In this document: positions 1 to 64,000 of the stretch, piece by piece
How positions within the stretch are numbered: the stretch's first letter is position 1
How the letters are laid out: every line of letters starts with the position of its first letter
Source of the DNA: Acidimicrobiaceae bacterium
GTDB lineage: Bacteria; Actinomycetota; Acidimicrobiia; Acidimicrobiales; RAAP-2
Assembly: GCA_947372925.1 (NCBI GenBank)
Contig: CANBVQ010000001.1
Coordinates: 54,286-118,285, forward strand
DNA: 64,000 nt
Reading direction: 5' to 3'
Program-made: the position numbers and the translations under genes
Notes under the pieces: generated by a model
What the model was told of the DNA's origin: nothing
What the model saw: only the letters and a program-made list of their open reading frames with translations
The model's database searches: none

Positions 1-146
1 GCGATTCCCAATGCCTCTCGGAGCGCGCCAGTTGAACCACCGTCATCGGCTACAGAAACAATGGCCGAAACTTCACAGCCCATCAGTCTGAGAGCACGAA
101 GGGTCACCGCGGTGCCATGCCCCCCACCAATGGCCGCAACCTTCAC
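1..146 (-). CDS. yvcK: YvcK/CofD-like gluconeogenesis factor (uridine diphosphate-N-acetylglucosamine-binding protein), 5' part; runs off the window edge
   Basis: Not in the ORF track. Manual translation from GTG at 146 gives MKVAAIGGGHGTAVTLRAL...IVSVADDGGSTG, the YvcK signature (GGGHG, VADDGGS). GTGA overlap with the rapZ stop; usual rapZ-yvcK order. Confidence 0.9.
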   Translation of the reverse strand, partial: MKVAAIGGGHGTAVTLRALRLMGCEVSAIVSVADDGGSTGALREALGI

Positions 147-988
147 GATCGCTCAACATCCCGGTGAAAGACGGTAACGCCTACTCCAATACGTCGCGCA
201 ATCTCTTCTGCAATAGCTACAGATCGATGTTTGCCACCTGTGCAGCCGATTGCAATTGACAAGTAGGTCTTACCCTCTTTGGCAAAGGCCGGTATCTGCC
301 AAGTAAGCATGGCCTCGAGATCCCCCACAAAACGTTGGGCGTCATCGTGACTCAGGACGAAATCAGACACCTCCTGCTCAAGGCCGGTACGGGGGCGTAG
401 TTCTTCAACCCAATGGGGATTTGGCAGAAAGCGACAATCCAACACCAAATCCGCGTCTCGTGGAATTCCATTCGAATAACCAAACGACATCACATTGATT
501 CGCATCGAACTGCTCTGAACCGAGTTGAACATCTCGGCAATACGTCGACGAAGTTGATTCGTGTTTAAGGCACCGGTATCAATGTTTAGGTCTGCGTGCT
601 CAACGAGAGGTTGCAAAAGGTTTCGTTCACCTTGAATCGCATTCGCCACTGACGATGCGGCCACTGGATGGCGGCGTCGATTGCCTTCAAATCGACTCAC
701 TAGGACATCATCGGGTGCATCCAGGAATAACAGTTTCGCGACAAATCCCTGTAGGCGAAGATCGGCGATTGTACGGATTAATTGGTCAGGATTAACACCA
801 CCGGAGCGCCCCACAATAAATGCGAGACCGGTTGCTTCAGCGGCTCCCGGCGAAGCCAATTCTGAGACTCGAGAAATAAGCTCCAGCGGCAGATTGTCGA
901 TCACCGACCAACCTGCATCCTCAAGAGCGGCCGACACCGTGGAGCGGCCGGCGCCTGACATTCCGGTCACGATCAGAATCTCATTCAT
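143..988 (-). CDS. rapZ: RNase adapter RapZ (YvcJ family P-loop protein)
   Basis: Walker A GMSGAGRST, SFGYSNGIP, DCRFLPNPHW, IGCTGGKHRSV, HRD. ATG at 988 overlaps the uvrC stop (the track starts at 997). Confidence 0.95.
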   Translation of the reverse strand: MNEILIVTGMSGAGRSTVSAALEDAGWSVIDNLPLELISRVSELASPGAAEATGLAFIVGRSGGVNPDQLIRTIADLRLQGFVAKLLFLDAPDDVLVSRFEGNRRRHPVAASSVANAIQGERNLLQPLVEHADLNIDTGALNTNQLRRRIAEMFNSVQSSSMRINVMSFGYSNGIPRDADLVLDCRFLPNPHWVEELRPRTGLEQEVSDFVLSHDDAQRFVGDLEAMLTWQIPAFAKEGKTYLSIAIGCTGGKHRSVAIAEEIARRIGVGVTVFHRDVERS

Positions 989-2840
989 CAGGCACACTCC
1001 CCTTCTCTAGACGAGGAACTCCCGTCTCGTGCAGATGATCGTAGAGCGCGTGCGCAACCGTCGTCGGGAGCCAACCAAGCTCCAATAGCGATTCAAGGGA
1101 GAGTGCTCGTATTGCCTTCATCGAACCAAAGGAGTCCATGAGCTTCTTTTGTCGAGCTGGACCGAGCCCTTCAACAGCATCGAGCGACGTACTCACCATC
1201 GAAGCCCCTCTCTTCGTGCGATGAAACGTGATGGCGAAACGGTGGGCCTCATCACGGAGGCGCTGAAGCATGTATAACGCTTCCGAGCCGCGATCGAGCC
1301 GAATAGGAAGCGAGCTTCCAGGTCGATAGAGAAGATCCTCTCGCTTAGCGAGAGCTACCAGCTCGACCGTGCCGGCCAGCCCAAGGCTCTCGACTGCATC
1401 CAGGGCCGCCGACAGTTGAGGCAAGCCTCCGTCAACCACGATTAAGTCTGGTCGCAGGAAGCGAGAGTCTTCATTGCCGGGTTGCAGATAGGTCAACCTG
1501 CGTGCCAGTACCTCTCTCATGGCTCCGGCATCATCATTGCCCAAAACGGTTTTCACGTTGAAATGTCGGTACGAAGATTTCTGAGGGAGACCGTCGACAA
1601 CCACAACCATCGACCCCACGTAATTAGTTCCTTGCAGGTGGCTCATATCGAAGCACTCGATTCGATAAGGAGGTGACGCCAGACCAAGGGAGTTACCAAT
1701 TTCTATGAGTGCCTGTGAGCGTACATTGTGGTCACTTTGGCGCCGCAGTGAGTCACGTTTAAGTACCGTCAGCCCATCTGTCTCACCCAGAGTTAACACC
1801 GATCGCTGCCGATCACCCCTGGGGCCGGAAACTCGTACTGAGCGATCCGCGAGGGATGACAAATACTCCTCCAAAAGAGACGTATCCAAAACGTCCACAT
1901 TCGTAATGATTGCATCTGGAACCGACGCAGCTTCGTAGTGTCCAACCATGAACGTCTCGAGCACATCACTATTCAACGTGTCGAATCCAACATCGAAGAG
2001 TTTGTTAGTACGTCCAACAATCCGGCCGTGCCTGATGAAGAAGCAGCTGACAACAGCACGAGCGTCGGAGCGAGTTACCGTCACCGCGTCGAGATTTGTC
2101 TGCTCGCCAAGAACGACCAACTGCTCTTGAGACGCTTTCTCCAGAGCGAGTAGCGAGTCTCTGGCTCGAGCGGCGGACTCATAGTCTCTGGACTCGGAGG
2201 CTCGAGCCATTTCTTTTTCCAATTTGTCTCGTAACTCGCCTGACTGACCATTGAAGAATTGGATGAAGGTTGAGACAATCTTGTCGTATTCCAACTTGTC
2301 AACTGCGCCCACGCACGGACCGGAACACTTTCCGATGTCGTACAGTAAGCAGGCGCGACCCCTGCGCTCGTGCGCCTGATACTTCGCTGCCGAACAAGTT
2401 CTCAGCGGAGCGATTCTCAGCACTTCATCGAGCATGATCCGAGCACTCTTGACATGCCCAAAAGGGCCGAAGTAGCGAACGCCTCGTTGTTTCGCCGAGC
2501 GCGTCATAAATGGCGTGGGAAATTCCTGTCGCAAATCGACAGCCAAATAGGGGTACGACTTGTCGTCCTTCAGTCTGATATTGAATCGAGGTTGGTATCT
2601 CTTGATCAAATCATTTTCGAGAATGAGCGCCGCTACTTCGGAACCAGTCTCAATCCACTCAACTTCAGTTGCCATTTCCATAAGGGAGATCGTTTTGTTT
2701 GACATCTGGCCCGGTGAACTGAAATAGCTCCCGAGGCGACTCGCAAGGTTCTTGGCCTTGCCAACGTAAATGACCGCCTGAAATTGATCACGGAAGATGT
2801 AGCAGCCGCTTGCCGACGGAATGCCGAGAGGCTTCTCCAT
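981..2840 (-). CDS. uvrC: Excinuclease ABC subunit C
   Basis: GIY-YIG (GCYIF...IYVGKAKNL), UVR domain, RIECFDMSHLQG, PDLIVVDGG, RDEAHRFAITFHR and a C-terminal HhH. Start placed at MEKPLG (2840), just after the uvrA stop. Confidence 0.96.
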   Translation of the reverse strand: MEKPLGIPSASGCYIFRDQFQAVIYVGKAKNLASRLGSYFSSPGQMSNKTISLMEMATEVEWIETGSEVAALILENDLIKRYQPRFNIRLKDDKSYPYLAVDLRQEFPTPFMTRSAKQRGVRYFGPFGHVKSARIMLDEVLRIAPLRTCSAAKYQAHERRGRACLLYDIGKCSGPCVGAVDKLEYDKIVSTFIQFFNGQSGELRDKLEKEMARASESRDYESAARARDSLLALEKASQEQLVVLGEQTNLDAVTVTRSDARAVVSCFFIRHGRIVGRTNKLFDVGFDTLNSDVLETFMVGHYEAASVPDAIITNVDVLDTSLLEEYLSSLADRSVRVSGPRGDRQRSVLTLGETDGLTVLKRDSLRRQSDHNVRSQALIEIGNSLGLASPPYRIECFDMSHLQGTNYVGSMVVVVDGLPQKSSYRHFNVKTVLGNDDAGAMREVLARRLTYLQPGNEDSRFLRPDLIVVDGGLPQLSAALDAVESLGLAGTVELVALAKREDLLYRPGSSLPIRLDRGSEALYMLQRLRDEAHRFAITFHRTKRGASMVSTSLDAVEGLGPARQKKLMDSFGSMKAIRALSLESLLELGWLPTTVAHALYDHLHETGVPRLEKGSVPDE

Positions 2841-2844
2841 GGAA

Positions 2845-5688
2845 CTAGCGCTTCGAAGCCTTGGTCTTAGGTAACACCAATCGCAAAACTTCTCCGGTGG
2901 CTGTTTTGGTCTTGGCCACTTGCTCGGGCGTTCCAACAGCAGTGATTCTGCCACCCCGCTTTCCACCTTCGGGCCCCAAATCAACAATCCAATCGGCCGT
3001 CTTGATTACGTCGAGATTGTGCTCGATCGTCAGCACTGTATTGCCCTGGTCGACCAGACGATGAAGCACTGTCAGCAGACGATCTACGTCCTCGAAATGC
3101 AGACCGGTGGTCGGCTCGTCCAGCACGTAAAGCGTGTGGCCCGTAGCTCGACGCGCCAGTTCTGTGGCCAGCTTCACTCGTTGGGCTTCACCGCCTGAAA
3201 GTGTGGGTGCCGGCTGCCCCAATCTGACGTAACCCAACCCGACGTCAACGAGCGCCTGAATATGTCTGGATATCGCGGGTTGCTTCGAGAAGAACTCCAA
3301 CGCCTCGGCAATCGGCATATTGAGCACATCCGCTATCGACTTCCCACGATAGAGAACTTCGAGCGTCTCCCGGTTGTAGCGACTGCCGTTACAGACATCA
3401 CAGTTCACATAGACATCGGGGAGGAAATGCATCTCAATTTTTATTGTGCCGTCACCCGCACAGTTTTCACAACGTCCACCTTTGACATTGAATGAAAATC
3501 TGCCCTGCAGATAGCCTCGAGTCTTAGCTTCCTGAGTTTCGGAGAACAGCTTCCTAACTTTGTCGAACACTCCGGTATAGGTTGCGGGATTTGACCGTGG
3601 TGTTCGTCCAATGGGCTGTTGATCCACGGCAACAACTTTGTCAAGAAAGTCGATTCCTGTGATTGAAGTGTGGTCGGCTACCTGAACTTTTGCTCGATAG
3701 AAATGTTTTTGAAGTCCGGCCAGGAGAATCTGATTGATCAAGGTCGACTTGCCTGAACCCGACACACCAGTTACGGCAATAAAACGACCAAGTGGAAACT
3801 CGGCATCAATGTTTTGAAGATTATTGGCTCGAGCGCCGATGATTTTAAGAAAACCCGCCTCAACATCTCGTCGAACTTTTGGTATCGCAATACTCTTCTT
3901 GCCCGAGAGATACTGCCCAGTGGACGACTTCGGATTGGCGAGCAGACTCGTTACATCGCCAGCATGCACAATCTCCCCGCCGTGCTCGCCCGCACCGGGA
4001 CCGATGTCTACGACATAGTCGGAAAGTCGAATTGTCTCTTCATCATGCTCGACCACAATGACCGAATTCCCTAAATCGCGGAGTCGTTCCAGGGTTGTGA
4101 TCAGTCTTCGATTGTCCCGCTGGTGGAGGCCAATCGACGGCTCATCAAGGACATAGAGAACACCGACCAGATGCGAACCGATTTGACTTGCTAGGCGTAT
4201 TCGCTGAGCCTCGCCACCGGACAGAGTCGCTGAAGCGCGACTTAACGTTAGGTAGTCCAAACCCACATCGAGAAGGAAGCTCAACCTCTCGTTGATTTCC
4301 TTTATGACCTGAACCGCGATTTTCGCATCACGTTTATTCAATTTTAAGGAATTGAAGAATGCCACCGCTTCGTCAATCGTGAAATTGCTTACTTGGGCGA
4401 TATTCGTTTCGGCAATCAGCACGGCCAGAATCTCCGGCTTTAGTCGTAGACCCTTGCAGCTCCGGCATTCGACCTCGCGCATGTATTGCTCCGCTTGGTC
4501 GCGAGACCAATCACCCTCAGCCTCCTGCCATTGACGCTCCAACCAATGGACGACACCTCTGAATTGCGCCATGAAACTTGCAGAGCGACCATTCTTCTTC
4601 TTGTACTTGTACTCGAGTTTCTCGCCGTCCAGGCCGTGCAGTAGCAGCTCGCGATCTTGGTCTCGCAGTTGGGACCAAGGTGTATTCGCTGAGAAATCAC
4701 CGAATTCGCAAACACTTCTAAGCAGACGATCGAAATATCTGGCTCGATGTCCTCCCCAGGGAGCGATTGCACCGTCGGCAACACTCAAAGATTCGTCCGG
4801 TACGACTAGTTCAGAATCCACCTCAAAACGAGTGCCGAGCCCAGAACACGTACCGCAGGCTCCATATGGCGAGTTGAAAGAGAAATCTCGAGGTGCAAGT
4901 TCGGTGAAACTGATGCCACATTTCGTGCATGCCATCAATTCGGAGAATCGCTGTTCCGGACCGCCGTCGAGGTCGTGAATTACCACGATGCCTTTCGCCA
5001 AACGAAGTGAAGCCTCAACCGATTCAGTAAGGCGCTGACGGATCGTGTTCTTCAAGATCAGTCGGTCGACGACAACTTCAATCACGTGAGTTTCATATCG
5101 AGCGAGCTTGATCTCCTTGCGGTCTGACAGCTCATGGACAGTGCCGTCCACTCTCACACGCGAGAAACCCTGCGCCGCTAAGTCGTCGAGCAGCGTTGAG
5201 TACTCGCCCTTTCGTCCCTCAACAATTGGCGCCAGAACCAAGAACTTTGTGCCCACCTTGCCATCGAGAACCCTGTCAACGATTTGCTGGGGACTCTGCC
5301 GAGATACCTCTAAGCCACACTTCGGACAGTGTGGGACGCCGATGCGGGCATACAGCAGTCGTAGATAGTCCGAAACTTCGGTAATCGTTCCGACTGTTGA
5401 TCGGGGATTCCGGGAAGCGGTCTTTTGGTCAATTGAGATCGCTGGCGAGAGTCCTTCGATGAAGTCCACATCCGGTTTATCCATTTGGCCCAGGAATTGA
5501 CGGGCGTATGCGGAAAGACTTTCGACGTATCGTCGCTGCCCTTCGGCATAAATTGTGTCGAACGCTAGAGAGGACTTACCGGAACCGGACAGTCCTGTGA
5601 AAACCACGAGCTTGTCGCGCGGAATTTCGAGGCTGACATTCTTTAGATTGTGAGCGCGAGCACCTTGGATCCGAATGAGGTCAGCCAT
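2845..5688 (-). CDS. uvrA: Excinuclease ABC subunit A
   Basis: Two ABC ATPase halves ([18 protein letters not shown]), two LSGGEAQR signatures, zinc-finger Cys motifs. Confidence 0.98.
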
Positions 5689-5712
5689 ACACCCGCAGGC
5701 TACCGTCTACTT

Positions 5713-7710
5713 TCAGTCAAACGGCAGGTTCAATTCATCACTGCCAATCCGTTGCAGGCTGTGAATCTCGTCCCGAAGCGCGGCAGCTTCTTCAAAACGC
5801 ATCTCTTCGGCGGCCTCAAGCATTGACTTGGTAAGGCGCTCCACCTCGCGCTCCAATTCCTGATCTGAGAGTTCAAGTCTTCTCGGCGAGTCGGAGCCGG
5901 TTGCCGAACTACCGCTGCGGAGTCGCCCAAGGATGTCCGCCACCGCCTTAGATACGGTCCTGGGAACAATACCGTTCGCTTCGTTGTATGCAATCTGCAC
6001 TGCGCGACGTCGTTCGGTAACCGAAATCGCATCACGCATCGAATCCGTTATTCGGTCGGCGTAGAGGATCGCCTCACCATTCGCATTTCTGGCGGCCCGG
6101 CCAATGGTTTGAATAAGCGCACTGCGCGACCGCAAGAATCCTTCCTTGTCGGCGTCGAGGATTGCGACCAGGGACACTTCGGGTAGGTCGAGACCTTCCC
6201 GAAGGAGATTGATTCCAACTAGAACGTCAAACTCTCCGAGACGGAGTGATCGAAGAATTTCGATTCTTTGGATTGTGTCGATATCCGAGTGCAAATACTG
6301 AATCCTGACTCCAGCCTTTGCAAGAAATGCGGTCAAGTCTTCAGCCATACGCTTCGTTAGCGTGGTGACCAATACGCGCTCACCTCGTGCCACTACTTCC
6401 GCGATACGCGCTTGAAGATCGTCAACCTGATTCTTCGTCGGAATGATTCGGACCGGTGGATCCAGCAGACCGGTTGGGCGGATGACCTGCTCTACTACTT
6501 CGTCGGAAATCTCCAATTCGTAGGGGCCGGGAGTGGCTGATACAAAGACAGTCTGCGGGATGATGTCAATGAACTCTTCAAAGTTGAGAGGCCGATTGTC
6601 GCGGGCGCTCGGCAATCGGAAACCATGATTGACCAGTGTGTCCTTACGGGACTTGTCGCCGGCAAACTGACCGCGAACCTGCGGTACGGCTACGTGAGAT
6701 TCGTCGATTACAACGAAGTAATCCTTCGGGAAATAGTCCAAAAGCGTGAATGGTCTTTCACCTGGCGACCTACCGTCCAGATGGGCCGAGTAGTTCTCAA
6801 CTCCAGCACAGGTTCCAGTCTCCTCAAGCATTTCAAGGTCGTATTCCGTGCGCGACCGCAACCTTTGCATCTCCAAAAGCTTGCCCTCGCGTTCAAGTTC
6901 CACGAGTCGTTCAGCCAACTCAGCTCGGATTCTATGCATGGCCTGTGTGAGCGTTTCGCTCGATGATGCGTAGTGGGTCGCCGCAAAGAGTGTTACCTCA
7001 GTAACGGCACCCTTTGATTCCATGGTTAAAGGATTGAAAAACGTAATGGCATCAATCTCGTCCCCAAAGAGTGAGAGTCGAATCGCCTCTTGGTCGTACG
7101 CGGGCTGGATCTCGATCGTGTCGCCTCGCACGCGGAAACTGCCACGCTCCACAACCAGATCGTTGCGGTGGTATTGCATATCAACGAAACGACGTAGCAG
7201 TTCACGCTGATCGATCGTCATGCCGACCTCGAGAAGCAACATGTGATTCTTGTATTCGATCGGATTCCCGAGTCCGTAGATACACGAGACTGAAGCAACC
7301 ACGATGGTGTCGTGCCTCGTGAGTAACGCACTTGTCGCGGCGTGGCGGAGCCGATCGATCTCCTCGTTGATTGAACTGTCCTTCTCGATGTAGGTGTCTG
7401 AACTCGGAATATACGCTTCGGGCTGGTAGTAGTCGTAGTAGGAGACGAAAAACTCAACGCGATTGTTTGGCATCATTTCTCGGAGTTCCGAAGCCAACTG
7501 GGCGGCCAATGATTTGTTGGGTTCAAGGATTAATGCGGGTCGCTGAACCTGCTCGATTAGCCAGGCGATTGTGGCAGTCTTACCACTGCCCGTAATTCCC
7601 TCGAGCGTTTGGTATCGCAAACCACCATTGATACCTTCCGCGAGCTTGGCAATTGCCGTTGGCTGATCGCCACTGGGCTGAAAGGGCGACTCAACCAGAA
7701 ATTCAGTCAA
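5713..7710 (-). CDS. uvrB: Excinuclease ABC subunit B
   Basis: [21 protein letters not shown] beta-hairpin, [18 protein letters not shown] and a C-terminal UVR domain. TTG at 7710 overlaps the coaE stop. Confidence 0.97.
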
Positions 7711-8299
7711 CGGACATTCCTCGTTCTCGCAGTAGGGCTCGGATTCGTTCTTCGAGCGCTTCGATCGAATCATTATTGGGAATCACAACATCGACGATGG
7801 CTGAACGGTCGCTGTTTGAAATTTGGCTCCTAATGCGATTACGCGCGTCCTCGTCGCTAAACCCTCGATGCTGGATTAGTCGAGAAACTGCCACCTCTGG
7901 TTCGACTTCGGTGGCCCATACTTCGCTCAGTCGAAAAACAGTGCGGTGTTCCGGGCGGAAGAGAGGTACCGCGACAGCGTAATGAGAGTCCTTGCTCTCA
8001 TCTAGAGCTCGAAGCACTTCCATTCCAATGGCACCGTGGGTAATCACGTTGAGGCGCCGAAGAGCCGTTGGATTGGGAAAAGTGATGGCTGCTAGAAATT
8101 TTCGGTCAATCCGACCTGCTTCGTCGGTCACCGCCCGACCAAAGGCATCAACCAACGCTTGCCACGCTGGTTGTCCGGGCTCAACGATTTCGCGCGCAAT
8201 GACATCTGTATCAATCACACGGACTCCCGCCCGTTCAAGGACGGAGGTGACCGTGGACTTGCCTGAGCCGATTCCGCCGGCGATTCCTATTTGCAACAC
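7703..8299 (-). CDS. coaE: Dephospho-CoA kinase
   Basis: [32 protein letters not shown]; position immediately upstream of uvrB. Confidence 0.93.
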
Positions 8300-8356
8300 A
8301 TTTGTACCGTAGTCAGGAAACGGAACTGAGGCTGCATTTATCTGTAGATTCCTACT
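8300..8356. promoter_or_regulatory. 57-bp divergent promoter region: -10 TACGGT (8306-8311, minus, coaE) and -10 TAGATT (8345-8350, plus, aftD-like), each 6 nt from a GTG start
   Basis: Read directly from the sequence; no Shine-Dalgarno on either side. Confidence 0.6.
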
Positions 8357-11300
8357 GTGAAACTAAGGCTCCCAGGATCTTTTGATGTGGCCAGACTGCG
8401 GCGTTTCCGCACCTGGGACACATTTTTATTCGCCCTGATTGCCTATGTGCCCTTCTTTGGTAACAATCCGGGGAAGGTATCTGCCGACACTAAGGCCTAT
8501 CTCTACCTCGATCCAAGCCACCTGCTCGCAACTGCCACCTCTATGTGGAACGCCGATCAAGGCTTCGGCATGGTGACGCACCAAAACATTGGCTACCTCT
8601 TTCCGATGGGGCCATTCTTCTGGCTGACTCACACGATTGGTATTCCGACATGGATAGCGCAGCGTTTCTGGATGGGCTCACTGCTTTTCTTAGCGGGACT
8701 CGGCGTGCGAAAGGCCGCTCAAGAACTGGGCCTCAGCAGAGTGGCATCGTGGAGTGCGGCGCTCCCCTATGTCTTCACGCCATTCATCTTGGTCAACATC
8801 GGAAGAACCTCCGCCATTTTGATGCCTTGGGCCGGTTTGGGCTGGCTACTCCTTTTTGCCATTAGATCCGCACGCTTTGGTGGATGGAAAAACCCCGCCC
8901 GATTCGCGCTCGTAGTGGCCCTCGTCGGTGGAGTTAATGCGACGTCCATCCTCTTGGTGGGTCTCGCGCCAGCAGTGTGGCTGCTATTCGCCGCCACCAC
9001 CAGGGAGATTTCTTGGCGCTCACTCGCTTCCACGGTTTCGCGCATCGGACTTCTATGCAGCTCGGTATCACTTTGGTGGATCGCCGGCCTTTGGGCCGAA
9101 GGCAAATTCGGTATCAATATCTTGCAGTACACCGAAACGATTCCTACGGTCGCCAGTACTTCGAGCAGTTCGGAAGTTTTCCGAGGTTTGGGCTATTGGT
9201 ACTTCTACGGATGGGATCACTCTCAAGCGTGGACTAGCTCATCCGTTGGCTACACCACTGGCCAATTCGCACCCATTTTCAGTTTGATTCTTCCGACCGC
9301 GGCGGTCATCGCCGCCATGTTTGTCAAGTGGCGCTATCGGACATTTTCCGTACTGCTCGCTTTCCTCGGCGTCGTAATTGCAGTTGGTGCGTACCCATAC
9401 AACTCACCTACGCCGGCAGGCTCGGCGCTGAAGTGGTTTGGAGAAAACACCACCGTGGGTCTCGCAATGCGTTCGACTAATCGCGTGGTGCCAATCATGG
9501 TGTTGGCTCTAGGACTACTACTTGGGTCCAGTGTTGATGCGCTGAGAAGCCGCCATCCACGACGTATCTTGCCCGTGTTCGGCCTGATCTTCCTCGCCGC
9601 AACCATCGGATTAACTCCGCTATTCAATGGAACAGCGCTCGCTACGAATCTCAGCTCGTCGCAGAAACTGCCCGCGTACGTTGAGAATGCTGCCAAAGAT
9701 CTGAACTCGGGCGACACATCCACTGGCGTACTCGGCCTCCCTGGCCTCGACTTCGGCTACTACCGATGGGGTGCCTACGTGGACTCTGCTTGGCCTGGAT
9801 TGCTCAAACGGCCCTACGTGACGAGTCAAATTACGCTCCAGGGGCAACCGGCAAGCGTGAATCTCGTTCGATCTCTCGATAGTCCCATTCAGGACTTAAT
9901 AGCCCTGCCGAGGAGCATCGCTCCAATTGCAAGGTTGCTCGGGACTGGTGATGTGCTTTTCCAATTCGATACCCAGTTCGATCGGTTTAGCGGTCCAGAA
10001 CCTTGGTATCTGTGGCGCTTATCGCAGTCACCGAGTTTGGGACTCGTATTCAAAAAGGCCTACGGTCCCGTTGTTACGGATCAAGTCGGCGACGGCCCTT
10101 TCATCAACGAGAGCAACCTCGCTCTGCCTCAAGGATTCAAGTGGCCTCGATCGCTAGCCATCTATGGCGTTCAAGGTGTCCGACAACTCGTCAGAATTGA
10201 GTCAAGTGCGTCTCCTGCAATAGTTGCCGGGGACGGCGAAGGCTTGGTCAATATGGCGGGCCTTGGAATTCTCCCGGAGGATCGGGCTATTTTCTACGAC
10301 GGAGCACTGACCGCTTCGCAACTCGAACGACTGACAGCAAACGCAACTGCCAGTCTGTATGTGACGGACTCCAATCAGCGGCGCCTAAATAGTTACGGCG
10401 TACTTCACTCAAGCCCTGGCTATGTTCAGCAGGCCGGAGAGACACCGATTGTTAAAAGCCCGTCGCAGCAGACGTTGCTGGCGTACCCCGACACAGTTTC
10501 AGGGGCTCAGACTGTTGCCGTATTGGGCAATATCAAATCAGTCCAAGCTTCTTCTTATGGCAATCCAATAGCCAACAATCCCGAAGTGCAGGCCTACTAC
10601 TCGCTTGATGGCCTGGTCGACACAGCGTGGCAAACCTCTGCTTTCGGAAAAGCACCCGGCCAATTTATTCAGATTGACATGGGGCACCGCCTTAGCTTCA
10701 ATCGACTCCGACTCACCCAAGCACAGTCGTCCACGATTAACCGATGGATCACGCAGGTGACGATAACCGTCGACGGAAAATCGCTCGGTAAATTCAGCCT
10801 TTCAAAGTCGACGAGGAGTCGGCGAGGTGGTGTCATCAAACTACCCAAGACTTCAGGTTCGGTTATTCGCATCACCATCAATCAGACGTCCCATGATGAT
10901 GGAAATCTCGCTGGACAGTCTGGGGTTGGTTTCGCTGAGATTTCAATTCCCGGGCTTCCCGCAGTAACTCACAGTTTGATGATGCCAACAAGTCTTTTAA
11001 ACAGAGCCGGCAATGCGGCTCTGGTGAATGATCTCCGTTTTGTCATGACACGTGCTCGAGTGGCAACAACGCCACCAAGGCTTGATCCGGAGCTGACTAT
11101 CGACAGGATGTTTGAACTACCAGCAGGCCGAATGTTCACTATTCGCGGCACCACTTCAATCCAACCCGCTGCATCTGACGCAACCATCAGCCGCCTCCTT
11201 GGCATCGGTGGTTCAAGTAACGGTCAAATTGTGCGATCGTCAAGCTCGACCCGTCTGGTTGGATCATTAACGAATGGCCCATGGGCTGCATTTGACGGTG

Positions 11301-13492
11301 ATCAGACAACGAGCTGGATGCCTGGATTCCAGACGGGGCCCAACACCTGGCTCGAAGGTGGAACTAAGGACTCGACCACCATCTCGCGAGCCAACATCAC
11401 ATTTGTGAATGATGGACTTCACATGGTTCCGACCAGACTCCTTCTCACAGCCGATGGTGGTGCTGGCGGCTCTTACAGCTTCAACACGCACATGAAGATT
11501 GCAAAGAACGCAGCCAGGGGTGCTACCCAAACTCTGAAGGTTTCATTCCCTGCGATGACGGGACGCTCGTTCCGCTTGAGTGTTGATCAGTTTCTGGCTG
11601 TGGGCGTCAAGGACAGAATTTCCGGGGCACTCAACCATCCTCCGATTGCAATTACAGAATGGAAGCTCGGAACCATAAAGCCTGAATCAATCTCTTCTAC
11701 TTTCCGCTCAACTTGCCGAAGCGATCTGATTTCCATCGACGGAACAGGGATTCCTGTGTACGTGCATGGTTCCACCGCTGACGCATTGGCGCAACACCAG
11801 ATTGCGTTCTCTAGCTGCGGAGAGAAATTCTCTCTCTCAGCCGGTACGCATCACCTGCGCGCGGCGTTTGGTGTTGGCACGGGAATCAATATTGACAACA
11901 TTTCACTCGCCTCACTTGCCGACTCCGCCAGTCCAGCGGTAACGCCAATACTGAATCTGAAGAGTCACTGGACAAATCGCTGGAGCATGGAAGCTCGAAT
12001 TCCGGCGAACGCCGCGGGTCAGTATGTCGCTGTTGGTCAGAGCTTCGGCCCAGGATGGACCGCCCGTCTGGATGGAGCAGATCTTGGAGCACCGCTTCTA
12101 ATCGATGGCGCTTCAATGGGATGGCTCCTTCCCTCAAAGATGAGTGGAGCCCAGAACCTAGTAGTGACCTGGACGCCACAAGGGACAGTAAATCTCGCAT
12201 TGCTGGCTTCTCTTTTAGGCCTCCTCCTCTGCCTCGGAATTTCGACTGGAAGGGCTCCTAAGAGTTCCACCTGGATGAGCGATGCGCGTCCCACGGTTCT
12301 TCGTGATCCATCTGTTAGGCGTCCCGCACTGGTCTTTGGCGTGAGTCTCTTAGTTGGCCTCTGTGTTTCGTGGTGGTTTATTCCTTTGAGCCTGCTTGCG
12401 GCTGTGTATCTCTTCTCAAGCCCTTCATCTACCAAATCAATCCCTCGGTTCATCACGGTGCTCTTAGTAACCGCCGGCGGTTGTACTGTCGCGGCAAATC
12501 AGATGCATCTCGTTCGTTCGATTGAATGGCCGAATCACGTTCCGCTAGCCAATGGGTTGACGTGGATTGCGCTGGCTCTTTGGGTAGTGGTGATTATCGC
12601 TACCGGACCCAAGCTCCAGGCGTCAACGGCACAGCCAGTTGGCGAAGACGTGGTTGAAACCGAGCGCCGCCGAGGCCTCAATGTTCCCGTTAGCGCCGAA
12701 TCACTTACAACCGACGAACGCGATCTACTTCCTCTGGTGGTAGCACCTCGCGGGGCTCTACGTTCGCTTGCTCTTCTCCGTGCCTTATTGGTGAAGAGGC
12801 GTGATCCCGATCTATATCGACGGATTGTCCTCACCGACACCATGAATCAGGTAGTCGGCAAGAGCCCTCTGTTCAACAGGAGGATCCTCGAGATTGCTGA
12901 CTTTGATACCTCGTACGCTGCGGGCTTTGCAGAGCGTGGCGCTCGGGTCACATCAATGCGTCGAGAACTGCCTCAGCCCAAGCGTGGCATCGCGAAGATT
13001 GCCAGTCAAAATGCAGACCCCGTGGCACCAGAGGTGGCGTACACCCCGCTGCACATTCCGTCGGGCGATAAGTCATTCGATTTAGTGTTCGCCACGAATG
13101 TCCTCAGTAGTGTTGAGGAGCCTGAGGCTTTGATCAACGAACTAGTCCGTGTTACCCGACCCGGCGGCTCCATTTACCTCCAAAACACCACGTGGTTCTC
13201 GCCATGGGGCGGCAGGGAGACTTCGCCGTGGCATCTAATTTCCGGCAATTTCGCACGACGCGCGTACACGCGCAAGCACGGACACCTTCCCCGCAATGTG
13301 TATTCTCAAAACTTCTTCCGTATCCGCATCAGCGAGGTAATGGAATCGCTCCGTGACGATCCTCGGATAGTGGTTGTCAGCGCTCATCCGCGTTATCTAC
13401 CGGAGAGTTTTGGTTGGTTGCTCCGTATTCCCTTGGTGAACGAACTGCTCACGTTGAGTCTGGTTGTAACCCTCGAAAGAACTGCCGATTAG
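8357..13492 (+). CDS. AftD-family (DUF3367) alpha-(1->3)-arabinofuranosyltransferase-like GT-C membrane protein with two discoidin/CBM32-like domains, fused to a C-terminal Rv0224c/MtrP-like class I methyltransferase domain
   Basis: N-terminal multi-TM region with ADTKAYLYLDP, HQNIGYLFPMGPF and WIAQRFW (AftD-like). Discoidin-like motifs YSLDGLVDTAW and AAFDGDQTTSW. A second TM bundle, then a ~250-aa domain with FDLVFATNV, ELVRVTRPGG, PWGGRET and RKHGHLPRNVY. Confidence 0.85.
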   Translation: MKLRLPGSFDVARLRRFRTWDTFLFALIAYVPFFGNNPGKVSADTKAYLYLDPSHLLATATSMWNADQGFGMVTHQNIGYLFPMGPFFWLTHTIGIPTWIAQRFWMGSLLFLAGLGVRKAAQELGLSRVASWSAALPYVFTPFILVNIGRTSAILMPWAGLGWLLLFAIRSARFGGWKNPARFALVVALVGGVNATSILLVGLAPAVWLLFAATTREISWRSLASTVSRIGLLCSSVSLWWIAGLWAEGKFGINILQYTETIPTVASTSSSSEVFRGLGYWYFYGWDHSQAWTSSSVGYTTGQFAPIFSLILPTAAVIAAMFVKWRYRTFSVLLAFLGVVIAVGAYPYNSPTPAGSALKWFGENTTVGLAMRSTNRVVPIMVLALGLLLGSSVDALRSRHPRRILPVFGLIFLAATIGLTPLFNGTALATNLSSSQKLPAYVENAAKDLNSGDTSTGVLGLPGLDFGYYRWGAYVDSAWPGLLKRPYVTSQITLQGQPASVNLVRSLDSPIQDLIALPRSIAPIARLLGTGDVLFQFDTQFDRFSGPEPWYLWRLSQSPSLGLVFKKAYGPVVTDQVGDGPFINESNLALPQGFKWPRSLAIYGVQGVRQLVRIESSASPAIVAGDGEGLVNMAGLGILPEDRAIFYDGALTASQLERLTANATASLYVTDSNQRRLNSYGVLHSSPGYVQQAGETPIVKSPSQQTLLAYPDTVSGAQTVAVLGNIKSVQASSYGNPIANNPEVQAYYSLDGLVDTAWQTSAFGKAPGQFIQIDMGHRLSFNRLRLTQAQSSTINRWITQVTITVDGKSLGKFSLSKSTRSRRGGVIKLPKTSGSVIRITINQTSHDDGNLAGQSGVGFAEISIPGLPAVTHSLMMPTSLLNRAGNAALVNDLRFVMTRARVATTPPRLDPELTIDRMFELPAGRMFTIRGTTSIQPAASDATISRLLGIGGSSNGQIVRSSSSTRLVGSLTNGPWAAFDGDQTTSWMPGFQTGPNTWLEGGTKDSTTISRANITFVNDGLHMVPTRLLLTADGGAGGSYSFNTHMKIAKNAARGATQTLKVSFPAMTGRSFRLSVDQFLAVGVKDRISGALNHPPIAITEWKLGTIKPESISSTFRSTCRSDLISIDGTGIPVYVHGSTADALAQHQIAFSSCGEKFSLSAGTHHLRAAFGVGTGINIDNISLASLADSASPAVTPILNLKSHWTNRWSMEARIPANAAGQYVAVGQSFGPGWTARLDGADLGAPLLIDGASMGWLLPSKMSGAQNLVVTWTPQGTVNLALLASLLGLLLCLGISTGRAPKSSTWMSDARPTVLRDPSVRRPALVFGVSLLVGLCVSWWFIPLSLLAAVYLFSSPSSTKSIPRFITVLLVTAGGCTVAANQMHLVRSIEWPNHVPLANGLTWIALALWVVVIIATGPKLQASTAQPVGEDVVETERRRGLNVPVSAESLTTDERDLLPLVVAPRGALRSLALLRALLVKRRDPDLYRRIVLTDTMNQVVGKSPLFNRRILEIADFDTSYAAGFAERGARVTSMRRELPQPKRGIAKIASQNADPVAPEVAYTPLHIPSGDKSFDLVFATNVLSSVEEPEALINELVRVTRPGGSIYLQNTTWFSPWGGRETSPWHLISGNFARRAYTRKHGHLPRNVYSQNFFRIRISEVMESLRDDPRIVVVSAHPRYLPESFGWLLRIPLVNELLTLSLVVTLERTAD

Positions 13493-14646
13493 CGCTTTTC
13501 GCTGAGTAGCTGAAAGAGCTTCAAGGCAGCACTGTCCCATGTGAGCGACTGCGCATACTTGAGTGCTCCCTCACGAAGCGACCCAAGCAGCTCTTCGTCC
13601 TGCAGAACATTCGAGATAGTTGTGGCTACTTGCGCCTCATCGACCAGCAGTCCGCTGTGACCATCCATCACGGCGTCACGATGGCCGGCAATGTCTACGG
13701 CCACCGAGGGTGTGCCGCAGGCGGCCGCTTCAGTGAGAGACATCCCCCACCCTTCACGTAACGACATTGAAGAAACCAGCCAGGCGCGCTGATACAGGGC
13801 AAGCAGTTCTCCATCAGAGATTCTGCCCGCCAGCGTTATCCACTCCTGGGCGCCGTGGGCCGCAATCATTTCCTCCAGCTCCGTTCGAAGGTAGCCCTCG
13901 CCAACGATTACGAAACGCGCTGTCGGTACTTTCTTGCGGACTTCAATAAAGGAGTTGATTAAAAGGTCGAAACGCTTCACGGGCACCAACCGACCCACTG
14001 CGACGATCAATGGCGTCGGCGAACGGTCATCCCCGGGAACAAAAGAAGGGGAAATGCCCGGTGGCACTACTGCCACGCGCCGCAAGTGCATGCGATCCCC
14101 AATCTCCTCTTGAGAAGAGTTGGAGAGCGTCGCAATCGTCGTGCCTCGATAGAACGGTGGTGCCAGACGATGCTCAATGAGCCATCCAAGACGCCCTAGA
14201 AGGCCCGGCAAGGTCATCTGCCACATTTCCCCGTGTACGTGGTGGAGAAGCACCAGACGGCGGCCACGGTGCCACAGAGGAGAGAGGAAAGGCATCCCAT
14301 TCCAGATTTCCACCACTCCGTCAGGCCGGTGGGAGCGCCGACTGAAAAGTCCATTCAAAATGACACTCGGGAAGACTTGGTATCGCCCACCCCGACGATT
14401 TGCGACGTAGCCGTTCCGCTCGACTCTCGCAGCACGACCTGGAACGGCTGAAGTGCGAGACTCAATAGCAACTCCCGCAGCCGCCCATCGTTTCAAGATC
14501 TCGTCGGCGTGTAGTTCGGATCCCCCTGCTTCCGGGTCATCAAGATCTCTCCAGGCAACAACATTGACCGAAGTAATACCGCTGGTCTGCACCAGGGTCT
14601 TGAGCGATTCCTGGTCGCTAGGCATTGGAATCTCCGTTGATGCCAA
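13489..14646 (-). CDS. Glycosyltransferase family 4 (GT-B), Rv0225-like
   Basis: WRDLDDPEAGGSE N-terminus, VGRLVPVKRFD and EGWGMSLTEAAACGTP (GT4 EX7E motif). The true start may be ATG at 14625. Confidence 0.88.
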   Translation of the reverse strand: MASTEIPMPSDQESLKTLVQTSGITSVNVVAWRDLDDPEAGGSELHADEILKRWAAAGVAIESRTSAVPGRAARVERNGYVANRRGGRYQVFPSVILNGLFSRRSHRPDGVVEIWNGMPFLSPLWHRGRRLVLLHHVHGEMWQMTLPGLLGRLGWLIEHRLAPPFYRGTTIATLSNSSQEEIGDRMHLRRVAVVPPGISPSFVPGDDRSPTPLIVAVGRLVPVKRFDLLINSFIEVRKKVPTARFVIVGEGYLRTELEEMIAAHGAQEWITLAGRISDGELLALYQRAWLVSSMSLREGWGMSLTEAAACGTPSVAVDIAGHRDAVMDGHSGLLVDEAQVATTISNVLQDEELLGSLREGALKYAQSLTWDSAALKLFQLLSEKR

Positions 14647-15874
14647 TCGGGCGCAAAGTGGCTAGGAGAAGACCCAGGAAGACCACCATCTGGAGGATGA
14701 GATCGCGATGCACTGTTTCCGCAATGGCGCCACCGGCTTGAGCGAGGTAGAGCGCTCCCCCCACTGTGCTGCAGGCCAGCCAGAGCGTCGGCCACCGTCG
14801 ACCAGAACCGAGGAGATACACGGAAAGCAACGTGCTTCCTCCTAGAAATACCATCGCCAAGATCAAGCTTGTCATCGACCCGTACTCCGTGGCGTAGCGA
14901 GACCCAAAGACGAGCGTAAGGAGCCTTTCGGGTGCAAGTTCGGAAGCAATGAGAAGCAGAGCGACCGGGATAAGCAGCAGGCCACCGGCGATTGTCAGCT
15001 GACGGTATGCATCTCGTCCTCGTCGATCGGCAATTGCCGTCTCGGGTAGTAAGAAGTTGCCAAGAATGATCGCCCCATAGACGATTGTCTTCGCCACTTG
15101 TGAGATTGCCGAGTACGCACCCGCAGCGCTGGAGCTATATCGGCCGATCAGAAACACATCGATGAACTGGAGTGTTGCCAGCAATGCGAGTGTCGCCAAT
15201 GCAATCAGGAGATCAGTGGTGATTCCTGTGTGCTCGAGCGCCTGTTCGTTGCGCGCCACATCTCGCACCCGCACGAGCCGTCGAGCGTGCCAACGAGCAA
15301 ATCCAATGGCCACCAAAAGGCCCGCGACGATTCCGGTCACACCGAATGGGCTTCCCAGAACCATGAACACGGTCCGCATGGCACCTTCTAGAAGGAAGTT
15401 GGAAGCGAGCGCCATGTAACGCTGTCGAGACTGGAGAAGCGCTCTGTCAACGTTCAGCAAGGCCCAGGAGATGGCAGCCAGGGCGTTGACCCATACGGCA
15501 AGCCACGAACGATGCCCCATCCACTGAGCCAAGAGGAAAGAGCCAGCCAGCGCGATAAGTGAAAAGATCAGCGCCCATCGAATGAGTCGTTGATTGAGCC
15601 GACGCTGCCAGCGCGCCATAAGAGATTCGTCATCCCTGACGAGGTAGTACGTCGCACGCCTCACCACCGCCACCGAGAGCGCTGAACCAGGAAGCGCGAC
15701 AATGAAGAAGATGCCAACCATCTGGGAGTAGGCACCGTACTCGGTCGGATTTAGAAGGCGAGCTATGAGAACGCTTACGCCAAGATTAAGAATGTTTGCT
15801 ACTAGTCCGGCGAAAGCAACTACGACGGCGCCACTGAGAAGTGCGTTTAGCCGTACCGCTATCCCCCGCGCCAT
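14618..15874 (-). CDS. Wzx-like oligosaccharide flippase / polysaccharide biosynthesis protein
   Basis: About 12 hydrophobic segments; NLGVSVLIARLLNPTEYGAY and DVFLIGRYSSSAAGAYSAISQVAK match the Wzx/MATE-like flippase pattern; glycosyltransferase neighbours. Confidence 0.75.
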   Translation of the reverse strand: MARGIAVRLNALLSGAVVVAFAGLVANILNLGVSVLIARLLNPTEYGAYSQMVGIFFIVALPGSALSVAVVRRATYYLVRDDESLMARWQRRLNQRLIRWALIFSLIALAGSFLLAQWMGHRSWLAVWVNALAAISWALLNVDRALLQSRQRYMALASNFLLEGAMRTVFMVLGSPFGVTGIVAGLLVAIGFARWHARRLVRVRDVARNEQALEHTGITTDLLIALATLALLATLQFIDVFLIGRYSSSAAGAYSAISQVAKTIVYGAIILGNFLLPETAIADRRGRDAYRQLTIAGGLLLIPVALLLIASELAPERLLTLVFGSRYATEYGSMTSLILAMVFLGGSTLLSVYLLGSGRRWPTLWLACSTVGGALYLAQAGGAIAETVHRDLILQMVVFLGLLLATLRPIGINGDSNA

Positions 15875-15882
15875 TGGCGTAG

Positions 15883-17352
15883 CTAAGCCTGAGGAGTGCG
15901 CGCTGGCAGAATCGGGGCGTCCCTACCGGTGCCGCCCTTGCCCGTCTCGTGATATTCCTCTTCGACGTTCACATTCCAAACATCGTGGTTTCCACCGTAA
16001 ATGTTGTCCACTGTCAATATTGCAGTGAACATTGAGTGATCCTGATTGTTGTACTTGTGCATGCCGTTACGTCCGATTAAGTGGACGTTGCTGGCTTCTG
16101 TCTCGAGATATGTTGCGATCGTCTTGACGTTCGCCTGATAGTGGCTGTCGTAGTAGGGGTAAGCCTTGGGCATTCGGAACACGTAGCCCATCTCGACGTC
16201 GGCAGCCTTCGCCAGTCCGAGGTACTCCAACTCGCGCTTGCCCTGTTCAATGAGGTCCTCATCGCGGGCATTCCACAACTCGTCGCCCTCAAACACGAAG
16301 AATTCTAGGCCCAAGCACGTGCGACCTTCTTTGACCAGAAACGGAGACCAAGAACCGAAGTTTTGAATACGGCCTACCTTGACTTCCTCAGCGTGAATGT
16401 AAATCCAATTGTCCGGGAAGGCCAGTTCCTCTGGAATCACAAGAGCGACTGTCAGGAAGTCGCGGTAGTGCAGACCGTGACCGGCTGTCAAAATTTCGCT
16501 CGGTAGTGCTGGCTTGAAGGCATCAACCAATTGGGCCATTGGCATTGTGGATATGACGTGTGACGCTGGCTGAAAACTCGCAGAACCGTCACTATTTACA
16601 ACATCAACTCCGGTCGCCTTGCCACCTTCAACTCTGATACCGACGACTTTTGTCTTCAGGTGAACTTGGCCACCCTTGGCAGCGATTAACTCGGCACACT
16701 TCTCCCACATCATGCCCGGACCAAACTTGGGGTACTGAAACTCCTCAATGAGTGAAGTGATCTCAGTTTGCCCACGCTTGGGCAGCAGGGCATTCAAGAT
16801 TGCATTACTGAGCGAGAGACTCTTAACGCGCTGAGCCGCCCAGTCGGCAGGCATCTCCTTAACGGGAACTCCCCATACCTTCTGGGTATAGGTCTCAAAG
16901 AACCGTCGATAGAGACGCCATCCGAATCGAGCTACCAGCCAGCCTTCGTAGTTGGTCTGATCTTTTGGTGGGCGCACTCTCGCCCACACGTAGCTCAAGA
17001 CGCACAGCACGGCCTCGAAAGGGCCGAGATTCTTTAGTGCGTTACCGGCTTTCAGGGGGTAGTCGTAGTACTTGCCGTCGTAGAAAATTCGACTCATGCG
17101 CGGGCGCAACAGAAAGTCCTCGTCGGGCAGAATCTCATGCCACAACTCTTCTACTTCCTTGACCTTGGTGAAGAACCTATGGCCGCCAATGTCAAATCTC
17201 CAGCCATCGCGCTCTACGGTGCGACTGATACCACCGACAACGCTGTCACCTTCGTAAACGATGACCGAGCCACCGCGCTTGACGATTTCGTATGCGGCGG
17301 TGAGACCGGCGGGACCACCGCCGATAACAACGATGGGGTTTGCTTCACTCAT
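15883..17352 (-). CDS. NAD(P)/FAD-dependent oxidoreductase, UDP-galactopyranose-mutase-like / HemY-fold family
   Basis: GGGPAGL dinucleotide fold, VGGISRT, FDIGGHRFF, KAYPYYD and GRNGMHKYNNQDHSM. Confidence 0.75.
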   Translation of the reverse strand: MSEANPIVVIGGGPAGLTAAYEIVKRGGSVIVYEGDSVVGGISRTVERDGWRFDIGGHRFFTKVKEVEELWHEILPDEDFLLRPRMSRIFYDGKYYDYPLKAGNALKNLGPFEAVLCVLSYVWARVRPPKDQTNYEGWLVARFGWRLYRRFFETYTQKVWGVPVKEMPADWAAQRVKSLSLSNAILNALLPKRGQTEITSLIEEFQYPKFGPGMMWEKCAELIAAKGGQVHLKTKVVGIRVEGGKATGVDVVNSDGSASFQPASHVISTMPMAQLVDAFKPALPSEILTAGHGLHYRDFLTVALVIPEELAFPDNWIYIHAEEVKVGRIQNFGSWSPFLVKEGRTCLGLEFFVFEGDELWNARDEDLIEQGKRELEYLGLAKAADVEMGYVFRMPKAYPYYDSHYQANVKTIATYLETEASNVHLIGRNGMHKYNNQDHSMFTAILTVDNIYGGNHDVWNVNVEEEYHETGKGGTGRDAPILPARTPQA

Positions 17353-17376
17353 GGCTAAACACTAGCCAAGACAGGG

Positions 17377-18933
17377 CTACTCGTGAAAGGGCAAAAGAGT
17401 CACATTCATGGACTGGTAAAAACCCGTCAGACGGGCCTGAAGAACTCTCACGGTGGGACGCCCAGTGGCCAATGCGATGTCTCGAACGACGGCTTTACAG
17501 GTACCTTTCAGGGTGTATCCCGACGACCACACGACGTAAATATCGCGGTTACCAGCCGCGGCGGTCACGGTAGACCCCGCAATCGAAGGTGAGGTTGCCT
17601 TAAATGCGGCCTTGTAGTCATACCAATTTACGATTGTTGGATTGGTGTACCGAGGGTACGAGCTGAATTCTAAGTCGCTGCGGGCATATCGGAGCACCGA
17701 CGGGCCGATCTGGTCTGGGCACATGAAAACGTAGGAGTCCGGCTTTGCGGTAGCCAGTACGGAGGCAACCTGGCCCGCCTGAGAGCGCTGCACGTTCCGG
17801 CCCCACTTGTCCGTCCAGAGCATTCCACCCGAAACTACGAGCAGTACAAGAAGTATGCGCACCGGCTTCTCGAGGACCATTACACCGCGTGCGACCAGCA
17901 ACGTGAGGGGTATTGCAATAACCGATGCGTAGCGAGGAACGAACGTGGTGTGGCCAAAATGACTGGCCAAAAGACCCACAAGCATTGTTCCGAAAACAAC
18001 AGTGACCAGGAACCTCGTTGCTGTTGGCACGCGAAAGTCCAGTTCGACGAGAAAGCGATCCTTCATGGCAACCGCAAATACTCCAAGCAGTACGAGGCTG
18101 ATGAATAGCAACAAGTTCACTTGATGGTGCAGCGACGGGGTGATGTGCTGTCGGCTCTGATTGACAATGAAGCCTTCAATCCAATTAAGAAACTGAAAGA
18201 ACGCCGGCGCCGGAGACCATGGCGTACCCGTGTGGAGTCGTTGCTCATTAAATATTGGCAGCCACGGAAGCCAGAGAATTCCGCCCCCCACAATGGCGAG
18301 AGCCTTGAACTTCAATTCGTTGCTGATCGAGCGCTTTTGCCAGACTTCAGAGACCAGAGCAAGAAACAAAACGACAATTAGGTATATAGACCAGTAGTGG
18401 GTGTAGAGGAGCATCGTCACAAGAGCCATCGACATGATGGACTTCTTAAGTGGCGAAACCTGCCAATTGCCGATCCAGACGAAGAGCAGCAGGGCGGACT
18501 CCAACATCACGAGGGAGTACATCCTGGCTTCGGTACCGAAATAGACCCCGTAGGGCAATACTGCGAGCACGGCAGTAGCCACGAAGGCATGCTTAGAGCC
18601 CCAGAGGCGCCGAGTCAGGGCGAAGGCGACGCCCAAACCGAGCACTGAGATGACTCCTGAAAGTGCCCTCACGGCAGAGTCCGAGTGGCCGAACAGCGTC
18701 ATCCAGAAATGTAGGAGGAAGTAATACAGCGGAGGTGCTCCGTCATTTCGCAGATGGTCCACCAGTTGACCTAACGAGGTACTTGCGATGTTGACGCTCA
18801 AAGCCTCATCTAGCCACAATTTCGAGGACGTGGAAAACCGGAGCAATATGCCAATTGCGACATCAATAGCCACCAGCAACGCAATACCAATGGGGCTGAG
18901 GCTCGAAACAACTTTCCAGAGGCGCTTCATCAA
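17377..18933 (-). CDS. GT-C glycosyltransferase, family 39 / PMT-2-like membrane protein
   Basis: LWLDEALS, DGAPPLYYFLLHFW, EARMYSL and LYTHYW motifs; many TM segments; soluble C-terminal domain. Confidence 0.8.
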   Translation of the reverse strand: MMKRLWKVVSSLSPIGIALLVAIDVAIGILLRFSTSSKLWLDEALSVNIASTSLGQLVDHLRNDGAPPLYYFLLHFWMTLFGHSDSAVRALSGVISVLGLGVAFALTRRLWGSKHAFVATAVLAVLPYGVYFGTEARMYSLVMLESALLLFVWIGNWQVSPLKKSIMSMALVTMLLYTHYWSIYLIVVLFLALVSEVWQKRSISNELKFKALAIVGGGILWLPWLPIFNEQRLHTGTPWSPAPAFFQFLNWIEGFIVNQSRQHITPSLHHQVNLLLFISLVLLGVFAVAMKDRFLVELDFRVPTATRFLVTVVFGTMLVGLLASHFGHTTFVPRYASVIAIPLTLLVARGVMVLEKPVRILLVLLVVSGGMLWTDKWGRNVQRSQAGQVASVLATAKPDSYVFMCPDQIGPSVLRYARSDLEFSSYPRYTNPTIVNWYDYKAAFKATSPSIAGSTVTAAAGNRDIYVVWSSGYTLKGTCKAVVRDIALATGRPTVRVLQARLTGFYQSMNVTLLPFHE

Positions 18934-19011
18934 GTCAGAATCCTATGCCGTCACCATGAACCCAAGATGGCATTGAAATTGAGTATTCTCACTAAGTCTG
19001 AAAGAGGAGCA

Positions 19012-20001
19012 GTGCTTAAGTACTTCACAAAACGACTAGTTGCGCTGGTGTTGATCATCACCGCAATTTCCATCGGAAGCTTTTACATGATCCACTTGCT
19101 TCCTGGCGACCTGGCGACGGTCATTCTCGGAAGCGGCAACACCCCCGAGAATAAGAAGAAGTTGTTCGCCCAGTTGGGCCTCGACAAGGGACTTGTTCAC
19201 CAGTACCTCACATGGATGAGCCACGTACTTCGGGGAGACCTTGGTAAGTCCTACATCACTAACGAATCGATTAACACCTCCATCGCCAAGGCCCTTCCGA
19301 TCGACCTCGAAATGATCGTCGTCTCACAGATTGTGGCGTTCGCAGCAGCAATTCCACTGGCGATGAAGGCCGCCAAGAAGCCCAATGGCTTATTTGACCG
19401 TATTAGCAATGGCGTGACATTCGGACTGCTTAGTGTCCCGTCATTCATCATTGTGGTGTATCTAGTACTAATAATCGCCATTAAGTGGCAGGTACCGGGA
19501 ACTGGACCCGCGAGCTTCACCCGTTTTCCGGAATGGAGCTGGCTTTTTAGCGACACCGGCACGTTCTTCACAACACTGAAGGACAATCTGATGAGTTTGC
19601 TCATCCCTTCGCTCACTCTCTCGATTGGCTCTTTCGTTGTCTATTTCCGAGTACTTCGCTCTGACCTAATCGCAACACTCCAAGAGGAATACATCACAAT
19701 GGCACGCTCGAAGGGCCTCTCGCGCCGACGCATCATGTGGCGCCACGCATTCCGACCCTCCTCAGTCGCTCTGCTCGGTACTGCCGGTATCAACATCGGA
19801 GGACTTATCGCGGGTGGCTTCGTAGTCCAATATCTGCTCTCGATTCCCGGACTGGGAAGCCTCTTGATTGCATCCATCACCCTTCAGGACTACTTGGTTA
19901 TCCAGAGCACGGTGTTCGTCGTGGCCGTTGCGGTCATCGTGATCAACTTCGCAGTCGATTTCATCACCACCCTCGTTGACCCAAGGATTGCCCGTGACTA
20001 A
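19012..20001 (+). CDS. Peptide/nickel ABC transporter permease (DppB/OppB-like)
   Basis: HLLPGDLA, QYLTWMSHVLRGDLGKSY and the EAA loop EEYITMARSKGL. GTG start at 19012 after SD AGAGGAG. Confidence 0.9.
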   Translation: MLKYFTKRLVALVLIITAISIGSFYMIHLLPGDLATVILGSGNTPENKKKLFAQLGLDKGLVHQYLTWMSHVLRGDLGKSYITNESINTSIAKALPIDLEMIVVSQIVAFAAAIPLAMKAAKKPNGLFDRISNGVTFGLLSVPSFIIVVYLVLIIAIKWQVPGTGPASFTRFPEWSWLFSDTGTFFTTLKDNLMSLLIPSLTLSIGSFVVYFRVLRSDLIATLQEEYITMARSKGLSRRRIMWRHAFRPSSVALLGTAGINIGGLIAGGFVVQYLLSIPGLGSLLIASITLQDYLVIQSTVFVVAVAVIVINFAVDFITTLVDPRIARD

Positions 20002-20881
20002 TAACGAAGTTGTCATAAACGCCGCTGAGTCCGTTGTGGAGCAGCCGGAGAAGAAAGCTCCCATCGGCATCTTCACCTGGATTTGCGTTGGCTGGCTCGC
20101 CATAAACGTGCTGGTCGCCGTATTGGCCCCATTGCTGCCTATTCCAGACCCCAACGAGATGATCAGTATGCCCGGGATGGGAATGTCGTTCGATCACCTC
20201 ATGGGCACTGATGATTTGGGCCGAGACATCTTTGGTCGCCTTGCCTGGGGATCACGGATTTCACTGGGTGTTGGCATTGGTTCAATGGCCATCGCATTCG
20301 GCGTCGGCGGACCACTAGGCATGCTGGCGGCCTACCGCCGCGGCAAGATGGACGTAATCATGTCTTCGGTGATGTTCACCTTCCTGGCTTTTCCCTCCAT
20401 TATCGCGATCATTGCCGTTCTCTCTTTTTGGACTCCAAGGTCGCTCGGCAAGATCATCATTGTCATCGGAATCTCGTCAATCCCGCTCGTTTACCGAGTA
20501 ATGCGCGCCGCAGCATTGAGTGCTGGTAGCAAGGAATACGTGACTGCGGCACGTGTACAAGGCGCCCGAGACCGACGAATCATCTTCCGTGAGCTCCTGC
20601 CGAACGTCGCACCGACGGGTCTCTCCTTCCTCTTGTTCGGTGTTGCTACGGTCATTGCACTTGAGGGTGTACTTGCCTTCTTGGGACTTTCAATTGCCCC
20701 CGACATCGCACCGTCTTGGGGAAACATGATTAATGACGCCCGTCAATCACTGAACAATGTGCCCCAAAATTGGCCTCTCATCATCTTCCCTTCAGCAATC
20801 CTGTGCCTTTTCATCCTGGCGCTGAACTTTGTTGGAGACCGACTCCGTTCCTACTTCGATGTCACTGAGGTCAAGCTGTGA
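19994..20881 (+). CDS. Peptide/nickel ABC transporter permease (DppC/OppC-like)
   Basis: HLMGTDDLGRDIFGRL, EYVTAARVQGA, FLGLSIAPDIAPSWG. GTG at 19994 after AGGA (the track starts at TTG 19976). Confidence 0.9.
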   Translation: MTNNEVVINAAESVVEQPEKKAPIGIFTWICVGWLAINVLVAVLAPLLPIPDPNEMISMPGMGMSFDHLMGTDDLGRDIFGRLAWGSRISLGVGIGSMAIAFGVGGPLGMLAAYRRGKMDVIMSSVMFTFLAFPSIIAIIAVLSFWTPRSLGKIIIVIGISSIPLVYRVMRAAALSAGSKEYVTAARVQGARDRRIIFRELLPNVAPTGLSFLLFGVATVIALEGVLAFLGLSIAPDIAPSWGNMINDARQSLNNVPQNWPLIIFPSAILCLFILALNFVGDRLRSYFDVTEVKL

Positions 20882-21954
20882 GCCAAGAAATCAATTCAAC
20901 TAATCAGAATCCTGCCGGCGACTTGCTCGTTGTCGAGAATCTCACTACGACATTCCAAACCGCACGAGGTGCGCTACCTGCCGTAGGTGGCGTTAGCTTC
21001 CGACTCGGTGCCAACGAAATTCTCGGTGTTGTAGGGGAATCTGGCTCCGGTAAAACGGTACTCAGTCGAACCATCATGGGTCTGCAGCCTCGTACCAACG
21101 TCGAAGTTGGGGGCTCTGTCCTACTCGACGGACATCAGATTGTTGGAGCCACCGACGAGGATCTGCGCGACATCTGGGGAACAAAAGTCGCGATGATTTT
21201 CCAAGACCCAATGACTTCATTGAATCCTGTCACCAAAATTGGGAAGCAGATTGGCGAATCCCTCCAGGTTCGCCTGGGGATGAATAAGGCTGAGGCGAAG
21301 GCTCGAGTGATCGAGCTACTCACCCTTGTTGGTATTCCATCACCTGAAGAGCGCTACGACGCCTACCCAACGCAGCTGTCTGGTGGTATGCGTCAGCGCG
21401 TCATGATTGCTATCGCCTTGGCCTGCAACCCAACTCTTCTCCTCGCTGACGAGCCCACCACGGGACTCGACGTGACTATCCAGGCGCAAATCCTGAACCT
21501 GCTTGACGAACTTCAGCTCAAGATGAAGATGAGCGTCATCCTCGTAACTCACGACCTAGGCGTCGTAGCCACGCGCACCGACAGAATCATCGTCATGTAT
21601 GCAGGTCGGATTGTCGAGATGGGAACCACCAAAGAGGTTTTCCGTAATCACAAGATGCCCTATACCCGAGCTCTTCTGGAATCGACGCCTCGCGTTTCGA
21701 ATCCAAGCCACACACGCCTTCAGACGATTCCGGGTCGACCACCAAACCTCCTCAAACTGACGGAGGGCTGTGCCTTCGCACCGCGTTGTAGTCGGGCTAC
21801 CGAAAAGTGTTCGCAAGAGAGGCCAACTCTCGAGCCAACTGGCGTCGACGGGCACTATTTCGCCTGTTGGAACCCACTTGAAGATCAAGCAGCACCGGTA
21901 TCGATTCAAACTGGCACCATTAAGGAAATCGGAGAAGACAATGTCCGAGGCTAA
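20878..21954 (+). CDS. Peptide ABC transporter ATP-binding protein (DppD/OppD-like)
   Basis: [24 protein letters not shown] and the C-terminal Cys motif GCAFAPRC...ACW. Confidence 0.92.
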
Positions 21955-22918
21955 TAACAAGGTCGTTCTGTCCGTAAAGGATCTTGAGGTCACGTTCCGT
22001 AAGGGTCGCCAGCGTGTTAGCGCTGTGGCCGGAATATCTTTCGACCTCTACGAGGGGGAAACTCTCGGTCTCGTTGGTGAGTCTGGCTGCGGTAAGTCGA
22101 CCACTGGTCGTGCCCTAATGCAGATTGTGCCTTCCACGGGAGGCCAGATCTTCGTTGATGGTGACGAACTGACGAGCCTGAATAAGGACGAAGCCCGCAA
22201 CCTACGTCGCAAGATGCAGATGATTTTTCAGGACCCAATTAGTTCACTAAACCCTCGTCGACGCGTTAAGGACATCGTGGCAGAGCCACTGGACTGCTGG
22301 AAGTTGGCCAAGGGTGCAGAGCGCGACTCGATTGTTTCCGATCTACTAAACAAGGTCGGCATCGACCCTGCGGTCTACGGCAATCGCTATGCGCGCCAAT
22401 TCTCTGGCGGTCAATGTCAGCGTATTTCGATCGCACGTTCTCTCGCCATGCGGCCACGTTTGCTGATTTGTGACGAGGTGGTTTCGGCTCTTGACGTGTC
22501 AATTCAGGCTCAGATTCTGAATCTGCTCGAGGACCTGAAGAAGGAGTATGGACTAACCATGCTCTTCATTGCACACGACCTTGCAGTGGTCAAGAACATC
22601 TCAGACCGGGTTGCCGTCATGTACCTAGGCAAGCTCTGCGAGATCGGGCCCAGCGACACGTTGTACGCAAAGCCAGCCCACCCGTACACAGAATTCTTGC
22701 TGGGTGCTGCCCTTGAGGCCGATCCTGAGCTCGAGCAGAGCAGCGCCACCTTGGGTGGAGAGCCACCAAGCCCTCTCAACCCACCTAGTGGCTGCCGTTT
22801 CCGTACTCGTTGCCCCTTTGCTACCGAGAAGTGCGCCGCTGAAGAGCCGCAGCTTCGCGACATCGGCGAGGGTCACCAGGTCGCTTGTCACTTCCCTCTC
22901 GTGGGAGCCCACCAGTAA
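21941..22918 (+). CDS. Peptide ABC transporter ATP-binding protein (DppF/OppF-like)
   Basis: GESGCGKST, FSGGQCQR, PAHPYT, GCRFRTRC...VACH. ATG at 21941 after GGAG. Confidence 0.92.
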   Translation: MSEANNKVVLSVKDLEVTFRKGRQRVSAVAGISFDLYEGETLGLVGESGCGKSTTGRALMQIVPSTGGQIFVDGDELTSLNKDEARNLRRKMQMIFQDPISSLNPRRRVKDIVAEPLDCWKLAKGAERDSIVSDLLNKVGIDPAVYGNRYARQFSGGQCQRISIARSLAMRPRLLICDEVVSALDVSIQAQILNLLEDLKKEYGLTMLFIAHDLAVVKNISDRVAVMYLGKLCEIGPSDTLYAKPAHPYTEFLLGAALEADPELEQSSATLGGEPPSPLNPPSGCRFRTRCPFATEKCAAEEPQLRDIGEGHQVACHFPLVGAHQ

Positions 22919-22927
22919 CTAGATAGT

Positions 22928-22966
22928 AAAAAAGCCCCCGACCCTTAGGGTCGGGGGCTTTTTCTT
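22928..22966. terminator. Bidirectional intrinsic terminator between the ABC operon and rpsA
   Basis: Perfect 16-bp inverted repeat AAAAAGCCCCCGACCC (22929-22944), loop TTA, GGGTCGGGGGCTTTTT (22948-22963); a U-tract on both strands. Confidence 0.93.
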
Positions 22967-22973
22967 TGTCGCT

Positions 22974-24341
22974 CTATTCAGCGGCTGGAGCCTCGGCGTC
23001 AGAGGTCTCTGCGACTGGTGCCGCCTCGACTGAACCGTCAGCTGCGGGAGCCTCGACTGCAAACTCCGCCCACGCGGCCTGCGCCTCGGTCTCTGGGGTG
23101 AACTCGCCGTAGTTGATACCACCGATGTAGTTACCCTCAGCGTCGTAGGCGTGCGAACCGAAGGCTTCACGGTACTCCTCCGAGACCTCTCCACCATCGG
23201 CAGCGCCCTTAATCGACAGACTGATGCGTCGACGCTGGGTGTCGAGTTCGATGATCTTGACCCACAGTTCTTCTCCAACGGCAACCACTTGGTCCGGGGA
23301 CTCAACATGGTGTGCTGCGATTTCCGAGATGTGGACAAGTCCTTCGATGCCCTCGCCCACCTGGACGAACACACCGAACGGAACGAGCTTCGTGATGCGT
23401 CCATAGACCAGCTGGTTGACAGCGTGACCATCGGCAAACACCTGCCAAGGGTCGCTCTGAGTCTTACGGAGCGACAGGCTGATCCGTTCCTTGGAGTAAT
23501 CAACTTCCATGACCTCAACTTCGACCTCGTCACCAACGGCCACAACCTGGCTGGGGTGTTCGATGTGGTTCCAGCTGAGCTCAGAAACGTGAATGAGTCC
23601 GTCCATGCCACCAAGGTCCACGAAGGCACCAAAGTTGACCACCGATGAAATGTGGCCACGGCGGCGTTCGCCGGGCTTGAGATTGGTGAGGAAGTCGCCT
23701 CGCTGCTCCTTCTGGCTCTCTTCGAGCCAGGCACGGCGAGAAAGTACGACGTTGTTGCGATTGCGGTCAAGTTCGATGATGCGAGCCTCAACGGTCTTAC
23801 CGATGTATGGCTGCAGGTCACGAACGCGACGCTGCTCTACGAGCGAAGCGGGCAGGAAGCCTCGGAGACCAATGTCTACGATTAGACCACCCTTAACAAC
23901 CTCGATAACGAGACCAGAAACGACCTGGTTGCGGTTCTTGAGGTCTTCGATGTTGGCCCAAGCCTTCTCGTACTGAGCGCGCTTCTTAGAGAGGACCAGG
24001 CGGCCCTCCTTGTCTTCCTTCTGGAGGACGAGCGCTTCGATTTCCTCACCGATCGTGACAATCTCTGAGGGATTGACATCGTTACGGATAGAGAGTTCGC
24101 GCGAAGGAATGACACCTTCGGACTTAAAGCCAATGTCAAGTAGAACTTCATCGCGATCAATTTTGACCACAATGCCCTTCACTAGGTCGCCATCTTCGAA
24201 TTCCAAGATGGTGTCGCCCACGACAGTGGCTAGATCTGTTCCGACCATGTTGTCTTCAGTGACAACGCGGGGAACGTAGTTGCCTTCGGAGTCGAAGGTT
24301 CCCATTGGGACCTTCGAAAGAAGGCCGGAAATTTCAGTCAT
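22974..24341 (-). CDS. rpsA: 30S ribosomal protein S1 (actinobacterial 4-repeat type)
   Basis: Four S1 repeats (DIGFKSEG, DIGLRGFLPASLV, FGAFVDLGGMDGLIHVSELSW, EGLVHISEI), an acidic tail, and SD AAGGA. Confidence 0.97.
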   Translation of the reverse strand: MTEISGLLSKVPMGTFDSEGNYVPRVVTEDNMVGTDLATVVGDTILEFEDGDLVKGIVVKIDRDEVLLDIGFKSEGVIPSRELSIRNDVNPSEIVTIGEEIEALVLQKEDKEGRLVLSKKRAQYEKAWANIEDLKNRNQVVSGLVIEVVKGGLIVDIGLRGFLPASLVEQRRVRDLQPYIGKTVEARIIELDRNRNNVVLSRRAWLEESQKEQRGDFLTNLKPGERRRGHISSVVNFGAFVDLGGMDGLIHVSELSWNHIEHPSQVVAVGDEVEVEVMEVDYSKERISLSLRKTQSDPWQVFADGHAVNQLVYGRITKLVPFGVFVQVGEGIEGLVHISEIAAHHVESPDQVVAVGEELWVKIIELDTQRRRISLSIKGAADGGEVSEEYREAFGSHAYDAEGNYIGGINYGEFTPETEAQAAWAEFAVEAPAADGSVEAAPVAETSDAEAPAAE

Positions 24342-24418
24342 TACAATCCTTACAGCTTGGCCACACCGGGGCCGTCTCGGCTACAGAGCTGAACTACCGG
24401 CGTTAGTTCAGAAGTGCC

Positions 24419-24424
24419 AGCCTA
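24419..24424 (-). promoter_or_regulatory. Probable -10 element (TAGGCT) of rpsA, giving a ~70-nt structured leader
   Basis: AGCCTA on the plus strand at 24419-24424 in the polA-rpsA gap; hairpin at 24389-24411 directly downstream. Confidence 0.5.
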
Positions 24425-24439
24425 CCAGCGTATTCAGGG

Positions 24440-27052
24440 TTATTTCGCCGTGGACCAGTTCGTTCCCCAGTTAAGAGATATCTCCAAAGGAACGGACAGA
24501 CTGGCAGCGCCGGTGAGGGCCGAACGAACAATCTCGGCTACCGCCCCGTGCTCGGACTCCGGGGACTCAACCACAACCTCATCATGGACCTGCAGGACCA
24601 GCCTCGAGGTCAAATTGGCCGCCGAAAGCCCCTGATCAAGACGGACAAGGGCATACTTGAAGATGTCAGCCGCCAGGCCCTGGATACCGGCATTCATCGC
24701 CTGCCGCTCAGCGGCCGCCTTTTGGGGGCCGACCGCGGTGGCCAGGTCTGGGAAGGGTCGAATCCGACCAAATTCAGTACGCGAGAAGCCCTGCGCTCGC
24801 ACTTCATTGATTGCCCGCTCCGTATAGGCCTTAAGACTCGGAAATCCTTCGAAATACTGATTCATAATGGCCTTGGCATCCCCCACCGAGATACCCAGTC
24901 GCTGGGAGAGCCCAAAGGCCTCCATGCCGTATGCCAGGCCGTACGAGACGGCCTTCGCCTGTTCCCGCTGGTCCTTGGTAACTGAGGGCAGTTCTGTGTT
25001 GAAGACAACGGCCGCAATAGCCGTATGTACGTCCTGAGCACTTGCAAAGGCCTCTAAGAGACCGGGGTCTTGGGAAAGGTGGGCCAGAATGCGCAATTCG
25101 ATCTGGTTGTAGTCAGCCACCAAAAATGTCCAACCCTCCCGAGGAATGAAGGCGGTTCGCAGTCGCCGGCCCTCTTCGCTCCGAACGGGAATGTTGTGGA
25201 GATTAGGGGCTTCGGACGAGAGACGACCGGTACGCGCCACCGTTTGGTGGAAAGTTGCATGGATCCGGTCATCATTCGCAACCGTAGCGATTAGCGGCGC
25301 ACCGTAGGTACCTCGGAGTTTGTCAAGTTCTCGGAATCGCAAAATCTCCGGGACAATCTCATGCTCGGTGACGATGGCCTCGAGACTCGAAGCATCTGTT
25401 GAAAATCCAGATTTAATCTTCTTGGTAGGAGTTAGACCAAGCTCTTCGAACAGGACCGTCTGCAATTGTGCCGGCGAGTTAACTTTGAATTCGTGGCCCG
25501 CCATCTCTTGGATTTTGGCGTCGAGCCTTACTACTTCCAGCCCAAAGCCCTCGGCGATGGAGGTCAGCAGTTCGCGATCTACGCGAATTCCCAGCACTTC
25601 CATGCGAGCCAAAACGGCAACCAGTGGCAGCTCGATATCGAAGTACACGCGACCAAGTCCATGCTCTTCAATCGACGTATGCAACGCTTCGTTCAGTTGA
25701 ATACTGTGCGCCAGACGGGCCACAACCTGCTCGTCAGAACTGTCGCCGTCAAATAACGAGGCAGGCGCCGTCGTGAGCACTACGCCTAGATGTTGGGTGA
25801 GTAGAGATTCGAGGGTGTACGCCCCCGAGGCCGAGTCAATGAGGTAACCGGCAATCGTGGTATCCCAAAGTGGAGATGCCGATGCCACACCCATCTCCCC
25901 CAGGGTTCGGTACAGCCCCTTGAGGTCGTGCCCCCCAAGCCTTACGCCTTCCAATTCGGGCGCTACGTCACTTAGATCGCCCACAAAGACCTGCGCTGCC
26001 ATGCTGTCAGTAACGGCAATTCGATTGCCGAGCCACGCCACTAATGCACCGGCCTCGAAATCTAACTTCTTCAGACTGGGAACAACTTCAAGCTCTTTCA
26101 GCTGAAACTGCGGGACCTCAACCGTCGACTCATCAACACCTTCGGGCTGACCAAGTAGACCTTCATTAATGATCCGGTCATAACGGGACTTCATAGCGTT
26201 CATCTCGAACCGTTCGAAGAACGCATTGATTGCGGAACGGTCCCAGGCGCCCAGGTGAAACCTTTCGGGATGGACATCGATTGGCACATCACGGACCAGT
26301 CGCATTACCTCAAGATTCGAACGAGCCAAACCTTGATGGGCCTCCATGTTCTCCCGTAATTTGGGCGTCATAGACGCCGTGGCCCCGAATATGGCATCAA
26401 AATCTGAATATTCAGCGAGGAGCTTTGCTGCCGTCTTCTCGCCGACCCCTGGAACGCCTGGCAAATTATCTGATGGATCTCCTCGCAGGGCGGCCAGCAT
26501 GGGATACCGCGCTGGCTCCACCCCGCATCGGGCAAAAATCCCAGCCTCGTCATAGAGGTCGTAGTCAGAGACCCCTCGCTTGTTATAGAGGACTCGGATG
26601 TAGGGATCTTCTACCAGCTGGAATGAATCTCGGTCCCCGGTAACGACCACGGTAGGAATGTGATTATCCCGACCCCACGTGGCGAGCGTTGCCAACACAT
26701 CGTCAGCTTCGTAGCCGGGAACGCCAATGACTGGAATACCGAGAACCTCGCAGAAGTTGCGGATGAGATCGAATTGGTGATCGAGTTCGATGGGAGTCTC
26801 GGCGCGACCTCCCTTGTAGTCGATGGCCATTTCATCCCGAAATGTGCCACCGGGAAGGTCGAATGCCACTACAAGCGCACGAGGCGTCTGGGATTTGATC
26901 AAGGTATTCAGCATGGAGGCGAAACCATGCAGCGCATTGGTTACCAGCCCCTCGGATGTAGCTATGTCAGTCGAGAGTGCATAAAACGCTCTAAACGCCA
27001 GTGACATCCCGTCCAACAACAGGAGCGGACGAGTGTCCTCCGGGCTACTCAA
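24440..27052 (-). CDS. polA: DNA polymerase I
   Basis: 5'-3' exonuclease (LLLDGMSLAFRAFYA, YEADDVLAT, GDPSDNLPGVPGVGEKTA) plus family A polymerase motifs (ADYNQIELR, KAVSYGLAYG, LQVHDE). TTG at 27052 overlaps the upstream stop. Confidence 0.96.
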   Translation of the reverse strand: MSSPEDTRPLLLLDGMSLAFRAFYALSTDIATSEGLVTNALHGFASMLNTLIKSQTPRALVVAFDLPGGTFRDEMAIDYKGGRAETPIELDHQFDLIRNFCEVLGIPVIGVPGYEADDVLATLATWGRDNHIPTVVVTGDRDSFQLVEDPYIRVLYNKRGVSDYDLYDEAGIFARCGVEPARYPMLAALRGDPSDNLPGVPGVGEKTAAKLLAEYSDFDAIFGATASMTPKLRENMEAHQGLARSNLEVMRLVRDVPIDVHPERFHLGAWDRSAINAFFERFEMNAMKSRYDRIINEGLLGQPEGVDESTVEVPQFQLKELEVVPSLKKLDFEAGALVAWLGNRIAVTDSMAAQVFVGDLSDVAPELEGVRLGGHDLKGLYRTLGEMGVASASPLWDTTIAGYLIDSASGAYTLESLLTQHLGVVLTTAPASLFDGDSSDEQVVARLAHSIQLNEALHTSIEEHGLGRVYFDIELPLVAVLARMEVLGIRVDRELLTSIAEGFGLEVVRLDAKIQEMAGHEFKVNSPAQLQTVLFEELGLTPTKKIKSGFSTDASSLEAIVTEHEIVPEILRFRELDKLRGTYGAPLIATVANDDRIHATFHQTVARTGRLSSEAPNLHNIPVRSEEGRRLRTAFIPREGWTFLVADYNQIELRILAHLSQDPGLLEAFASAQDVHTAIAAVVFNTELPSVTKDQREQAKAVSYGLAYGMEAFGLSQRLGISVGDAKAIMNQYFEGFPSLKAYTERAINEVRAQGFSRTEFGRIRPFPDLATAVGPQKAAAERQAMNAGIQGLAADIFKYALVRLDQGLSAANLTSRLVLQVHDEVVVESPESEHGAVAEIVRSALTGAASLSVPLEISLNWGTNWSTAK

Positions 27053-27617
27053 CGTGAGTGCCCGCAATAATCTCTTGGGCTACGTCGCGCATCCTTCGTC
27101 GAGATTTCATTGCCGACTGCTGAATCATCTCAAAGGCGTCACTCTCGGCTAAACCTCGTGTCGCCATCAAATGTTCCTTGGCCTGCTGAACTATCTCCCG
27201 CGTTTCGATCTTGTCGTCCACAATCGGAGACTCTGGCGCCTCCAGATTCAATGGCTCAGGCTTGTTCAATATTGAGGCCAACTTTGGCAGCAACTCCGCA
27301 CTACGGAACGGCTTCACGAGGTAGGCCGAGACACCGGCGTCACGGGCATTTTCAATTAGCTCACGCTGGGAGAAGGCAGTGAGTAGCACCACCGTTGTCG
27401 GCAGCGACTGGACGAGGCGCGCCACCTCAATACCGTCGAGTCCGGGCATCTTGACGTCAAGGAGCGCTAGGTCGGGCAGCAGGTCGCGAATCAACTCCGC
27501 TGCGTCATCCCCACGTGCGGCCTCACCGACTACGTCGTAACCTGCGGACTCCAATATTTCTTTGAGATCCAATCGAATAATCGATTCATCATCAGCAATA
27601 ACAACGCGTGTAGTCAC
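27045..27617 (-). CDS. pdtaR: ANTAR-domain response regulator, PdtaR-like
   Basis: Receiver domain (IADDE, LLDVKMP, LLTAFS, LVKPF) plus ANTAR (IVQQAKEHLM...AFEMIQQSAMKSRRRMRDVA). Position next to polA and tRNA-Leu as in other actinobacteria. GTG at 27617. Confidence 0.85.
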   Translation of the reverse strand: MTTRVVIADDESIIRLDLKEILESAGYDVVGEAARGDDAAELIRDLLPDLALLDVKMPGLDGIEVARLVQSLPTTVVLLTAFSQRELIENARDAGVSAYLVKPFRSAELLPKLASILNKPEPLNLEAPESPIVDDKIETREIVQQAKEHLMATRGLAESDAFEMIQQSAMKSRRRMRDVAQEIIAGTHVE

Positions 27618-27910
27618 GACACCACCTTGGGTTCCCATTCAATCATCAAATCATCCAAAATCTGTTCCAGCTGGGTTTTACGGCTCCGCTGCTCCGCGAG
27701 CGCCGCCCTGGCGAGATCGCACTGTCGAGCCACCCCAGAAAGCTCAGAGGTGGCCTGAGGCGTCTCGCTGACCAGAGCACGCACGTGGAGCTCCTCACGC
27801 ATCTCTTCCCACGTAGCCAACTGCTCTGTGAGTGCTCGGATCTGCTCGTCAATGGAGAGAATGCCCCTGGTGGCCTCTTCAACCTGTTTGGCGACGCGTC
27901 CCTGCTTCAT
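27614..27910 (-). CDS. Hypothetical coiled-coil protein (98 aa)
   Basis: Heptad-like helical sequence around a central RALVSETP; -10 box TAGAAT 6 nt upstream; GTGA coupling to the regulator. Confidence 0.7.
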   Translation of the reverse strand: MKQGRVAKQVEEATRGILSIDEQIRALTEQLATWEEMREELHVRALVSETPQATSELSGVARQCDLARAALAEQRSRKTQLEQILDDLMIEWEPKVVS

Positions 27911-27919
27911 GCGGTAATT

Positions 27920-28939
27920 CTACGCCGAGGAACCGCCGAAAACACCGACCTCCGACCACTCGTTTGCCAACACTGCACTGCGCACCGTTTGGTAATCCAA
28001 AGCAGTGATAACCCGACCATCAATCAGGATGTCACTTGGTCCGAGATTGAACCTCGCCACGAGCTCGGCATTCGCAAAGCGACCTAGCGCCGTCTCAAAG
28101 AAACCGCCGATGTAGGGCGTCAAACCACCCTCGAGTGCCTGTTCAACCATGGTTCGAGCAATGGAGAGACCACCAACCCGGGCCGGCTTTATGCAAACGA
28201 TCGAAGCTGCTTCGTAACGGATCACATTTCTGATGTCCTGCATTGACCTGATGGACTCGTCGAGAGACAGCTGAATGCCCGAATCGCGTAGTTCGTAGTG
28301 AGCGGTGTAGTCCCCGACGGTTCCAATTTGCTCGACGAAACCTACGGTCGCATGAACCGATGCCAAGGCGACATGTTCGCGCACTTGGTCAGTAGTGGGA
28401 CAACTGGCGTTGTAGTCAAGCACGACCGGGCACGTTGCACCCCGAATGGCTTCAAACACGCTTGGGTCGATAGAGGGTCCAGCCTTCAATCGCAACAATG
28501 ACACTGAATCAGTGATGGGTGGTACGTAGGGAACACCAATCAACGAGCCAGTGGCAATGCCTGCCGTAAGGGAGAGCTCCGCTTCACTCGTTTGTCGAAC
28601 CTCACCGTCGTAGAGTGCACCCTCAATCAGTGCCGCTGACGCGCGACTAACGGCGTCATTTCCAAAGAGTGCAGGAATCTGCGCCCAATATGGGTGGTGG
28701 GCATTGCGCGATCGAACGCTCAGGAATCTTGGGATAGCGATTTGAGCAAGGTGTTCGAGCACATCGGAAACCCCGGCGTCGCCATTTATGCCCGTATTTT
28801 GGGGGGCAATTTCCGCGACTCCAGTGAAGTCTCCGTCTGAGAGCGCCAAGGCAATACTCGTTCGACTGACGTGAGTTTCAACTCCCGTTGGAATGCTCTG
28901 AGGCAAATTCCGCTCAAAAACTGACAACTGTGCCTTCAC
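27920..28939 (-). CDS. menC: o-Succinylbenzoate synthase-like enolase-superfamily protein, divergent
   Basis: Capping domain GVAEI; barrel motifs RLK, LDYNA, VEQI, LDESI, CIKPARVGGL and GGFFET. menF and menG are in the same window. Confidence 0.7.
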   Translation of the reverse strand: MKAQLSVFERNLPQSIPTGVETHVSRTSIALALSDGDFTGVAEIAPQNTGINGDAGVSDVLEHLAQIAIPRFLSVRSRNAHHPYWAQIPALFGNDAVSRASAALIEGALYDGEVRQTSEAELSLTAGIATGSLIGVPYVPPITDSVSLLRLKAGPSIDPSVFEAIRGATCPVVLDYNASCPTTDQVREHVALASVHATVGFVEQIGTVGDYTAHYELRDSGIQLSLDESIRSMQDIRNVIRYEAASIVCIKPARVGGLSIARTMVEQALEGGLTPYIGGFFETALGRFANAELVARFNLGPSDILIDGRVITALDYQTVRSAVLANEWSEVGVFGGSSA

Positions 28940-28978
28940 GAACAGTCACCTTAGAACGAATGCTAACTTTGTGTTCCT

Positions 28979-29064
28979 GCCCGGATGGCGGAATGGCAGA
29001 CGCAGGGGACTCAAAATCCCCCGATCGCAAGGTCGTGTGGGTTCAAGTCCCACTCCGGGCACCA
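28979..29064 (+). tRNA. tRNA-Leu (anticodon CAA), CCA encoded
   Basis: Acceptor stem GCCCGGA/TCCGGGC, D-arm GGCGGAATGGCAGAC, anticodon stem GGGGA-CTCAAAA-TCCCC, long variable arm, GGGTTCAAGTCCC T-arm, A-CCA end. Extended -10 TGCTAACTT at 28961-28969. Confidence 0.97.
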
Positions 29065-29078
29065 CTACGGTTATGACT

Positions 29079-29984
29079 ATGCCTCTAGTACGCGACAATC
29101 AGGCTGTGGCGCTCTTTCCGGGCCAAGGTGCACTGACACCTGGAGCCGGTCTCCCCTGGGTCTCCGAGAAGAGCTGGGATATGGTCCGCGCAATATCTGA
29201 AATAACCGACGTTGACATCGCTCACCTTCTCCTCACAGCAGATCACGACGAGGTAGTTCGAACAGATAACGCACAACTGGCAACCTTTGCACTCTCACTC
29301 GTCGGCTGGCATTGTCATCTCGAAAACCACGACTCGCCAGCATTTTTCATTGGTCACAGCCTCGGAGAGTTCACGGCATTGGTTGCTGCCGGTGTCATCG
29401 ACTACGTATCGGGCGCACGGCTCGTCTTGGCTCGAGGGCAGGCTATGCAGCGGGCTAACGAGGTGCATCCCGGCACCATGGCCGCACTCATGGGCGGAGA
29501 CGACGACGCGCTCTCTCGATTGAGCGAGATCAACGATCTATGGCTAGCCAACTTCAATGGTGAAGGTCAGACGGTCGTCTCCGGTTCGCTCGATGCCATC
29601 GCCGAACTTGAGCAGCGGGGCAAAGAACTGGGTTGGCGTCGTGTGACTCGACTGAAAGTCGGAGGCGCTTTTCATTCTCCTCTCATGGCCACGGCACAAG
29701 AGGAGCTCGACCGAGTGCTCGCCGCTACTGAATTTCAGCAAATCGACGGGCAAGTGATTGCCAACGTTGACGGAAACATCCGTTCTGGCGGTGATGAATG
29801 GCGCTCACTACTTTCTCGTCAGTTAACTCAACCGGTGCAGTTCCTACGCTCCGTAGAGGTGCTTCCGCCAACAGTAGAGCGGACAGTCGAGATGCCCCCG
29901 GGAACAGTCTTAACTGGTCTTACTAAGCGGATTCGAAGCTTCACCGAACAAGACAGTGTTCGACCACGAAAGGATCAACCATGA
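29079..29984 (+). CDS. fabD: Malonyl-CoA:ACP transacylase
   Basis: FPGQG, TDNAQLA, GHSLGE nucleophile motif, GGAFHSPLM and QLTQPVQF. The start is ATG at 29079 or 29073; the track's 28971 start overlaps the tRNA. Confidence 0.92.
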   Translation: MPLVRDNQAVALFPGQGALTPGAGLPWVSEKSWDMVRAISEITDVDIAHLLLTADHDEVVRTDNAQLATFALSLVGWHCHLENHDSPAFFIGHSLGEFTALVAAGVIDYVSGARLVLARGQAMQRANEVHPGTMAALMGGDDDALSRLSEINDLWLANFNGEGQTVVSGSLDAIAELEQRGKELGWRRVTRLKVGGAFHSPLMATAQEELDRVLAATEFQQIDGQVIANVDGNIRSGGDEWRSLLSRQLTQPVQFLRSVEVLPPTVERTVEMPPGTVLTGLTKRIRSFTEQDSVRPRKDQP

Positions 29985-30685
29985 GTCGAGTTGTTGTAGT
30001 GACGGGAGCCAGCCGCGGTATCGGCGCAGCCACTGCTTCCGCATTTGTGCAGCTGGGTGACACGGTCATCACGATTTCTCGAAGCGGGAACAGCCCAGAC
30101 GGTGTCGCCAAGTCTCTCACCGTCGACGTCTCTGATGCCGACGCGCTCAAGAGCGCTTGTGACGAAATCGTTGCCGAATTTGGACCCATTGAAGTCTTGG
30201 TAGCCAACGCCGGAATAACGCGCGACGGCCTAGCGTTGCGAATGACCACCGAACAGTGGCGCGACGTGGTTGCCACGAATCTGGACGGTGCTTTCTTCAG
30301 TGCCCAAGGCGCCATGAGTTCGATGGTCAAGAACCGCAAAGGTTCCATCGTCTTCATTGGCTCAGTTTCTCCGTTCCTAGGTATCCCCGGGCAGGCAAAC
30401 TATGCCGCTGCCAAGGCTGGGCTTGTTGGGTTAGCCCGGTCGCTAGCCAGCGAATTGGCCCGTCGCAACATCACTGTCAATGTGGTGGCGCCCGGCTTCA
30501 TTGACACGGAAATGACTGCCGAGTTGGGTTCAGATCTCGATACCCTTCTCCCCCGGATACCCGCTGGACGTATTGGCCAGCCCGAAGATATTGCCCACGT
30601 CGTCACATTCTTGGCCTCCGAGCAGGCTCGCTACATCACCGGTGCCGTTCTCCCCGTAGACGGCGGCTTAGGCATGGGCCTCTAA
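29981..30685 (+). CDS. fabG: 3-oxoacyl-ACP reductase
   Basis: TGASRGIG, NAGITRD, YAAAK catalytic motif, VAPGFIDTEMT. Confidence 0.93.
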   Translation: MSRVVVVTGASRGIGAATASAFVQLGDTVITISRSGNSPDGVAKSLTVDVSDADALKSACDEIVAEFGPIEVLVANAGITRDGLALRMTTEQWRDVVATNLDGAFFSAQGAMSSMVKNRKGSIVFIGSVSPFLGIPGQANYAAAKAGLVGLARSLASELARRNITVNVVAPGFIDTEMTAELGSDLDTLLPRIPAGRIGQPEDIAHVVTFLASEQARYITGAVLPVDGGLGMGL

Positions 30686-30709
30686 CCAACATCGACGCCG
30701 GTCGGAAAC

Positions 30710-30731
30710 TACGATTAGAGAAACGAAGGAG
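30710..30731 (+). promoter_or_regulatory. Probable internal promoter (-10 TACGAT, 30710-30715) and SD (AAGGAG, 30726-30731) for acpP-fabF
   Basis: Read directly from the 51-bp fabG-acpP gap. Confidence 0.5.
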
Positions 30732-30736
30732 CCAAG

Positions 30737-30976
30737 ATGGACCGCGCAGAAGCACTCGAGAAGTTCAATCAACACGCAGTGGATGTATTGGCCGTTGAGG
30801 CGTCTCAGTTGACTCCTGAAGCCGCCTTCGGTGATGACCTAGGGGCCGACAGCCTTGACCTCGTGGAGCTCGTAATGGCCCTCGAGGAAGAGTTCGACAT
30901 TGAAGTAGGTGAAGACGAGCTCAAGGACATTCGTACGGTCGGTCAAGCCTTCGAGCTGATTTTCGCGAAACTGTAG
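30737..30976 (+). CDS. acpP: Acyl carrier protein
   Basis: [12 protein letters not shown] phosphopantetheine site; acidic 79-aa protein. Confidence 0.96.
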
Positions 30977-32172
30977 TGCTACTGGGATTTCATCCCGACT
31001 CCCCCGTCGAGGGTCGCCGCGTCGTAGTGACGGGCATTGGCGCCATGTCGTGTGCCGGAACTGGTGCTGACGCGCTCTGGCAAGCATTGCTCTCAGGAGC
31101 GACCCCAGATGATCGCCACGTACCAGCGTTCGATGCTTCACACCTAGGCGGGCCAAAAGAGCTTCGGCGATTAGACCCCTTCACACTCTTTGCTCTGGCG
31201 GCCGCCGACGAAGCTTGGTTGCAATCTGGCCTCGACGCCACATTTGCCAACGCTGCCAGCATCATCGCTACTGGCATTGGTGGACTCCAGACGCTCATCG
31301 AGCAACTCGATGTACTGAATGACCGCGGTGCGAACCGAGTGTCTCCATTCTTGATTCCCATGATGATGCCCAATGCCGCGGCAGCCGCCGTCTCGATGCG
31401 CTTTGGCACCCGTGGTCCATGCGAGACCATTACGACTGCGTGCGCCGCTGGAACCCACGCCATTGGCTACGCCGCCCGACTGGTGGCCTCTGGTCGCGTT
31501 GACGTAGCCGTCGCTGGAGGTGCCGAAGCAGTCATTACGCCAGTGAGTATTGCTGGATTTTCGAATATGACAGCCCTCTCTTCTAGCGGCCTTTCTCGCC
31601 CTTTCGATGTCGATCGCGACGGTTTCGTAATGGGCGAAGGGGCCGGCGTTCTCGTCCTTGAATCCCTCGACCACGCTCAAGCTAGAGGTGCAACGATCTT
31701 GGCCGAGATTTTGGGGGCCGCCTCAACCGCCGACGCCCACCATCTAACTGCGCCCGACCCAGAAGGGGCTGGCGCTATCGAATGCATTCGCCTGACCCTT
31801 CGCGACGCCCAACTTGACGCCAGTGAGATTGATCACGTCAATGCTCATGGCACCTCTACGCCCCTCAATGACCGCGCCGAGGGAGAAGCTATCTCCACCG
31901 TTTTTGGAGACCGGAGGCCCCCCGTCACCTCGATCAAGGGGTACTTAGGCCACTCGCTCGCAGCGGCCGGAGCACTCGAAGCGGTAGTGGCAGTACTGAC
32001 GCTGCAGCATCAATTAATCCCCGCCACCCTCGGGACAAGCACGGTAGACCCTGAAATCGATGTTGATGTTGTCCTGGGCAGCCCGCGACCCCACGCGATC
32101 CGAAACATCATTTCGAATTCATTCGGATTTGGCGGCCACAATGGCTGCCTGGCTATCGGCCAACCGCGTTAA
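30976..32172 (+). CDS. fabF: Beta-ketoacyl-ACP synthase II
   Basis: TTACAAG (Cys), NAHGTST and GHSLAAAG (His-His), SNSFGFGGHN. Confidence 0.92.
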   Translation: MLLGFHPDSPVEGRRVVVTGIGAMSCAGTGADALWQALLSGATPDDRHVPAFDASHLGGPKELRRLDPFTLFALAAADEAWLQSGLDATFANAASIIATGIGGLQTLIEQLDVLNDRGANRVSPFLIPMMMPNAAAAAVSMRFGTRGPCETITTACAAGTHAIGYAARLVASGRVDVAVAGGAEAVITPVSIAGFSNMTALSSSGLSRPFDVDRDGFVMGEGAGVLVLESLDHAQARGATILAEILGAASTADAHHLTAPDPEGAGAIECIRLTLRDAQLDASEIDHVNAHGTSTPLNDRAEGEAISTVFGDRRPPVTSIKGYLGHSLAAAGALEAVVAVLTLQHQLIPATLGTSTVDPEIDVDVVLGSPRPHAIRNIISNSFGFGGHNGCLAIGQPR

Positions 32173-32932
32173 TCGCGCTTCGCATTTCGCCAAGAAACTG
32201 TTCGACGCCCTTAGGCCCCTCACCATCCAAAAGCCTTTGCACCAGTGCGGAGCCGACAATGGCACCGTCCGCAAACGCACAGGCGGCGGCAGCTTGTTCG
32301 GGTGTCGTTATTCCGATGCCAACATAGATCGGAACAGTTGACGCCTGTCGAAGTTTCTCGACAACCAAGTCTCCTCGTCCCTCATCACTGGCCACGCCGG
32401 TAACGGCCATTCTCGCGGCCGCGTAGGCAAATCCCTGTGTCTCTGCAGCGAGCTGCATGGCCCGCTCGGGAGGAGTCGATAACGCGGTCATCAAAATTGA
32501 CGCAACATCATGCTCGTTGCTGACAGTCCGCCAAGGCGCAATTTCCTCGAGCGAGAGGTCGGGCACGATTGTGCCCAAAACGCCCGCTTCGTGCAGCTCG
32601 ATCGCCGACCGCTCTAATCCGTGGTGATGAAAGATATTGAAATAGGTCATCACAATGAGCGGGACATCAATATCGAGCGTGTGCAGGCCCTCAAGAACGC
32701 TAGTCAGAGTGGTGCCACGGCCCAAAGCTCGGAGCGAGGCTTCTTGAATGACCTTGCCATCCATAATTGGATCGGAAAAAGGAACACCAATTTCAATGGC
32801 ATCGGCACCAGCAAAGGCCGCCGCTTTCACGCACTCCAACCACTCATCATCTAACCCACCCAAGAAGTAGGGAACCAAGGCCTTGCGACCTCCGTCACGC
32901 AATTCGCGAAGTCGTATATCCAAGGTCGTCAT
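32153..32932 (-). CDS. trpA: Tryptophan synthase alpha chain
   Basis: [23 protein letters not shown] and DGAIVGSA. Confidence 0.95.
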
Positions 32933-34104
32933 TGAGCACCCCGAAGAATGTCACGGACCTGAGCAACGTCCTTGTCACCACGGCCAGAAAGGTTCAACAA
33001 AACCTTGGAGCCACGAGGAATCAATGTGCCTGCCTCTCGAATCACCCAGGCGAGAGCGTGCGCGGTCTCGAGGGCGGGAATGATGCCTTCAAGACGCGAG
33101 AGCATCTGCAGGGCCTCTAGAACTTCCTCGTCGTTTGCTGAGTAGTACTTGGCCCTTCCCGACGAAGCCAGATGTGCATGCTCCGGTCCAATTCCTGGAT
33201 AATCCAATCCGGCGGAAATTGAATGGGCCTCTTCGATCTGACCCACCTCGCTTTGGATAAGAAGTGAGCGCATACCGTGCAAAACTCCGGGCGTTCCAAA
33301 GCCCACGGCTGAACCACCGGCGGCTTCTACTCCTACCAACTGACTGCTCGAGTTAGCGAAACCGGCAAACATACCTGCAGCATTGGACCCACCGCCGACG
33401 CATGCCACTACGTAATCAGGCTCGCCGATTTGAAGTTCTTGAAACTGCGCGGCCGCCTCAATACCCAAGATGCTCTGAAACTCCCGAACCATCCAAGGGA
33501 AAGGGTGGGGGCCCATTACCGAACCGAGGCAGTAGTGGGTATCTTCAACACATGTGACCCATTCGCGCATGGCTTCGTTGACGGCATCCTTCAGCGTCCT
33601 AGAACCACTGGTCACTGGCACAACCTTGGCACCCAGGAGTTCCATACGGAAAACGTTGAGCGACTGCCTCTGTGTGTCGATTTCGCCCATGTACACCGTG
33701 CACTCAAGCCCGAGTCGAGCCGCAGCGGTCGCTGAAGCGACTCCGTGTTGACCGGCTCCGGTCTCGGCAATCATGCGAGGCTTGCCCATTCGCTTCGTTA
33801 ACAAGGCCTGACCAACAACGTTGTTGATCTTGTGCGATCCGGTGTGAGCTAAATCTTCCCGCTTCAGGTAAACCTGCACTCCGAGTGCATCAGAAAGTCG
33901 CGGACAGAATGTCACGGGCGTAGGACGACCACCAAACTCTTTGAGCGTGTGCTCGTACTCGGCGTGAAAAGAAGGATCGGCCCAGGCATCCTTAAATGCC
34001 GCCTCTAGTTCAAGACAGGCCGGAATGAGAGCTTCAGGCACAAACCGGCCACCAAACTCTCCAAAGCGTCCAGAAGCATCGGGACTTCCCATATACGTCG
34101 TCAC
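32929..34104 (-). CDS. trpB: Tryptophan synthase beta chain
   Basis: [18 protein letters not shown] site, [34 protein letters not shown]. Confidence 0.97.
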
Positions 34105-34772
34105 TAGTCCTCCTCGGACATCGGATAGTTACCTACTGAGGGTAAACGTTGGACATAGCCCTGCCGTGCAGCGCGGATGAAGTCAGAAACCAGTTCGGGA
34201 TCCTTGCGACCAGGACCAGCCTCCACCCCTGTCGAAACATCGACGCCGCGCACTGGGAGCGTTCGAGCAACGTGACCGACATTAAATGGAGTTAGCCCCC
34301 CAGCGGCGATCACCGGTGTGCGCATGTGCGTCCGACCGAGAGGGCCCCATTCGTGGGTTTCTCCGCTTCCAGGATTCTCACCGTCCAGAAGCAGGAAGTC
34401 GGCGTGTGAACGATCGAACTCTCTGAGGCTCGGTGATTCGGCCGGCAATGCCTTTATTACCGTGGGGATGAAGTCCCGCAGAAAAGCCACTTCATCGGCC
34501 GACTCGAGGCCGTGCAACTGAACGGCGGTCAGACCAACCTCTTCGGCAATCTCGATAACCCTGATCTTGTCTTCATTACGAAACACGCCTACGGCGGTCA
34601 CATCTTCCGGCAAGCGCTTGACGATATCGCGCGCCTCACCTGGCACCATTTGACGAATTGAAGGCGCAAAGACAAAACCAATGGCGTTCGCACCCTGGCT
34701 GACACACATCAAGGCATCAGCCTCAGTCGTAATGCCACAGATCTTTACGATGAAATCCTCAGAAGCCAGCAT
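34104..34772 (-). CDS. trpF: Phosphoribosylanthranilate isomerase
   Basis: [47 protein letters not shown]. Confidence 0.92.
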
Positions 34773-35563
34773 CAGCTCCGCTCCCCGATGGGAAATCCGA
34801 CAAAACTGGCCACTTCATCTTGTGGGTCGCTCGCAACTACAAAATTTTCGCCAACTAAGACGGCATCAAAACCAGAACCTGCAGCTCGCCGCACGGCATC
34901 CGATGAGCTGAAGCCAGATTCGGCGACGGCCACAACATGTTCAGGCAGAAAGGAGGCAACCTTCTCAGCCCTCTCTGCATCAACGGCAAATGAGTGGAGG
35001 TCTCGCTGATTTACGCCAATCAATGTCGCTCCGATCGAAAGTGCACGTTCCGCTTCCGCAACATCGTGAACTTCAACGAGGGCATCGATTCCGCAACTGA
35101 TGGCGACGTCGTGAAACTCCCTCAACTCGTCCAGAGTCAGTGCGGCGACAATCAAGAGAACCGCACTGGCTCCCATTTCGACCGTGTCGAGGACATCATT
35201 CACCGAAACCGTAAAGTCCTTCCGCAGAATTGGGACCTCCACCGCCGCACGAACCAATTGCAGGTCTGCTTCCGATCCAGCAAAATGAGGCACATCGGTG
35301 AGAACGGAAATAGCGCTCGCGCCTCCCGCCACGTAGGACACAGCAAGTTGGGCCGGATCGAGATGTTCATTGAGCCAACCCTTAGATGGGCTCTTTCGCT
35401 TTACTTCAGCGATTACGGCGTTCCCTTCGGGCCGATGCAATCGAAGAGCCTCGGCTAGCGAGGAACCCGAAGGTGTCACCGACCGGGTCCTCCAGTCACG
35501 AGAATCACTCGCCGCCCGTGCACGGTGGGCCGCCACAATCTTGTCGAGATAGGTTGGCGCCAT
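34772..35563 (-). CDS. trpC: Indole-3-glycerol phosphate synthase
   Basis: IAEVKRKSPSKG, ISVLTD, ILRKDF, LVEVH, IGVNQRDL, VAESG. Confidence 0.95.
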   Translation of the reverse strand: MAPTYLDKIVAAHRARAASDSRDWRTRSVTPSGSSLAEALRLHRPEGNAVIAEVKRKSPSKGWLNEHLDPAQLAVSYVAGGASAISVLTDVPHFAGSEADLQLVRAAVEVPILRKDFTVSVNDVLDTVEMGASAVLLIVAALTLDELREFHDVAISCGIDALVEVHDVAEAERALSIGATLIGVNQRDLHSFAVDAERAEKVASFLPEHVVAVAESGFSSSDAVRRAAGSGFDAVLVGENFVVASDPQDEVASFVGFPIGERS

Positions 35564-35583
35564 GGCCTTAGCGTACCGGCGAA

Positions 35584-36249
35584 TCAGGCTAAATAGGTAA
35601 GTTCGGCGCCTAACGCAGTGAGCGACGACGGCTCAAAACTCCTATGGACCACACCGCGCCAGTGGATCGAGCCACCGTGAGAAGAGCGAGACGTGACACC
35701 CTGGGGGCCCTGCGGTCCGGCGTCTTGCAGCAGCACCGCAACGGCCTCGAGATCCCCACCGACACCAGCGATGAAACGCCAGGGCATCGTCGCCCCACGA
35801 GCATCAGCTCGCCCCACCAATTCCTGGCCCGTAAAGCAACCCTTCGAAAATGACACCGTCTTGTCCACAACACGCTGACCATAGGAATGGGGAGGCAGTC
35901 CAAGGGCCCATTCGAAGGACGACGGCCACGCATCGGCGACCAACGTCTCGATGCCCCGGCCTGGTGAAGCGGTACCGAGATCTTCCAAGGTGACGTCTAC
36001 CCGAAGGACAAATCTCTGGACCCTGGCGAGCACATCGGCAGCAAGTGAGTCAGGCACAATCAAGTCGATGTAGTCGTTTTCCACTAAAACCTCTAGGTCC
36101 GACAGAACCTCACCACTTGGCTGCAGTAGCAGGGAGCGGTGAGGACCCATCGTCGCGATATCTTGCGTCAGCTGACCCTGGAGGTAATCCAGTCGATCGA
36201 CGCCATGTACACGAAGTCGTCGCCATTGCAGCGTTTCGAGTTCATTCAC
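35584..36249 (-). CDS. YgfZ/GcvT-family folate-binding protein, shortened (221 aa)
   Basis: HGVDRLDYLQGQLTQDI N-terminus and the YgfZ signature VSFSKGCFTGQELV. Confidence 0.8.
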   Translation of the reverse strand: MNELETLQWRRLRVHGVDRLDYLQGQLTQDIATMGPHRSLLLQPSGEVLSDLEVLVENDYIDLIVPDSLAADVLARVQRFVLRVDVTLEDLGTASPGRGIETLVADAWPSSFEWALGLPPHSYGQRVVDKTVSFSKGCFTGQELVGRADARGATMPWRFIAGVGGDLEAVAVLLQDAGPQGPQGVTSRSSHGGSIHWRGVVHRSFEPSSLTALGAELTYLA

Positions 36250-37757
36250 CCTTGTGCGCCACCCACCGCGCGGAGAATCGCCTCAGCCTTCGCCATGCAC
36301 TCTTCATCTTCTGCATGAGGATCTGAGTCCCATACGATTCCGGCACCGGTCTGAACGGAACCCTTTCCATCTGCGCCAATGACGAGCGTCCGAATCAAAA
36401 TCGCGGCGTCAAAGTTGCCCCTGGAATCGAAGTAGCCCACTGCGCCGCCGTAAAGACCGCGTTGCTGAGGTTCCATCTCAGTAATGAGCTCCATGGCGCG
36501 AACCTTCGGTGCACCCGAGAGAGTCCCGGCGGGAAACGTAGCCCGCAGGACGTCCACGGGGTCGATATCCTCACGCAACTCGCCTGATACTTCGGAGGTG
36601 AGGTGCATGATGTGGCTGTAGGTCTCCACTGTCATCAACTCGTCGACACGAACGGTGCCGTACTTAGATACACGCCCAATGTCGTTACGACCCAGGTCCA
36701 CCAGCATCACGTGCTCGGCAATCTCCTTGGGGTCTTCTTGCAGCGAAGCAGCGCGTTGGGCATTTTCAACCTCATTCGCCCCGCGAGGCCGCGAACCAGC
36801 AATAGGTCGAGTTGTCACCCGTCCATTTCGCACGTGCACGAGCGCTTCGGGCGACGAGCCAACGATGGTCAATGGCTCGCCCACAACACCTTGAGACTGC
36901 ACAAAGTAGAGATAACTAGAAGGATTAACTTGTCTCAAAACGCGATAGACCTCAAAAGGGTCGCGAATTTCACCCATGTCAAAACGTTGAGAGAGGACGA
37001 TCTGGAACACTTCGCCCGCGGCGATCTGTTCCTTGGCTTCCTTCACCATGTTTTGGAAGGCCTCCGAAGAGACCGTCCGCGTATGGCGCGCGATTGGCAG
37101 TGCCGATCGGTCACGATGCATTCGAAGGTACTGCTCGGTCGGTTCGGACAGCGTCTGAAGGATCTCTTCGAAACGGGAGAGATAGCTCTCAAAATCCAAA
37201 TCCTGACGGGAATCGGCATTGATGATGATGGTGATGGTCTGACGCCAGTGGTCGAAGACCAACATCTCCCCCACCGCCATCAACAGGGCGTCGGGATGTC
37301 CGGGGCCCGCATTCTTACGGGCGGGCAAACTCTCTACGGCCCGAACTGCATCCCATCCGAAGACACCAACGACGCCTGACACGAAAGGAATATGCGAAGT
37401 TCCGACACCGATGGTCGGCGCCACTTTGTGCGCCTTCAAATAGTCACTAGATCGCTGGAAGGGATCGTCGGTTACATCATCCGCTAGTCGACCACTCGAT
37501 GACGTCGAAGACGCATCTTGATAGGCGACGCCGATGGTCCGGAGACCCACAAAGGAGAACCTCCCGAATCGCTGACCCTCTTCTACGGACTCGAGCAGAA
37601 ACTTCTCTGCAACATCTGAAAATCTCTCAAACGCGCTTACGGGCGTCAGGCTGTCCGAGTGAATCTCAATAGCTATCGGCACGATGTCATGCGCGGTTCG
37701 TTCGGCCAAAAACGTCGACTCCAGCGGAGCTAGTAGAGATCGAAAATCTGGAATCAT
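36246..37757 (-). CDS. trpE: Anthranilate synthase component I
   Basis: FLLESVE...GRFSF, GEVFQIVLSQRF, GSSPEAL, PIAGSRPRG, EHVMLVDLGRND, FPAGTLSGAPKVRAM. Confidence 0.9.
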   Translation of the reverse strand: MIPDFRSLLAPLESTFLAERTAHDIVPIAIEIHSDSLTPVSAFERFSDVAEKFLLESVEEGQRFGRFSFVGLRTIGVAYQDASSTSSSGRLADDVTDDPFQRSSDYLKAHKVAPTIGVGTSHIPFVSGVVGVFGWDAVRAVESLPARKNAGPGHPDALLMAVGEMLVFDHWRQTITIIINADSRQDLDFESYLSRFEEILQTLSEPTEQYLRMHRDRSALPIARHTRTVSSEAFQNMVKEAKEQIAAGEVFQIVLSQRFDMGEIRDPFEVYRVLRQVNPSSYLYFVQSQGVVGEPLTIVGSSPEALVHVRNGRVTTRPIAGSRPRGANEVENAQRAASLQEDPKEIAEHVMLVDLGRNDIGRVSKYGTVRVDELMTVETYSHIMHLTSEVSGELREDIDPVDVLRATFPAGTLSGAPKVRAMELITEMEPQQRGLYGGAVGYFDSRGNFDAAILIRTLVIGADGKGSVQTGAGIVWDSDPHAEDEECMAKAEAILRAVGGAQG

Positions 37758-38083
37758 TAGAGATACATGCCCGTCTCTTGAGTTGAGTCATCTTTCATCA
37801 CGACGTGGAGATCACGTTCACGAAGCAAGATGAACTCCTCACCTTCAATATCGACCTCGTACCGCTCTTCTGAACCGAAGAGAACCCGGTCACCTACGCG
37901 AACACTTCGCACGTGGGGGCCCACTGCCTTGACCTTCGCCCACACCAGTCGTTTGGCGATTTGCGCCGTTGCGGGTATCAAGATCCCTGCACGACTTCGG
38001 CGCTCTCCGTCATCGTCCACGGCCACCAGGACACGGTCAAACAGCACTGAAATCTTGCTGAGGGCGGGTGTTTCGGTGGTCAC
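37757..38083 (-). CDS. Orphan co-chaperonin GroES/Cpn10 paralogue
   Basis: DRVLV, GILIPATA mobile loop, VKAVGP, VRVGDRVLF, FILLRERDL; C-terminal TGMYL tail. Confidence 0.85.
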   Translation of the reverse strand: MTTETPALSKISVLFDRVLVAVDDDGERRSRAGILIPATAQIAKRLVWAKVKAVGPHVRSVRVGDRVLFGSEERYEVDIEGEEFILLRERDLHVVMKDDSTQETGMYL

Positions 38084-38105
38084 TCCCTAACGCTACTAGC
38101 GCCCC

Positions 38106-38330
38106 ATGCACCAGATTGCTCGGAAAGCACAGCAAACTAGTCCAGTGACCCTGCATCATGAAATCGACACCCTGACTTCGTCCATGACGGAGATGAGCCA
38201 AAGAATCTCGGCGCTCGTGGAAGGTGGCAAGGATCTGACCGGAGACGTGTACGTGGAGCTCGTGGCCGTTGAGCGCACTGTGGGCACCTTGGTTCGCCGG
38301 CTTGAGCGCCTGGGCAGCCGACTCTCATAA
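38106..38330 (+). CDS. Small hypothetical helical protein (74 aa)
   Basis: Fills the gap between groES and mshD; amphipathic helix-turn-helix pattern; start uncertain. Confidence 0.55.
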   Translation: MHQIARKAQQTSPVTLHHEIDTLTSSMTEMSQRISALVEGGKDLTGDVYVELVAVERTVGTLVRRLERLGSRLS

Positions 38331-38346
38331 CCCTTAGATTGCAGAT

Positions 38347-39183
38347 GTGAGTACCGACTGGCGTTACACCGAGACACTCGGCCCGGAGGAACGTCTGGCC
38401 ATTCTGGGACTGCTGAACAGCCTGGACGTATCACTAGGTCGCGAGGCAATCGATGAGAACCGTCGTCGCTTAGTCCAGCACAATCTTCCAGGACATTTCT
38501 GGGTTCAGTTCGAAGGAGTGACGCCTCGGGGCTTTGCGAATGTTGACCTCACTGCTCACCCGAGCGTTGAAATGGCTGGTGGCGGCTACGACGCCGAGTT
38601 GTGCGAACTCATTTCCCGAAGGCATCCTTCATTCGATTGGTGGCTACGCGACACCCACGACGATCATCAGTCACAAAATCAAGTACGTGCGCTGAGATAC
38701 ATGGAATCGAACAAAGTCCACCAAGGGCTCGATGATCCGTCGGTTGAAATACGGAGCTTTCGCCCCGAGAGGGACGCCGATCAATGGCTCGCCCAGAACA
38801 ATGCGGCATTCGCTAATCACCCAGAACAAGGCACGTGGGACCTCGAGACATTGCACGTCCGGATCACCGAACCATGGTTTGACCCATCCGGCTTTCTCCT
38901 GCTGCTCGAAGGCGAAGACATTGTGGCCTCTTGCTGGACGAAGATTCACGAATTCAATACCATCCGCACGGGAGAGATTTACGTGATTTCGGTGCATCCC
39001 GACCATCAAGGCAAGGGTCTCGGGGCGGCTGCGCTTCGTGCCGGGCTCACCTCCATTCACTCTCGTGGAGTGCATCGAGCGTCACTGTACGTCGATGACA
39101 CCAACGAACAAGCAATTTCTATGTACCAGCAGCACGGCTTTCAAACGGTCCGCATGGATCGAGTGCTGCGAATTACCCACTAG
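38347..39183 (+). CDS. mshD: Mycothiol synthase (tandem GNAT acetyltransferase)
   Basis: NNAAFANHPEQG, EPWFDPSGF, CWTKIH, GEIYVISVHPDHQGKGLG, LYVDDTN...Y...GF. Confidence 0.88.
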   Translation: MSTDWRYTETLGPEERLAILGLLNSLDVSLGREAIDENRRRLVQHNLPGHFWVQFEGVTPRGFANVDLTAHPSVEMAGGGYDAELCELISRRHPSFDWWLRDTHDDHQSQNQVRALRYMESNKVHQGLDDPSVEIRSFRPERDADQWLAQNNAAFANHPEQGTWDLETLHVRITEPWFDPSGFLLLLEGEDIVASCWTKIHEFNTIRTGEIYVISVHPDHQGKGLGAAALRAGLTSIHSRGVHRASLYVDDTNEQAISMYQQHGFQTVRMDRVLRITH

Positions 39184-39875
39184 CCAACGAAGTGACCGAC
39201 CAGGTAGGTCACTCCCGCTGCGAATCCTGATATCACCAAGAACCGTGCCGCTGAACGGAACACTCCTCGGCCCGTCAAACGACCAATGCCTCCGCCCAGA
39301 ATCACCGCGGAAGCCGCACCGAGGCCTACCGACACACCGATGGGTTTGCCACTCGAAGTGACCAACCATGGAACCAGCGGGATGAGTGCTCCAAATCCAA
39401 AGGCGACAAGAGAACCAGTGGCGGCACGGCCAGGCGAACCGACTGAAGAAGGGTCGATACCGAGCTCTTCACGGGTGTGAGTGATGAGGGCCAGTTCTGG
39501 ATCCTTCATCAGTTCGTCAGCCAACTTGCCAGCCAGATCAGGGTCTACCCCACGAGATTCAAACAGCTCTACAAGCTCTAGACGCTCTTCCATCGGCGAC
39601 TCCGCCAGACTGCGACGCTCAATCTCGATCTCTCGCTCAAACAGTTCTTTCTGCGCGCGTACGGACAAATACTCTCCGCTTGCCATTGAGAATCCCCCGG
39701 CAACGAGTCCTGCAATACCCGCGAGACGGATTGCATCGTGGGTAGCCGAATGGGAACCCGCAATACCGAGCATCAGGGAAACATTGGTAACGAGTCCGTC
39801 AGCCATGCCAAAGATTGAGGCGCGTGCCCATCCGTCGGCTAGTTGACGATGCTGCTCTACGTGTTTGTCGGCCAT
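39180..39875 (-). CDS. VIT1/CCC1-family Fe2+/Mn2+ transporter
   Basis: IFGMADGLVTN, AGLVAGGFSMASGEYLSV, HTREELG, FGFGALIPL. Confidence 0.92.
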   Translation of the reverse strand: MADKHVEQHRQLADGWARASIFGMADGLVTNVSLMLGIAGSHSATHDAIRLAGIAGLVAGGFSMASGEYLSVRAQKELFEREIEIERRSLAESPMEERLELVELFESRGVDPDLAGKLADELMKDPELALITHTREELGIDPSSVGSPGRAATGSLVAFGFGALIPLVPWLVTSSGKPIGVSVGLGAASAVILGGGIGRLTGRGVFRSAARFLVISGFAAGVTYLVGHFVG

Positions 39876-39936
39876 ATATTGAGGCTACCCGAGCAACTCT
39901 TTCCAAGACCGGTAGAGTGCTACGAAGGAGGTAGTT

Positions 39937-40392
39937 ATGGCTACGCATGTTGAGAGTATGGACGCTTACAAGGCACTCGTTGGGACCCATTTGGGTTATT
40001 CCGACTACATCACCGTGACCCAAGAACAGGTCAATAAGTTCGCTGACGCCACTGGCGATCACCAGTGGATTCACGTAGACCCCGAACGCGCCAAGTCCAG
40101 CCCCTTTGGTGGCCCAATTGCTCACGGCTATCTCACCCTCTCACTAATCCCAGTTCTGATGGGCCAAGTAGTCCGCGTTGACGGCGTCACGATGGGCGTT
40201 AACTACGGAACGAACAAAGTTCGCTTCCCAGCCCCAGTCCCAGTCGGATCAGAGATTCGCCTGGGTGCTGCAGTGGCCGAAGTCGAAGAGATTGGTGGTG
40301 GCATCCAAGTTGCCCTTGACGTCACCATCGAGGTCAAAGACGCGCCAAAGCCTTCGTGCGTAGCGCAAGTTGTCTTCCGCTACTACAAGTAA
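39937..40392 (+). CDS. MaoC-family (hydratase-2) dehydratase, HtdZ-like
   Basis: FADATGDHQWIHVD, PFGGPIAHGYLTLS, NYGTNKVRFPAPV; strong SD GGAGG. Confidence 0.9.
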   Translation: MATHVESMDAYKALVGTHLGYSDYITVTQEQVNKFADATGDHQWIHVDPERAKSSPFGGPIAHGYLTLSLIPVLMGQVVRVDGVTMGVNYGTNKVRFPAPVPVGSEIRLGAAVAEVEEIGGGIQVALDVTIEVKDAPKPSCVAQVVFRYYK

Positions 40393-40394
40393 CC

Positions 40395-41087
40395 GTGGCC
40401 CGTTTCGAGCTTCCCGAGGGAGAGGCGAAGACTAAGACCGTGCGTCGCATGTTCGACGCCATCGCCCCTCGATACGAGCTCGTAAACCACATAATTACCT
40501 TCGGTCTCGATCGCCGCTGGCGTAAACGGGCCCTTCGAGACGCTGGGCTCCCAGTGGGGAGCACAATCCTCGACGTTGCTGCAGGCACTGGAGACTTCTG
40601 TCGTGAAGCCGCCAAGGTAGGTTTTATCCCTTACGCCACAGATCTCAGTTTTGGCATGATGGATGCAGGGGGAGATTTCGCTCCTCGCACCCAAGCTGAT
40701 GCGGCGCATCTCCCCTTTGTCGATGGCGCATTCGACGGACTGACGTGTGGCTACGCGCTGCGAAACTTCACCGACCTAGCTGAGTCCATCCGCGAAATGG
40801 GCCGCGTCGTTCGCCCTGGTGGTCGGATCGTCTTTCTTGAAGTCGCCGAGCCCAAGGGTGGCCTCTGGAAGCTTGGCTTCACTATTTGGTTCAGGGGTGT
40901 TGTGCCTATCATCGGAGGCCTGTTGGCCGACCGAGCGGCGTACGGTTACTTGCCGAAATCAACGGCGTACCTGCCCGCCACCAACGAGATCATTCAGATG
41001 ATGGTTGACGGTGGTATGTCCACCGTCAACCATCGACTCATTCTCGGTGGCCTTTCTCAGCAGTTCACAGCAACGAAAGCGCTATGA
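40395..41087 (+). CDS. menG: Demethylmenaquinone methyltransferase (UbiE/MenG)
   Basis: MFDAIAPRYELVN...FGLDRRWR, LDVAAGTGD, DAAHLPF, YALRN, RVVRPGG, AYGYLPKS. GTG at 40395. Confidence 0.9.
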   Translation: MARFELPEGEAKTKTVRRMFDAIAPRYELVNHIITFGLDRRWRKRALRDAGLPVGSTILDVAAGTGDFCREAAKVGFIPYATDLSFGMMDAGGDFAPRTQADAAHLPFVDGAFDGLTCGYALRNFTDLAESIREMGRVVRPGGRIVFLEVAEPKGGLWKLGFTIWFRGVVPIIGGLLADRAAYGYLPKSTAYLPATNEIIQMMVDGGMSTVNHRLILGGLSQQFTATKAL

Positions 41088-42292
41088 GATTCACTGCAAC
41101 GCGAGTTTCGGAGGATTTTGTCAATCGAGCCGTGGAGCAAGCCACGCTAAGCGGTTGGCTCGTACAAGATGGTTCATCTCTGCGTTGTGGTTTCGGTTCA
41201 CCAGTTGCCAGCCGTACCTGCGACTCACTTGCTGAGTTGCCAGCCGCCTTGGATCTGTTTCGAGACATCGACGAACCTCATGCGCCGTTGCTCACAGCGT
41301 TTTCCAGTGTTCCCTTCGATCGCAACGGAGCATTTGAAGTTGTGATTCCAAGGTTTCAGGTCATTTCAGATGACGTTGCTGGTGACTGGTTTCTTGCCCC
41401 CGAAAATGAGACGTGGAGCGAAACCAGCGAACCAGCGCGGCCCTCCCTTCTCCCAAAGCAGGTCAGTTTTCGCTACTCCCCCTCACCCGACCACTACGCC
41501 GCCGCTGTGGCCGAAGCGGTGGAGAGGCTCCGGGAAGGAACCCTTCAAAAAGTTGTGTTGGCCCGGAGCTGCCAGGGTGAACTTTCAGCTGACATCAACA
41601 CCTCGGCCATTGCCACCAGGCTCCATAATCTCGAACCAAGTTGCACCATCTATGCAATGCCGACACCTGACGGATGCCGGTTCACCGGAGCGAGCCCGGA
41701 GCTTCTGGTATCCAAATTTGGTCGATCTGTGCACTGTCACCCGCTCGCGGGAACAATCAGCATCGAAGGAATGGCCGACGCAACGGCCTACACCAAGTGG
41801 CTGCACGGCTCACCAAAAAATCGCGTAGAGCATCGAATTGTCGTTGATGAGATTGTCGCTCATCTCACGGACCTCTGCGACTCCATCGTCGCCGACAATG
41901 AACCCTCCATAGTGCCGCTTCGCTCAGTTGCCCACCTTGGGACTGACATTGCAGCGGTGGCTAAGGACGACGTCACAATCCTGAACCTGTTGGCGAGCCT
42001 CCATCCCACTCCCGCGGTAGGTGGCCTCCCACGCGAAGTGGCTGAAGCGCTGATCGACGAACTCGAACCTTTCCGTCGAGGCGCCTACGCCGGCGCGGTG
42101 GGCTGGTTCAATGCCTTGGGTGACGGAGCATGGTGGGTCGCCATTCGCGGCATATTGACGAGCGGTCCCCATTTCGAAGTGTGGGCCGGTGCGGGAATCG
42201 TCGCTGATTCAGATCCGATTGCCGAACGCGAAGAGACTAAATACAAGATGGATTCCGTACTTCACGCCATCGGGCTGGGAACGCTTAATTAA
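41084..42292 (+). CDS. menF: Isochorismate synthase
   Basis: KVVLARS, FTGASPELL, PLAGT, KNRVEHRIVV, LHPTPAVGG, YAGAVGW, AGAGIV...E. Confidence 0.88.
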   Translation: MRFTATRVSEDFVNRAVEQATLSGWLVQDGSSLRCGFGSPVASRTCDSLAELPAALDLFRDIDEPHAPLLTAFSSVPFDRNGAFEVVIPRFQVISDDVAGDWFLAPENETWSETSEPARPSLLPKQVSFRYSPSPDHYAAAVAEAVERLREGTLQKVVLARSCQGELSADINTSAIATRLHNLEPSCTIYAMPTPDGCRFTGASPELLVSKFGRSVHCHPLAGTISIEGMADATAYTKWLHGSPKNRVEHRIVVDEIVAHLTDLCDSIVADNEPSIVPLRSVAHLGTDIAAVAKDDVTILNLLASLHPTPAVGGLPREVAEALIDELEPFRRGAYAGAVGWFNALGDGAWWVAIRGILTSGPHFEVWAGAGIVADSDPIAEREETKYKMDSVLHAIGLGTLN

Positions 42293-43007
42293 GGCGTGGT
42301 CCGCCAACGAGTCGCGCAACTCCCCATTTGGTGACCATCCAGAGAGCCTCTGTGACGATCGCGCGAGACATTTTTGATTCGCCCTCGGTGCGATCGGTGA
42401 ACGAGATCGGATGCTCAACGATTGTTGCTCCACCGCGCCGAGCTCGATACGTCATCTCAATTTGAAAGCCATACCCATCGGCTTTCACGTGACTGTAGTT
42501 AATCTTCTCCAGCGCGCTCGCCTGATAGACCCGATATCCAGCTGTTGAATCCGAGACGCCGAGGCCCAGCATCATGGAGGCATAGCGATTGCCTCCCTTG
42601 GACAGCAACAGCCTGCTTGTTGACCACGAGGGTATGGACCCTCCGGGGATATACCGAGAACCGATGACCACTTCATAGTCAGCAGCCAGGGCCAGCATTG
42701 TTGGAAGTTCACGCGGGTCGTGAGAGAAATCGCAATCGATCTCAACAAAGGCGTCGAACTGGTGTTCTAGGCCCCATGCAAAACCGGCTCGATATGCGCT
42801 GCCAAGTCCGCTCTTGCCAGTCCGCTTAAGAACTTCAATGCTGCCTAGCTCGAGGCCAACGCGTTCAGCGACATCAGCGGTACCGTCAGGGCTTCCGTCA
42901 TCCACAACCAAAATCTGCTCGTTGGGGACAATTGAACGAATCGCACGCAACATTCGCTCAATATTTTCGATTTCGTTATACGTGGGCAAAACCACTAACG
43001 CCTTCAT
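42285..43007 (-). CDS. ppm1: Polyprenol monophosphomannose synthase (GT2), stand-alone without an Lnt domain
   Basis: LPTYNE, VDDGSPDGT, KSGLGSAY, IDCDFSH, VIGSRY, DSTAGYR, GYGFQIE, ESKMS. Confidence 0.88.
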   Translation of the reverse strand: MKALVVLPTYNEIENIERMLRAIRSIVPNEQILVVDDGSPDGTADVAERVGLELGSIEVLKRTGKSGLGSAYRAGFAWGLEHQFDAFVEIDCDFSHDPRELPTMLALAADYEVVIGSRYIPGGSIPSWSTSRLLLSKGGNRYASMMLGLGVSDSTAGYRVYQASALEKINYSHVKADGYGFQIEMTYRARRGGATIVEHPISFTDRTEGESKMSRAIVTEALWMVTKWGVARLVGGPRLN

Positions 43008-43081
43008 TTAAGCAAATCTAGTCGTATAAAGCGGGTTGAGTGTTCCCATTTCGCGATGATTTGTGCAACGCTGTAGGGAGC

Positions 43082-44110
43082 ATGTCAGAGGAAATCAACC
43101 CAAAACGCCGTTTCAAGGTTCCTCGCCATGTGCGACGGGTGTTGAGCGTTGGCATTCTCATCTTCATCTTCGAATATCTGGTTCTCCCGCAGTTCGGGAC
43201 GGCCAAGAAATCTCTGCATCTTCTGAGTGACGTCAATCCCGTTCTGCTGGTTCTCGCCGTCCTGGTTGAAGCAGCGGCGATTGCCTCATACTCCGAGTTA
43301 ACGAGGACAGTATTTACGCCTCATGCGCCCAAACGCTTCGAGACAAACAGGATCAATCTCTCTACTTTGGCATTGAGCCATGTGCTACCCGGCGGTACCG
43401 CACCTGCCAGTGCGCTGTCATATCGCCTCTTTAGTGAAGCGGGCGTGCCTGCTTCGACAAACGCCTTTGGACTAGCGGCTCAGGGAAGTGGATCGGCCGT
43501 TGTTCTCAACATCATTTTTTGGATTGCACTCGTGATTTCTATTCCGCTACGCGGCTTTAACCCCGCCTACGGATTCGCCGCCCTCGTAGGCGTATTCCTC
43601 ATGCTCGCCTTCTTCGGCACTATTGCCCTCTTAACTCGTGGGCAGCACAGAGCTGACGCGTGGTTACGTGCCACGGTGGGTCGAATTCCACGAGTTGATC
43701 CCGAAACCATCACCAGGCTCTTGACGCACGTCGCAGAACGCATCACGATGCTGACATCTAATCGGGCGATTCTCTGGACTTCCTTGGGCTGGGCGGCCGC
43801 GAATTGGCTGCTTGACGCGGCCAGTCTTTGGATCTTCGTCTACGCCTTTGGGTATGCCCTCTCGCCTATCGACCTACTCGTAGCCTTCGGTCTCGCCAAC
43901 GTCCTCGCGGTGGTTCCAATCACTCCAGCTGGCCTCGGGTTAATCGAGTTCATCTTGATTCCCACCATTGTGGGCTTTGGCGTGCCGCAGCAGGCGGCAA
44001 CTCTCGCCGTTCTCGCGTATCGATTTGTTAACTTCTGGCTACCAATCCCAATTGGTGGCGCGGCGTATCTCTCGCTTGAGTGGCGCCGAGGCAAGTCGCA
44101 AACCGCTTAG
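43082..44110 (+). CDS. UPF0104/YbhN-family (lysylphosphatidylglycerol synthase TM domain) membrane protein, flippase-like
   Basis: About 8 TM segments; SHVLPGG; VPITPAGLGLIE...LAYRFVNFWLPIPIG. ATG at 43082 after GGGAG. Confidence 0.85.
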   Translation: MSEEINPKRRFKVPRHVRRVLSVGILIFIFEYLVLPQFGTAKKSLHLLSDVNPVLLVLAVLVEAAAIASYSELTRTVFTPHAPKRFETNRINLSTLALSHVLPGGTAPASALSYRLFSEAGVPASTNAFGLAAQGSGSAVVLNIIFWIALVISIPLRGFNPAYGFAALVGVFLMLAFFGTIALLTRGQHRADAWLRATVGRIPRVDPETITRLLTHVAERITMLTSNRAILWTSLGWAAANWLLDAASLWIFVYAFGYALSPIDLLVAFGLANVLAVVPITPAGLGLIEFILIPTIVGFGVPQQAATLAVLAYRFVNFWLPIPIGGAAYLSLEWRRGKSQTA

Positions 44111-46164
44111 CGATTCACCTCAACGGCCCTCTGCCGCAACTCGGCGTGTACGGAACGATTATCGACTGAGACAGTGCGTCGCCAACGGCGGTCTGACCCT
44201 AGTAACCACGAGTTCATATCGTCAGCCAAGGTTCGTTCCATGGAATCCACAATCGGCTCACGAAGCGCTGCATCTTCAATCGGGACGAGAACTTCAATCC
44301 GTCGTTCGAGGTTTCGCTCCATCAGGTCCGCCGAACCAATCAATAGAACGGAACTGGATTTGCGGGGGTCACCGAAGATAAATACTCGGGAGTGCTCGAG
44401 AAATTCGCCAACCACGCTCTTAATCGTTATGTTCTCCGACAGTCCATCAACCCCTGGTCGCAGTGAGCACAACGTGCGAACGACCAGGCGAATTCGCACC
44501 CCATCGGCATTCGCTCGATAGAGCGCGTCGATAACGGTTGGATCGGTCAAGCCGTTCACTTTGATGGTGATCAGGCCGGCACTACCAAGTGACGCCTGTT
44601 CATCGATTAATCCAATAATTGTCGACTTGGCGGCAACGGGTGACACAACCAACTTTCGGTAGGGAACGTGATGTGAGAAACCCGTCAGGAAATTGAACAA
44701 TTCTCCGATGTCATGGGTAATGGCCTCGTCGTCCGTCAACAAGCTGAAGTCCTCGTAAATACGAGCCGTCTTGGAGTTGTAGTTACCAGTGCCCACGTGG
44801 GCGTAACGACGGATTTCGTCATCCTCGCGGCGAAGAACGAGTGCCGTTTTGGAGTGGGTCTTAAGACCCATGACGCCATACATCACGTGCACGCCAGCAT
44901 CTTCAAGACTCTTGGCCCATTGGATATTGGCTGCCTCATCAAATCGTGCTTTGAGCTCCACGAGCGCCACCACCTGCTTGCCAGCGCCAGCTGCTCGAAT
45001 AAGCGAAGCAACAATCGGTGAATCACCACTCGTTCGATACAAAGTCTGCTTGATACCAACCACATCGGGATCGCTAGCGGCCTGATCAATGAACTCTTCG
45101 ATTGAATCCGCAAATGATTCGTAAGGGTGGTGCAGCAACATGCTGCCTTCACGAATAACTTCGAAAATATTCCGTACTTCACCTTCACCTACTAGGCGTC
45201 GCGGTGTAATTGGAGACCATCGGGCGAGCTGCAGATCGGGACGACGAAGACTGCACAACTGCCAAAGATCACCTAGCCCCAGGGGCGTATCGGTTACGTA
45301 GACACGATCAGGTTCGAGTTCCAGCTGCTCTACCAGCAACGCTAGAAACTCTGGACTCATAGCCCTCTGAATCTCAACCCTTAAGGCCTTGCCGAAACGT
45401 CTACGCCGAAGCTCCATTTCCACAGCGACAAGAAGGTCATCGGCCTCGTCATCCTCGAGCGCAAGGTCGGCATTACGGGTAACTCGAAATAGATCGGCAT
45501 GGCCAATTTCCATACCGGGAAATAGGACATCAAGGTTGCCGATAATGATCTCTTCAATCATGCACCACTGTTGATTCCCAGGCAGCGGAATGAAACGAGG
45601 AAGAGAACCGGGAACTTTGATGCGTGCGGCCCGTTCCTCACGTGTCACCGGATCTGTGACCGCCACGGCAATATTGAGCGAAAGATTGGAAATCTGCGGA
45701 AATGGATGCACCGGATCTACGGCCAACGGTGTCAACACGGGGTGCACACTCTTGAGAAAGTATTCCCGGAGCGAACTCTTAACCTCATCACCCAGAGAGG
45801 CATACGAAACAATCTCAATTCCTGCGGCAGCCAACTCCGGAAAAATACTGCCCATAACGATGGTTTCGAGGCGGTCGGTAAGGGTAAGCACGCGTTCGCG
45901 GACCGCTCGAAACTGATCAAGGGGGCGGAGGCCGTCTAGGGATGGGGTCGTAATTCCGGCCGCGATCTTGTCCTCGAGCGAAACCACCCGTACCTGGAAA
46001 AACTCATCCAGCATTTCAGCGTAAATCGCTACAAATTTGCTCCGCTCGAGCAGTGGTAACGAGGGGTCGTCGGCGAGGTCGAGGAGCCGCGATGCGAACT
46101 CCAGACGCGACAATTCACGGCTGGAGAAGCGCTCTGCGCCAAAACTCTCAAAACTCATCGACAT
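44107..46164 (-). CDS. ppk1: Polyphosphate kinase 1
   Basis: LDEFFQVRV, PVLTPLAVDPVHPFP, LLHHPYESF (phospho-His), ELKARFDE, HVGTGNYN, FLEHSR, SADLMERN. Confidence 0.96.
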   Translation of the reverse strand: MSMSFESFGAERFSSRELSRLEFASRLLDLADDPSLPLLERSKFVAIYAEMLDEFFQVRVVSLEDKIAAGITTPSLDGLRPLDQFRAVRERVLTLTDRLETIVMGSIFPELAAAGIEIVSYASLGDEVKSSLREYFLKSVHPVLTPLAVDPVHPFPQISNLSLNIAVAVTDPVTREERAARIKVPGSLPRFIPLPGNQQWCMIEEIIIGNLDVLFPGMEIGHADLFRVTRNADLALEDDEADDLLVAVEMELRRRRFGKALRVEIQRAMSPEFLALLVEQLELEPDRVYVTDTPLGLGDLWQLCSLRRPDLQLARWSPITPRRLVGEGEVRNIFEVIREGSMLLHHPYESFADSIEEFIDQAASDPDVVGIKQTLYRTSGDSPIVASLIRAAGAGKQVVALVELKARFDEAANIQWAKSLEDAGVHVMYGVMGLKTHSKTALVLRREDDEIRRYAHVGTGNYNSKTARIYEDFSLLTDDEAITHDIGELFNFLTGFSHHVPYRKLVVSPVAAKSTIIGLIDEQASLGSAGLITIKVNGLTDPTVIDALYRANADGVRIRLVVRTLCSLRPGVDGLSENITIKSVVGEFLEHSRVFIFGDPRKSSSVLLIGSADLMERNLERRIEVLVPIEDAALREPIVDSMERTLADDMNSWLLGSDRRWRRTVSVDNRSVHAELRQRAVEVNR

Positions 46165-46218
46165 ACCAGCCTTACGTTGTGTTCCCTCGGATTCTAGAAG
46201 GGCGGTACGCTGGGCACT

Positions 46219-47577
46219 GTGACGTCCCTTCGAACTTCGAATGAACTTCTGGCTCCCGCCGAAAAGGCCAATCGCCGAGGTGAACTAGGACTCCTACTTT
46301 TGGTGGATGTGCTAATCGGCGCCCTCTACGCATTGGCCTCCCTGGGCGCTAAAGGCCATATCCCCGCAAGCCTCATTGCCATCCTTGCCGCCATCATGGC
46401 AATGTCCGTGGGCGGCCACTTCGCTCTACGCGTTCTGGCTCCGCGGTCAAATCAGCTGCTCCTACCTCTCGCCTCTCTGCTGAACGGCATCGGTTATGTC
46501 GAGATTGCCCGGTGGAATCCAGCAAGGGCGCAAAACCAAGCGATCTGGTCATTCTTGGCGATCGGAGGCTTGATCGGGACTTTGTATTTTGTAAAACGCA
46601 GCCGAGACCTGGACCGTTACCGCTACATCACCCTCCTCAGCGCCATTTTCCTCATGGTCCTGCCACTCATTCCTGGCATAGGCATATCGGTTAATGGCGC
46701 CCGCCTCTGGATCGGGATTGGCTCGTACACTTTCCAGCCAATTGAGATCTCTAAAATCCTTCTCGCTCTATTTTTCGCCTCTTATTTTGCGTCCAATAAA
46801 GAACTACTTTCCAACACCACCAGAGTCATTGGCGGTCGCGCGTTCATCGATCCTCGAATTCTCTTTCCGATTGTCGTCACTTGGGGAATTGCACTTATGG
46901 TGCTGGGCCTTGAGAACGACATCGGTTTCGCTTCGTTGCTCTTTGCGCTCTTCCTATCCCTACTTTGGATTACCACTGGTCGCATCGGTTACGTCGTAAC
47001 GGGTCTCGGACTTCTGGTTACAGGTGGATTTGTGGCCTCACAACTCTTTTACCAAGTAAACCAGCGCTTTGCGGTTTGGCTCGACCCTTGGAGTACCCAC
47101 TCTTACGATCACGGTGGCCAACAAATTATCCAAGGTTGGTTCTCGCTTTCGGCTGGTGGACTAACAGGGACTGGAGTTGGACTTGGACAAGCCGGACGCT
47201 GGGTACCTGAAGTCACTTCAGACATGATCTACACGGCCATTGGCGAAGAGCTTGGTCTTTTGGGGTTGGTAATTGTGTTGAGCGCAATCTTGTTGATTGT
47301 GGCGCAGGGTTTTTTCATCGCCCAGAGGAGTCAAAATGACTTTTCACGCCTGGTCGCTGTTGGGCTCTCCACAATCATTGGCTTCCAAGCATTCTTCATC
47401 TGCGCCGGCATCCTGCGTGTTCTGCCATTGACCGGCATCACACTCCCCTTTGTGGCCTACGGTGGTAGTTCACTCTTGGCCAACTACATAATCCTGGGGC
47501 TCTTGCTGCGCATCTCAGATGAGAATCGCCGGCAAGCAGGCGGCGGTTTCATTCGCCAGATGCAGAACGAGATTTAA
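46219..47577 (+). CDS. SEDS-family peptidoglycan glycosyltransferase, resembling the actinobacterial pknB-cluster RodA
   Basis: LLPLASLLNGIG, NGARLWI, FQPIEISK, ENDIGFA, WLDPW, GLTGTGVGLG, GVLPLTGITLPF-like motif, YGGSS. Confidence 0.88.
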   Translation: MTSLRTSNELLAPAEKANRRGELGLLLLVDVLIGALYALASLGAKGHIPASLIAILAAIMAMSVGGHFALRVLAPRSNQLLLPLASLLNGIGYVEIARWNPARAQNQAIWSFLAIGGLIGTLYFVKRSRDLDRYRYITLLSAIFLMVLPLIPGIGISVNGARLWIGIGSYTFQPIEISKILLALFFASYFASNKELLSNTTRVIGGRAFIDPRILFPIVVTWGIALMVLGLENDIGFASLLFALFLSLLWITTGRIGYVVTGLGLLVTGGFVASQLFYQVNQRFAVWLDPWSTHSYDHGGQQIIQGWFSLSAGGLTGTGVGLGQAGRWVPEVTSDMIYTAIGEELGLLGLVIVLSAILLIVAQGFFIAQRSQNDFSRLVAVGLSTIIGFQAFFICAGILRVLPLTGITLPFVAYGGSSLLANYIILGLLLRISDENRRQAGGGFIRQMQNEI

Positions 47578-48044
47578 AAGTGTTGCTGTAACACCGACTC
47601 GGCACAGAGCACTGGTGCCGGCACAACCTGTCTCAAAGCGATTGCGAGACCATCAGTCAATCGGCAGGGAATAGTTACCTGTCCGCGTGGAGACATAAGG
47701 TCAAGTTCGGCGTAGTAAACACCAAGTTCTTGCTTGACAATACGCACCGCAATGACGTCCACATTCACACCTTGCAGAGTGCTGACGAACAGTTCGTGGG
47801 TACTGGGACGAGGACTGCTTCGCCCCTCGAGTGCCATTGCAATGGCCTGAGCGTCGGGTAGAGCCACGGTCACGGCGAGGCTTCTAAACGGTGCCTCCGC
47901 CTCCTGCAGATTGATCTCGGGGTGGGGTTCGGGTAGTAGGTAGGTCACAGAGACGACGTTCATCACTCGGAATGTCTCGTACTCGTCGACTTCGGCGAGT
48001 ACGTCGTCGGAACTGATTTCAGTGCTGGCGTTCTCATCAGTCAT
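47574..48044 (-). CDS. Bifunctional nuclease family protein (DUF151/BFN)
   Basis: DAQAIAMALEGRSSPRPSTHELF, GVYYAEL and CRLTDGLAIALR match the BFN pattern. ATG at 48044. Confidence 0.8.
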   Translation of the reverse strand: MTDENASTEISSDDVLAEVDEYETFRVMNVVSVTYLLPEPHPEINLQEAEAPFRSLAVTVALPDAQAIAMALEGRSSPRPSTHELFVSTLQGVNVDVIAVRIVKQELGVYYAELDLMSPRGQVTIPCRLTDGLAIALRQVVPAPVLCAESVLQQHF

Positions 48045-48054
48045 GTATGACAGC

Positions 48055-49188
48055 CTAATTCCCTCGTCGTCGTGAGACTGAAAGCACCATACCAATAGCC
48101 GCAGAGAAAACAAGGGCGGCTGTTCCACCGTAACTAACCAAGGGAAGGGGGATGCCGGTCACCGGCATGATCCCCATAGTCATCCCAATGTTTTGGAAGC
48201 TACTGAAGGAGAAGAAGACGAATATGCCCACGCAAAGAAGTCTGCCGAATTGCTCCTTGGCATCCCTTGAAATAACAAAAATCCGATATGCCACCGATGC
48301 GAGAAGCCCCAGAAATACCAGTGAACCTATGAGACCGAGTTGTTCACCTATGGCCGTGAAGATGAAGTCCGTACGCTGTTCCGGGACGTAACCCAGGTTG
48401 GTCTGCAAACCGTTGAAGAGTCCCATACCCTTCAAGCCACCAGCGCCAATTGCATTCTTTGCGTTATCTACGTGATAGATCGCGGCGGCCAACGCGGGAT
48501 CATTCGAATTCTGATTAAGAAACGACGTCAAGCGCGAGAGTTGATACTTCTGCAGGAAGCCCACGGCTACGGCAGAAATCGCCCCAATTACACCGAGTAC
48601 CGCCAAAAGAGCCATAAACCTCGGAGGCACCCCGGCAATGACGATCATGATGCCGACAGTGACCGCAATGATGATGGCTGTACCTAAGTCGGGCTGTACC
48701 GCAATGATGGCCATCGGTAATCCCGCCATAAACAAGATGCGAATCACATCCCGCTGAACAAGTCCTTGAGGGCGGCGAGCGCTGTAGGCAGAAGCCGTCA
48801 TAATCAAAGCCAACACCATGAATTCGCTTGGCTGTACCTGAAAGAAACCCACATTGAACCATCGCTGGGCACCCAGTGCTGATGAACCGAAGAAAATCAC
48901 GCCCACAAGTCCAGCGATGCCTGATAGATACGCTGGTGTGGCAACAATTTCAAACCTGCGATGGTCAACTCGGGAAACAACCCACATGACGGCCAGGCCG
49001 ATACAGACCCACATAGTTTGACGCTTCAAGTAATACGCAGGGTCATACCCAGCATTAGTTAAGGCAATCTTCGTAGCTGAGTAGATCATGAGATCACCGA
49101 AAAGGGCGAGAGTGACGATGCCAAAAAGGAGGCCGCGATCAACCGATCCTCCGCCTAGGTCGCTCGAAGCTCGAGGCAACATCTTCAT
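48055..49188 (-). CDS. rodA: Rod shape-determining protein RodA (MrdB-type SEDS)
   Basis: GAQRWF, QPSEF, QPDLGTA, YQLSRL, YVPEQRTDFIF..IGEQLG, NIGMTMGIMPVTGIPLPLVSYGG. Confidence 0.85.
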   Translation of the reverse strand: MKMLPRASSDLGGGSVDRGLLFGIVTLALFGDLMIYSATKIALTNAGYDPAYYLKRQTMWVCIGLAVMWVVSRVDHRRFEIVATPAYLSGIAGLVGVIFFGSSALGAQRWFNVGFFQVQPSEFMVLALIMTASAYSARRPQGLVQRDVIRILFMAGLPMAIIAVQPDLGTAIIIAVTVGIMIVIAGVPPRFMALLAVLGVIGAISAVAVGFLQKYQLSRLTSFLNQNSNDPALAAAIYHVDNAKNAIGAGGLKGMGLFNGLQTNLGYVPEQRTDFIFTAIGEQLGLIGSLVFLGLLASVAYRIFVISRDAKEQFGRLLCVGIFVFFSFSSFQNIGMTMGIMPVTGIPLPLVSYGGTAALVFSAAIGMVLSVSRRRGN

Positions 49189-49970
49189 AGCGACACCGCT
49201 TCACGAAGCACGGAAATTGGAATGTCGGCATCGAACCACCAATCAAGCTGCAACTTCGCCTGCCACACCAACATCATCTTGCCATTGGCAACTCGTGAAG
49301 AAACATCCCGTTGCTCCGCCATCCAGGCAGTCTCCGCCGGTTCATAAGACAGGTCCACGAAAGCAGTTTGACCCCCTGTGGACACGGCAGGTAGTGCTTC
49401 CGTGTCACCCGTCAAGCTCACTGGCGTTGCATTGACGACCAAATCTGGCTCGCCCGTACTAACGGAGACACCGCGAACGCGGGAATCGCCGGCGAATGCA
49501 GCCAGCTGGCCGCGCTCACTCCGGAGCAGCACGTCGATGCGACCAACTCCCCGAGTTAGAAGTGAGGCAATGATGGAACGTGCAGCGCCACCGGCGCCAA
49601 TGATCGTTACATTCGCGTCACGCACATCGACATCGAGCTCGCTAATTATTGCGCGACAAAAACCCTCCCCGTCGACGTTTCGACCGAAAATACGCCCTTC
49701 GAAAACGCGGACCGAGTTGACTGCACCAACTTGCCGGGACAGGGCGTCAACATCATCACAAAGCTCAAGCATTCGATCTTTCAGAGGAAATGTCACTGAG
49801 AGTGCGTTAAAACCGTGGACTGTCGACCGGAGACGCTTCAAATCAGCGCCATCGTCATCAACCGCGAGGCTCTCTCCATCTATAGCGAGATACCCCATTG
49901 CGGCACGGTGCAAGCGTGGCGATAAGGAATGACCCACGGGAGAACCGATGACACCGCTTCGGAACATCAC
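49185..49970 (-). CDS. aroE: Shikimate dehydrogenase
   Basis: GSPVGHSLSP, VTFPLK, GAVNSV, NVDG, IGAGGAAR, VVNATP, DLSYEP. Confidence 0.85.
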   Translation of the reverse strand: MMFRSGVIGSPVGHSLSPRLHRAAMGYLAIDGESLAVDDDGADLKRLRSTVHGFNALSVTFPLKDRMLELCDDVDALSRQVGAVNSVRVFEGRIFGRNVDGEGFCRAIISELDVDVRDANVTIIGAGGAARSIIASLLTRGVGRIDVLLRSERGQLAAFAGDSRVRGVSVSTGEPDLVVNATPVSLTGDTEALPAVSTGGQTAFVDLSYEPAETAWMAEQRDVSSRVANGKMMLVWQAKLQLDWWFDADIPISVLREAVSL

Positions 49971-50959
49971 AGGCCTCGACTTCTCGCTAATTCAATATTC
50001 GCGAGGTGCTCCGTATAGGTGACCGCAAATGCCTCGGTACCGGTTTGGTCGACAACGACGAAGTAGAGCCATTTACCCGCCGGTGGGTCAATGATCGCAC
50101 GAAGAGCGGCGGATCCCATTTGGCATATCGGCGTTGGAGTCAAGCCTGGGTGGAGGTACGTGTTGTACGGGGTGTCAATCTTCAACATCGCTGGAGTGAC
50201 TTTGACGCCATCTTTTTGTAACGAGTAGAGAACCGTGGCGTCCATCTGTAGTCCGCCGCCACGCTTGAGGCGATTCAAGATCACCCTGCCCACCTGGGGC
50301 ATATTCTTTTCGTAGAAGCCTTCTTTTTCAATAATTGACGCCGCCGTGATGAGCTCGTAGGCCTTTAAGCCGTGGATGACCGTAGATGGCGTGATGCCCA
50401 CTCGACTGAGCTGAGTTAGAAAGCGGCTCTTCATATGGCCAACCAAGCGTGATGGCGTTTCGTCGGGACCGACAATGTAGGCACCCGTGCCTAACAGCCC
50501 TTCGAGACTCGTTGCGCCAAAGGCATTCAGCCTCGCCTCGTTATGAACAACCGCAGTAAACGAACTTGTGTAGGTCGAATCCTTGATGGTCGCTAGTTGT
50601 AACGAAATTTGTCGAATCGTCATTCCCGGTGTGACGTACAAAACGTTGGCATTTGGGCCTCCGCTCAATGCTTTGCGGATGGCTGCGTGGGAAGAATTCT
50701 GTCGTACAACATAGATCCCTGGCCGGATAATTGGTGCCCCGAAAATCGCTAAATCAATCTTGAAAGCCAGAGTCGAACTCAGTACGTGATGATCCGCCAA
50801 GTCCGAAGCCACTTCAGACAGCGACTCGCCTGGTACCACTTTGATTACAGTCTGCGTTCCTGGTGCGCTTAAGGGGTATGCCGACCAGGCCAGCCGCCCG
50901 GCGAAGAGGGCAATGGCAACCAAGACCCCTACTACGACTAGCCGTCTACGGCTGCGCAT
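49967..50959 (-). CDS. mltG: Endolytic transglycosylase MltG (YceG family)
   Basis: N-terminal TM, LEGLL, ASIIEKE (catalytic Glu), LQMDATV, PYNTY...GLTPTPI, LYFV. Confidence 0.92.
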   Translation of the reverse strand: MRSRRRLVVVGVLVAIALFAGRLAWSAYPLSAPGTQTVIKVVPGESLSEVASDLADHHVLSSTLAFKIDLAIFGAPIIRPGIYVVRQNSSHAAIRKALSGGPNANVLYVTPGMTIRQISLQLATIKDSTYTSSFTAVVHNEARLNAFGATSLEGLLGTGAYIVGPDETPSRLVGHMKSRFLTQLSRVGITPSTVIHGLKAYELITAASIIEKEGFYEKNMPQVGRVILNRLKRGGGLQMDATVLYSLQKDGVKVTPAMLKIDTPYNTYLHPGLTPTPICQMGSAALRAIIDPPAGKWLYFVVVDQTGTEAFAVTYTEHLANIELARSRGL

Positions 50960-51356
50960 CGAGAACTCCTTGCAGTAGAACTACTGCAGACGCACTGTCG
51001 ATGTCCTTGCGCTGATTCTTTTGGCTCTTTCCAGCAGACGCCATCTGTTTGGAAGCGCTGGCGGTCGTCAATCTTTCATCAACGACGATGAATGTTACGT
51101 CGGGCAGTGCGATACGGATTTCTTCGAGGAACTCTGCCGCCATCGCTGTACTGGTTGTTTCCCTACCGCTCAGAGCGACTGGCCGGCCTACAAGAATCTC
51201 GTGGACTTCCTCTTCCCGAACCAGCAATTCCAAGGCCGCGAGCCACTCCCCCTCGCGAACCAGACACTCTCGGGGAAACGCCATAGTGCGCCCACTGTTC
51301 GACACAGCAACGCCGATACGCCTAGTACCGGGGTCGAGAGCCATCAGGCGCGACAC
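50946..51356 (-). CDS. ruvX: YqgF/RuvX family pre-16S rRNA nuclease
   Basis: ALDPGTRRIGVAVS, LVGRP, DERLTT, DSASAVVLL. Confidence 0.92.
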   Translation of the reverse strand: MSRLMALDPGTRRIGVAVSNSGRTMAFPRECLVREGEWLAALELLVREEEVHEILVGRPVALSGRETTSTAMAAEFLEEIRIALPDVTFIVVDERLTTASASKQMASAGKSQKNQRKDIDSASAVVLLQGVLDAQP

Positions 51357-51358
51357 GG

Positions 51359-53920
51359 CTAACTCCCGAGCAGTTCTTTGGCCTTTTCGAGAGCCGCTTC
51401 AATACCTTCAACGTTCTTGCCCCCGGCAGTCGCCAGTTCCGTTGAACCACCGCCACCACCGCCAACAAGAGCGCCCAGATCCTTGACGATGGACTTGGCG
51501 TCAATGGCTCCGTCAGTAGCCACCGCCATCGCCACCTTGCCATCGCCCGCACTACCAATTAGAACGAGTGCCTTTGCCCCTCGCTGTCGTAGGTCCTGGG
51601 CCACGGTACGCAGTTCATCGACGGGGAGATCATCGACGCGAGCAATGAGAACCCCTGACGAAACTGCGCCCATCAAGCTCGCAGCAAGCGAGGCAAGAGA
51701 GGCCTGACGGAGCGCGGTTAGAGCTCGCTCAGTTTCACGTTGCTTGTCAATCAGTCGCTCAAGAGAGGGGACTACTTCGTCTTGACTTGTTTTCAACGTC
51801 GTGGCGATACTGGCTAACACCAACTCCATCTCCCGTGATCGACGCATGGCGCCCAGTCCGGTGACTGCCTCGAGCCGTCGGGTATTCGATCCAATGGATG
51901 CCTCAGAAACCACCTGGATCTGACCAATGTCACCAAGGCGCTGCACATGGGTGCCGCCGCAGAACTCTAGGGAATTCGCACCGGCTCGAACCACTCGCAC
52001 TCGATCGCCATATTTGTCTCCAAAGAAGGCCACAGCGCCCATAGCTTCGGCTTCCTGGCGGGAAGCTTCCACAGTGTCGACAGAATCATTAACCACAACA
52101 TCGTTATTAACCATGGACAAGACTGCGTCGATTTCTTCAGTTGCCAAACCACTGGTGTGGGCGAAGTCAAAACGAAGTCGGTCAGGCTCAACGAGTGAAC
52201 CTTGCTGACGGACATGATCTCCTAAAACCGTACGTAACGCCGCATGAAGCAAATGAGTTGCCGTATGGTTCCGGCGAACTGCGTCCCGTCGGAGCCCATC
52301 GATTGTGGCCACCGCTACCTGCCCGGGCAATATTTCACCGGTGAGTTTGCCTCGGTGGGAAACCAATCCTCCGAGAACGCTTTGAGTATCAGCCACCTCA
52401 AGGCGGCCCGTTTCCGTCACGATTGTTCCGGTGTCGCCTACCTGACCACCAGATTCTGCATAGAACGGGGTTGTATCTAGAAATACTTCGACGGTGCCAT
52501 CTGCGGCGGTCATCGAACCAAGGACGGTCGATTCAATGCTGTACCGGGCCGCGTCGCGTCCGATAAAGGTTGTAACACCATTTGCATCCGCAATTTCCCG
52601 ATAAACAGAGTCGTCGCCTACAGTCTTGGACTTTGCGGCAGCTCGCGCACGAGTTCGCTGGTCACCCATGGCGACGTCAAATGCGGCGCGATCGACCGTA
52701 AGTCCACGCTCCTCCACAACCTCAGCCGTCAACTCGAGAGGAAAACCGTGGGTGTCGTGCAGTTTGAACGCGACATCACCCGGAAATATTGTCGCCTTCG
52801 ACGCAACGACATTCTCCGCCTCGTCGGTCAGTAGCGAGAGTCCGGCGCGCAACGTGCGTGCGAATCCATCTTCCTCGCGCTGGAGGATTGATGTGATCAA
52901 TGACTGGTCGGTACTTAGCGACGGGTAGGCATCAGCCATCTTGGCCACCGTTGCCGCGACGAGTGCCTCGGTAACCGCTCGATCGGAGCCTTCACGTCGT
53001 GCCGCCAAGATGGCTCGTCGGATGATTCGACGCAAAACGTAACCGCGCCCTTCGTTTGACGGCAGAACACCATCGGATACCAGCATCGTCATCGCTCGAC
53101 CGTGTTCGGCAATGCGACGAATGGCGATGTCGGTGTTCTCGTCTTTTCCGTACGCCTTGCCAACAATGGACTGAGCAGTCTCCATCAACGGAACAAAGAG
53201 ATCGGTGGCGAAGACAGAATCTTCATTGTTGCGAATTGACAGAACTCGTTCGAATCCCGCACCAGTATCAATATTCTTTTTCGGCAGGTCTAACAGAGAG
53301 CCATCACCACCACGGTTGTACTGCATGAAGACCAAGTTCCAAAACTCTACGAAGCGGTCACCGTCGCCATTTGCTGGACCACCATCGGCTCCGTACTTGG
53401 GACCCTTGTCGAAATAGATCTCGGAACAGGGGCCGCAAGGACCGACATCACCCATGGCCCAGAAATTGTCTTCATCCAGTCGCTGAATTCTCTCAGGGCG
53501 AATCCCCGCAACTGATTGCCAGATATCGCTGGCGTCATTGTCGGAAACGTGCACAGTCACCCAGAGCTGTTCGGGATCGAATCCGAATCCCTCAGTGATG
53601 AGTCCCCAGGCAAACTGGATGGCCTCCTCTTTGAAATAGTCCCCGAAGCTGAAATTCCCCATCATCTCGAAGAAGGTGAGGTGCCGTTTTGTCATACCAA
53701 TCTGGTCAATATCGGGTGCACGGAAGCACTTTTGAATCGAGGCAGCTCGAGAATAGCTAGGTGTCTCATCGCCCACGAAGTACGGCTTGAAAGGCACCAT
53801 TCCGGCAATAGTGAACAGCAGCTCCGGGTCGTGAGGAATCAAACTCGCAGACGGCACAAGGGTGTGTCCGTTCTCCTCGAAATATCTCAGAAATCTACGT
53901 CGTAATTCAGCCGCTTCCAC
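51359..53920 (-). CDS. alaS: Alanine--tRNA ligase
   Basis: FTIAGMVPFK, HLTFFEMMGNFSFGDYFK, WNLVFMQY, DTGAGFER; editing motifs HTATHLLH and EFCGGTH. Confidence 0.98.
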   Translation of the reverse strand: MEAAELRRRFLRYFEENGHTLVPSASLIPHDPELLFTIAGMVPFKPYFVGDETPSYSRAASIQKCFRAPDIDQIGMTKRHLTFFEMMGNFSFGDYFKEEAIQFAWGLITEGFGFDPEQLWVTVHVSDNDASDIWQSVAGIRPERIQRLDEDNFWAMGDVGPCGPCSEIYFDKGPKYGADGGPANGDGDRFVEFWNLVFMQYNRGGDGSLLDLPKKNIDTGAGFERVLSIRNNEDSVFATDLFVPLMETAQSIVGKAYGKDENTDIAIRRIAEHGRAMTMLVSDGVLPSNEGRGYVLRRIIRRAILAARREGSDRAVTEALVAATVAKMADAYPSLSTDQSLITSILQREEDGFARTLRAGLSLLTDEAENVVASKATIFPGDVAFKLHDTHGFPLELTAEVVEERGLTVDRAAFDVAMGDQRTRARAAAKSKTVGDDSVYREIADANGVTTFIGRDAARYSIESTVLGSMTAADGTVEVFLDTTPFYAESGGQVGDTGTIVTETGRLEVADTQSVLGGLVSHRGKLTGEILPGQVAVATIDGLRRDAVRRNHTATHLLHAALRTVLGDHVRQQGSLVEPDRLRFDFAHTSGLATEEIDAVLSMVNNDVVVNDSVDTVEASRQEAEAMGAVAFFGDKYGDRVRVVRAGANSLEFCGGTHVQRLGDIGQIQVVSEASIGSNTRRLEAVTGLGAMRRSREMELVLASIATTLKTSQDEVVPSLERLIDKQRETERALTALRQASLASLAASLMGAVSSGVLIARVDDLPVDELRTVAQDLRQRGAKALVLIGSAGDGKVAMAVATDGAIDAKSIVKDLGALVGGGGGGSTELATAGGKNVEGIEAALEKAKELLGS

Positions 53921-53924
53921 GGTC

Positions 53925-55193
53925 TCACTCTACCGGCGGACCTTGGATTCCTTCTTGTATGGAGCGCCAAATCTCCACCATCCTCGACTCACCCGGTTGG
54001 CCCGAAGGCACGTAAAAGCCCGCTTCTACGCCGTCGGGGAGATACCGCTGCTCCACCCAGTTACCGGGATAGTCATGAGGATAGGCATAACCAACCCCGT
54101 GACCCAGATCGGAGGCAGCCCGGTAGTGGCCGTCACGAAGGTGGGCTGGCACTTCAGTGGATGCACCAGCTCGGACGGCAGCGGTTACCGCGCCCAACGC
54201 CACCGTTACCGAATTGCTCTTGGGACTCAGTGCGAGCCGAATCGTGGCGTGTGCCAGCGTTAGGCGCGCCTCTGGAAGGCCAACCAGCTCGACGGCACGC
54301 GCCGCCGCCTCCGCGGTGAGCAGCGCATTACCGTCCGCAATACCAATGTCTTCACTGGCCAAAATAACGAGCCGTCGGGCTAAGAATCGAGCCGACTCCC
54401 CTGCCTCCAATAGCGTCACCAGCCAATAAAGAGCAGCATCTGGATCGCTTCCACGTATTGACTTGATCAATGCGCTGACTTGGTCGTAATGGGAGTCCTG
54501 AGACTGATGGATTATCCGCCCATCGCGAGCCGCACCGACATCTTCGAGGGTCACCACGTTCTCGTGTTTCGAAGCAAACACCAGCGCCACATCCAATGTG
54601 GTCAAAACGCCCCGCCCGTCACCTTCGGCCGACTGCACCAAAACGTCGAGCGCTTCAGCGTCAATGGTCGCCCCTCGCGCGACGAGCCCTCGCTCTACCA
54701 GGAGCGTCAGACTCTCCCGTGTGTGGGGCTTAAGCCTCCAGAGCGTGGTACGACTTAGCAAGGCGGCGTTTACCTCAAAGTAGGGATTCTCCGTCGTAGC
54801 CCCAATGAGCACCACTTCGCCACTCTCGGTCACCGGGAGCAAGAGGTCTTGCTGAGACTTGTTGAAGCGGTGAACTTCATCGATAAAGAGACAGGTGCGA
54901 CCACCTTGCTCCGCCAGACGCTGTCGAGCACGCTCAATAACTTCCCGGACATCCTTTACGCCGCTGGATACCGCCGAGAGGGTAACGAAGTGCAGTCCCG
55001 CCGCTTCAGCAACAAGCCGCGCCATGGTCGTCTTGCCGGTTCCCGCTGGTCCCCACAGAATCAACGACTTAAGCGATTGGCTCTCAGCAAGCTGCCTGAG
55101 TGGTCCATTGACGCCGACTAGGTGGTCTTGACCAACAACTTCATCAAGCGAACGGGGACGCAGCGACTCGGCCAAAGGTGCAATACGGCGCAA
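53925..55193 (-). CDS. rarA: Replication-associated recombination protein A (RarA/MgsA)
   Basis: LRPRSLDEVVGQ, WGPAGTGKTT, FIDEVHRFNKSQQD, ATTENPYF, SALIKSIRGSD, ASEDIG. Start uncertain (see findings). Confidence 0.94.
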   Translation of the reverse strand: MRRIAPLAESLRPRSLDEVVGQDHLVGVNGPLRQLAESQSLKSLILWGPAGTGKTTMARLVAEAAGLHFVTLSAVSSGVKDVREVIERARQRLAEQGGRTCLFIDEVHRFNKSQQDLLLPVTESGEVVLIGATTENPYFEVNAALLSRTTLWRLKPHTRESLTLLVERGLVARGATIDAEALDVLVQSAEGDGRGVLTTLDVALVFASKHENVVTLEDVGAARDGRIIHQSQDSHYDQVSALIKSIRGSDPDAALYWLVTLLEAGESARFLARRLVILASEDIGIADGNALLTAEAAARAVELVGLPEARLTLAHATIRLALSPKSNSVTVALGAVTAAVRAGASTEVPAHLRDGHYRAASDLGHGVGYAYPHDYPGNWVEQRYLPDGVEAGFYVPSGQPGESRMVEIWRSIQEGIQGPPVE

Positions 55194-55228
55194 CCGTTCC
55201 TCGAGACCTGCATCAAAGAGTGACGTGG

Positions 55229-56968
55229 CTACACCTTTGGCGCGATGCGAATCCGCAGGTCGCGCACTTGACGTTCAGTGATTTCCTTAGGAGCACCAGT
55301 CATCAAGTCAGTGCCAGACTGAGTCTTCGGAAATGCGATCACCTCTCGGATGTTCTCTTCACCTGCGAAAATCGCCACGAGACGATCAATGCCGACAGCA
55401 AAACCAGCATGGGGTGGCGCTCCGTATCGGAAGGCACCGAGGAGAAACCCGAAACGGTTCTCCGCCTCTTCGTCACTGATTCCAAGTGCCGTAAATACGC
55501 GCGACTGTACGTCAGCGCGATGAATTCGAACTGAACCACTTCCGAGCTCCCAACCGTTGAGCACGAGGTCGTAGGCCTGTGCGCGTACCGAAAGTGGGTC
55601 ACTTTCGAGCAGATGAAGATCATCGAGATTGGGCATCGTGAAGGGGTGGTGGGCCGATACCGGATTACCTTCTTCGTCGAGCCCTTCGAACATTGGAAAG
55701 TCCGTCACCCAGACATAGCGGTGTGGACCTTGCGAAACTGGTGGTGAACCCAGATCGGCACGAAGAGTTCCGAGAATTTTGCACGCCGTGGCGTACTCGT
55801 CAGCGACGACCAAAATGAGGTCGCCCACTTCAGCGCCATCAACTTCTCGAATAGCTGCACGTTCGATATCGCCGAGGAATCGGTCCAGTGGAGAGTCGAG
55901 CCCTTCTTCTGTGATGCGGAACCAGGCAAGACCCTTCGCCCCGAGCCCCTTCGCGCGCTCGGTCAGTGCATCGAGCTTCGATCGGGTGAACGTTGCGCCA
56001 CCTGACACTCGGATGGCCTTCACGGTGGGTGCCCCGAAGGCTTTCACTTCGGTGCCCTCAAAGACATCAGACAGATCCTGCAGTGTCATACCGAAACGAA
56101 GATCCGGCTTATCGGAGCCGTATCGATCCAACGCCTCGGCCCACGTCATCGTGTCGATTGTGCTGGGCCGCTCACCGGTCGCCGCTTCAGCGCCGTCGAG
56201 TACGGCCTGCGATACGAATTCCATAATGTCGAGCTGGGTGACGAAACTAGCTTCGAGGTCCAGTTGGGTGAACTCGAACTGTCGGTCAGCACGCAAATCT
56301 TCATCTCGAAGACACCGAGCCACTTGGTAGTAGCGGTCGAACCCACCAACCATGAGAAGTTGCTTCGCAATCTGTGGACTCTGCGGAAGAACGTAGAAGT
56401 CGCCAGGATGAAGCCGCGAAGGCACCACAAACTCTCGGGCTCCCTCGGGTGTAGGGGCCCACAAAAGTGGCGTCTCGACCTCACAGAAGCCCTGTCGCTC
56501 CATAGCTGCTCGCAATGCCGAGTTCACGCGTGCCCGAAGTCGCAAATTCTTCTGCATCTGCTCGCGGCGAATGTCGAGATAGCGGTGGCGCAGCCGTACT
56601 TGTTCATCGATATCCACACGGTCGTCGAGCTGGAATGGAGGTGGCTCTGCTGAGGCCAAGACTTCCACCGTGCAGTTGGTTAGTTCAATGGCACCGGTAT
56701 CGAGCTTGTCGTTGACAGTGCCTTCAGGACGGGCTGTCACCGTTCCTGTAACACGCAGAACGTACTCACTTCGGACATCGACAGATCCATCAACGACCAC
56801 CTGGAGAAGACCCGAGCGATCGCGGAGGTCGACGAATGCAAGGTGTTCGCCGTGTTCGCGGCGCTTAGCCACCCATCCACACACCGTCAAAGTGGTACCG
56901 ATGTCGCTGGCTGATACTGACGCGCACATGCGGTCTCGCAGGCTGGTTGCTTCGTAATTCGTCGTCAT
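55229..56968 (-). CDS. aspS: Aspartate--tRNA ligase
   Basis: N-terminal OB fold, LPQSPQIAKQLL, CLRDEDLRADRQFEFTQLD, ELGSGSVRIH, PPHAGFAVGIDRL, IAFPKT. Confidence 0.97.
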   Translation of the reverse strand: MTTNYEATSLRDRMCASVSASDIGTTLTVCGWVAKRREHGEHLAFVDLRDRSGLLQVVVDGSVDVRSEYVLRVTGTVTARPEGTVNDKLDTGAIELTNCTVEVLASAEPPPFQLDDRVDIDEQVRLRHRYLDIRREQMQKNLRLRARVNSALRAAMERQGFCEVETPLLWAPTPEGAREFVVPSRLHPGDFYVLPQSPQIAKQLLMVGGFDRYYQVARCLRDEDLRADRQFEFTQLDLEASFVTQLDIMEFVSQAVLDGAEAATGERPSTIDTMTWAEALDRYGSDKPDLRFGMTLQDLSDVFEGTEVKAFGAPTVKAIRVSGGATFTRSKLDALTERAKGLGAKGLAWFRITEEGLDSPLDRFLGDIERAAIREVDGAEVGDLILVVADEYATACKILGTLRADLGSPPVSQGPHRYVWVTDFPMFEGLDEEGNPVSAHHPFTMPNLDDLHLLESDPLSVRAQAYDLVLNGWELGSGSVRIHRADVQSRVFTALGISDEEAENRFGFLLGAFRYGAPPHAGFAVGIDRLVAIFAGEENIREVIAFPKTQSGTDLMTGAPKEITERQVRDLRIRIAPKV

Positions 56969-58266
56969 TAGTTCATGCTCGTTTCAATTGCTTCACGCAC
57001 CACGTTTACAAGTTCTGAACGAGGTACCAGCTTCTGCCGATTGCCTTCATCTGTTGCTCGTAGGTCTCTTATCGTAATAGTGCCAGCTTCCAACTCCTGG
57101 GGACCTACCAGCAGGGCAATCCGCGCGCCCGAACGGTCCGCCGCCTTTAGCTGAGACTTCATCGACCGTCCGTCAAATGCACGGTCCGCCGCAAAACCAT
57201 TTCGGCGAAGGAGGTCGCAAATCTGGAGGGCTTCCTGCCCCCCAGTCGTATCCACCACGAAGACATCAATACTGGCGTCCCGCAATTTCTCAAAACGTAG
57301 CGAATCTTCTGCTTGGAGCGCCAAGAGGAGCCTCTCTATGCCGCTACCAAAGCCGACGCCGGCCGTGGGCTTTCCACCAAGATCCTCTGCCAATTGATCG
57401 TAACGACCGCCTCCACCTACTGCATTCTGAGCACCATCCAGAGCATCGGACACGAATTCGAAAGTTGTGCGGGTGTAGTAATCAAAACCACGAACCAACT
57501 TCACGTTGCGCTCCCAGGGAACGCCTATCGCAGTCAATCCGTCGGTCACGTGCTTGAAGTGTGTCGCACACTCTTCACAGAGCGCATCGGCAATAGATGG
57601 GCCGGCATCGACGACGGTCCGACATTCCCGCTTCTTGCAGTCAATTACCCGCAGAGGGTTACCGGACCACGACTTGGCGTGCTCATCACACAAATTGGAC
57701 TCTTGTGAAGACAAGTGGGACCGCAGCGAAACAACGAATGCTTCGCGACATTCAGCGTGACCCATTGAGTTGACCATAAGTCGGATCTGACTCAGCCCAA
57801 TGGTCTCGAAGAACCGCCAGGCCAAGGCGATGACCTCGACATCAACAAAGGGATCTTCAGTTCCGAGGACCTCAACACCGAGTTGGTGGTGCTGACGATA
57901 ACGCCCCGCCTGTGGGCGCTCGTAGCGGAAGGCTGGGGTGACGTACCAGGCCTTCCATGGCGTAGTTGGCTGATGCTGCACGAAGGCTCTCACAACGGAG
58001 GCCGTACCTTCGGGACGAAGTGCCAATGTTCGTCCACCCCTATCTTCGAATACGTACATTTCCTTACGAGCGACATCGCTCTCTTCGCCAATGCCACGGT
58101 TAAACACAGCCACATCCTCGAACATTGGTGTTAAGACGAGACCAAAGCCCCACTGGTGCGCCATCTCACTAAAGGTGCCGACAAGTCTCTCCCACGCTCG
58201 CGAGGAGTCCGGCAATACATCATGCGTTCCGGTGGGTGCCACGAGCTGCTTAGGTTGTTCGCTCAC
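56968..58266 (-). CDS. hisS: Histidine--tRNA ligase
   Basis: LRPEGTASVVR, FRYERPQAGRYRQHHQ, VRGFDYY, GGGRYD, GFGSGIERL, anticodon-binding domain. Confidence 0.97.
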   Translation of the reverse strand: MSEQPKQLVAPTGTHDVLPDSSRAWERLVGTFSEMAHQWGFGLVLTPMFEDVAVFNRGIGEESDVARKEMYVFEDRGGRTLALRPEGTASVVRAFVQHQPTTPWKAWYVTPAFRYERPQAGRYRQHHQLGVEVLGTEDPFVDVEVIALAWRFFETIGLSQIRLMVNSMGHAECREAFVVSLRSHLSSQESNLCDEHAKSWSGNPLRVIDCKKRECRTVVDAGPSIADALCEECATHFKHVTDGLTAIGVPWERNVKLVRGFDYYTRTTFEFVSDALDGAQNAVGGGGRYDQLAEDLGGKPTAGVGFGSGIERLLLALQAEDSLRFEKLRDASIDVFVVDTTGGQEALQICDLLRRNGFAADRAFDGRSMKSQLKAADRSGARIALLVGPQELEAGTITIRDLRATDEGNRQKLVPRSELVNVVREAIETSMN

Positions 58267-60473
58267 GAAGAGCCCTTTCTGCCAGGAAGATCTCGGAATG
58301 CCTCAAAGACACCGTCAACGTTCTTAATTGCGACAATCAAAGTCGAAAGATGCGACGGGTCGGCAAATTCCACTTCGAAGGTCATTTTCACGATTCGGTC
58401 AGTACCCGTCGTCGAACTACTCGCAACAATATTCAGATGGTATTCAGCCACTACCCGACTGACGTCAAAGAGAAGCCGGGTTCGATCGAACGCATGAATC
58501 TTGAGGGTCGCTCGGTAGATACCGTGCGTTGAGCCATCCCAGGCCACATCGATGACACGATCGCCTAGTCGAGAGGCAAGGGCGGCCGCATTGGAGCAGT
58601 CGGTACGGTGGACCGACACGCCCCGGCCCTGTGTCACAAAGCCCATGATGGCGTCCCCCGGTACAGGCGAACAGCACCGTGCCAAGTGAATCATCACGTC
58701 GTCGAGTCCTTCGACGTAGACACCAGCGGAACGGCGCGTATCACGACGAAGTTTCGAAACCTTCGATACCGATGTCGGCATCTGTTCGTCACTACCGCCC
58801 GTCAGTTCTCGCTCCAGCCGTTGCGTCACGGATTGGGCGGAAAGATGGTGTTCTCCGATAGCCACCAACATGGCATCAAGGTCATCAAGATTAAGTTGCT
58901 CAATGACGCGGTTCATGGCATCAGAGGAGATTGATGTCGCAATCGGGAGACCGGCACGTCGCACGGCGCTGATCAATTCCTCCCGACCGTTCTCCATGGC
59001 ATCTTCGCGACGCTCGCGCTGGAACCACTGTCGAATTTTGCTCTTAGCGCGCGACGAGACGGCGATTGTGAGCCAGTCGCGACTCGGACTTGCGGTATCT
59101 GACTTGTCAGTCACGATTTCAACAACATCCGCAGACTTGAGTTCTGTTTCTAGGGGCACTAATCGGTTATTCACCTTGGCCCCGATGCAACGATGCCCTA
59201 CTTCGGTGTGTACCGCGTACGCGAAGTCAACCGGGGTTGACCCCTTCGTGATGGTGATGATCCGACCCTTCGGCGTGTAGACGTAGATCTCGTCAGTAAC
59301 CAGGTCCAGCTTGAGGTTTTCGAGGAAGGAAACCGAATCATCACTTCCCTGCTCCACTTCGACCATTCGCTGCATCCAGGCGATCTCGTTCGGTGTGGGA
59401 TTCTCTTTGTAGCGCCAGTGCGCGGCCACGCCATTCTCAGCTCGATAGTGCATCTCTCTGGTGCGGATCTGAATCTCAACTTCCTTGGCCTGCGGCCCCA
59501 GGACGGTGGTGTGCAATGACTGATACTGGTTGAACTTTGGCGAGTTGATGTAGTCCTTGAATCGGTTCTCCAAGGGGCGCCAGAGCGCGTGAATAGCACC
59601 AAGGGTTGACCAACACTCCTTCTCTTCGTCCACAATCACTCGAAGACCGATTAGGTCGAAGATTGAGTCAAACTCTTTCCCCTCGACCACCATCTTTTCG
59701 TAGATACTCCAAAGGTGCTTGTGACGTCCGCGTACTTCGGCGATGATTCCAAAGAGTTGCAGCTTGTCCACTAGCTCGGTCATTACGAGCTGTACGTACT
59801 CTTCACGTTCAGGAGTACGGGCCGCCACCATCTGCTCGATTTCTGCATACTGACGCGGCTCCAGCGTCGCAAACGCCAAATCCTCTAGTTCAGACTTCAC
59901 GCGCTGGACACCAAGACGGTGAGCGATAGGCGCGTAGATGTCGAGGGTCTCTTGAGCAATAAGCCGCTGTTTCTCGACAGGCATAACCGAGAGGGTTCTC
60001 ATGTTGTGGAGTCGATCGGCCAACTTAATCATGATGACTCGAAGGTCGCGAGCCATGGCAACGAACATCTTGCGGATTGTGGCGGCCTGCTGCTCCTGCT
60101 TGGTGGCAAAGTTCAAGCTGTCGAGCTTTGTAACACCATCGACGATGGCGGCCACCTCGTCGTCAAACATTTCCGCGACCATCTCGTTGGTTACAGCCGT
60201 GTCTTCCACGGCGTCGTGTAACAGCGCTGCGGCAATCGTCTTAGCGTCCATGCCCAGTTCCGCAACAATGGCAGCCACGGCGATGGGGTGAGTTACGTAG
60301 GGCTCACCCGTACGACGGAGCTGGCCCTTGTGGGCCTGCATGGCGAGTGCGCAGGCTCGCTCGATCATCAGGGTCTCTGCCCCAGGGAAGCGGGCCTGAT
60401 ACGCCTCTAGAACGGGTTCGAGCAGGGGCGCCAAGACCTCGCCTTGGAGGGGGTTTTGGGCGACGCTGACCAT
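58263..60473 (-). CDS. relA: Bifunctional (p)ppGpp synthetase/hydrolase Rel
   Basis: HD domain (ALLHDAVED), KLADRLHNMRT, synthetase motifs (RFKDYI, YQSLHT, EIQIRT), TGS, CC zinc region, ACT. Confidence 0.96.
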   Translation of the reverse strand: MVSVAQNPLQGEVLAPLLEPVLEAYQARFPGAETLMIERACALAMQAHKGQLRRTGEPYVTHPIAVAAIVAELGMDAKTIAAALLHDAVEDTAVTNEMVAEMFDDEVAAIVDGVTKLDSLNFATKQEQQAATIRKMFVAMARDLRVIMIKLADRLHNMRTLSVMPVEKQRLIAQETLDIYAPIAHRLGVQRVKSELEDLAFATLEPRQYAEIEQMVAARTPEREEYVQLVMTELVDKLQLFGIIAEVRGRHKHLWSIYEKMVVEGKEFDSIFDLIGLRVIVDEEKECWSTLGAIHALWRPLENRFKDYINSPKFNQYQSLHTTVLGPQAKEVEIQIRTREMHYRAENGVAAHWRYKENPTPNEIAWMQRMVEVEQGSDDSVSFLENLKLDLVTDEIYVYTPKGRIITITKGSTPVDFAYAVHTEVGHRCIGAKVNNRLVPLETELKSADVVEIVTDKSDTASPSRDWLTIAVSSRAKSKIRQWFQRERREDAMENGREELISAVRRAGLPIATSISSDAMNRVIEQLNLDDLDAMLVAIGEHHLSAQSVTQRLERELTGGSDEQMPTSVSKVSKLRRDTRRSAGVYVEGLDDVMIHLARCCSPVPGDAIMGFVTQGRGVSVHRTDCSNAAALASRLGDRVIDVAWDGSTHGIYRATLKIHAFDRTRLLFDVSRVVAEYHLNIVASSSTTGTDRIVKMTFEVEFADPSHLSTLIVAIKNVDGVFEAFRDLPGRKGSS

Positions 60474-60493
60474 GAAATCAGCCTATCGTTCGA

Positions 60494-61618
60494 TTATCGG
60501 CGTTTTTGCTTGCGAGCCTTGGCGGTGATCGTCGCCTTCGAAGACGCCGAGTCGTGTGACGCCCCTCCCCCACCGGCCAGCACGGCCGCGGATTGGGCGG
60601 ACATCACAGTTCGGGCACCCTTGGCTGCCAAGCGGTTACGCAGGTCAATCATTCGTGGTTCGCGTTCCTTAAGTAGAGCCAGGAGGGGCGAGGCGATGAA
60701 TAGTGACGAGTAGGCACCGGCCATGAGACCAACGAAGAGCGCCAGTCCGTACTCACGGAGGGTTGTTGCACCGAGCAACTCAGCTCCAACAAAGAGAACG
60801 GACAGTACCGGCAGAATTGCCACCAATGACGTATTGATGGACCGAGCCAGCGTTTGGTTCATCGACAAGTTGATCATGTCTGAATAGCTCATCGAGCCGT
60901 TATTCAAGATGCCCTTGGTGTTGTCACGAACACGGTCAAAGACGACCACTGTGTCGTAGAGCGAATAACCGAGGATGGTCAACAAAGCAATAACTGTGTC
61001 GGGGGTCACCTGGAAGCCGAAAATTGAATAGATACCCATGGTGATGAGCAAGTCGTGAACCATCGCGACAAAGGCCGAAATCGCCATCTTGGGCTCAAAG
61101 CGACCACTGATATAGATCACCACTGCAATGAAGAAGACGAGCAGAGCAATTAGGGCTCGGTTGGTAACCGCGCCGCCCCATGTGGGACCCACAGTGGAAA
61201 CTGAGACTTGATTCGCTGATTTATTGGCAATCTTGGCCAGTGCATCGGCGACCGCGTTCTCTACTTTCGTCAACTCAGTTCCGGTCAGGGCGTTGAGATC
61301 GGCCTCAACGTGAACCGTGGAACCACCCAGAATGAACACAGTGGGCTGACTGGCCCCCGCCGCCTCGACGGCCTTGGTCACTTCGTCGGTTGTAGTGCTC
61401 GTTGCAATCACTTCCCAGGCGGTGCCACCCTTGAAATCAATTCCAAGATTTAGGCCCCGCAGGCCAATCGAACCAAGGCCGGCAAGAATAATCACCGTGG
61501 ATAGAGCGAAGTAAATCTTGGTACGAGATAGGAAATTGATGGTCGTGAGACCGCGGTAGATACGAATAAAACCGCTTGGCTGTTTCTCGATCGGAGTCAA
61601 CTCTTCGCTATTAGACAT
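60494..61618 (-). CDS. secF: Protein translocase subunit SecF
   Basis: NLGIDFKGG, GYSLYDTVVVFDRVR, QTLARSINTS, GAYSSLFIASP. Confidence 0.96.
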   Translation of the reverse strand: MSNSEELTPIEKQPSGFIRIYRGLTTINFLSRTKIYFALSTVIILAGLGSIGLRGLNLGIDFKGGTAWEVIATSTTTDEVTKAVEAAGASQPTVFILGGSTVHVEADLNALTGTELTKVENAVADALAKIANKSANQVSVSTVGPTWGGAVTNRALIALLVFFIAVVIYISGRFEPKMAISAFVAMVHDLLITMGIYSIFGFQVTPDTVIALLTILGYSLYDTVVVFDRVRDNTKGILNNGSMSYSDMINLSMNQTLARSINTSLVAILPVLSVLFVGAELLGATTLREYGLALFVGLMAGAYSSLFIASPLLALLKEREPRMIDLRNRLAAKGARTVMSAQSAAVLAGGGGASHDSASSKATITAKARKQKRR

Positions 61619-63131
61619 GCTTCACCTCGGCGCCGATTCCAGCAGCCATTGAGAAATTAGAGGACGATTCTGAGTTGCGTCGACCGAGCAGTGTTACCAA
61701 GGGTCGCGTGAAGTACCAGGTCACGATGATGTCGAGCAACGTTGAAAGACCTAGGAAGAAGGCAAATCCACGCACCGCACCAACTGCAATGAGATAGAGA
61801 AGGCCGGCAGCCAACAGGCTGACGAGGTCTGCGGCTAGAACGGTGCGCCACGCCGACTTAAAGCCACGATCCACCGAACTGCGCATCGTGCGACCTGCTC
61901 GCGTCTCGTCCTTCAGTCGTTCGAAGTACACGATGAAACTATCGACGGTAATTCCAATCGAGACAATTAGCCCAGTGACGCCAGCCAAGTCGAAGCTTGG
62001 GGCTAACGCCGTCTTACCAAGCGCCGAAATAATGGCGAAGAGTGCAGCTGCGCTGACTCCAAGGCCAAGCACGATCACCAAGCCCAGCGCGCGGTAGTAG
62101 ATGATGGTGTAGAGCAACACAATGAGCAGACCGGCGAGACCGGCGCCCAGTCCAGCGACCAATGCAGAGTGACCCAACGTAGGTGAAACAGTCTGAGTCG
62201 TTAATGGCTCAAGCCGAACGGGGAGCGAACCAAACTGCATCGCAATGGCGAGATTCTTGGCTGAACTTTCCGTAAAAGAGCCGGAAATCTGACCTGAACC
62301 ACCAAACGACCTTGGTGAACTTTCCGTCGGCTGAATGATTGGGGCCGACTGAACAACGCCATCGAGTTCGATTGCAACTAGGCCGTGGAAGTTTGCAGTG
62401 GCAACTTGATCCCAGAGGGCACTACCGGTTCCCGTCAGGTTGTAGCTGACAATCCACGCGCCGGCTTGATCTTGTTGGGCCACCGCGTTCTTGAGCGATG
62501 TACCCGTCATCTGTGCTGGGCCGAGAATGTATCTCTGACTGGGATTGCCAGCCGAGGGCAGCAATACCGTCTGATTGGCAAAGTCTGCCGCAGAAGGTGT
62601 TGACGGGAAGGTGCTGAGGGAGGGGTCCGGTTGCACTGGATTCATGGTGTAGCCAGCCGCCGATTGCGGATTAGGACTTACGCCAAGATTCGACGCGGCC
62701 ATTGAATACTGGGGCCCACACGCGGGTAATGCGGATCCGGTGAAAGGTTCCAATTTGGCCGCTGTTGTTGTTTCGCAGAGCACGGGCCGAAACAGCAGCT
62801 GGGCCGTTTGACCAATAGAGGCCAGAATTTCACGGGCATTCGTGGCCCCAGGGACACTGACCACCACGTTCGTGCCTTGCAGGTTGACAGATGCACCCGA
62901 GACACCGAGTCCGTTGACGCGATTCGAGAGAATCTGTACCACTTGCAACAAATCAGCCTTTGATGCTTGCGTCGTTGGCTTGTAGACGACCGAGAGACCG
63001 CCGGCCAAGTCCAAGCCCAGCTTTGGAGCCCAACCCAATACCAGGGTGAGCGTCAAAGACCCAAAAGAAAGCAACAGCGTGGCGCAGAGCGCGACGATGA
63101 GGGAACGCTTGGACGCGGGACCAGAAGCCAC
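61611..63131 (-). CDS. secD: Protein translocase subunit SecD
   Basis: KLGLDLAGG, RVNGLGVS, AIELDG, GSLPV, GITVDSFIVYFER. Confidence 0.95.
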   Translation of the reverse strand: MASGPASKRSLIVALCATLLLSFGSLTLTLVLGWAPKLGLDLAGGLSVVYKPTTQASKADLLQVVQILSNRVNGLGVSGASVNLQGTNVVVSVPGATNAREILASIGQTAQLLFRPVLCETTTAAKLEPFTGSALPACGPQYSMAASNLGVSPNPQSAAGYTMNPVQPDPSLSTFPSTPSAADFANQTVLLPSAGNPSQRYILGPAQMTGTSLKNAVAQQDQAGAWIVSYNLTGTGSALWDQVATANFHGLVAIELDGVVQSAPIIQPTESSPRSFGGSGQISGSFTESSAKNLAIAMQFGSLPVRLEPLTTQTVSPTLGHSALVAGLGAGLAGLLIVLLYTIIYYRALGLVIVLGLGVSAAALFAIISALGKTALAPSFDLAGVTGLIVSIGITVDSFIVYFERLKDETRAGRTMRSSVDRGFKSAWRTVLAADLVSLLAAGLLYLIAVGAVRGFAFFLGLSTLLDIIVTWYFTRPLVTLLGRRNSESSSNFSMAAGIGAEVKHV

Positions 63132-63475
63132 TACTGGCCTTCAGACTCAGTGTCAGCTTCAGGCGTGGGGTCTACGACGGCTGCCGGTGGGTTGTACTTA
63201 CCAGCGATCGCCCTCTTGACGAAAGTCAACTCCACGCCACTGTCCGTCCGAACTGCAATCTTGTCGTCAACGATTGAAACAACCGTGGCGATAAGACCAC
63301 CGATGGTTTGAATCTCGTCGCCTACTTCGAAATTACGACTCTGCGTCATCTGTTCGCGACGCTTCTTATTGCGTGGACGCATGTAGAACCAGTAGAAGGA
63401 AAAGAACGCTGCCACCATGAGCAAGGTAACGAGTGGATTGCCCTTTTGAGTGGCTTGAGTGGCTAAAACGAGCAT
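63131..63475 (-). CDS. yajC: Preprotein translocase subunit YajC
   Basis: One TM then MRPRNKK, VGDEIQTIGGL; SD GGAGG; upstream of secD. Confidence 0.93.
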   Translation of the reverse strand: MLVLATQATQKGNPLVTLLMVAAFFSFYWFYMRPRNKKRREQMTQSRNFEVGDEIQTIGGLIATVVSIVDDKIAVRTDSGVELTFVKRAIAGKYNPPAAVVDPTPEADTESEGQ

Positions 63476-63524
63476 TATGCCTCCGGTACTGAACGTGAAA
63501 ACCCTAGCCGTTTAGAGGAAAGGT

Positions 63525-64000
63525 TTAGAGGAGGCCGCCACCGAGCCGTTTTAGGCCCAGGTGTTCATATGCCGCGTCAGTGGCCACTCGGCCTCGGGGG
63601 GTGCGAGCAATCAGCCCCTCGCGAATCAGAAAGGGCTCGTAGGCCTCTTCAATCGTGTGAGGCTCCTCCCCTACGACCTGGGCCAGCGTTACCAGCCCCA
63701 CAGGCCTGCCGTCACCGTGGGTACAGAGATACGTCAGAAGCGACCGGTCAACCTTGTCCAAACCACGCAAATCCACTCCAAACGTGGTCAGCGCGCCCCG
63801 TGCGATCTCTCCAGTAATCACCGATGAGCCTTCGATCTGAGCCACATCTCGCACCCGCCGAAGAAGTCGATTCGCAATACGTGGAGTGCCACGACTTCGT
63901 CGGGCAATCTCCCCCGCCCCCATCGTCTCTACCTGATAGTCCAAGAGCGCCGCGGAGCGGGCCACAATTGATGCCAGATCGCTCTCGTCATAAAGATCGA
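63525..64000 (-). CDS. ruvB: Holliday junction branch migration helicase RuvB, 3' part; runs off the window edge
   Basis: DLYDESDLASIVARSA, EIARRSRGTPRIANRLLRRVRD, GLDKVD, EPFLIREG...RTPRGR. Confidence 0.95.
   Translation of the reverse strand, partial: DLYDESDLASIVARSAALLDYQVETMGAGEIARRSRGTPRIANRLLRRVRDVAQIEGSSVITGEIARGALTTFGVDLRGLDKVDRSLLTYLCTHGDGRPVGLVTLAQVVGEEPHTIEEAYEPFLIREGLIARTPRGRVATDAAYEHLGLKRLGGGLL

What the first reader, a model, noticed from the sequence alone, without database searches (positions are those of the whole stretch)
8357..13492. AftD-family arabinofuranosyltransferase fused in one ORF to an Rv0224c/MtrP-like methyltransferase domain
Seen: one uninterrupted 1711-codon ORF. 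After the AftD-like TM + discoidin + TM architecture, a linker (~12600-12740) leads into a ~250-aa domain with RSLALL..RDPDLYR, FDLVFATNV, ELVRVTRPGG, PWGGRET, RKHGHLPRNVY and HPRYLP..GWLLRIP. Established: these motifs resemble mycobacterial Rv0224c / corynebacterial MtrP, a separate gene of the Rv0224c-Rv0228/aftD cell-envelope locus linked to trehalose-mycolate transport; AftD itself is about 1400 aa with no such domain. Inference: the fusion is Rosetta-stone evidence that the MtrP family physically works with AftD-type GT-C enzymes, here in a lineage not known to make mycolates. That points to an older, mycolate-independent role in glycan assembly.
Basis: partly seen in the sequence, partly recalled or inferred. 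Interest (0 to 1): 0.85.

Follow-up and report, generated by a model that had tools for sequence, protein, structure and literature searches.

The report
AftD glycosyltransferase fused to dead MtrP domain
A freshwater actinobacterium that makes no mycolic acids carries one real gene joining a mycobacterial-type cell-wall arabinosyltransferase (AftD) to a copy of the MtrP/Rv0224c methyltransferase that has lost its cofactor-binding residues. This suggests that MtrP-type proteins are physical partners of AftD-type enzymes and can work without methyl transfer.

Summary
Window 8357-13492 (+) is one uninterrupted 1711-codon ORF made of an AftD-family GT-C core, two discoidin/CBM modules, five more TM helices, a ~48-aa linker and a ~247-aa class I methyltransferase-fold domain. 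The architecture recurs in 25 protein clusters from independent assemblies, so it is not an assembly artefact.

The C-terminal domain is the reciprocal best hit of the mycobacterial Rv0224c/MtrP orthologue. The adjacent GT4 gene is the reciprocal best hit of Rv0225.

Three additions:
1. The fusion is rare. It occurs in a subset of one Acidimicrobiia family, apparently from a single origin.
2. In this genus the domain has lost motif I glycines, the motif II acidic residue, the invariant E-H and the GGH histidine. It is still as conserved as the rest of the protein, so it is probably a pseudo-methyltransferase. Sister fusions keep all motifs.
3. MtrP-like genes sit next to aftD and/or Rv0225-like GT4 genes across Actinomycetota, and in other genomes are fused to the GT4 instead.

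Best reading: a tethered cytoplasmic adaptor or regulatory module of an ancient AftD–MtrP–GT4 glycan-assembly unit. It is a new variant of known kinds and bears on the recently described TmaT–AftD node.

The parts
8357..13492 (+). Whole fused gene: AftD-family GT-C plus MtrP-derived domain, 1711 codons including the TAG stop at 13490-13492
8447..10441 (+). GT-C_AftD membrane domain (residues 31-695), with the conserved first-loop Asp (D44 in SADTK, nt 8480-8500)
   Evidence: Pfam PF11847, E 4e-73. 17 of 18 columns invariant in 28 other AftD proteins are kept.
10541..10888 (+). Periplasmic F5/8 type C (discoidin) carbohydrate-binding module, residues 729-844
11288..11578 (+). Second discoidin-like (NedA-like galactose-binding) module, residues 978-1074
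   Evidence: just above the Pfam cut-off (28.4 bits versus 27.8)
12185..12604 (+). C-terminal five-helix TM region (residues ~1277-1416; TM12-16 in AftD numbering). It returns the chain to the cytoplasm.
   Evidence: Hydropathy. AF2 helices at 1323-1337, 1339-1354, 1358-1382 and 1396-1416. 11+5 TM layout of AftD from PMC8698533 and 10.1101/2019.12.22.885152.
12605..12748 (+). Disordered cytoplasmic linker (residues 1417-1464) holding the clade-conserved motif ERRRGLNVP (nt 12662-12688)
   Evidence: pLDDT below 50. Motif conserved in the genus-g1 fused proteins but not in P0025.
12749..13489 (+). MtrP/Rv0224c-derived class I methyltransferase-fold domain (residues 1465-1711), degenerate at the cofactor and catalytic positions
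12884..12913 (+). Degenerate motif I: ILEIADFDTS where relatives have VLDVGGGPGY
12947..12967 (+). End of strand beta-2: VTSMRRE. The family's invariant acidic residue (E/D) is replaced by Arg.
13088..13114 (+). FATNVLSSV where all relatives have SSNVLEHV (invariant E-H lost)
13199..13234 (+). Family signature SPWGGRETSPWH retained, except that the His of GGHE is Arg
13489..14646 (-). Rv0225-like GT4 glycosyltransferase, convergent with the fused gene, stop codons overlapping
   Evidence: Pfam. 31% identity, E 2e-50 to the M. senegalense Rv0225 orthologue. Reciprocal best hits. Adjacent in all fused genomes examined. Sequence at the overlap.

Best explanation
This is one genuine gene. Its N-terminal ~1416 residues are an intact AftD-type GT-C arabinofuranosyltransferase: a membrane GT-C core, periplasmic carbohydrate-binding modules and a C-terminal five-helix bundle. 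The genome also encodes the donor pathway for decaprenyl-phospho-arabinose. After the last helix the chain is in the cytoplasm, where a ~48-residue flexible linker tethers a domain descended from the MtrP/Rv0224c methyltransferase family. The fusion arose once, from neighbouring aftD and mtrP genes, in one Acidimicrobiia family, with an intact methyltransferase. In the window's genus the domain then lost the residues that bind S-adenosylmethionine and the family's invariant E-H and His, but stayed under purifying selection. It therefore most likely works as a non-catalytic module. The inferred role is a tethered cytoplasmic adaptor or regulator that sits at the cytoplasmic face of AftD, next to the TM13-16 bundle that is a known allosteric site in mycobacterial AftD, and/or recruits the neighbouring Rv0225-like GT4. 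Shown here: gene integrity, family assignments, topology, motif loss, conservation, phylogeny and gene linkage. Inferred: the adaptor/regulator role and any physical contact.
For: - **Real fusion:** 25 independent clusters and five whole genomes carry it.
- **MtrP family:** reciprocal best hits with the syntenic mycobacterial orthologue. Class I MTase fold, pLDDT above 90 over the domain, with MTase structures as top Foldseek hits, including the Trm112-partnered Hvo_0019.
- **Module conservation:** the adjacent GT4 is the reciprocal best hit of Rv0225. mtrP-like genes are adjacent to aftD and/or the GT4 in many Acidimicrobiia and other Actinomycetota. GT4::MtrP fusions exist elsewhere.
- **Dead enzyme:** all 28 genus-g1 sequences lack the motif I glycines, the motif II acidic residue and the E-H. 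All but one (P0015) also lack the GGH histidine. All of these are invariant in about 45 stand-alone, mycobacterial and other fused homologues.
- **Single origin, then loss:** the g1 clade has 100/100 support, sits on a long stem (1.19 substitutions per site) and is nested beside intact fused sequences.
- **Still selected:** MT-domain identity across the clade (45-91%) is equal to or higher than that of the periplasmic and C-terminal TM regions.
- **Cytoplasmic location:** five TM helices follow the periplasmic domain.
- **AftD part intact, donor available:** 17 of 18 invariant columns are kept. A DPPR synthase-DprE1-DprE2 operon is present.
- **Literature:** the cytoplasmic face of TM13-16 is an allosteric ACP-binding site in M. 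abscessus AftD (10.1101/2019.12.22.885152). MtrP, TmaT and the AftD-like MmpA act at one step (PMC8698533). TmaT and AftD form a 1:1 complex (10.64898/2026.07.31.741936).
Against: - No direct evidence of contact. The AF2 model of residues 1290-1711 has a disordered linker, and no inter-domain confidence could be read.
- A natural GT4::MtrP fusion folded with pTM of only 0.55, so no confident docking was seen.
- 30 of 41 genomes of the same family have AftD without any MtrP-like domain, so AftD does not need it.
- One genus mate (G139) has an in-frame stop between the two parts, so covalent linkage is dispensable.
- Loss of canonical motifs does not strictly prove loss of SAM binding.
- Raw reads were not examined.
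Confidence: 0.6

Rival explanations
1. The fused domain is still an active methyltransferase that binds SAM in a non-canonical way, or uses another methyl donor. It would methylate a substrate of the AftD pathway, such as a polyprenyl-linked sugar, the glycan, or AftD or the GT4 itself.
For: The class I fold is confidently predicted. Much of the C-terminal half, including ELVRVTRPGG and ETSPWH, is conserved. Sister fusions with intact motifs (P0025, G123, G703, G704) are presumably active.
Against: Four separate invariant features are replaced together: the GxGxG glycines become A-D-F, the beta-2 acidic residue becomes Arg, E-H becomes S-S, and the GGH histidine becomes Arg. These changes coincide with a long stem branch. 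The Pfam methyltransferase models match only the C-terminal half.
Confidence: 0.1
2. The domain is a decaying, functionless relic of a once-useful fusion, on its way to being lost.
For: Catalytic motifs are lost. One genus mate has an in-frame stop upstream of the domain. Six of eleven sampled genus mates have no MtrP-like domain at all.
Against: The domain stays full-length and open in 28 sequences that have diverged to 41% identity. Its conservation equals or exceeds that of the periplasmic and TM12-16 regions. The replaced positions are themselves conserved within the clade (MRR, TNVLSSV). Even in G139 the downstream frame is intact, with an ATG two codons after the stop.
Confidence: 0.1
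3. The long ORF is an artefact: two adjacent genes (aftD and mtrP) joined by a sequencing or assembly error at the linker.
For: Adjacent, same-strand aftD-mtrP arrangements exist elsewhere in the class. G139 has a stop at the junction. Reads were not checked.
Against: The uninterrupted architecture is seen in 25 clusters from four data sources and in several genomes, over 41-100% identity. The junction has no error-prone repeat.
Confidence: 0.02
4. The C-terminal domain is just a generic Methyltransf_11 domain and has no specific relationship to Rv0224c/MtrP.
For: Pfam and NCBIfam give only generic methyltransferase hits. Identity to the mycobacterial protein is only 28-33%.
Against: There is a single full-length hit in each of four Mycobacterium genomes at E 1e-26 to 2e-30, against about 1e-5 for the next methyltransferase, and the hit is reciprocal. 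The family-specific C-terminal signature is shared (GG-H-E...H, PRY-P). The neighbouring Rv0225-like GT4 is also shared.
Confidence: 0.03

Closest known systems
AftD (Rv0236c / Cg3161; M. abscessus AftD, PDB 6W98, 6WBX, 6WBY)
   Same: GT-C_AftD domain, periplasmic discoidin/CBM modules, five C-terminal TM helices and conserved polar residues. The DPA donor pathway is present in the genome.
   Different: About 300 extra C-terminal residues (linker plus MtrP-derived domain). Identity to mycobacterial AftD is low: phmmer E 1e-37 over 1290 residues. The organism has no mycolate-locus partners: tblastn at E <= 0.01 finds no MmpA or PgfA homologue, and TmaT finds only weak acyltransferase-3 hits (E about 3e-4). 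The sugar linkage it makes is unknown.
MtrP (NCgl2764/Cg3168; Rv0224c), putative methyltransferase required for acetyl-trehalose-monocorynomycolate synthesis and transport
   Same: Homologous over the full length and reciprocal best hit. Same class I fold, same C-terminal family signature and same neighbouring Rv0225-type GT4.
   Different: Covalently attached to AftD instead of being a free soluble protein. SAM-binding and invariant E-H/His residues are lost in this genus. No trehalose-mycolate pathway is expected here, because mycolates are confined to Mycobacteriales (established knowledge).
TmaT-AftD regulatory node of mycobacteria (cryo-EM 1:1 complex, bioRxiv 10.64898/2026.07.31.741936; predicted in 10.64898/2026.07.15.738315)
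   Same: AftD acts as the hub of a multi-protein envelope-assembly complex whose other members come from the Rv0224c-Rv0228 locus.
   Different: Those studies do not place MtrP in the complex: one predicts a Trm112-like partner for it and the other does not mention it. Here the partner tethered to AftD is MtrP-like, and there is no TmaT orthologue.
Acyl carrier protein bound to the cytoplasmic face of the TM13-16 bundle of M. abscessus AftD (allosteric regulation)
   Same: A cytoplasmic protein module positioned at the C-terminal helical bundle of AftD. In the window's protein the MtrP-like domain is attached directly after TM16.
   Different: Tethered in cis rather than bound in trans, and an unrelated fold. 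No evidence yet that it contacts the bundle or affects the active site.
Rv0225 / MSMEG_0311 essential polar GT4 of unknown function
   Same: The window's neighbouring GT4 is its reciprocal best hit and keeps the adjacency to the MtrP-family gene.
   Different: Convergent rather than divergent orientation. In five other Acidimicrobiia genomes this GT4 is itself fused to an intact MtrP-like domain.

Membership tests
AftD family (Pfam PF11847 GT-C_AftD / DUF3367) | N-terminal GT-C_AftD domain above the curated cut-off | tested here: met
   246.8 bits versus a cut-off of 26, residues 31-695
AftD family (Pfam PF11847 GT-C_AftD / DUF3367) | Large periplasmic region with carbohydrate-binding (discoidin/CBM) modules between the TM blocks, alignable to solved AftD | tested here: met
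   F5/8 type C 729-844 and a second module 978-1074. 6W98 aligns to residues 20-1309.
AftD family (Pfam PF11847 GT-C_AftD / DUF3367) | 11 + 5 TM topology with a cytoplasmic C-terminus | tested here: inconclusive
   Five helices after the periplasmic domain are seen by hydropathy and AF2. The crude hydropathy scan resolved only 7 of the expected 11 N-terminal helices.
AftD family (Pfam PF11847 GT-C_AftD / DUF3367) | Conserved polar and catalytic residues of the GT-C core | tested here: met
   17 of 18 columns invariant in 28 other AftD proteins are retained, including D44, E260, E273, R276, R328 and R372
AftD family (Pfam PF11847 GT-C_AftD / DUF3367) | Decaprenyl-phospho-arabinose donor available | tested here: met
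   G000 C3:18654-21660 encodes DPPR synthase (323 bits, cut-off 207), DprE1 (515, cut-off 500) and DprE2 (239, just under cut-off 250)
AftD family (Pfam PF11847 GT-C_AftD / DUF3367) | Arabinofuranosyl transfer to a cell-wall glycan | not testable with these tools
   Needs biochemistry
MtrP / Rv0224c family | Orthology to Rv0224c/NCgl2764 (reciprocal best hit with a syntenically defined orthologue) | tested here: met
   The M. tuberculosis and C. glutamicum proteins themselves were not available, so M. senegalense and three other Mycobacterium orthologues defined by locus synteny were used.
MtrP / Rv0224c family | Class I (Rossmann-like) methyltransferase fold | tested here: met
   AF2 pLDDT above 90 over the domain. 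Foldseek hits to class I MTases at E down to 4e-9.
MtrP / Rv0224c family | Family-specific C-terminal signature (WGGHE..P.H, PRY.P) and adjacency to the Rv0225-type GT4 | tested here: met
   Signature kept except that the first His is Arg. GT4 adjacency and reciprocal best hits.
MtrP / Rv0224c family | SAM-binding motifs (motif I GxGxG, acidic residue at the end of beta-2) and the invariant E-H | tested here: not met
   ILEIADFDTS, VTSMRRE and NVLSSV. It is therefore a descendant of the family, not a credible working SAM-dependent methyltransferase.
MtrP / Rv0224c family | Requirement for acetylation and transport of trehalose monomycolate with TmaT and MmpA | tested here: not met
   tblastn at E <= 0.01 finds no MmpA or PgfA homologue in the 96%-complete genome. 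TmaT finds only weak acyltransferase-3 hits (E about 3e-4). The function itself is not testable here.

The most novel reading that the evidence does not exclude
MtrP-family proteins may be primarily cytoplasmic adaptor subunits, whose catalysis is dispensable. They would bridge an Rv0225-type GT4 to AftD/MmpA-type GT-C membrane proteins in an ancient actinobacterial glycan-assembly complex. Mycobacteriales would then have co-opted this complex into the TmaT-AftD node that couples arabinogalactan completion to mycolate export. The two alternative fusions (AftD::MtrP and GT4::MtrP) and the naturally 'dead' version in this genus would be the evolutionary footprints of that three-way complex.
Probability: 0.3. 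Interest if true: 0.8.

Novelty: new variant of a known kind. Interest (0 to 1): 0.62.

Why it matters
MtrP (Rv0224c) is essential in M. tuberculosis. In C. glutamicum it is needed, together with TmaT and the AftD-like MmpA, for acetylation and export of trehalose mycolates, yet its substrate and partners are unknown (PMC8698533, PMC10171966). Two 2026 preprints place AftD and TmaT in one physical complex but leave MtrP outside it.

The natural AftD::MtrP fusion, a second natural fusion of MtrP to the Rv0225-type GT4, and widespread gene adjacency in bacteria without mycolates together give a concrete hypothesis: MtrP docks on the cytoplasmic side of AftD-type proteins and links them to Rv0225. 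The lineage in which the fused domain has lost every cofactor-binding residue but is still conserved suggests that the essential role may be structural or regulatory rather than methyl transfer. That can be tested by motif-mutant complementation in C. glutamicum or M. smegmatis.

It also shows that the 'mycolate-transport locus' is built on an older arabinan/glycan-assembly module.

Tried and rejected
- **Homology of window neighbours to MmpA/Rv0226c:** neither the 418-aa membrane protein nor the PMT_2 GT-C shows any similarity. MmpA and PgfA find nothing in the genome, and TmaT finds only weak acyltransferase-3 hits.
- **Trm112-like (UPF0434) activator proposed for MtrP:** absent from the window's genome at E <= 0.01. 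Across 24 related genomes its presence does not track MtrP status, so no inference was drawn.
- **Profile search with alignment A1 at phylum level:** the model unintentionally included the AftD part and only two candidates per genome were scored. It was used only for architecture and adjacency, not for frequencies.
- **AF2 on a natural GT4::MtrP fusion, to look for domain docking:** pTM 0.55 with a disordered linker and a shallow alignment, so uninformative.
- **Locating the M. abscessus D474 equivalent by PDB alignment of the middle region:** no hit for that region alone. A family alignment of invariant columns was used instead.
- **Apparent 1131-aa 'long' MtrP frame in G706:** the upstream part is GC-rich junk, so the gene is stand-alone.
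- **Papers:** the MtrP paper (PMC7196642) and the published AftD paper (PMC7263364) are not held. The AftD preprint and later papers that cite them were used.
- **Literature search for the fusion:** nothing found.
Full report
**1. The observation**

Window 8357-13492 (+) is a single 1711-codon ORF with a GTG start and no internal stop.

- Pfam places GT-C_AftD at residues 31-695 (E 4e-73), an F5/8 type C module at 729-844 and a second discoidin-like module near 978-1074. It gives only a partial Methyltransf_11 match at 1560-1607 (profile positions 47-94 of 95). NCBIfam gives only generic methyltransferase hits far below cut-off.
- The solved M. abscessus AftD (6W98, 1413 aa) aligns to residues 20-1309 and has nothing matching the last ~400 residues.
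- The junction DNA has normal complexity.
- The architecture is not an assembly artefact. A search restricted to long proteins found 25 clusters (1631-1779 aa, PF11847 + PF00754 + PF08241) from JGI, ENA, NCBI and Logan, with C-domain identity from 100% to 41%. Whole genomes of relatives carry the same open frame.

**2. Is the C-terminal domain MtrP/Rv0224c?**

No curated model exists for that family, so I built the test from synteny.

- An AftD fragment read from the PDB alignment retrieved named Mycobacterium genomes.
- In four of them the window's domain has exactly one strong hit (E 1e-26 to 2e-30, 30-33% identity over nearly the full length; next best about 1e-5). The hit is a ~260-aa frame 17-27 kb from aftD.
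- In M. senegalense this gene lies in the order aldehyde dehydrogenase, methyltransferase, GT4, 632-aa membrane protein without Pfam, PorA-family (PgfA), acyltransferase_3. That is the Rv0223c-Rv0228 order known from M. tuberculosis (established knowledge; locus described in PMC7775120 and PMC8698533).
- Pairwise: 28% identity over 245 residues, E 8e-30.
- In reverse, the mycobacterial protein's best hit in the window's genome is window 12833-13444 (E 4e-24; next 1e-6).
- The gene next to the fusion, a GT4 at 13489-14646 (-), is the reciprocal best hit of the Rv0225 orthologue (E 2e-50 pairwise; 1e-44 and 2e-47 in the genome searches, next best 1e-14 and 7e-17).
- An AF2 model of residues 1290-1711 (mean pLDDT 84; above 90 over the domain) has a class I methyltransferase fold. 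Foldseek returns small-molecule methyltransferases, including the Trm112-partnered Hvo_0019.

The family assignment is therefore supported.

**3. Topology**

After the periplasmic region (residues ~423-1276) there are five helices: 1277-1295, 1323-1337, 1339-1354, 1358-1382 and 1396-1416. This matches the 11 + 5 TM plan of AftD. The linker (1417-1464, pLDDT below 50) and the MT-like domain are therefore cytoplasmic and are attached directly to TM16. In M. abscessus AftD the cytoplasmic face of the TM13-16 bundle binds acyl carrier protein, and disturbing it is transmitted to the periplasmic active site (10.1101/2019.12.22.885152).

**4. The fused domain is degenerate in this genus**

In an alignment of fused, stand-alone and mycobacterial homologues, four features are invariant everywhere else and replaced in the window and its genus clade:

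| Feature | Relatives | Window |
|---|---|---|
| Motif I | VLDVGGGPGY | ILEIADFDTS |
| End of beta-2 | acidic residue (E/D) | Arg (VTSMRRE) |
| Invariant E-H | SNVLEHV | TNVLSSV |
| GGH histidine | GGHE | GGRE |

- All 28 genus-clade sequences lack the motif I glycines, the acidic residue and the E-H. All but P0015 also lack the GGH histidine.
- ELVRVTRPGG, ETSPWH and PRYLP are kept.
- Fused proteins of other genera of the same family (P0025, G123, G703, G704) keep every motif.
- In a maximum-likelihood tree the degenerate clade is monophyletic (100/100), sits on a long stem (1.19 substitutions per site) and is sister to intact fused sequences. All fused sequences form one clan relative to stand-alone ones, which is consistent with a single fusion followed by loss of catalysis.
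- The domain is not decaying. Its identity across the clade equals or exceeds that of the periplasmic and TM12-16 regions.
- One genus mate (G139) has an in-frame stop in the linker with an ATG two codons later.

**5. Distribution**

- In 301 Acidimicrobiia genomes, 32 have an MtrP-like domain (E <= 1e-15). Fused frames occur only in the window's family.
- In 41 genomes of that family (36 genera), 38 have AftD. Only 5 have the fusion, 6 have a stand-alone or GT4-fused MtrP-like gene, and 30 have none.
- Seventeen other Acidimicrobiia AftD homologues match only the AftD part of a fusion-wide profile (open frames 1400-1580 aa).
- In the 1.84-billion-protein representative library only 5 of the best 150 hits are frames over 1600 aa.
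- Public names are generic ('DUF3367 domain-containing', 'arabinofuranosyltransferase family protein'), and the sources are freshwater metagenomes.
- No paper describing the fusion was found.

**6. Linkage beyond the fusion**

- In Acidimicrobiia, MtrP-like genes are frequently next to an AftD gene and/or an Rv0225-like GT4.
- Elsewhere in the phylum, of about 12 genomes where both MtrP-like and AftD hits were located, most have them adjacent or within 25 kb.
- In five genomes from four families an intact MtrP-like domain lies in one open frame with the GT4. Representative proteins with Glyco_transf_4 + Glycos_transf_1 + Methyltransf_11 confirm this second architecture.
- The MtrP family is thus covalently joined to either of its two conserved neighbours in different lineages.

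**7. The AftD half and its context**

- 17 of 18 columns invariant in 28 other AftD proteins are retained.
- The genome (1.49 Mb, 96% complete) has a DPPR synthase-DprE1-DprE2 operon, so an arabinofuranose donor is available.
- tblastn at E <= 0.01 finds no MmpA or PgfA homologue. TmaT finds only weak acyltransferase-3 hits (E about 3e-4).

**8. Interpretation**

- Shown: the gene is real, it is AftD plus an MtrP-derived domain, the domain is cytoplasmic and conserved, and it has been stripped of its cofactor-binding residues.
- Inferred: it acts as a tethered adaptor or regulator at AftD's cytoplasmic face and/or recruits the GT4.
- Literature context: delta-mtrP, delta-tmaT and delta-mmpA phenocopy each other in C. 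glutamicum, and MmpA resembles the AftD membrane domain (PMC8698533). AftD and TmaT form a 1:1 complex needed for both TMM transport and arabinogalactan ligation (10.64898/2026.07.31.741936). A proteome-wide prediction links MtrP to a Trm112-like protein (10.64898/2026.07.15.738315). Rv0225/MSMEG_0311 is an essential polar GT4 of unknown role (10.1101/2023.09.11.557293).
- None of these papers connects MtrP physically to AftD or Rv0225. The fusions do.
- AF2 gave no confident docking, and the Trm112 comparison was uninformative.

**9. Verdict**

This is a new variant of known families. Interest is moderate to high, because it turns the open question of what MtrP does into specific interaction and catalytic-mutant experiments.

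Earlier notes of this scan reached similar readings on this genome and another one. I treated them as leads and re-derived the points above independently.

Noticed in passing
L108, L112, L119, L158, L159 (genomes G156, G152, G243, G702, G700); proteins P0187, P0190, P0214, P0233, P0242: An intact MtrP-like domain lies in one open frame with an upstream Rv0225-like GT4 (618-739-aa frames, 60-90-aa linker). This is a second, more widespread fusion architecture. In G700 it sits directly upstream of an AftD gene.
   Followed up: partly
L096 (genome G139, same genus): A single in-frame stop codon separates AftD from the degenerate MT-like domain, with an ATG two codons downstream. This is either a secondary gene fission or an error.
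   Followed up: partly
L116 (genome G290): The MtrP-like domain is followed, in the same open frame, by a second class I methyltransferase-like domain (VEIGSYRGRS...DGAHGY).
   Followed up: no
window 12662-12688: The motif ERRRGLNVP in the otherwise disordered linker is conserved in the fused proteins of the window's genus but not in the intact-motif fusion P0025. It may be a short docking motif.
   Followed up: no
G000 contig C3:18654-22815 (outside the window): Operon of decaprenyl-phosphate phosphoribosyltransferase, DprE1 and DprE2, preceded by a glycosyltransferase-like gene. This is a complete decaprenyl-phospho-arabinose pathway in a 1.49-Mb Acidimicrobiia genome.
   Followed up: partly
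window 15883-17352 (-): 489-aa flavoprotein matching NCBIfam NF005548 ('hypothetical protein', 777 bits), with only weak N-terminal similarity to UDP-galactopyranose mutase (E 1e-7). It lies between the unknown membrane protein and a PMT_2 GT-C.
   Followed up: partly
window 14618-15874 (-): 418-aa predicted membrane protein with no Pfam or NCBIfam match and no similarity to MmpA/Rv0226c.
   Followed up: partly
family f1 genomes G684, G692, G700: Two AftD paralogue types exist in the family. One matches PF11847 at E about 1e-198 and lies downstream of stand-alone or GT4-fused mtrP. The window's type matches at E about 1e-80.
   Followed up: no
P0030/P0031 (396 aa): A 396-aa 'methyltransferase domain-containing protein' whose C-terminal 150 residues are 69% identical to the window's domain, with a different N-terminal part. 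Its architecture was not resolved.
   Followed up: no
window 143-8299 (-): Housekeeping block rapZ, uvrC, uvrA, uvrB, coaE, transcribed divergently from the fused gene. Only about 57 bp separates coaE from the GTG start.
   Followed up: no
G000 whole genome: No Trm112/UPF0434-like gene at E <= 0.01, although most related genomes have one. Its presence does not correlate with MtrP status.
   Followed up: yes

Follow-up and report, generated by a model that had tools for sequence, protein, structure and literature searches.

The window analyzed here, a stretch of 64,000 nucleotides from a small freshwater-type actinobacterium of the Acidimicrobiales, carries a cassette of five open reading frames (ORFs) at 8357-18933, and an ORF check found all five to be genuine, at the positions and on the strands given in the initial annotation (Table 1). 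The spacing of the minus-strand genes is also as first described, with gaps of 24 and 8 nt and the flippase ORF overlapping that of the GT4 by 29 nt, and the AftD ORF converges on the GT4 ORF with a 4-nt overlap. The cassette has no compositional anomaly. Domain and fold matches bear out the original division of labor, with the GT4 in the cytosol, a flippase of the MOP fold, and a pair of GT-C enzymes.

Table 1. Features of the cassette and of two further genes in the window
Feature	Coordinates	Strand	Size, residues, or basis
AftD-family GT-C	8357..13492	+	1711 aa
GT-C catalytic domain of AftD-like protein	8447..10441	+	residues 31-695 (Pfam envelope)
Two discoidin-type (F5/8 type C / NedA-like) carbohydrate-binding modules	10541..11578	+	residues 729-844 and 978-1074
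Methyltransferase-like C-terminal domain of AftD-like protein	12674..13492	+	residues ~1440-1711
GT4	13489..14646	-	385 aa
MOP/Wzx-fold membrane protein	14618..15874	-	418 aa
UGM-like flavoprotein	15883..17352	-	489 aa
PMT_2 GT-C	17377..18933	-	518 aa
GT2, polyprenyl/dolichyl-phosphate hexose synthase class	42285..43007	-	PF00535, 86 bits
UPF0104 / LPG_synthase_TM flippase-like membrane protein	43040..44110	+	PF03706, 85.5 bits

Proteins encoded by the cassette

The AftD-like protein matches PF11847 (GT-C_AftD) with 246.8 bits against a cut-off of 26, and M. abscessus AftD (6W98) aligns to its residues 20-1309 (E 1e-37). An N-terminal GT-C domain of 11 transmembrane helices is followed by periplasmic discoidin-type modules (PF00754, F5/8 type C, 56 bits; PF22633, 28.4 bits; CBM_AftD weak), a C-terminal transmembrane bundle, and a cytosolic methyltransferase-like domain. 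The protein is 36 to 68% identical to its cassette orthologues versus 25 to 27% to canonical-type AftD copies of related genomes, a divergence by which we assign the protein to a "cassette-type" subfamily. Among the residues shown to be essential in M. abscessus AftD (bioRxiv 10.1101/2019.12.22.885152), K39, E251, and D474 are kept, while K361 is replaced by Arg and D41 by Tyr. W272 and R357 are likewise retained.

The AftD-methyltransferase fusion of the initial annotation stands as a fusion but not as an evident enzyme. The fused domain matches Methyltransf_11 with 36.3 bits, over the C-terminal half of the model only, and is 33% identical to a GT4-fused methyltransferase in a related genome, G037 (E 1.5e-37). 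Motif I (GxGxG) and the acidic residue of motif II are missing in all three AftD-fused domains of the genus, whereas homologues that stand alone or are fused to a GT4 retain the two motifs. Because these are SAM-binding motifs, the domain is probably a catalytically dead pseudo-enzyme.

By family, the GT4 is a retaining-type, cytosolic glycosyltransferase of the GT-B class (PF00534, Glycos_transf_1, 109.9 bits; PF13439, 32.2 bits), and a search of NCBIfam reached no equivalog model. In 20 of 80 related loci, the neighbor of a cassette-type AftD gene is an orthologue with 50 to 59% identity, and two genomes (G037 and G027) encode in-frame GT4-methyltransferase fusions. The MOP/Wzx-like protein had no match in Pfam, and a distant orthologue (L097:13014-14612) matches PF01943 (E 7e-6). 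Foldseek with its AF2 model (pLDDT 83.7, pTM 0.82) returned MATE, WzxE, and MurJ, of which WzxE was best (TMq 0.73, TMt 0.75). As modeled, this 12-helix member of the MOP superfamily is a candidate flippase for a lipid-linked glycan.

Described at the outset as mutase-like, the flavoprotein is indeed UGM-like by fold and active-site residues. It belongs to the FAD flavoprotein family NF005548 (776.6 bits) and is a bacterial homologue of eukaryote-type UDP-galactopyranose mutase (UGM): the closest PDB sequences are the enzymes of A. fumigatus (3UTE/3UKH) and T. cruzi (4DSG/4DSH), at E 1e-23, and UGM folds match its AF2 model best (TM 0.77 to 0.83), with protoporphyrinogen oxidase second. The GGH loop and equivalents of H63, R182, W315, Y317, R327, Y453, and N457 are present, these residues being invariant in the family alignment. 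Identity to the eukaryotic enzymes is only 21 to 22%, however, the uracil-contacting F106, Q107, and N163 of A. fumigatus UGM are not conserved, and the conserved neighbor is a GT-C rather than a Golgi or cytosolic galactofuranosyltransferase. Scores for bacterial Glf models fall short of cut-off (PF03275, 18.6 versus 26.3; TIGR00031, 30.8 versus 303.75).

The outer GT-C matches PMT_2 (PF13231, 52.7 bits) and not PMT (PF02366/GT39), and the earlier "GT39" label is not borne out. It bears a C-terminal extracytoplasmic domain; two Cys of that domain and the first-loop motif W40-L41-D42-E43 are conserved in at least 90% across 44 homologues. In NCBIfam it weakly matches a lipoarabinomannan-capping mannosyltransferase.

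Conservation as a block and as two modules

The five genes co-occur as a conserved unit in related Acidimicrobiales genomes, as their initial grouping into one system implied. G008, G017, and no fewer than eight further Acidimicrobiales MAGs (L043, L046, L055, L064, L087, L093, L097, and L103) share the order PMT_2-flavoprotein-flippase-GT4-AftD, at least 10 genomes in all. The site is also shared, between rpsA-opp and coaE-uvrB, and both flanks are conserved across families. Within the genus, where only 5 of 25 genomes carry the cassette, a genome has either all five genes at this site or none of them, and the six cassette-less genomes examined have a clean empty site of about 140 bp from oppB to coaE. 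Across 41 related genomes, 12 encode both AftD and the flavoprotein, 1 AftD only, 4 the flavoprotein only, and 24 neither. The cassette is dispensable, gained or lost as a single block, and ancestrally syntenic in the Acidimicrobiales.

It is also a composite of two recurrent modules. The methyltransferase-GT4-AftD core recurs across the order, and the flavoprotein and a GT-C form a pair spread through Actinomycetota. In 48 of 80 related loci, the flavoprotein gene has a PMT_2 homologue no more than 10 kb away, mostly directly adjacent, and most of the 80 have the pair without AftD or GT4, including loci of Micromonospora, Frankia, Actinomadura, and Kitasatospora. In one relative (G033), the flavoprotein gene is first in an operon with PMT_2, Acyl_transf_3, and a PpgS-like GT2. 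We regard the cassette as a real conserved system, a variant of GT-C-based envelope glycan assembly of which we found no description in the literature.

Donor genes and a model for assembly

What the initial annotation took for a complete inside-flip-outside pathway is not complete within the cassette, which holds no priming phosphoglycosyltransferase, no donor synthesis, and no dedicated polyprenyl-phosphate sugar synthase. Such genes lie elsewhere. A search of the genome for dprE1/E2 and ubiA found a DprE1/DprE2/UbiA operon for polyprenyl-phospho-arabinofuranose (DPA) on contig C3, unlinked to the cassette (DprE1, 514.5 bits versus a cut-off of 500; DprE2, 239, slightly below 250). A DPPR synthase (330 bits versus 207) and a WecA-like primer gene, the latter also unlinked, are encoded as well, and the genome has a second PF00953 member. 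With DPA genes in the genome, the furanose glycan first proposed is plausible, though unproven. Of the genus's 25 genomes, 21 encode DprE1 and only 5 encode AftD, so DPA must have another consumer; its use by the AftD-like enzyme is our supposition.

The GT2 of the window is a candidate donor supplier. Its best NCBIfam matches, all below cut-off, are dolichyl-P hexose transferase, AglJ, PpgS, and ArnC, and 10 of the 80 loci have a member of a homologue family (51% identical) in the vicinity of the flavoprotein gene. Like the DPA operon it is core to the genus and unlinked to the cassette, with 65 to 70% identical copies in cassette-less genomes (G006, G002, and G023), and is thus not dedicated to it. 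The flippase-like protein encoded divergently from it (TIGR00374 "flippase-like domain," 67.9 bits) is also core.

We give somewhat better than even chances to a model in which the cassette elaborates one envelope glycan or lipoglycan from inside to outside; we infer its steps from family, fold, or genome content, as we do the sugars, the acceptor, and the flavoprotein substrate. In the cytoplasm, the GT4 would glycosylate a membrane-anchored acceptor, which would be a glycolipid or else a polyprenyl-PP-sugar for which the WecA-like enzyme provides the priming step, and the flavoprotein would contract the ring of a nucleotide sugar to a furanose. The MOP-fold protein would flip the lipid-linked intermediate, and outside the PMT_2 and AftD-like GT-Cs would extend or decorate the polymer, held by the discoidin-type modules, using polyprenyl-phosphate sugars supplied by the DPA operon and the GT2. 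The methyltransferase-like domain, probably unable to bind SAM, may act as a scaffold or regulator. Points against this model include the missing primer and donor genes of the cassette, the other consumer of DPA, the absence of DprE1 from two relatives with both AftD and the flavoprotein (G033 and G040), the many flavoprotein-GT-C pairs without AftD or GT4, the uracil contacts that are not conserved, the Tyr at D41, a position essential in M. abscessus AftD, and the fact that a cytosolic nucleotide-sugar mutase alone does not supply a GT-C.

An unlikely alternative is that two independent modules are adjacent by inherited synteny, with AftD and GT4 acting on one glycan, perhaps a DPA-based arabinan, the flavoprotein and PMT_2 decorating a different polymer or protein, and the MOP protein serving one of them. 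The frequency of the flavoprotein-GT-C pair without AftD or GT4 means that the modules need not share a product, and in G037, G032, G033, and G027, AftD and the flavoprotein are 13 to 15 kb apart with other genes between. Against this stand the en bloc gain and loss within the genus, the presence of the flavoprotein in 12 of 13 AftD-positive genomes, and the recurrence of the compact order. We think it improbable that the flavoprotein instead has a lipid-linked sugar as its substrate, for instance as a ring mutase of polyprenyl-phosphate sugars or a DprE1-like 2'-oxidase, and so makes the donor of its partner directly. That partner is a GT-C, a class using lipid-linked donors, rather than a cytosolic transferase; the fungal uracil contacts are not conserved; protoporphyrinogen-oxidase folds come close to UGM in score; and G033 and G040 have AftD-like and flavoprotein genes without DprE1. 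However, the family shows no variation in the UGM His-loop, the two arginines that bind diphosphate, the tyrosines, or the NQDHS block, a pattern consistent with a sugar diphosphate as substrate and with chemistry at flavin N5, the polyprenyl-phosphate GT2 in or near the operon (G033 and the 10 loci) fits a soluble donor loaded onto lipid later, and DprE1 and DprE2 already exist in this genome.

Protein O-glycosylation, with PMT_2 modifying secreted proteins and the other genes supplying or trimming the glycan, seems very unlikely to us. In its favor are the kinship of PMT_2 with protein mannosyltransferases and the polyprenyl-phosphate hexose synthase-like GT2 encoded in the window, but the absence of any PMT match, the lipid- and glycan-modifying members of the PMT_2 family, the weak match to a capping mannosyltransferase, and the polysaccharide substrates of AftD-type enzymes with carbohydrate-binding modules all speak against it. 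Scarcely credible is an ordinary mycobacterial-type aftD locus within a full arabinogalactan/mycolate pathway. DprE1, DprE2, DPPR synthase, and an MMPL-family transporter are encoded, yet this Acidimicrobiales genome of only 1.49 Mb lacks both Emb (PF04602) and a canonical Glf (PF03275), BLAST found no AftA-like protein and no paralogue of AftD or PMT_2, and no real ORF has a type-I KS motif, which argues against Pks13 or FAS-I; the cassette, moreover, is dispensable in the genus. The specific search for arabinosyltransferases covered EmbABC and AftA-like enzymes. The initial view that this is not a mycolate/arabinogalactan organism is thus supported.

Relation to known systems

The Mycobacteriales tmaT/aftD locus comprises mtrP (Rv0224c), cgp_3167, mmpA, tmaT (Rv0228), and aftD (Rv0236c), and a TmaT-AftD complex has been described. 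Both loci link an AftD-family GT-C with carbohydrate-binding modules to a GT4 and a class-I methyltransferase-like protein, and related Acidimicrobiales clusters contain TmaT-family acyltransferase-3 genes, even fused to a GT-C. We take cgp_3167, adjacent to mtrP, to be the GT4 Rv0225. By family and gene linkage, then, the AftD-GT4 (plus methyltransferase) module is a probable relative of the mtrP/Rv0225/aftD set, and the reuse of an Rv0224c/Rv0225/AftD core proposed initially finds a parallel in linkage but not in an intact methyltransferase, the domain here being fused and degenerate. In contrast to the mycobacterial locus, the cassette lacks tmaT, mmpA, and lmcA, encodes a divergent AftD, and has instead a MOP flippase, a UGM-like flavoprotein, and a PMT_2 GT-C, in a genome without Emb, Glf, or mycolates. 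The cassette is a mycolate-free relative of a gene set essential in tuberculosis bacteria.

Assembly of lipomannan/lipoarabinomannan and arabinogalactan in Mycobacteriales likewise combines GT4 action on a lipid anchor, flipping, and outside GT-Cs, whose donors are polyprenyl-phosphate mannose and DPA, the latter with genes here; it differs in its EmbABC and AftA-like enzymes, sought and not found, and the cassette in encoding a Wzx-like MOP protein with the transferases. Three-component periplasmic glycosylation systems (GtrA/GtrB/GtrC, CsbB/GtcA/YfhO, ArnC/ArnT, and PpgS/Rv3779) share a small GT2 of the polyprenyl-phosphate glycose synthase class and a GT-C transferase. The GT2 genes in or near flavoprotein/GT-C operons recall these systems, but the UGM-like flavoprotein comes in as a further conserved component, the flippase is of MOP type rather than GtrA, and the GT2 here is unlinked. 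With a MOP protein that matches WzxE in size and fold next to glycosyltransferases, the cassette resembles Wzx/Wzy-dependent polysaccharide pathways; in contrast to them, it lacks a Wzy polymerase, a chain-length regulator, and an initiating phosphoglycosyltransferase, and its outside steps would be carried out by its own GT-C enzymes.

Layout and distribution of the cassette

The five genes form a real, conserved system that is a variant of GT-C-based envelope glycan assembly, and we found no description of it in the literature: no paper was found that links AftD with Acidimicrobiia, deals with PRK07208, or treats UDP-galactopyranose mutase (UGM) together with GT-C enzymes in Actinobacteria. 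All five long reading frames proposed in the initial annotation were recovered by ORF calling, and so was their spacing, with gaps of 24 and 8 nt and a 29-nt overlap along the minus-strand run and a 4-nt overlap where the AftD-like and GT4 genes converge. Housekeeping genes flank the cassette in a 1.49-Mb, 96%-complete genome: uvrC, uvrA, uvrB, and coaE at the AftD end, and rpsA with an opp-type ABC transporter at the PMT_2 end. Its nearest protein relatives are labeled Acidimicrobiales or freshwater metagenome.

Features of the cassette, its genome, and related loci (bare numbers, window positions; C, contigs; L, related loci; G, related genomes)
Feature	Location	Strand	Remark
AftD-like protein	8357-13492	+	1711 aa
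Methyltransferase-like domain	12674-13492	+	AftD C-terminus, last 270 residues; matches only the C-terminal half of Methyltransf_11
GT4	13489-14646	-	
MOP/Wzx-fold protein	14618-15874	-	418 aa
UGM-like flavoprotein	15883-17352	-	
PMT_2 GT-C	17377-18933	-	
oppBCDF-like operon	18967-22918		divergent from the PMT_2 gene
GT2	42285-43007		
Second glycan neighborhood	C3:4376-22776		own genome, outside the window
Repetitive protein	C27:2263-11388		3041 aa
GT4 (Rv0225-like) + intact methyltransferase fusion	L017:6484-8691 (G037)		adjoins canonical-type AftD, Pfam 659 bits
GT4 (Rv0225-like) + intact methyltransferase fusion	L026:2042-4624 (G027)		in-frame
PMT_2 GT-C + acyltransferase-3, single protein	L027:5605-8133 (G025)		842 aa; adjoins flavoprotein
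PMT_2 GT-C + acyltransferase-3, single protein	L028:7564-10242 (G037)		892 aa; adjoins flavoprotein
ORF with flavoprotein homologue	L034:7071-10022 (G023)		983 aa
Split DprE1	G037:C1:313810-315151		two overlapping frames
Actinomadura hibisca flavoprotein locus	L078:6225-17153		

Conservation was already visible within the genus, where one genome (G008) has the identical order rpsA, opp, PMT_2, flavoprotein, flippase, GT4, AftD, coaE, uvrB and three others (G017, G016, and G021) match it to the extent of their contigs. The neighborhood comparison called for by the initial annotation extended this across Acidimicrobiales, with the cassette order and the rpsA-opp flank recurring in L043, L046, L055, L064, L087, L093, L097, and L103; coaE-uvrB adjoins AftD in another family as well. 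Within the genus, AftD is present in 5 of 25 genomes, and the flavoprotein occurs in the same genomes where the locus is complete, plus a divergent copy at another place in G023. Six cassette-less genomes have a clean empty site, with oppB about 140 bp from coaE and all flanking genes in order. Recent horizontal acquisition is disfavored, because the cassette has no anomaly in GC composition and both flanks are common to other families; the most economical explanation is that the cassette is ancestral and that most of the genus has lost it.

As a unit, the cassette behaves coherently. Among 41 related genomes, AftD and the flavoprotein were found together in 12, AftD alone in 1 (an incomplete genome), the flavoprotein alone in 4, and neither in 24. 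The same tally for AftD and DprE1 gave both in 11, AftD only in 2, DprE1 only in 17, and neither in 11, so the tie of AftD to the flavoprotein is closer than its tie to DprE1.

The neighboring opp operon lacks an adjoining solute-binding protein gene; an SBP_bac_5 gene lies between oppB and the PMT_2 gene in relatives L082, L087, L097, L102, and L116, and the adjacency of opp and cassette is kept across Acidimicrobiales families. Among the cassette-less genomes of the genus, G023 alone has a flavoprotein homologue (57% identity), carried at a different locus in an ORF whose C-terminal part matches Methyltransf_11.

The five proteins

The AftD-like protein belongs to its family by model score (GT-C_AftD, PF11847, 246.8 bits against a cutoff of 26) and by architecture, with a GT-C domain, carbohydrate-binding modules of the F5/8 type C kind, and a C-terminal transmembrane bundle; residues 20 to 1309 align with Mycobacterium abscessus AftD (6W98) over nearly its whole length. 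Residues K39, D41, E251, K361, and D474 are essential in the M. abscessus enzyme (bioRxiv 10.1101/2019.12.22.885152). In a pairwise alignment K39, E251, and D474 are identical, K361 is replaced by R and D41 by Y, and W272 and R357 are also retained. The PMT_2 protein (PF13231, 52.7 bits against 26.1) has a first-loop W-L-D-E motif (D42-E43) conserved in at least 90% of 44 homologues, and judged by sequence its catalytic site looks intact; that of the AftD-like protein may be intact too. The earlier assignment of the PMT_2 protein to GT39 was not borne out, as the Pfam scan reports PMT_2 alone and neither PMT (PF02366) nor MIR domains.

Cassette-type AftD constitutes a distinct subfamily, with 36 to 68% identity among orthologues versus 25 to 27% to canonical-type copies. 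Because two AftD-positive relatives lack DprE1, arabinofuranosyl transfer activity may differ in this subfamily. The AftD structure paper noted homologues in 11 other actinobacterial orders, giving them no function (bioRxiv 10.1101/2019.12.22.885152).

The C-terminal methyltransferase-like domain of the AftD-like protein lacks the SAM-binding features of a class I enzyme of the MtrP (Rv0224c) type. In three of three AftD-fused copies from the genus, both the GxGxG of motif I and the acidic residue of motif II are lost, the motif I region reading ILEIADFDTSY, VLQLSNLPQSV, or VLEIADPRLAA, compared with DLGCGPG, DIGGGPG, or DLGAGAG in unfused or GT4-fused homologues, where both motifs are intact. 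A WGG(x)ETSPWH block downstream of the lost motifs is still conserved. Located at the cytosolic end of the protein, the domain is probably a pseudo-enzyme that is kept for a structural role. A search of the other 80 loci gave no such domain close to AftD, which makes the AftD-methyltransferase fusion specific to this lineage.

The GT4 protein contains PF00534 (Glycos_transf_1, 109.9 bits) and PF13439 (32.2 bits). Its likeness to Rv0225 and cgp_3167 is drawn from linkage to AftD and a methyltransferase rather than from a reference sequence, and querying two Mycobacteriales-labeled metagenome-assembled genomes with a natural GT4-methyltransferase fusion gave generic GT4 matches alone. For its neighbor, the proposed Wzx-like flippase, the claim stands at the level of fold and fails at that of sequence family. 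A Pfam scan gave the polytopic protein no match, including to PF01943 and PF13440, and NCBIfam gave a weak SpoVB match (E, 0.0066). A model built from 15 homologues (pLDDT, 83.7; pTM, 0.82) nevertheless has the 12-helix fold of MOP-superfamily transporters, with the best TM-scores to the lipid III flippase WzxE (9G9P; 0.73 by query and 0.75 by target), followed by MATE and MurJ proteins. Together with a distant orthologue that approaches PF01943 (E, 7e-6; 26.0 bits versus 28.2), the model makes this protein Wzx-like in fold.

The flavoprotein falls in an NCBIfam family named "hypothetical protein" (NF005548, 776.6 bits), and its closest PDB sequences are the UGMs of Aspergillus fumigatus and Trypanosoma cruzi (E, 1e-23). 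Its model (pLDDT, 83.3) has the three-domain UGM fold, with best Foldseek matches to 4DSH, 3UKQ, and 3UKH (TM, 0.77 to 0.83; E, 1e-28) and protoporphyrinogen oxidases as the second-best superposition. The UGM His loop (FDIGGHRFF, His63) and equivalents of R182, W315, Y317, R327, Y453, and N457 are present, and the catalytic and diphosphate-binding residues are invariant in 13 family members. These features bear out the mutase-like label, with a nucleotide sugar as candidate substrate. Among the uridine contacts of fungal UGM, the equivalent of W167 alone is kept, with F106, Q107, and N163 replaced by L, K, and T. The protein differs from bacterial Glf, scoring below the cutoffs of PF03275 (18.6 versus 26.3) and TIGR00031 (30.8 versus 303.75). 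Apparent N-terminal fusions to the flavoprotein in two relatives (1237 aa in G040 and 985 aa in G034) are artifacts, open frames in GC-rich DNA with a low-complexity antisense extension.

Donor supply in the genome

An arabinofuranose donor can be made in this organism, since contig C3 carries a DprE1/DprE2/UbiA operon for polyprenyl-phospho-arabinofuranose (DPA). DprE1 (NF053785) scores 514.5 bits against an equivalog cutoff of 500, decaprenyl-phosphate phosphoribosyltransferase (the UbiA-type DPPR synthase, NF008978) scores 330 against 207, and DprE2 (NF053786) falls under its cutoff at 239 against 250; the three genes are adjacent, beside a GT4-like gene. DPA genes are core in the genus, with DprE1 in 21 of 25 genomes against AftD in 5, so DPA has another consumer, perhaps a 734-aa protein with 10 transmembrane segments on the same contig that matched neither Pfam nor NCBIfam. 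The neighborhood of that protein, a second glycan locus with an MMPL transporter, a GT2, and a GT4, is separated from the operon by four unrelated genes (IMP-dehydrogenase-like, GMP-synthase-like, a helicase, and one more). In one relative, G037, DprE1 is split in an otherwise complete genome, which may reflect a frameshift or a pseudogene.

The only candidate loading GT2 in this genome is a core gene of the polyprenyl/dolichyl-phosphate hexose synthase class; since genomes without the cassette also carry it and its UPF0104 partner, it was rejected as a cassette-specific enzyme. Elsewhere in the genome lies a WecA-like gene, a second member of PF00953. With the DPA operon, the GT2, and the WecA-like gene all outside the cassette, the proposal that these five genes make up a complete pathway fails. 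They also differ from a Wzx/Wzy-dependent pathway in having among them no initiating phosphoglycosyltransferase, Wzy polymerase, or co-polymerase.

Of the genes listed for a genome check, DprE1, DprE2, and UbiA are thus present, and the genome also has an MMPL-family transporter. A profile search found no Emb (PF04602), a whole-genome search no canonical Glf (PF03275), BLAST no AftA-like protein, AftD paralogue, or PMT_2 paralogue, and no Pks13/FAS-I-type KS motif occurs in a real ORF of the genome. With no Emb, Glf, AftA, or Pks13/FAS-I found in these searches, this is not an ordinary mycobacterial aftD locus within a full arabinogalactan/mycolate pathway, the alternative that the initial annotation had named. 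A KS-motif match on contig C43 was a spurious 81-aa frame, and the long ORF on C27 was rejected as FAS-I. The latter encodes a repetitive product, rich in Ser, Thr, and Ala and with a signal-like segment at its N terminus; it is probably a giant surface protein and could be a glycosylation target.

Two recurrent modules and their proposed working

The cassette is the union of two recurrent modules, one of AftD and GT4 (with or without a methyltransferase) and one of flavoprotein and GT-C. The first parallels the mtrP/cgp_3167/aftD locus of Mycobacteriales, whose members share phenotypes and whose AftD binds the acyltransferase TmaT (2026 preprints). Its methyltransferase is fused in frame to GT4 in G037 and G027, encoded separately in G040, and, as a methyltransferase-like domain, attached to AftD here. 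In the second module, 48 of 80 loci from named genomes have a PMT_2 homologue no more than 10 kb from the flavoprotein, directly adjacent in most of the 48, and in many of the other loci a different polytopic family, weakly matching PIG-V, lies nearby. A small polyprenyl-phosphate-type GT2 is close to the flavoprotein in 10 of the 80, and an operon in G033 runs flavoprotein, PMT_2, acyltransferase-3, PpgS-like GT2. Single proteins joining PMT_2 to acyltransferase-3 resemble a covalent version of the AftD-TmaT partnership recently reported in mycobacteria.

The most likely working of the whole begins in the cytoplasm, where GT4 would act on a lipid-anchored acceptor, the flavoprotein would ring-contract a nucleotide sugar, and the MOP protein would flip the lipid-linked intermediate. 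Outside, the PMT_2 and AftD-like enzymes would extend or decorate the polymer using polyprenyl-phosphate donors from unlinked core genes, with the degenerate methyltransferase domain serving as a scaffold or regulator. Passage of the mutase product to a GT-C is the weakest link of this model, and the best-supported route is that a small GT2 loads this product onto polyprenyl phosphate. One alternative treats the two modules as independent and held together by synteny; the pair of flavoprotein and GT-C recurs in other settings, AftD and the flavoprotein are gained or lost largely together, and we consider it unlikely. Still less probable is that the flavoprotein acts on a lipid-linked sugar instead of being a nucleotide-sugar mutase, a reading to be set beside its altered uridine contacts and its invariant diphosphate-binding residues.

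We also offer a broader proposal that is speculative, and as a whole doubtful. A UGM-like flavoprotein and its obligate GT-C partner, often joined by an acyltransferase-3 and a small GT2 of the polyprenyl-phosphate type, may together provide lipid-linked furanose donors from which furanosyl residues are added outside the membrane. Such a route would be unrecognized and widespread, operating in Acidimicrobiales, Micromonospora, Frankia, Actinomadura, and beyond. In genomes without DPA, cassette-type AftD would draw on that donor in its place, and the AftD- and GT4-methyltransferase fusions would predict that mycobacterial MtrP works by binding AftD or Rv0225 on the cytosolic side rather than by methylating a lipid.

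In mycobacteria, AftD, MtrP, Rv0225, and TmaT make up a node of envelope assembly that is essential and so far little understood (2026 preprints). Actinobacteria without mycolates have a related core of AftD, GT4, and methyltransferase, which is dispensable there and is coupled with a flippase, a UGM-like flavoprotein, and a second GT-C, offering a simpler setting for the glycan role of the core. Arabinofuranose-type glycans are also predicted in Acidimicrobiales, and a well-conserved case is added to the pairing, as yet unexplained, between GT-C enzymes and a large family of bacterial UGM-like proteins. Micromonospora, Frankia, Protofrankia, Actinomadura, and Kitasatospora have flavoproteins that are at least 60% identical; in cultivable members of Micromonospora, Frankia, and Actinomadura their function is directly testable, a tractable entry to this pairing. 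In Actinomadura hibisca, the flavoprotein gene lies between two GT2-TagF-like (Glyphos_transf) fusions, followed directly by an AftA_N-type GT-C, an arrangement suggesting that, in this cultivable strain, a teichoic-acid-like polymer is decorated with furanosyl residues.

What the first reader, a model, noticed from the sequence alone, without database searches (positions are those of the whole stretch)
12743..13492. The fused methyltransferase domain has lost its SAM-binding glycine motif (probable pseudo-enzyme)
Seen: where class I motif I should be (12884-12916) the sequence reads RRILEIADFDTSYAAGF, with no GxGxG. The following strand ends VTSMRRE, and the post-II segment reads NVLSSV rather than the usual NVxEHV/HL. 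Downstream family motifs (WGGRET, HGHLPRN, PRYLP) are retained. Established: class I MTases use the (D/E)xGxGxG loop to bind SAM; Rv0224c-type proteins have LDVGGGPG. Inference: the domain is probably catalytically dead but keeps a substrate- or partner-binding surface, acting as a regulatory or chain-termination module on the glycosyltransferase.
Basis: partly seen in the sequence, partly recalled or inferred. Interest (0 to 1): 0.7.

Follow-up and report, generated by a model that had tools for sequence, protein, structure and literature searches.

The report
Dead MtrP-like methyltransferase domain on AftD
The last 250 residues of a 1711-residue AftD-type cell-wall glycosyltransferase are a methyltransferase-like domain of the mycobacterial MtrP/Rv0224c family that has lost its predicted cofactor-contact residues and the family's other invariant residues, yet is still kept by selection, so it is most likely a non-catalytic "pseudo-enzyme" module.

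Summary
Window 8357-13492 (+) is one 1711-aa ORF: an AftD GT-C domain, carbohydrate-binding modules, a C-terminal TM block and a class I methyltransferase-like domain (12743-13489).

I aligned 193 relatives and tracked seven hallmark residues: G52, G54, D/E73, E122, H123, H158 and K184 (domain numbering). Of these relatives, 152 keep 6-7 of the seven, including a Mycobacterium MtrP/Rv0224c protein. Thirty-eight keep 0-1, and these include the window.

In the window's clade:
- The ribose-binding acid is Arg (32/33 sequences), followed by a second Arg (30/33).
- The small motif III residue is Phe or Tyr (33/33).
- The motif I loop is variable.

The clade is monophyletic (100/100) on a 0.82 substitutions/site stem. 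It is nested inside AftD-fused relatives with intact motifs, so the fusion came first and a single loss followed.

The domain is not decaying. dN is 0.10-0.22 against saturated dS. The predicted fold is confident (pLDDT 89), and new clade-specific conserved residues have appeared.

The genome holds no intact paralogue.

Best reading: a dead methyltransferase kept as a cytoplasmic non-catalytic module of the AftD-like enzyme. This is a new variant of a known kind and is moderately interesting.

The parts
8357..13492 (+). Single 1711-codon ORF: AftD-like GT-C glycosyltransferase fused to an MtrP-like methyltransferase-like domain
   Evidence: ORF list; Pfam GT-C_AftD 246.8 bits, F5/8 type C, Methyltransf_11; 25 full-length fused homologues
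8447..10441 (+). GT-C_AftD catalytic membrane domain (residues 31-695)
   Evidence: PF11847 E 4.2e-73; most conserved part of the protein (88-92% aa identity to L030-L032, dN 0.056-0.079)
10541..11578 (+). Discoidin-type carbohydrate-binding modules (residues 729-844 and 978-1074), presumably periplasmic
   Evidence: PF00754 and PF22633 hits
12179..12622 (+). C-terminal transmembrane block (residues 1275-1422; 4 hydrophobic stretches, one 32 aa long). It is inferred to place the following domain in the cytoplasm
   Evidence: Kyte-Doolittle scan. The topology is inferred from positive-inside loops and from the cytoplasmic SAM requirement of the intact fused relatives
12662..12688 (+). Linker motif ERRRGLNVP, specific to the degenerate clade
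   Evidence: [RK]R[RK]GLN[VIMA] is present in 29/29 degenerate-clade proteins that have upstream sequence and in 0/153 intact relatives
12743..13489 (+). MtrP/Rv0224c-family class I methyltransferase-like domain (residues 1463-1711; domain numbering 1-249), here a pseudo-methyltransferase
   Evidence: BLASTP to Mycobacterium P0294: 29% identity, E 8e-30. AF2 pLDDT 89.1 with Rossmann strand order. Foldseek top hits are all class I MTases
12884..12916 (+). Former motif I (strand 1 plus loop): ILEIADFDTSY where the family has (V/L)xD(V/L)GGGPG(Y/F)F. A52 replaces G52 and F54 replaces G54
   Evidence: G52 and G54 are each 98% in 153 intact members. The degenerate clade has S/A/T at 52 and F/T/S/A at 54. 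Mean pairwise identity of the loop is 0.30 against 0.69 in intact members
12959..12964 (+). R73-R74 (residues 1535-1536) at the C-terminal end of strand 2, where the ribose-binding acid of motif II should be
   Evidence: Position 73 is D or E in 152/153 intact members and R in 32/33 degenerate members. Position 74 is R in 30/33. Strand 2 spans residues 68-74 in the model
13040..13042 (+). Y100 (residue 1562) at the end of strand 3, the motif III adenine site
   Evidence: Intact members have G or A at 99%. Degenerate members have F or Y at 100%
13106..13111 (+). S122-S123 (residues 1584-1585) after strand 4 (motif IV), replacing the family-invariant E-H
   Evidence: E122 and H123 are 100% in intact members. 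The degenerate clade has S at 94% and S/C/T/M
13214..13216 (+). R158 (residue 1620) in WGGRET, replacing the family-invariant His of WGGHE
   Evidence: H is 100% in intact members. The degenerate clade has R 64%, F 18% and H 6%
13292..13294 (+). R184 (residue 1646) in PRN, replacing the family Lys of PKN
   Evidence: K is 95% in intact members. The position is variable (R/F/V...) in the degenerate clade
13489..14646 (-). Rv0225-like GT4 glycosyltransferase, convergent with the fusion ORF and overlapping its stop codon by 4 nt. It is a conserved partner gene of the module
   Evidence: Pfam Glycos_transf_1. 31% identity, E 2e-52 over the full length to the GT4 next to mtrP in M. marinum. Same synteny in L030-L032, L043 and L044

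Best explanation
The C-terminal domain (residues 1463-1711) is a pseudo-methyltransferase. It is a true homologue of the MtrP/Rv0224c family of class I SAM-dependent methyltransferases and keeps the Rossmann fold and the family's C-terminal subdomain. It can no longer bind SAM in the canonical way or catalyse methyl transfer.

History (shown):
1. mtrP-like genes lie next to aftD-like genes across the class.
2. In the window's family the two fused into one protein with intact motifs.
3. In the window's genus a single burst of substitutions then replaced the motif I glycines, the motif II ribose-binding acid (now Arg-Arg), the small motif III residue (now Phe/Tyr) and the family-invariant E-H, H and K.

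Mechanism (inferred). The domain sits on the cytoplasmic face, behind the last transmembrane helices of the AftD-like GT-C enzyme. It is retained by selection as a non-catalytic module, either a docking or organising surface or an allosteric element. Likely partners are the glycosyltransferase itself and/or its conserved neighbours, for example the Rv0225-like GT4. The former cofactor site is plugged and re-shaped by newly fixed residues: R73, R74, Y/F100, N45-R46, R65 and the NQxVG helix.
For: Loss of every SAM-contact element and of family-invariant residues. Markers are 7/7 in 140 sequences and 6/7 in 12, against 0/7 in 31 and 1/7 in 7. Position 73 is D/E in 152/153 intact members and R in 32/33 degenerate members. 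Position 100 is G/A at 99% against F/Y at 100%. The roles of these motifs in SAM binding follow Kozbial & Mushegian 2005 (PMC1282579).

Pfam matches only the C-terminal half of the MTase profile in clade members, but the full profile in intact relatives.

Single origin after the fusion. The degenerate clade is monophyletic at 100/100 on a 0.82 subs/site stem. It sits inside the fused-intact sequences L009, P0151, P0145 and P0150 (sequences).

Continued selection. dN is 0.10-0.22 against saturated dS (pS 0.66-0.80), giving a ratio of at most about 0.13, similar to the CBM region of the same protein. There are 33 distinct full-length sequences down to 41% identity and none is truncated. The domain is kept even where the gene has split.

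New constraints. Strand 2 has identity 0.73 in the clade against 0.47 in intact members. Twenty-eight positions are conserved only in the clade, and there is a clade-specific linker motif (29/29 against 0/153).

Fold kept. AF2 gives pLDDT 89.1 and pTM 0.87 with canonical strand order. Foldseek hits are class I MTases.

Family link. The window domain matches Mycobacterium P0294 at E 8e-30 and the intact intermediate P0011 matches it at 44% identity, E 5e-61. The M. marinum orthologue lies in the tmaT-type locus.

No intact family paralogue exists in the 96%-complete genome. The other hits are MenG and a generic MTase.
Against: No biochemical data exist. Loss of SAM binding is inferred from sequence and a predicted fold, and the model's coordinates could not be inspected or docked. 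Some active class I methyltransferases tolerate single departures from GxGxG. Stand-alone members of this very family have GAGP, ACGPG or GGAAG. The glycine loss alone would therefore not be decisive; the argument rests on the combination.

dS is saturated, so dN/dS values are only upper-bound style estimates. The nature of the retained function and of any partner is not shown. One genome of the same genus lacks the whole AftD-MT module, so the module is not essential for the lineage.
Confidence: 0.7

Rival explanations
1. Neofunctionalised ligand sensor. The former SAM pocket has been rebuilt to bind a different, probably anionic, ligand such as a polyprenyl-phosphate sugar, a nucleotide sugar, a phospholipid head group or an acidic partner protein. 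Binding would couple to the activity of the AftD-like enzyme.
For: The changes look like replacement by a new pattern rather than decay. R73 and R74 are nearly invariant, and R46, R65, R19 and the NQxVG motif are conserved only in the clade. Mean net charge of the domain rises from +4.0 to +9.6. Most of the gain lies in the N-terminal lid helices and the strand 1-strand 2 half that formed the cofactor site. The long stem branch followed by constraint fits a shift of function.
Against: No ligand is identified and no docking or coordinates were available. Arginines and an aromatic residue could simply fill and stabilise an empty pocket. The motif I loop itself is poorly conserved within the clade (identity 0.30), which is unexpected for a specific ligand site.
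Confidence: 0.2
2. The domain is still an active methyltransferase that binds SAM in a non-canonical way.
For: The fold is predicted with confidence. D113, N119, the RPGG turn and the WGGxETSPWH loop are kept. The domain is under purifying selection. Single departures from GxGxG occur in presumably active family members.
Against: All three SAM-contact motifs are replaced by bulky or oppositely charged residues at once (G to F/T/S, D/E to R, G/A to F/Y). The family's invariant E-H, H and K, which are likely active-site residues, are also gone. The loop that should cradle SAM is the least conserved segment of the domain in this clade.
Confidence: 0.05
3. The domain is a functionless relic that is slowly decaying after its activity became unnecessary.
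For: One genome of the genus has lost the whole module. Some relatives have split the gene or inserted about 150 residues between strands 2 and 3. In this clade the segment between strands 2 and 3 (residues 76-97) carries an 8-residue insertion (87-94) and is variable and of low confidence.
Against: dN is far below dS. All 33 distinct sequences are full length, although a C-terminal domain could be truncated without harming the rest. Overall conservation equals that of the intact family (0.51 against 0.50), and new invariant positions have appeared. Split copies keep their own start codon and reading frame.
Confidence: 0.03

Closest known systems
MtrP (C. glutamicum NCgl2764/cgp_3168; M. tuberculosis Rv0224c), the putative SAM-dependent methyltransferase of the tmaT locus
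   Same: It belongs to the same protein family. The window domain matches the Mycobacterium protein P0294 over its full length (E 8e-30), and intact intermediates match it at 44% identity. The family C-terminal motifs are shared: W.SPWGG.E.SPWH and PRY.P. The gene neighbourhood logic is also shared, with an Rv0225-like GT4 and AftD nearby. In C. glutamicum the phenotypic profiles of mtrP and aftD correlate with that of tmaT at r > 0.9 (bioRxiv 10.64898/2026.07.31.741767).
   Different: MtrP is a separate soluble protein with an intact LDVGGGPG loop, strand 2 acid, EH, H and K. Here the domain is fused to AftD and all of those residues are replaced. The host is a small-genome (1.49 Mb) member of a class whose named relatives are Acidimicrobiales and unclassified Actinobacteria MAGs, not a mycolate producer. 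The window cluster holds no tmaT- or mmpA-like gene.
Non-catalytic Rossmann-fold methyltransferase homologues: METTL14, DNMT3L, Trm6/Gcd10, yeast mtTFB
   Same: These are homologues of class I methyltransferases whose SAM-binding motifs are degenerate. Yeast mtTFB, for example, has a bulky Tyr in the motif I loop (PMC1282579). They persist as scaffolds or activators.
   Different: Those proteins act on nucleic-acid machinery, and most pair with an active paralogue. Here no active paralogue is present in the genome, and the partner is a membrane glycosyltransferase to which the domain is covalently fused.
Pseudo-methyltransferase (psi-ME / psi-CMeT) domains inside animal fatty-acid synthase and some polyketide synthases (from my own knowledge, not tested here)
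   Same: A dead methyltransferase domain kept as a structural part of a large multidomain biosynthetic enzyme.
   Different: It is a different methyltransferase family and a different enzyme class: a soluble megasynthase rather than a GT-C membrane glycosyltransferase.
AftD (Rv0236c), arabinofuranosyltransferase D of Mycobacteriales
   Same: The N-terminal GT-C_AftD domain, the discoidin-type CBMs and the C-terminal TM block are shared.
   Different: No published AftD carries a methyltransferase-like domain. A full-text search for AftD + 'methyltransferase domain' + fusion found no paper.
WbdD-type chain-terminating methyltransferases of O-antigen assembly
   Same: A methyltransferase domain associated with a glycan polymerisation system.
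   Different: WbdD terminates chains by actually capping them, which needs catalysis. The domain here lacks the residues for it, and no homology to WbdD was seen in any search.

Membership tests
Class I (Rossmann-fold) SAM-dependent methyltransferases, as functional enzymes | Seven-stranded Rossmann-like fold with strand 1 - loop - helix A - strand 2 order | tested here: met
   AF2 pLDDT 89.1. Strands are at 47-52, 68-74, 98-101, 112-118, 138-149, 209-216 and 239-246. The Foldseek top 50 are all class I MTases or MTase-fold enzymes, best E 8e-11
Class I (Rossmann-fold) SAM-dependent methyltransferases, as functional enzymes | Motif I glycine-rich loop (GxGxG) after strand 1, contacting the carboxypropyl part of SAM | tested here: not met
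   The sequence is ADFDTSY. G52 and G54 are 98% conserved in intact relatives and absent in all 33 clade members
Class I (Rossmann-fold) SAM-dependent methyltransferases, as functional enzymes | Acidic residue at the C-terminus of strand 2 (motif II), hydrogen-bonding the ribose hydroxyls | tested here: not met
   R73. The position is D/E in 152/153 intact relatives and R in 32/33 clade members
Class I (Rossmann-fold) SAM-dependent methyltransferases, as functional enzymes | Motif III small/acidic residues at the end of strand 3, contacting adenine | tested here: not met
   (G/A)(D/S)(A/G) is replaced by (F/Y)(T/S)(P/A/N). The window has Y100-T101-P102
Class I (Rossmann-fold) SAM-dependent methyltransferases, as functional enzymes | Binding of SAM and methyl transfer | not testable with these tools
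   This needs ITC or DSF and activity assays, or docking into coordinates that the tools do not return
MtrP/Rv0224c family (by descent) | Full-length sequence homology to Mycobacterium/Corynebacterium MtrP orthologues | tested here: met
   P0001 against P0294: 29% identity over 244 aa, E 8e-30. P0011 against P0294: 44% identity, E 5e-61. P0294 is 100% identical to the sequence I recalled as Rv0224c, and its nearest named relatives are Mycobacterium spp.. The locus-tag name rests on my memory plus the tmaT-type neighbourhood of the M. marinum orthologue
MtrP/Rv0224c family (by descent) | Family-specific C-terminal subdomain motifs (W151, G156-G157, E159, P162-W163-H164, P216-R217, P230) | tested here: met
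   These are conserved in both the intact and the degenerate groups
MtrP/Rv0224c family (by descent) | Family-invariant E122-H123, H158 and K184 (probable active-site residues) | tested here: not met
   The window has S-S, R and R. These are lost throughout the clade
MtrP/Rv0224c family (by descent) | Genomic association with aftD-like and Rv0225-like GT4 genes | tested here: met
   The domain is fused to AftD and adjacent to the GT4. In relatives G151, G012 and G095 the separate mtrP-like gene lies 1.3-5 kb from an aftD-like gene
Pseudoenzyme (dead homologue retained by selection) | Descent from an active enzyme family, loss of catalytic or cofactor residues, and continued purifying selection | tested here: met
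   Tree; marker loss; dN far below dS and full-length retention in 33 sequences
AftD-type GT-C glycosyltransferases | PF11847 GT-C_AftD domain above the curated cut-off, with CBMs and a C-terminal TM block | tested here: met
   246.8 bits against a cut-off of 26. F5/8 type C scores 56 bits. TM block

The most novel reading that the evidence does not exclude
MtrP-family proteins may have a methylation-independent job on AftD-type glycosyltransferases, and this job is what selection keeps here. The natural AftD-MtrP fusion, followed by complete loss of the catalytic apparatus without loss of the domain, would then be a 'Rosetta stone plus natural mutant'. It would show that MtrP physically works on the cytoplasmic face of AftD. 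It would also show that its scaffold or allosteric role can outlive catalysis. The ex-SAM pocket, now an Arg-Arg plus aromatic site, may have been converted into a sensor for an anionic envelope precursor. That would bear directly on the open question of what the essential MtrP does in mycobacterial and corynebacterial envelope assembly.
Probability: 0.2. Interest if true: 0.75.

Novelty: new variant of a known kind. Interest (0 to 1): 0.5.

Why it matters
MtrP (Rv0224c) is described as essential in mycobacteria and is needed for trehalose-mycolate acetylation and export in Corynebacterium. Its substrate and mechanism are unknown (PMC8698533; bioRxiv 10.64898/2026.07.15.738315 and 10.64898/2026.07.31.741767).

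This locus gives two pieces of comparative evidence that are independent of mycolate biology:
- In mycolate-free relatives the mtrP-like gene travels with aftD-like genes and has fused to one of them. This argues for direct physical cooperation on the cytoplasmic side of AftD.
- One lineage then discarded the predicted SAM-contact residues and the family's invariant residues while keeping the domain under selection. This argues that the family has a non-catalytic function worth testing.

It also adds a membrane glycosyltransferase to the short list of enzymes that carry a dead methyltransferase domain. Finally, it warns annotators that 'methyltransferase domain-containing protein' is a misleading label for this clade.

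Tried and rejected
1. Absolute dN/dS. The closest available relatives (72-86% aa identity in the domain) already have saturated synonymous sites (pS 0.66-0.83). Only the statement 'dN far below dS' is safe.

2. Trm112-like partner as a correlate of activity. PF03966 and tblastn with the genus' own Trm112-like proteins found nothing in the window's genome. However, three other genus members with the same dead domain keep a Trm112-like gene. There is therefore no clean correlation, and absence may reflect the 96%-complete, 101-contig assembly.

3. Acyl_transf_3 (TmaT-like) presence or absence. The family is too broad, with 5 copies in this genome, to say anything.

4. The 418-aa membrane protein next to the GT4 is not MmpA-like. 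BLASTP to the M. marinum 599-aa protein gave no significant match.

5. NCBIfam has no dedicated model for the MtrP family. Only generic sub-threshold MTase hits appeared.

6. The Rainczuk et al. 2020 MtrP paper (PMC7196642) is not held. Whether a SAM-site mutant of MtrP was ever tested could not be checked.

7. A first, too strict regular expression for GxGxG wrongly called GAGP-type stand-alone members 'degenerate'. It was replaced by the seven-marker score.

8. My first locus alignment ignored strand and was discarded. It was redone with six-frame ORFs.

9. A second structure job was not used, because the tool returns no coordinates or inter-domain error. It could not show pocket occlusion or docking against the TM block.
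Full report
WHAT IS THERE. Window 8357-13492 (+) is one uninterrupted ORF of 1711 codons. Pfam finds four elements:
- an N-terminal GT-C_AftD domain (residues 31-695, 246.8 bits);
- discoidin-type carbohydrate-binding modules;
- after a hydrophobic block (residues 1275-1422), a Methyltransf_11 match that covers only profile positions 47-94 of 95.

ILEIADFDTSY lies exactly at 12884-12916, and VTSMRRE, NVLSSV, WGGRET, HGHLPRN and PRYLP are all present. I number the domain 1-249. Full-length residue = domain number + 1462, and the window coordinate of the codon start = 12743 + 3(n-1).

IS THE MOTIF LOSS REAL AND MORE THAN CHANCE? Stand-alone relatives of 230-285 aa (Nocardiopsis, Marmoricola, Thermobifida and many metagenomic proteins) have LDVGGGPG(Y/F)F, an acid at the end of strand 2, NVLEHV, WGGHETSPWH and PKN.

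I gathered 193 non-identical domains from three protein searches and a 201-genome search of the window's class. I scored seven hallmark positions: G52, G54, D/E73, E122, H123, H158 and K184. The distribution is bimodal:
- 140 sequences have 7/7 and 12 have 6/7;
- 31 have 0/7 and 7 have 1/7;
- three sequences lie in between (scores 3, 4 and 5).

In the window's clade (33 clean sequences) compared with 153 intact ones:
- position 73 is R in 32/33, against D/E in 152/153;
- position 74 is R in 30/33;
- position 100 is F/Y in 100%, against G/A in 99%;
- E122-H123 is S-(S/C/T/M);
- H158 is mostly R or F;
- K184 is variable.

According to the standard description of Rossmann-fold methyltransferases, the GxGxG loop contacts the carboxypropyl group of SAM. 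The acid at the end of strand 2 binds the ribose hydroxyls. Strand 3 residues contact the base, and residues after strand 4 contact the methionine part and line the catalytic pocket (Kozbial & Mushegian 2005, PMC1282579). The predicted secondary structure puts these positions exactly there: strand 1 at 47-52, helix A at 59-64, strand 2 at 68-74, strand 3 at 98-101 and strand 4 at 112-118.

So all three cofactor-contact elements are replaced, by bulky or oppositely charged residues, together with four other family-invariant residues. WGGRET and PRN each carry a substitution at an invariant family position.

Pfam reflects the same split. Intact members, including the Mycobacterium protein, match Methyltransf_11 over positions 1-94 at 60-75 bits. 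Clade members match only from position 47-53 onward at 31-36 bits.

CAVEAT ON THE GLYCINES. Single departures (GAGP, ACGPG, ASGPG, GGAAG) occur in stand-alone members that keep all other markers. The glycine loss alone would not prove inactivity. The case rests on the combination.

HISTORY. Across the class, only members of the window's GTDB genus carry the degenerate form: the window's genome plus G029, G155 and G135. A same-family genome (G119) has a fused 1873-aa protein with intact ADVGGGPGYF ... VEPE ... NVLEHV ... WGGHE. All other matching genomes have separate, intact genes.

Among 25 fused full-length homologues, 24 are degenerate. One (P0145, named as an Acidimicrobiales MAG protein) is intact.

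A maximum-likelihood tree places the 33 degenerate sequences in one clade with 100/100 support, on a stem of 0.82 substitutions per site. The clade is nested within the fused-intact sequences L009, P0151, P0145 and P0150. The order of events is therefore neighbouring genes, then fusion, then a single burst that removed the catalytic apparatus.

Separate mtrP-like genes lie within a few kilobases of aftD-like genes in G151, G012 and G095. This fits a fusion of functionally linked neighbours.

IS THE DOMAIN STILL SELECTED? I compared three syntenic relatives (L030-L032). In the domain, dN is 0.10-0.22 while synonymous sites are saturated (pS 0.66-0.80). The ratio, where it can be computed, is 0.04-0.13. 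That is like the CBM region and only somewhat higher than the GT-C domain.

Further signs of selection:
- All 33 distinct sequences, down to 41% identity, are full length. A C-terminal domain could be lost by a single stop codon.
- Mean pairwise identity over the domain equals that of the intact family (0.51 against 0.50). It is redistributed, however. The former motif I loop is relaxed (0.30 against 0.69), while strand 2 is tighter (0.73 against 0.47).
- Twenty-eight positions are conserved only in this clade. They include N35, Q36, G39, N45, R46, R65, V69, T70, M72, R73, R74, S122, W225 and E245.
- A linker motif [RK]R[RK]GLN[VIMA] (window 12662-12688) is present in 29/29 clade proteins and 0/153 others.
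- Net charge rises from +4.0 to +9.6, mostly in the N-terminal helices and the strand 1-strand 2 half.
- AlphaFold2 predicts the fold with pLDDT 89.1 and pTM 0.87. The only weak part is the variable stretch 76-100, between strands 2 and 3 and into strand 3 (10-residue block means 74, 50 and 64 for 71-100). Foldseek returns only class I methyltransferases and MTase-fold enzymes.
- Where the gene has split again, the degenerate domain is kept with its own start. In L044 the AftD gene (1437 aa) overlaps a 396-aa MT-like gene. In L008 an in-frame stop is followed at once by ATG.

This is the signature of a retained pseudo-enzyme, not of a relic.

FAMILY IDENTITY. The collection holds a 254-aa protein (P0294, 384 cluster members) that is 100% identical to it. 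Its nearest named relatives (84-87%) are from Mycobacterium kansasii, M. marinum, M. shinjukuense and others.

The M. marinum orthologue lies beside a GT4, a 599-aa membrane protein, a PorA-family protein and an Acyl_transf_3 protein on one side. On the other side lie an aldehyde dehydrogenase and an enoyl-CoA hydratase. From my knowledge this is the Rv0222-Rv0228 (tmaT) region. The locus-tag assignment rests on that recollection.

The window domain aligns with P0294 end to end (29% identity, E 8e-30). The intact relative P0011 does so at 44% identity (E 5e-61). The GT4 next to the window ORF (13489-14646, minus strand) is 31% identical (E 2e-52) to the GT4 next to mtrP in M. marinum. Homology to the MtrP family is therefore shown, while functional membership as a methyltransferase fails on tested defining features.

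CONTEXT. The cluster reads as follows:
- uvrC-uvrA-uvrB-coaE;
- the AftD-MT fusion (+);
- GT4, a 418-aa multi-pass membrane protein without Pfam match, an FAD amine-oxidase-like protein and a PMT_2 GT-C enzyme (all on the minus strand);
- ABC permeases.

This order is kept in L030-L032 and L044. The genome (1.49 Mb, 96% complete) has no other member of the family. The two weaker hits are MenG (window 40356-41087) and a generic Methyltransf_11 protein. No tmaT- or mmpA-like gene is in the cluster.

HOW IT MOST LIKELY WORKS.

Shown: the domain descends from an active MtrP-type enzyme fused to AftD. It has lost the residues needed for canonical SAM binding and the family's invariant pocket residues. 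It is still constrained, with new constraints centred on the old cofactor site.

Inferred:
- The domain is cytoplasmic. It follows a TM block whose loops obey the positive-inside rule, and its intact fused relatives need cytoplasmic SAM.
- It now serves as a non-catalytic module of the AftD-like enzyme, either as a docking or organising surface or as an allosteric element.
- The old pocket is plugged by R73, R74 and Y100.
- The conserved C-terminal subdomain (W151 ... WGGxETSPWH ... PRYLP), which is equally conserved in both groups, is the best candidate for the surface whose function survives.

Recent preprints report that aftD and mtrP share phenotypic profiles with tmaT in C. glutamicum, that AftD has a non-enzymatic partner role with TmaT, and that MtrP is predicted to pair with a Trm112-like protein. 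These make a physical AftD-MtrP relationship plausible, but they were obtained in mycolate producers.

I put about 0.85 on 'not a SAM-dependent methyltransferase any more' and about 0.7 on the whole statement. I put about 0.2 on the variant in which the rebuilt pocket binds a new anionic ligand.

Capping needs the lost chemistry.

NOVELTY. Dead methyltransferase homologues kept as scaffolds are well known. Yeast mtTFB and Gcd10 are cited in PMC1282579. METTL14, DNMT3L and the pseudo-methyltransferase domains of fatty-acid and polyketide synthases come from my own knowledge. What is new is the family (MtrP), the carrier (an AftD-type GT-C membrane glycosyltransferase) and the clear order of fusion followed by loss.

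A full-text search found no paper combining AftD, 'methyltransferase domain' and fusion. It agrees with my reading but is not independent evidence.

My rating is a new variant of a known kind, with interest of about 0.5.

Noticed in passing
window 12662-12688: The linker motif ERRRGLNVP, about 20 residues before the domain, is invariant in pattern ([RK]R[RK]GLN[VIMA]) in 29/29 proteins of the degenerate clade. It is absent from 153 intact relatives, including the fused-intact ones. It arose together with the loss of the catalytic residues, and its role is unknown.
   Followed up: partly
L043:5964-7762: A 126-kb metagenomic contig carries a separate degenerate MT-like gene (P0008, 253 aa). It is preceded only by a remnant matching AftD residues 1179-1416. 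There is no GT-C domain, and unrelated genes lie upstream (cytochrome c assembly, radical SAM). The downstream GT4, membrane protein, FAD and PMT_2 genes are kept. Either the catalytic AftD part was lost there or the contig is chimeric.
   Followed up: partly
L044:2691-8191: This is a gene fission variant. The AftD gene (1437 aa) and the MT-like gene (396 aa) overlap by 4 nt. The MT-like protein carries an insertion of about 150 residues between strands 2 and 3. It could serve as a natural two-protein version for interaction tests.
   Followed up: partly
whole genome G000 (own), and G029/G155/G135/G159: No Trm112-like gene (PF03966) is detectable in the window's genome, by HMM or by tblastn with the genus' own homologues. 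Four other genomes of the genus have one, with the zinc-knuckle cysteines replaced (LEDP or LVDP instead of LACP). The absence may be an assembly gap.
   Followed up: partly
genome G159 (same genus): This genome lacks both the GT-C_AftD gene and the MT-like domain, and it has no Acyl_transf_3 hits. The whole module is therefore dispensable in at least one close relative.
   Followed up: no
window 13489-13492: The fusion ORF and the convergent GT4 gene overlap by 4 nt at their 3' ends. The same overlap is seen in L030, L031, L032, L043 and L044.
   Followed up: no
window 14618-15874 (-): A 418-aa multi-pass membrane protein has no Pfam match. It is conserved in synteny in all relatives examined (418-424 aa). 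It is not similar to mycobacterial MmpA. It may be a flippase or polymerase of the glycan pathway.
   Followed up: partly
L030:9112-9849: In the closest relative (86% identical domain) the GT4 neighbour is called as only 245 aa, with a 390-nt gap before the next gene. This suggests a frameshift or a truncated GT4 in that metagenome contig.
   Followed up: no
window 40356-41087 (+): This is a MenG/UbiE-type demethylmenaquinone methyltransferase (TIGR01934, 168 bits). It is the only other class I methyltransferase in the window and is unrelated to the MtrP family.
   Followed up: yes
P0171, P0192, P0272, P0166 (protein ids): A few other relatives outside the main clade also score 0-1 of 7 markers, for example P0171 with DAGASSG, VSFPG, ALQQV, GGMET and PAN. 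This hints at independent degenerations of MtrP-like proteins elsewhere. Some may be fragments.
   Followed up: no
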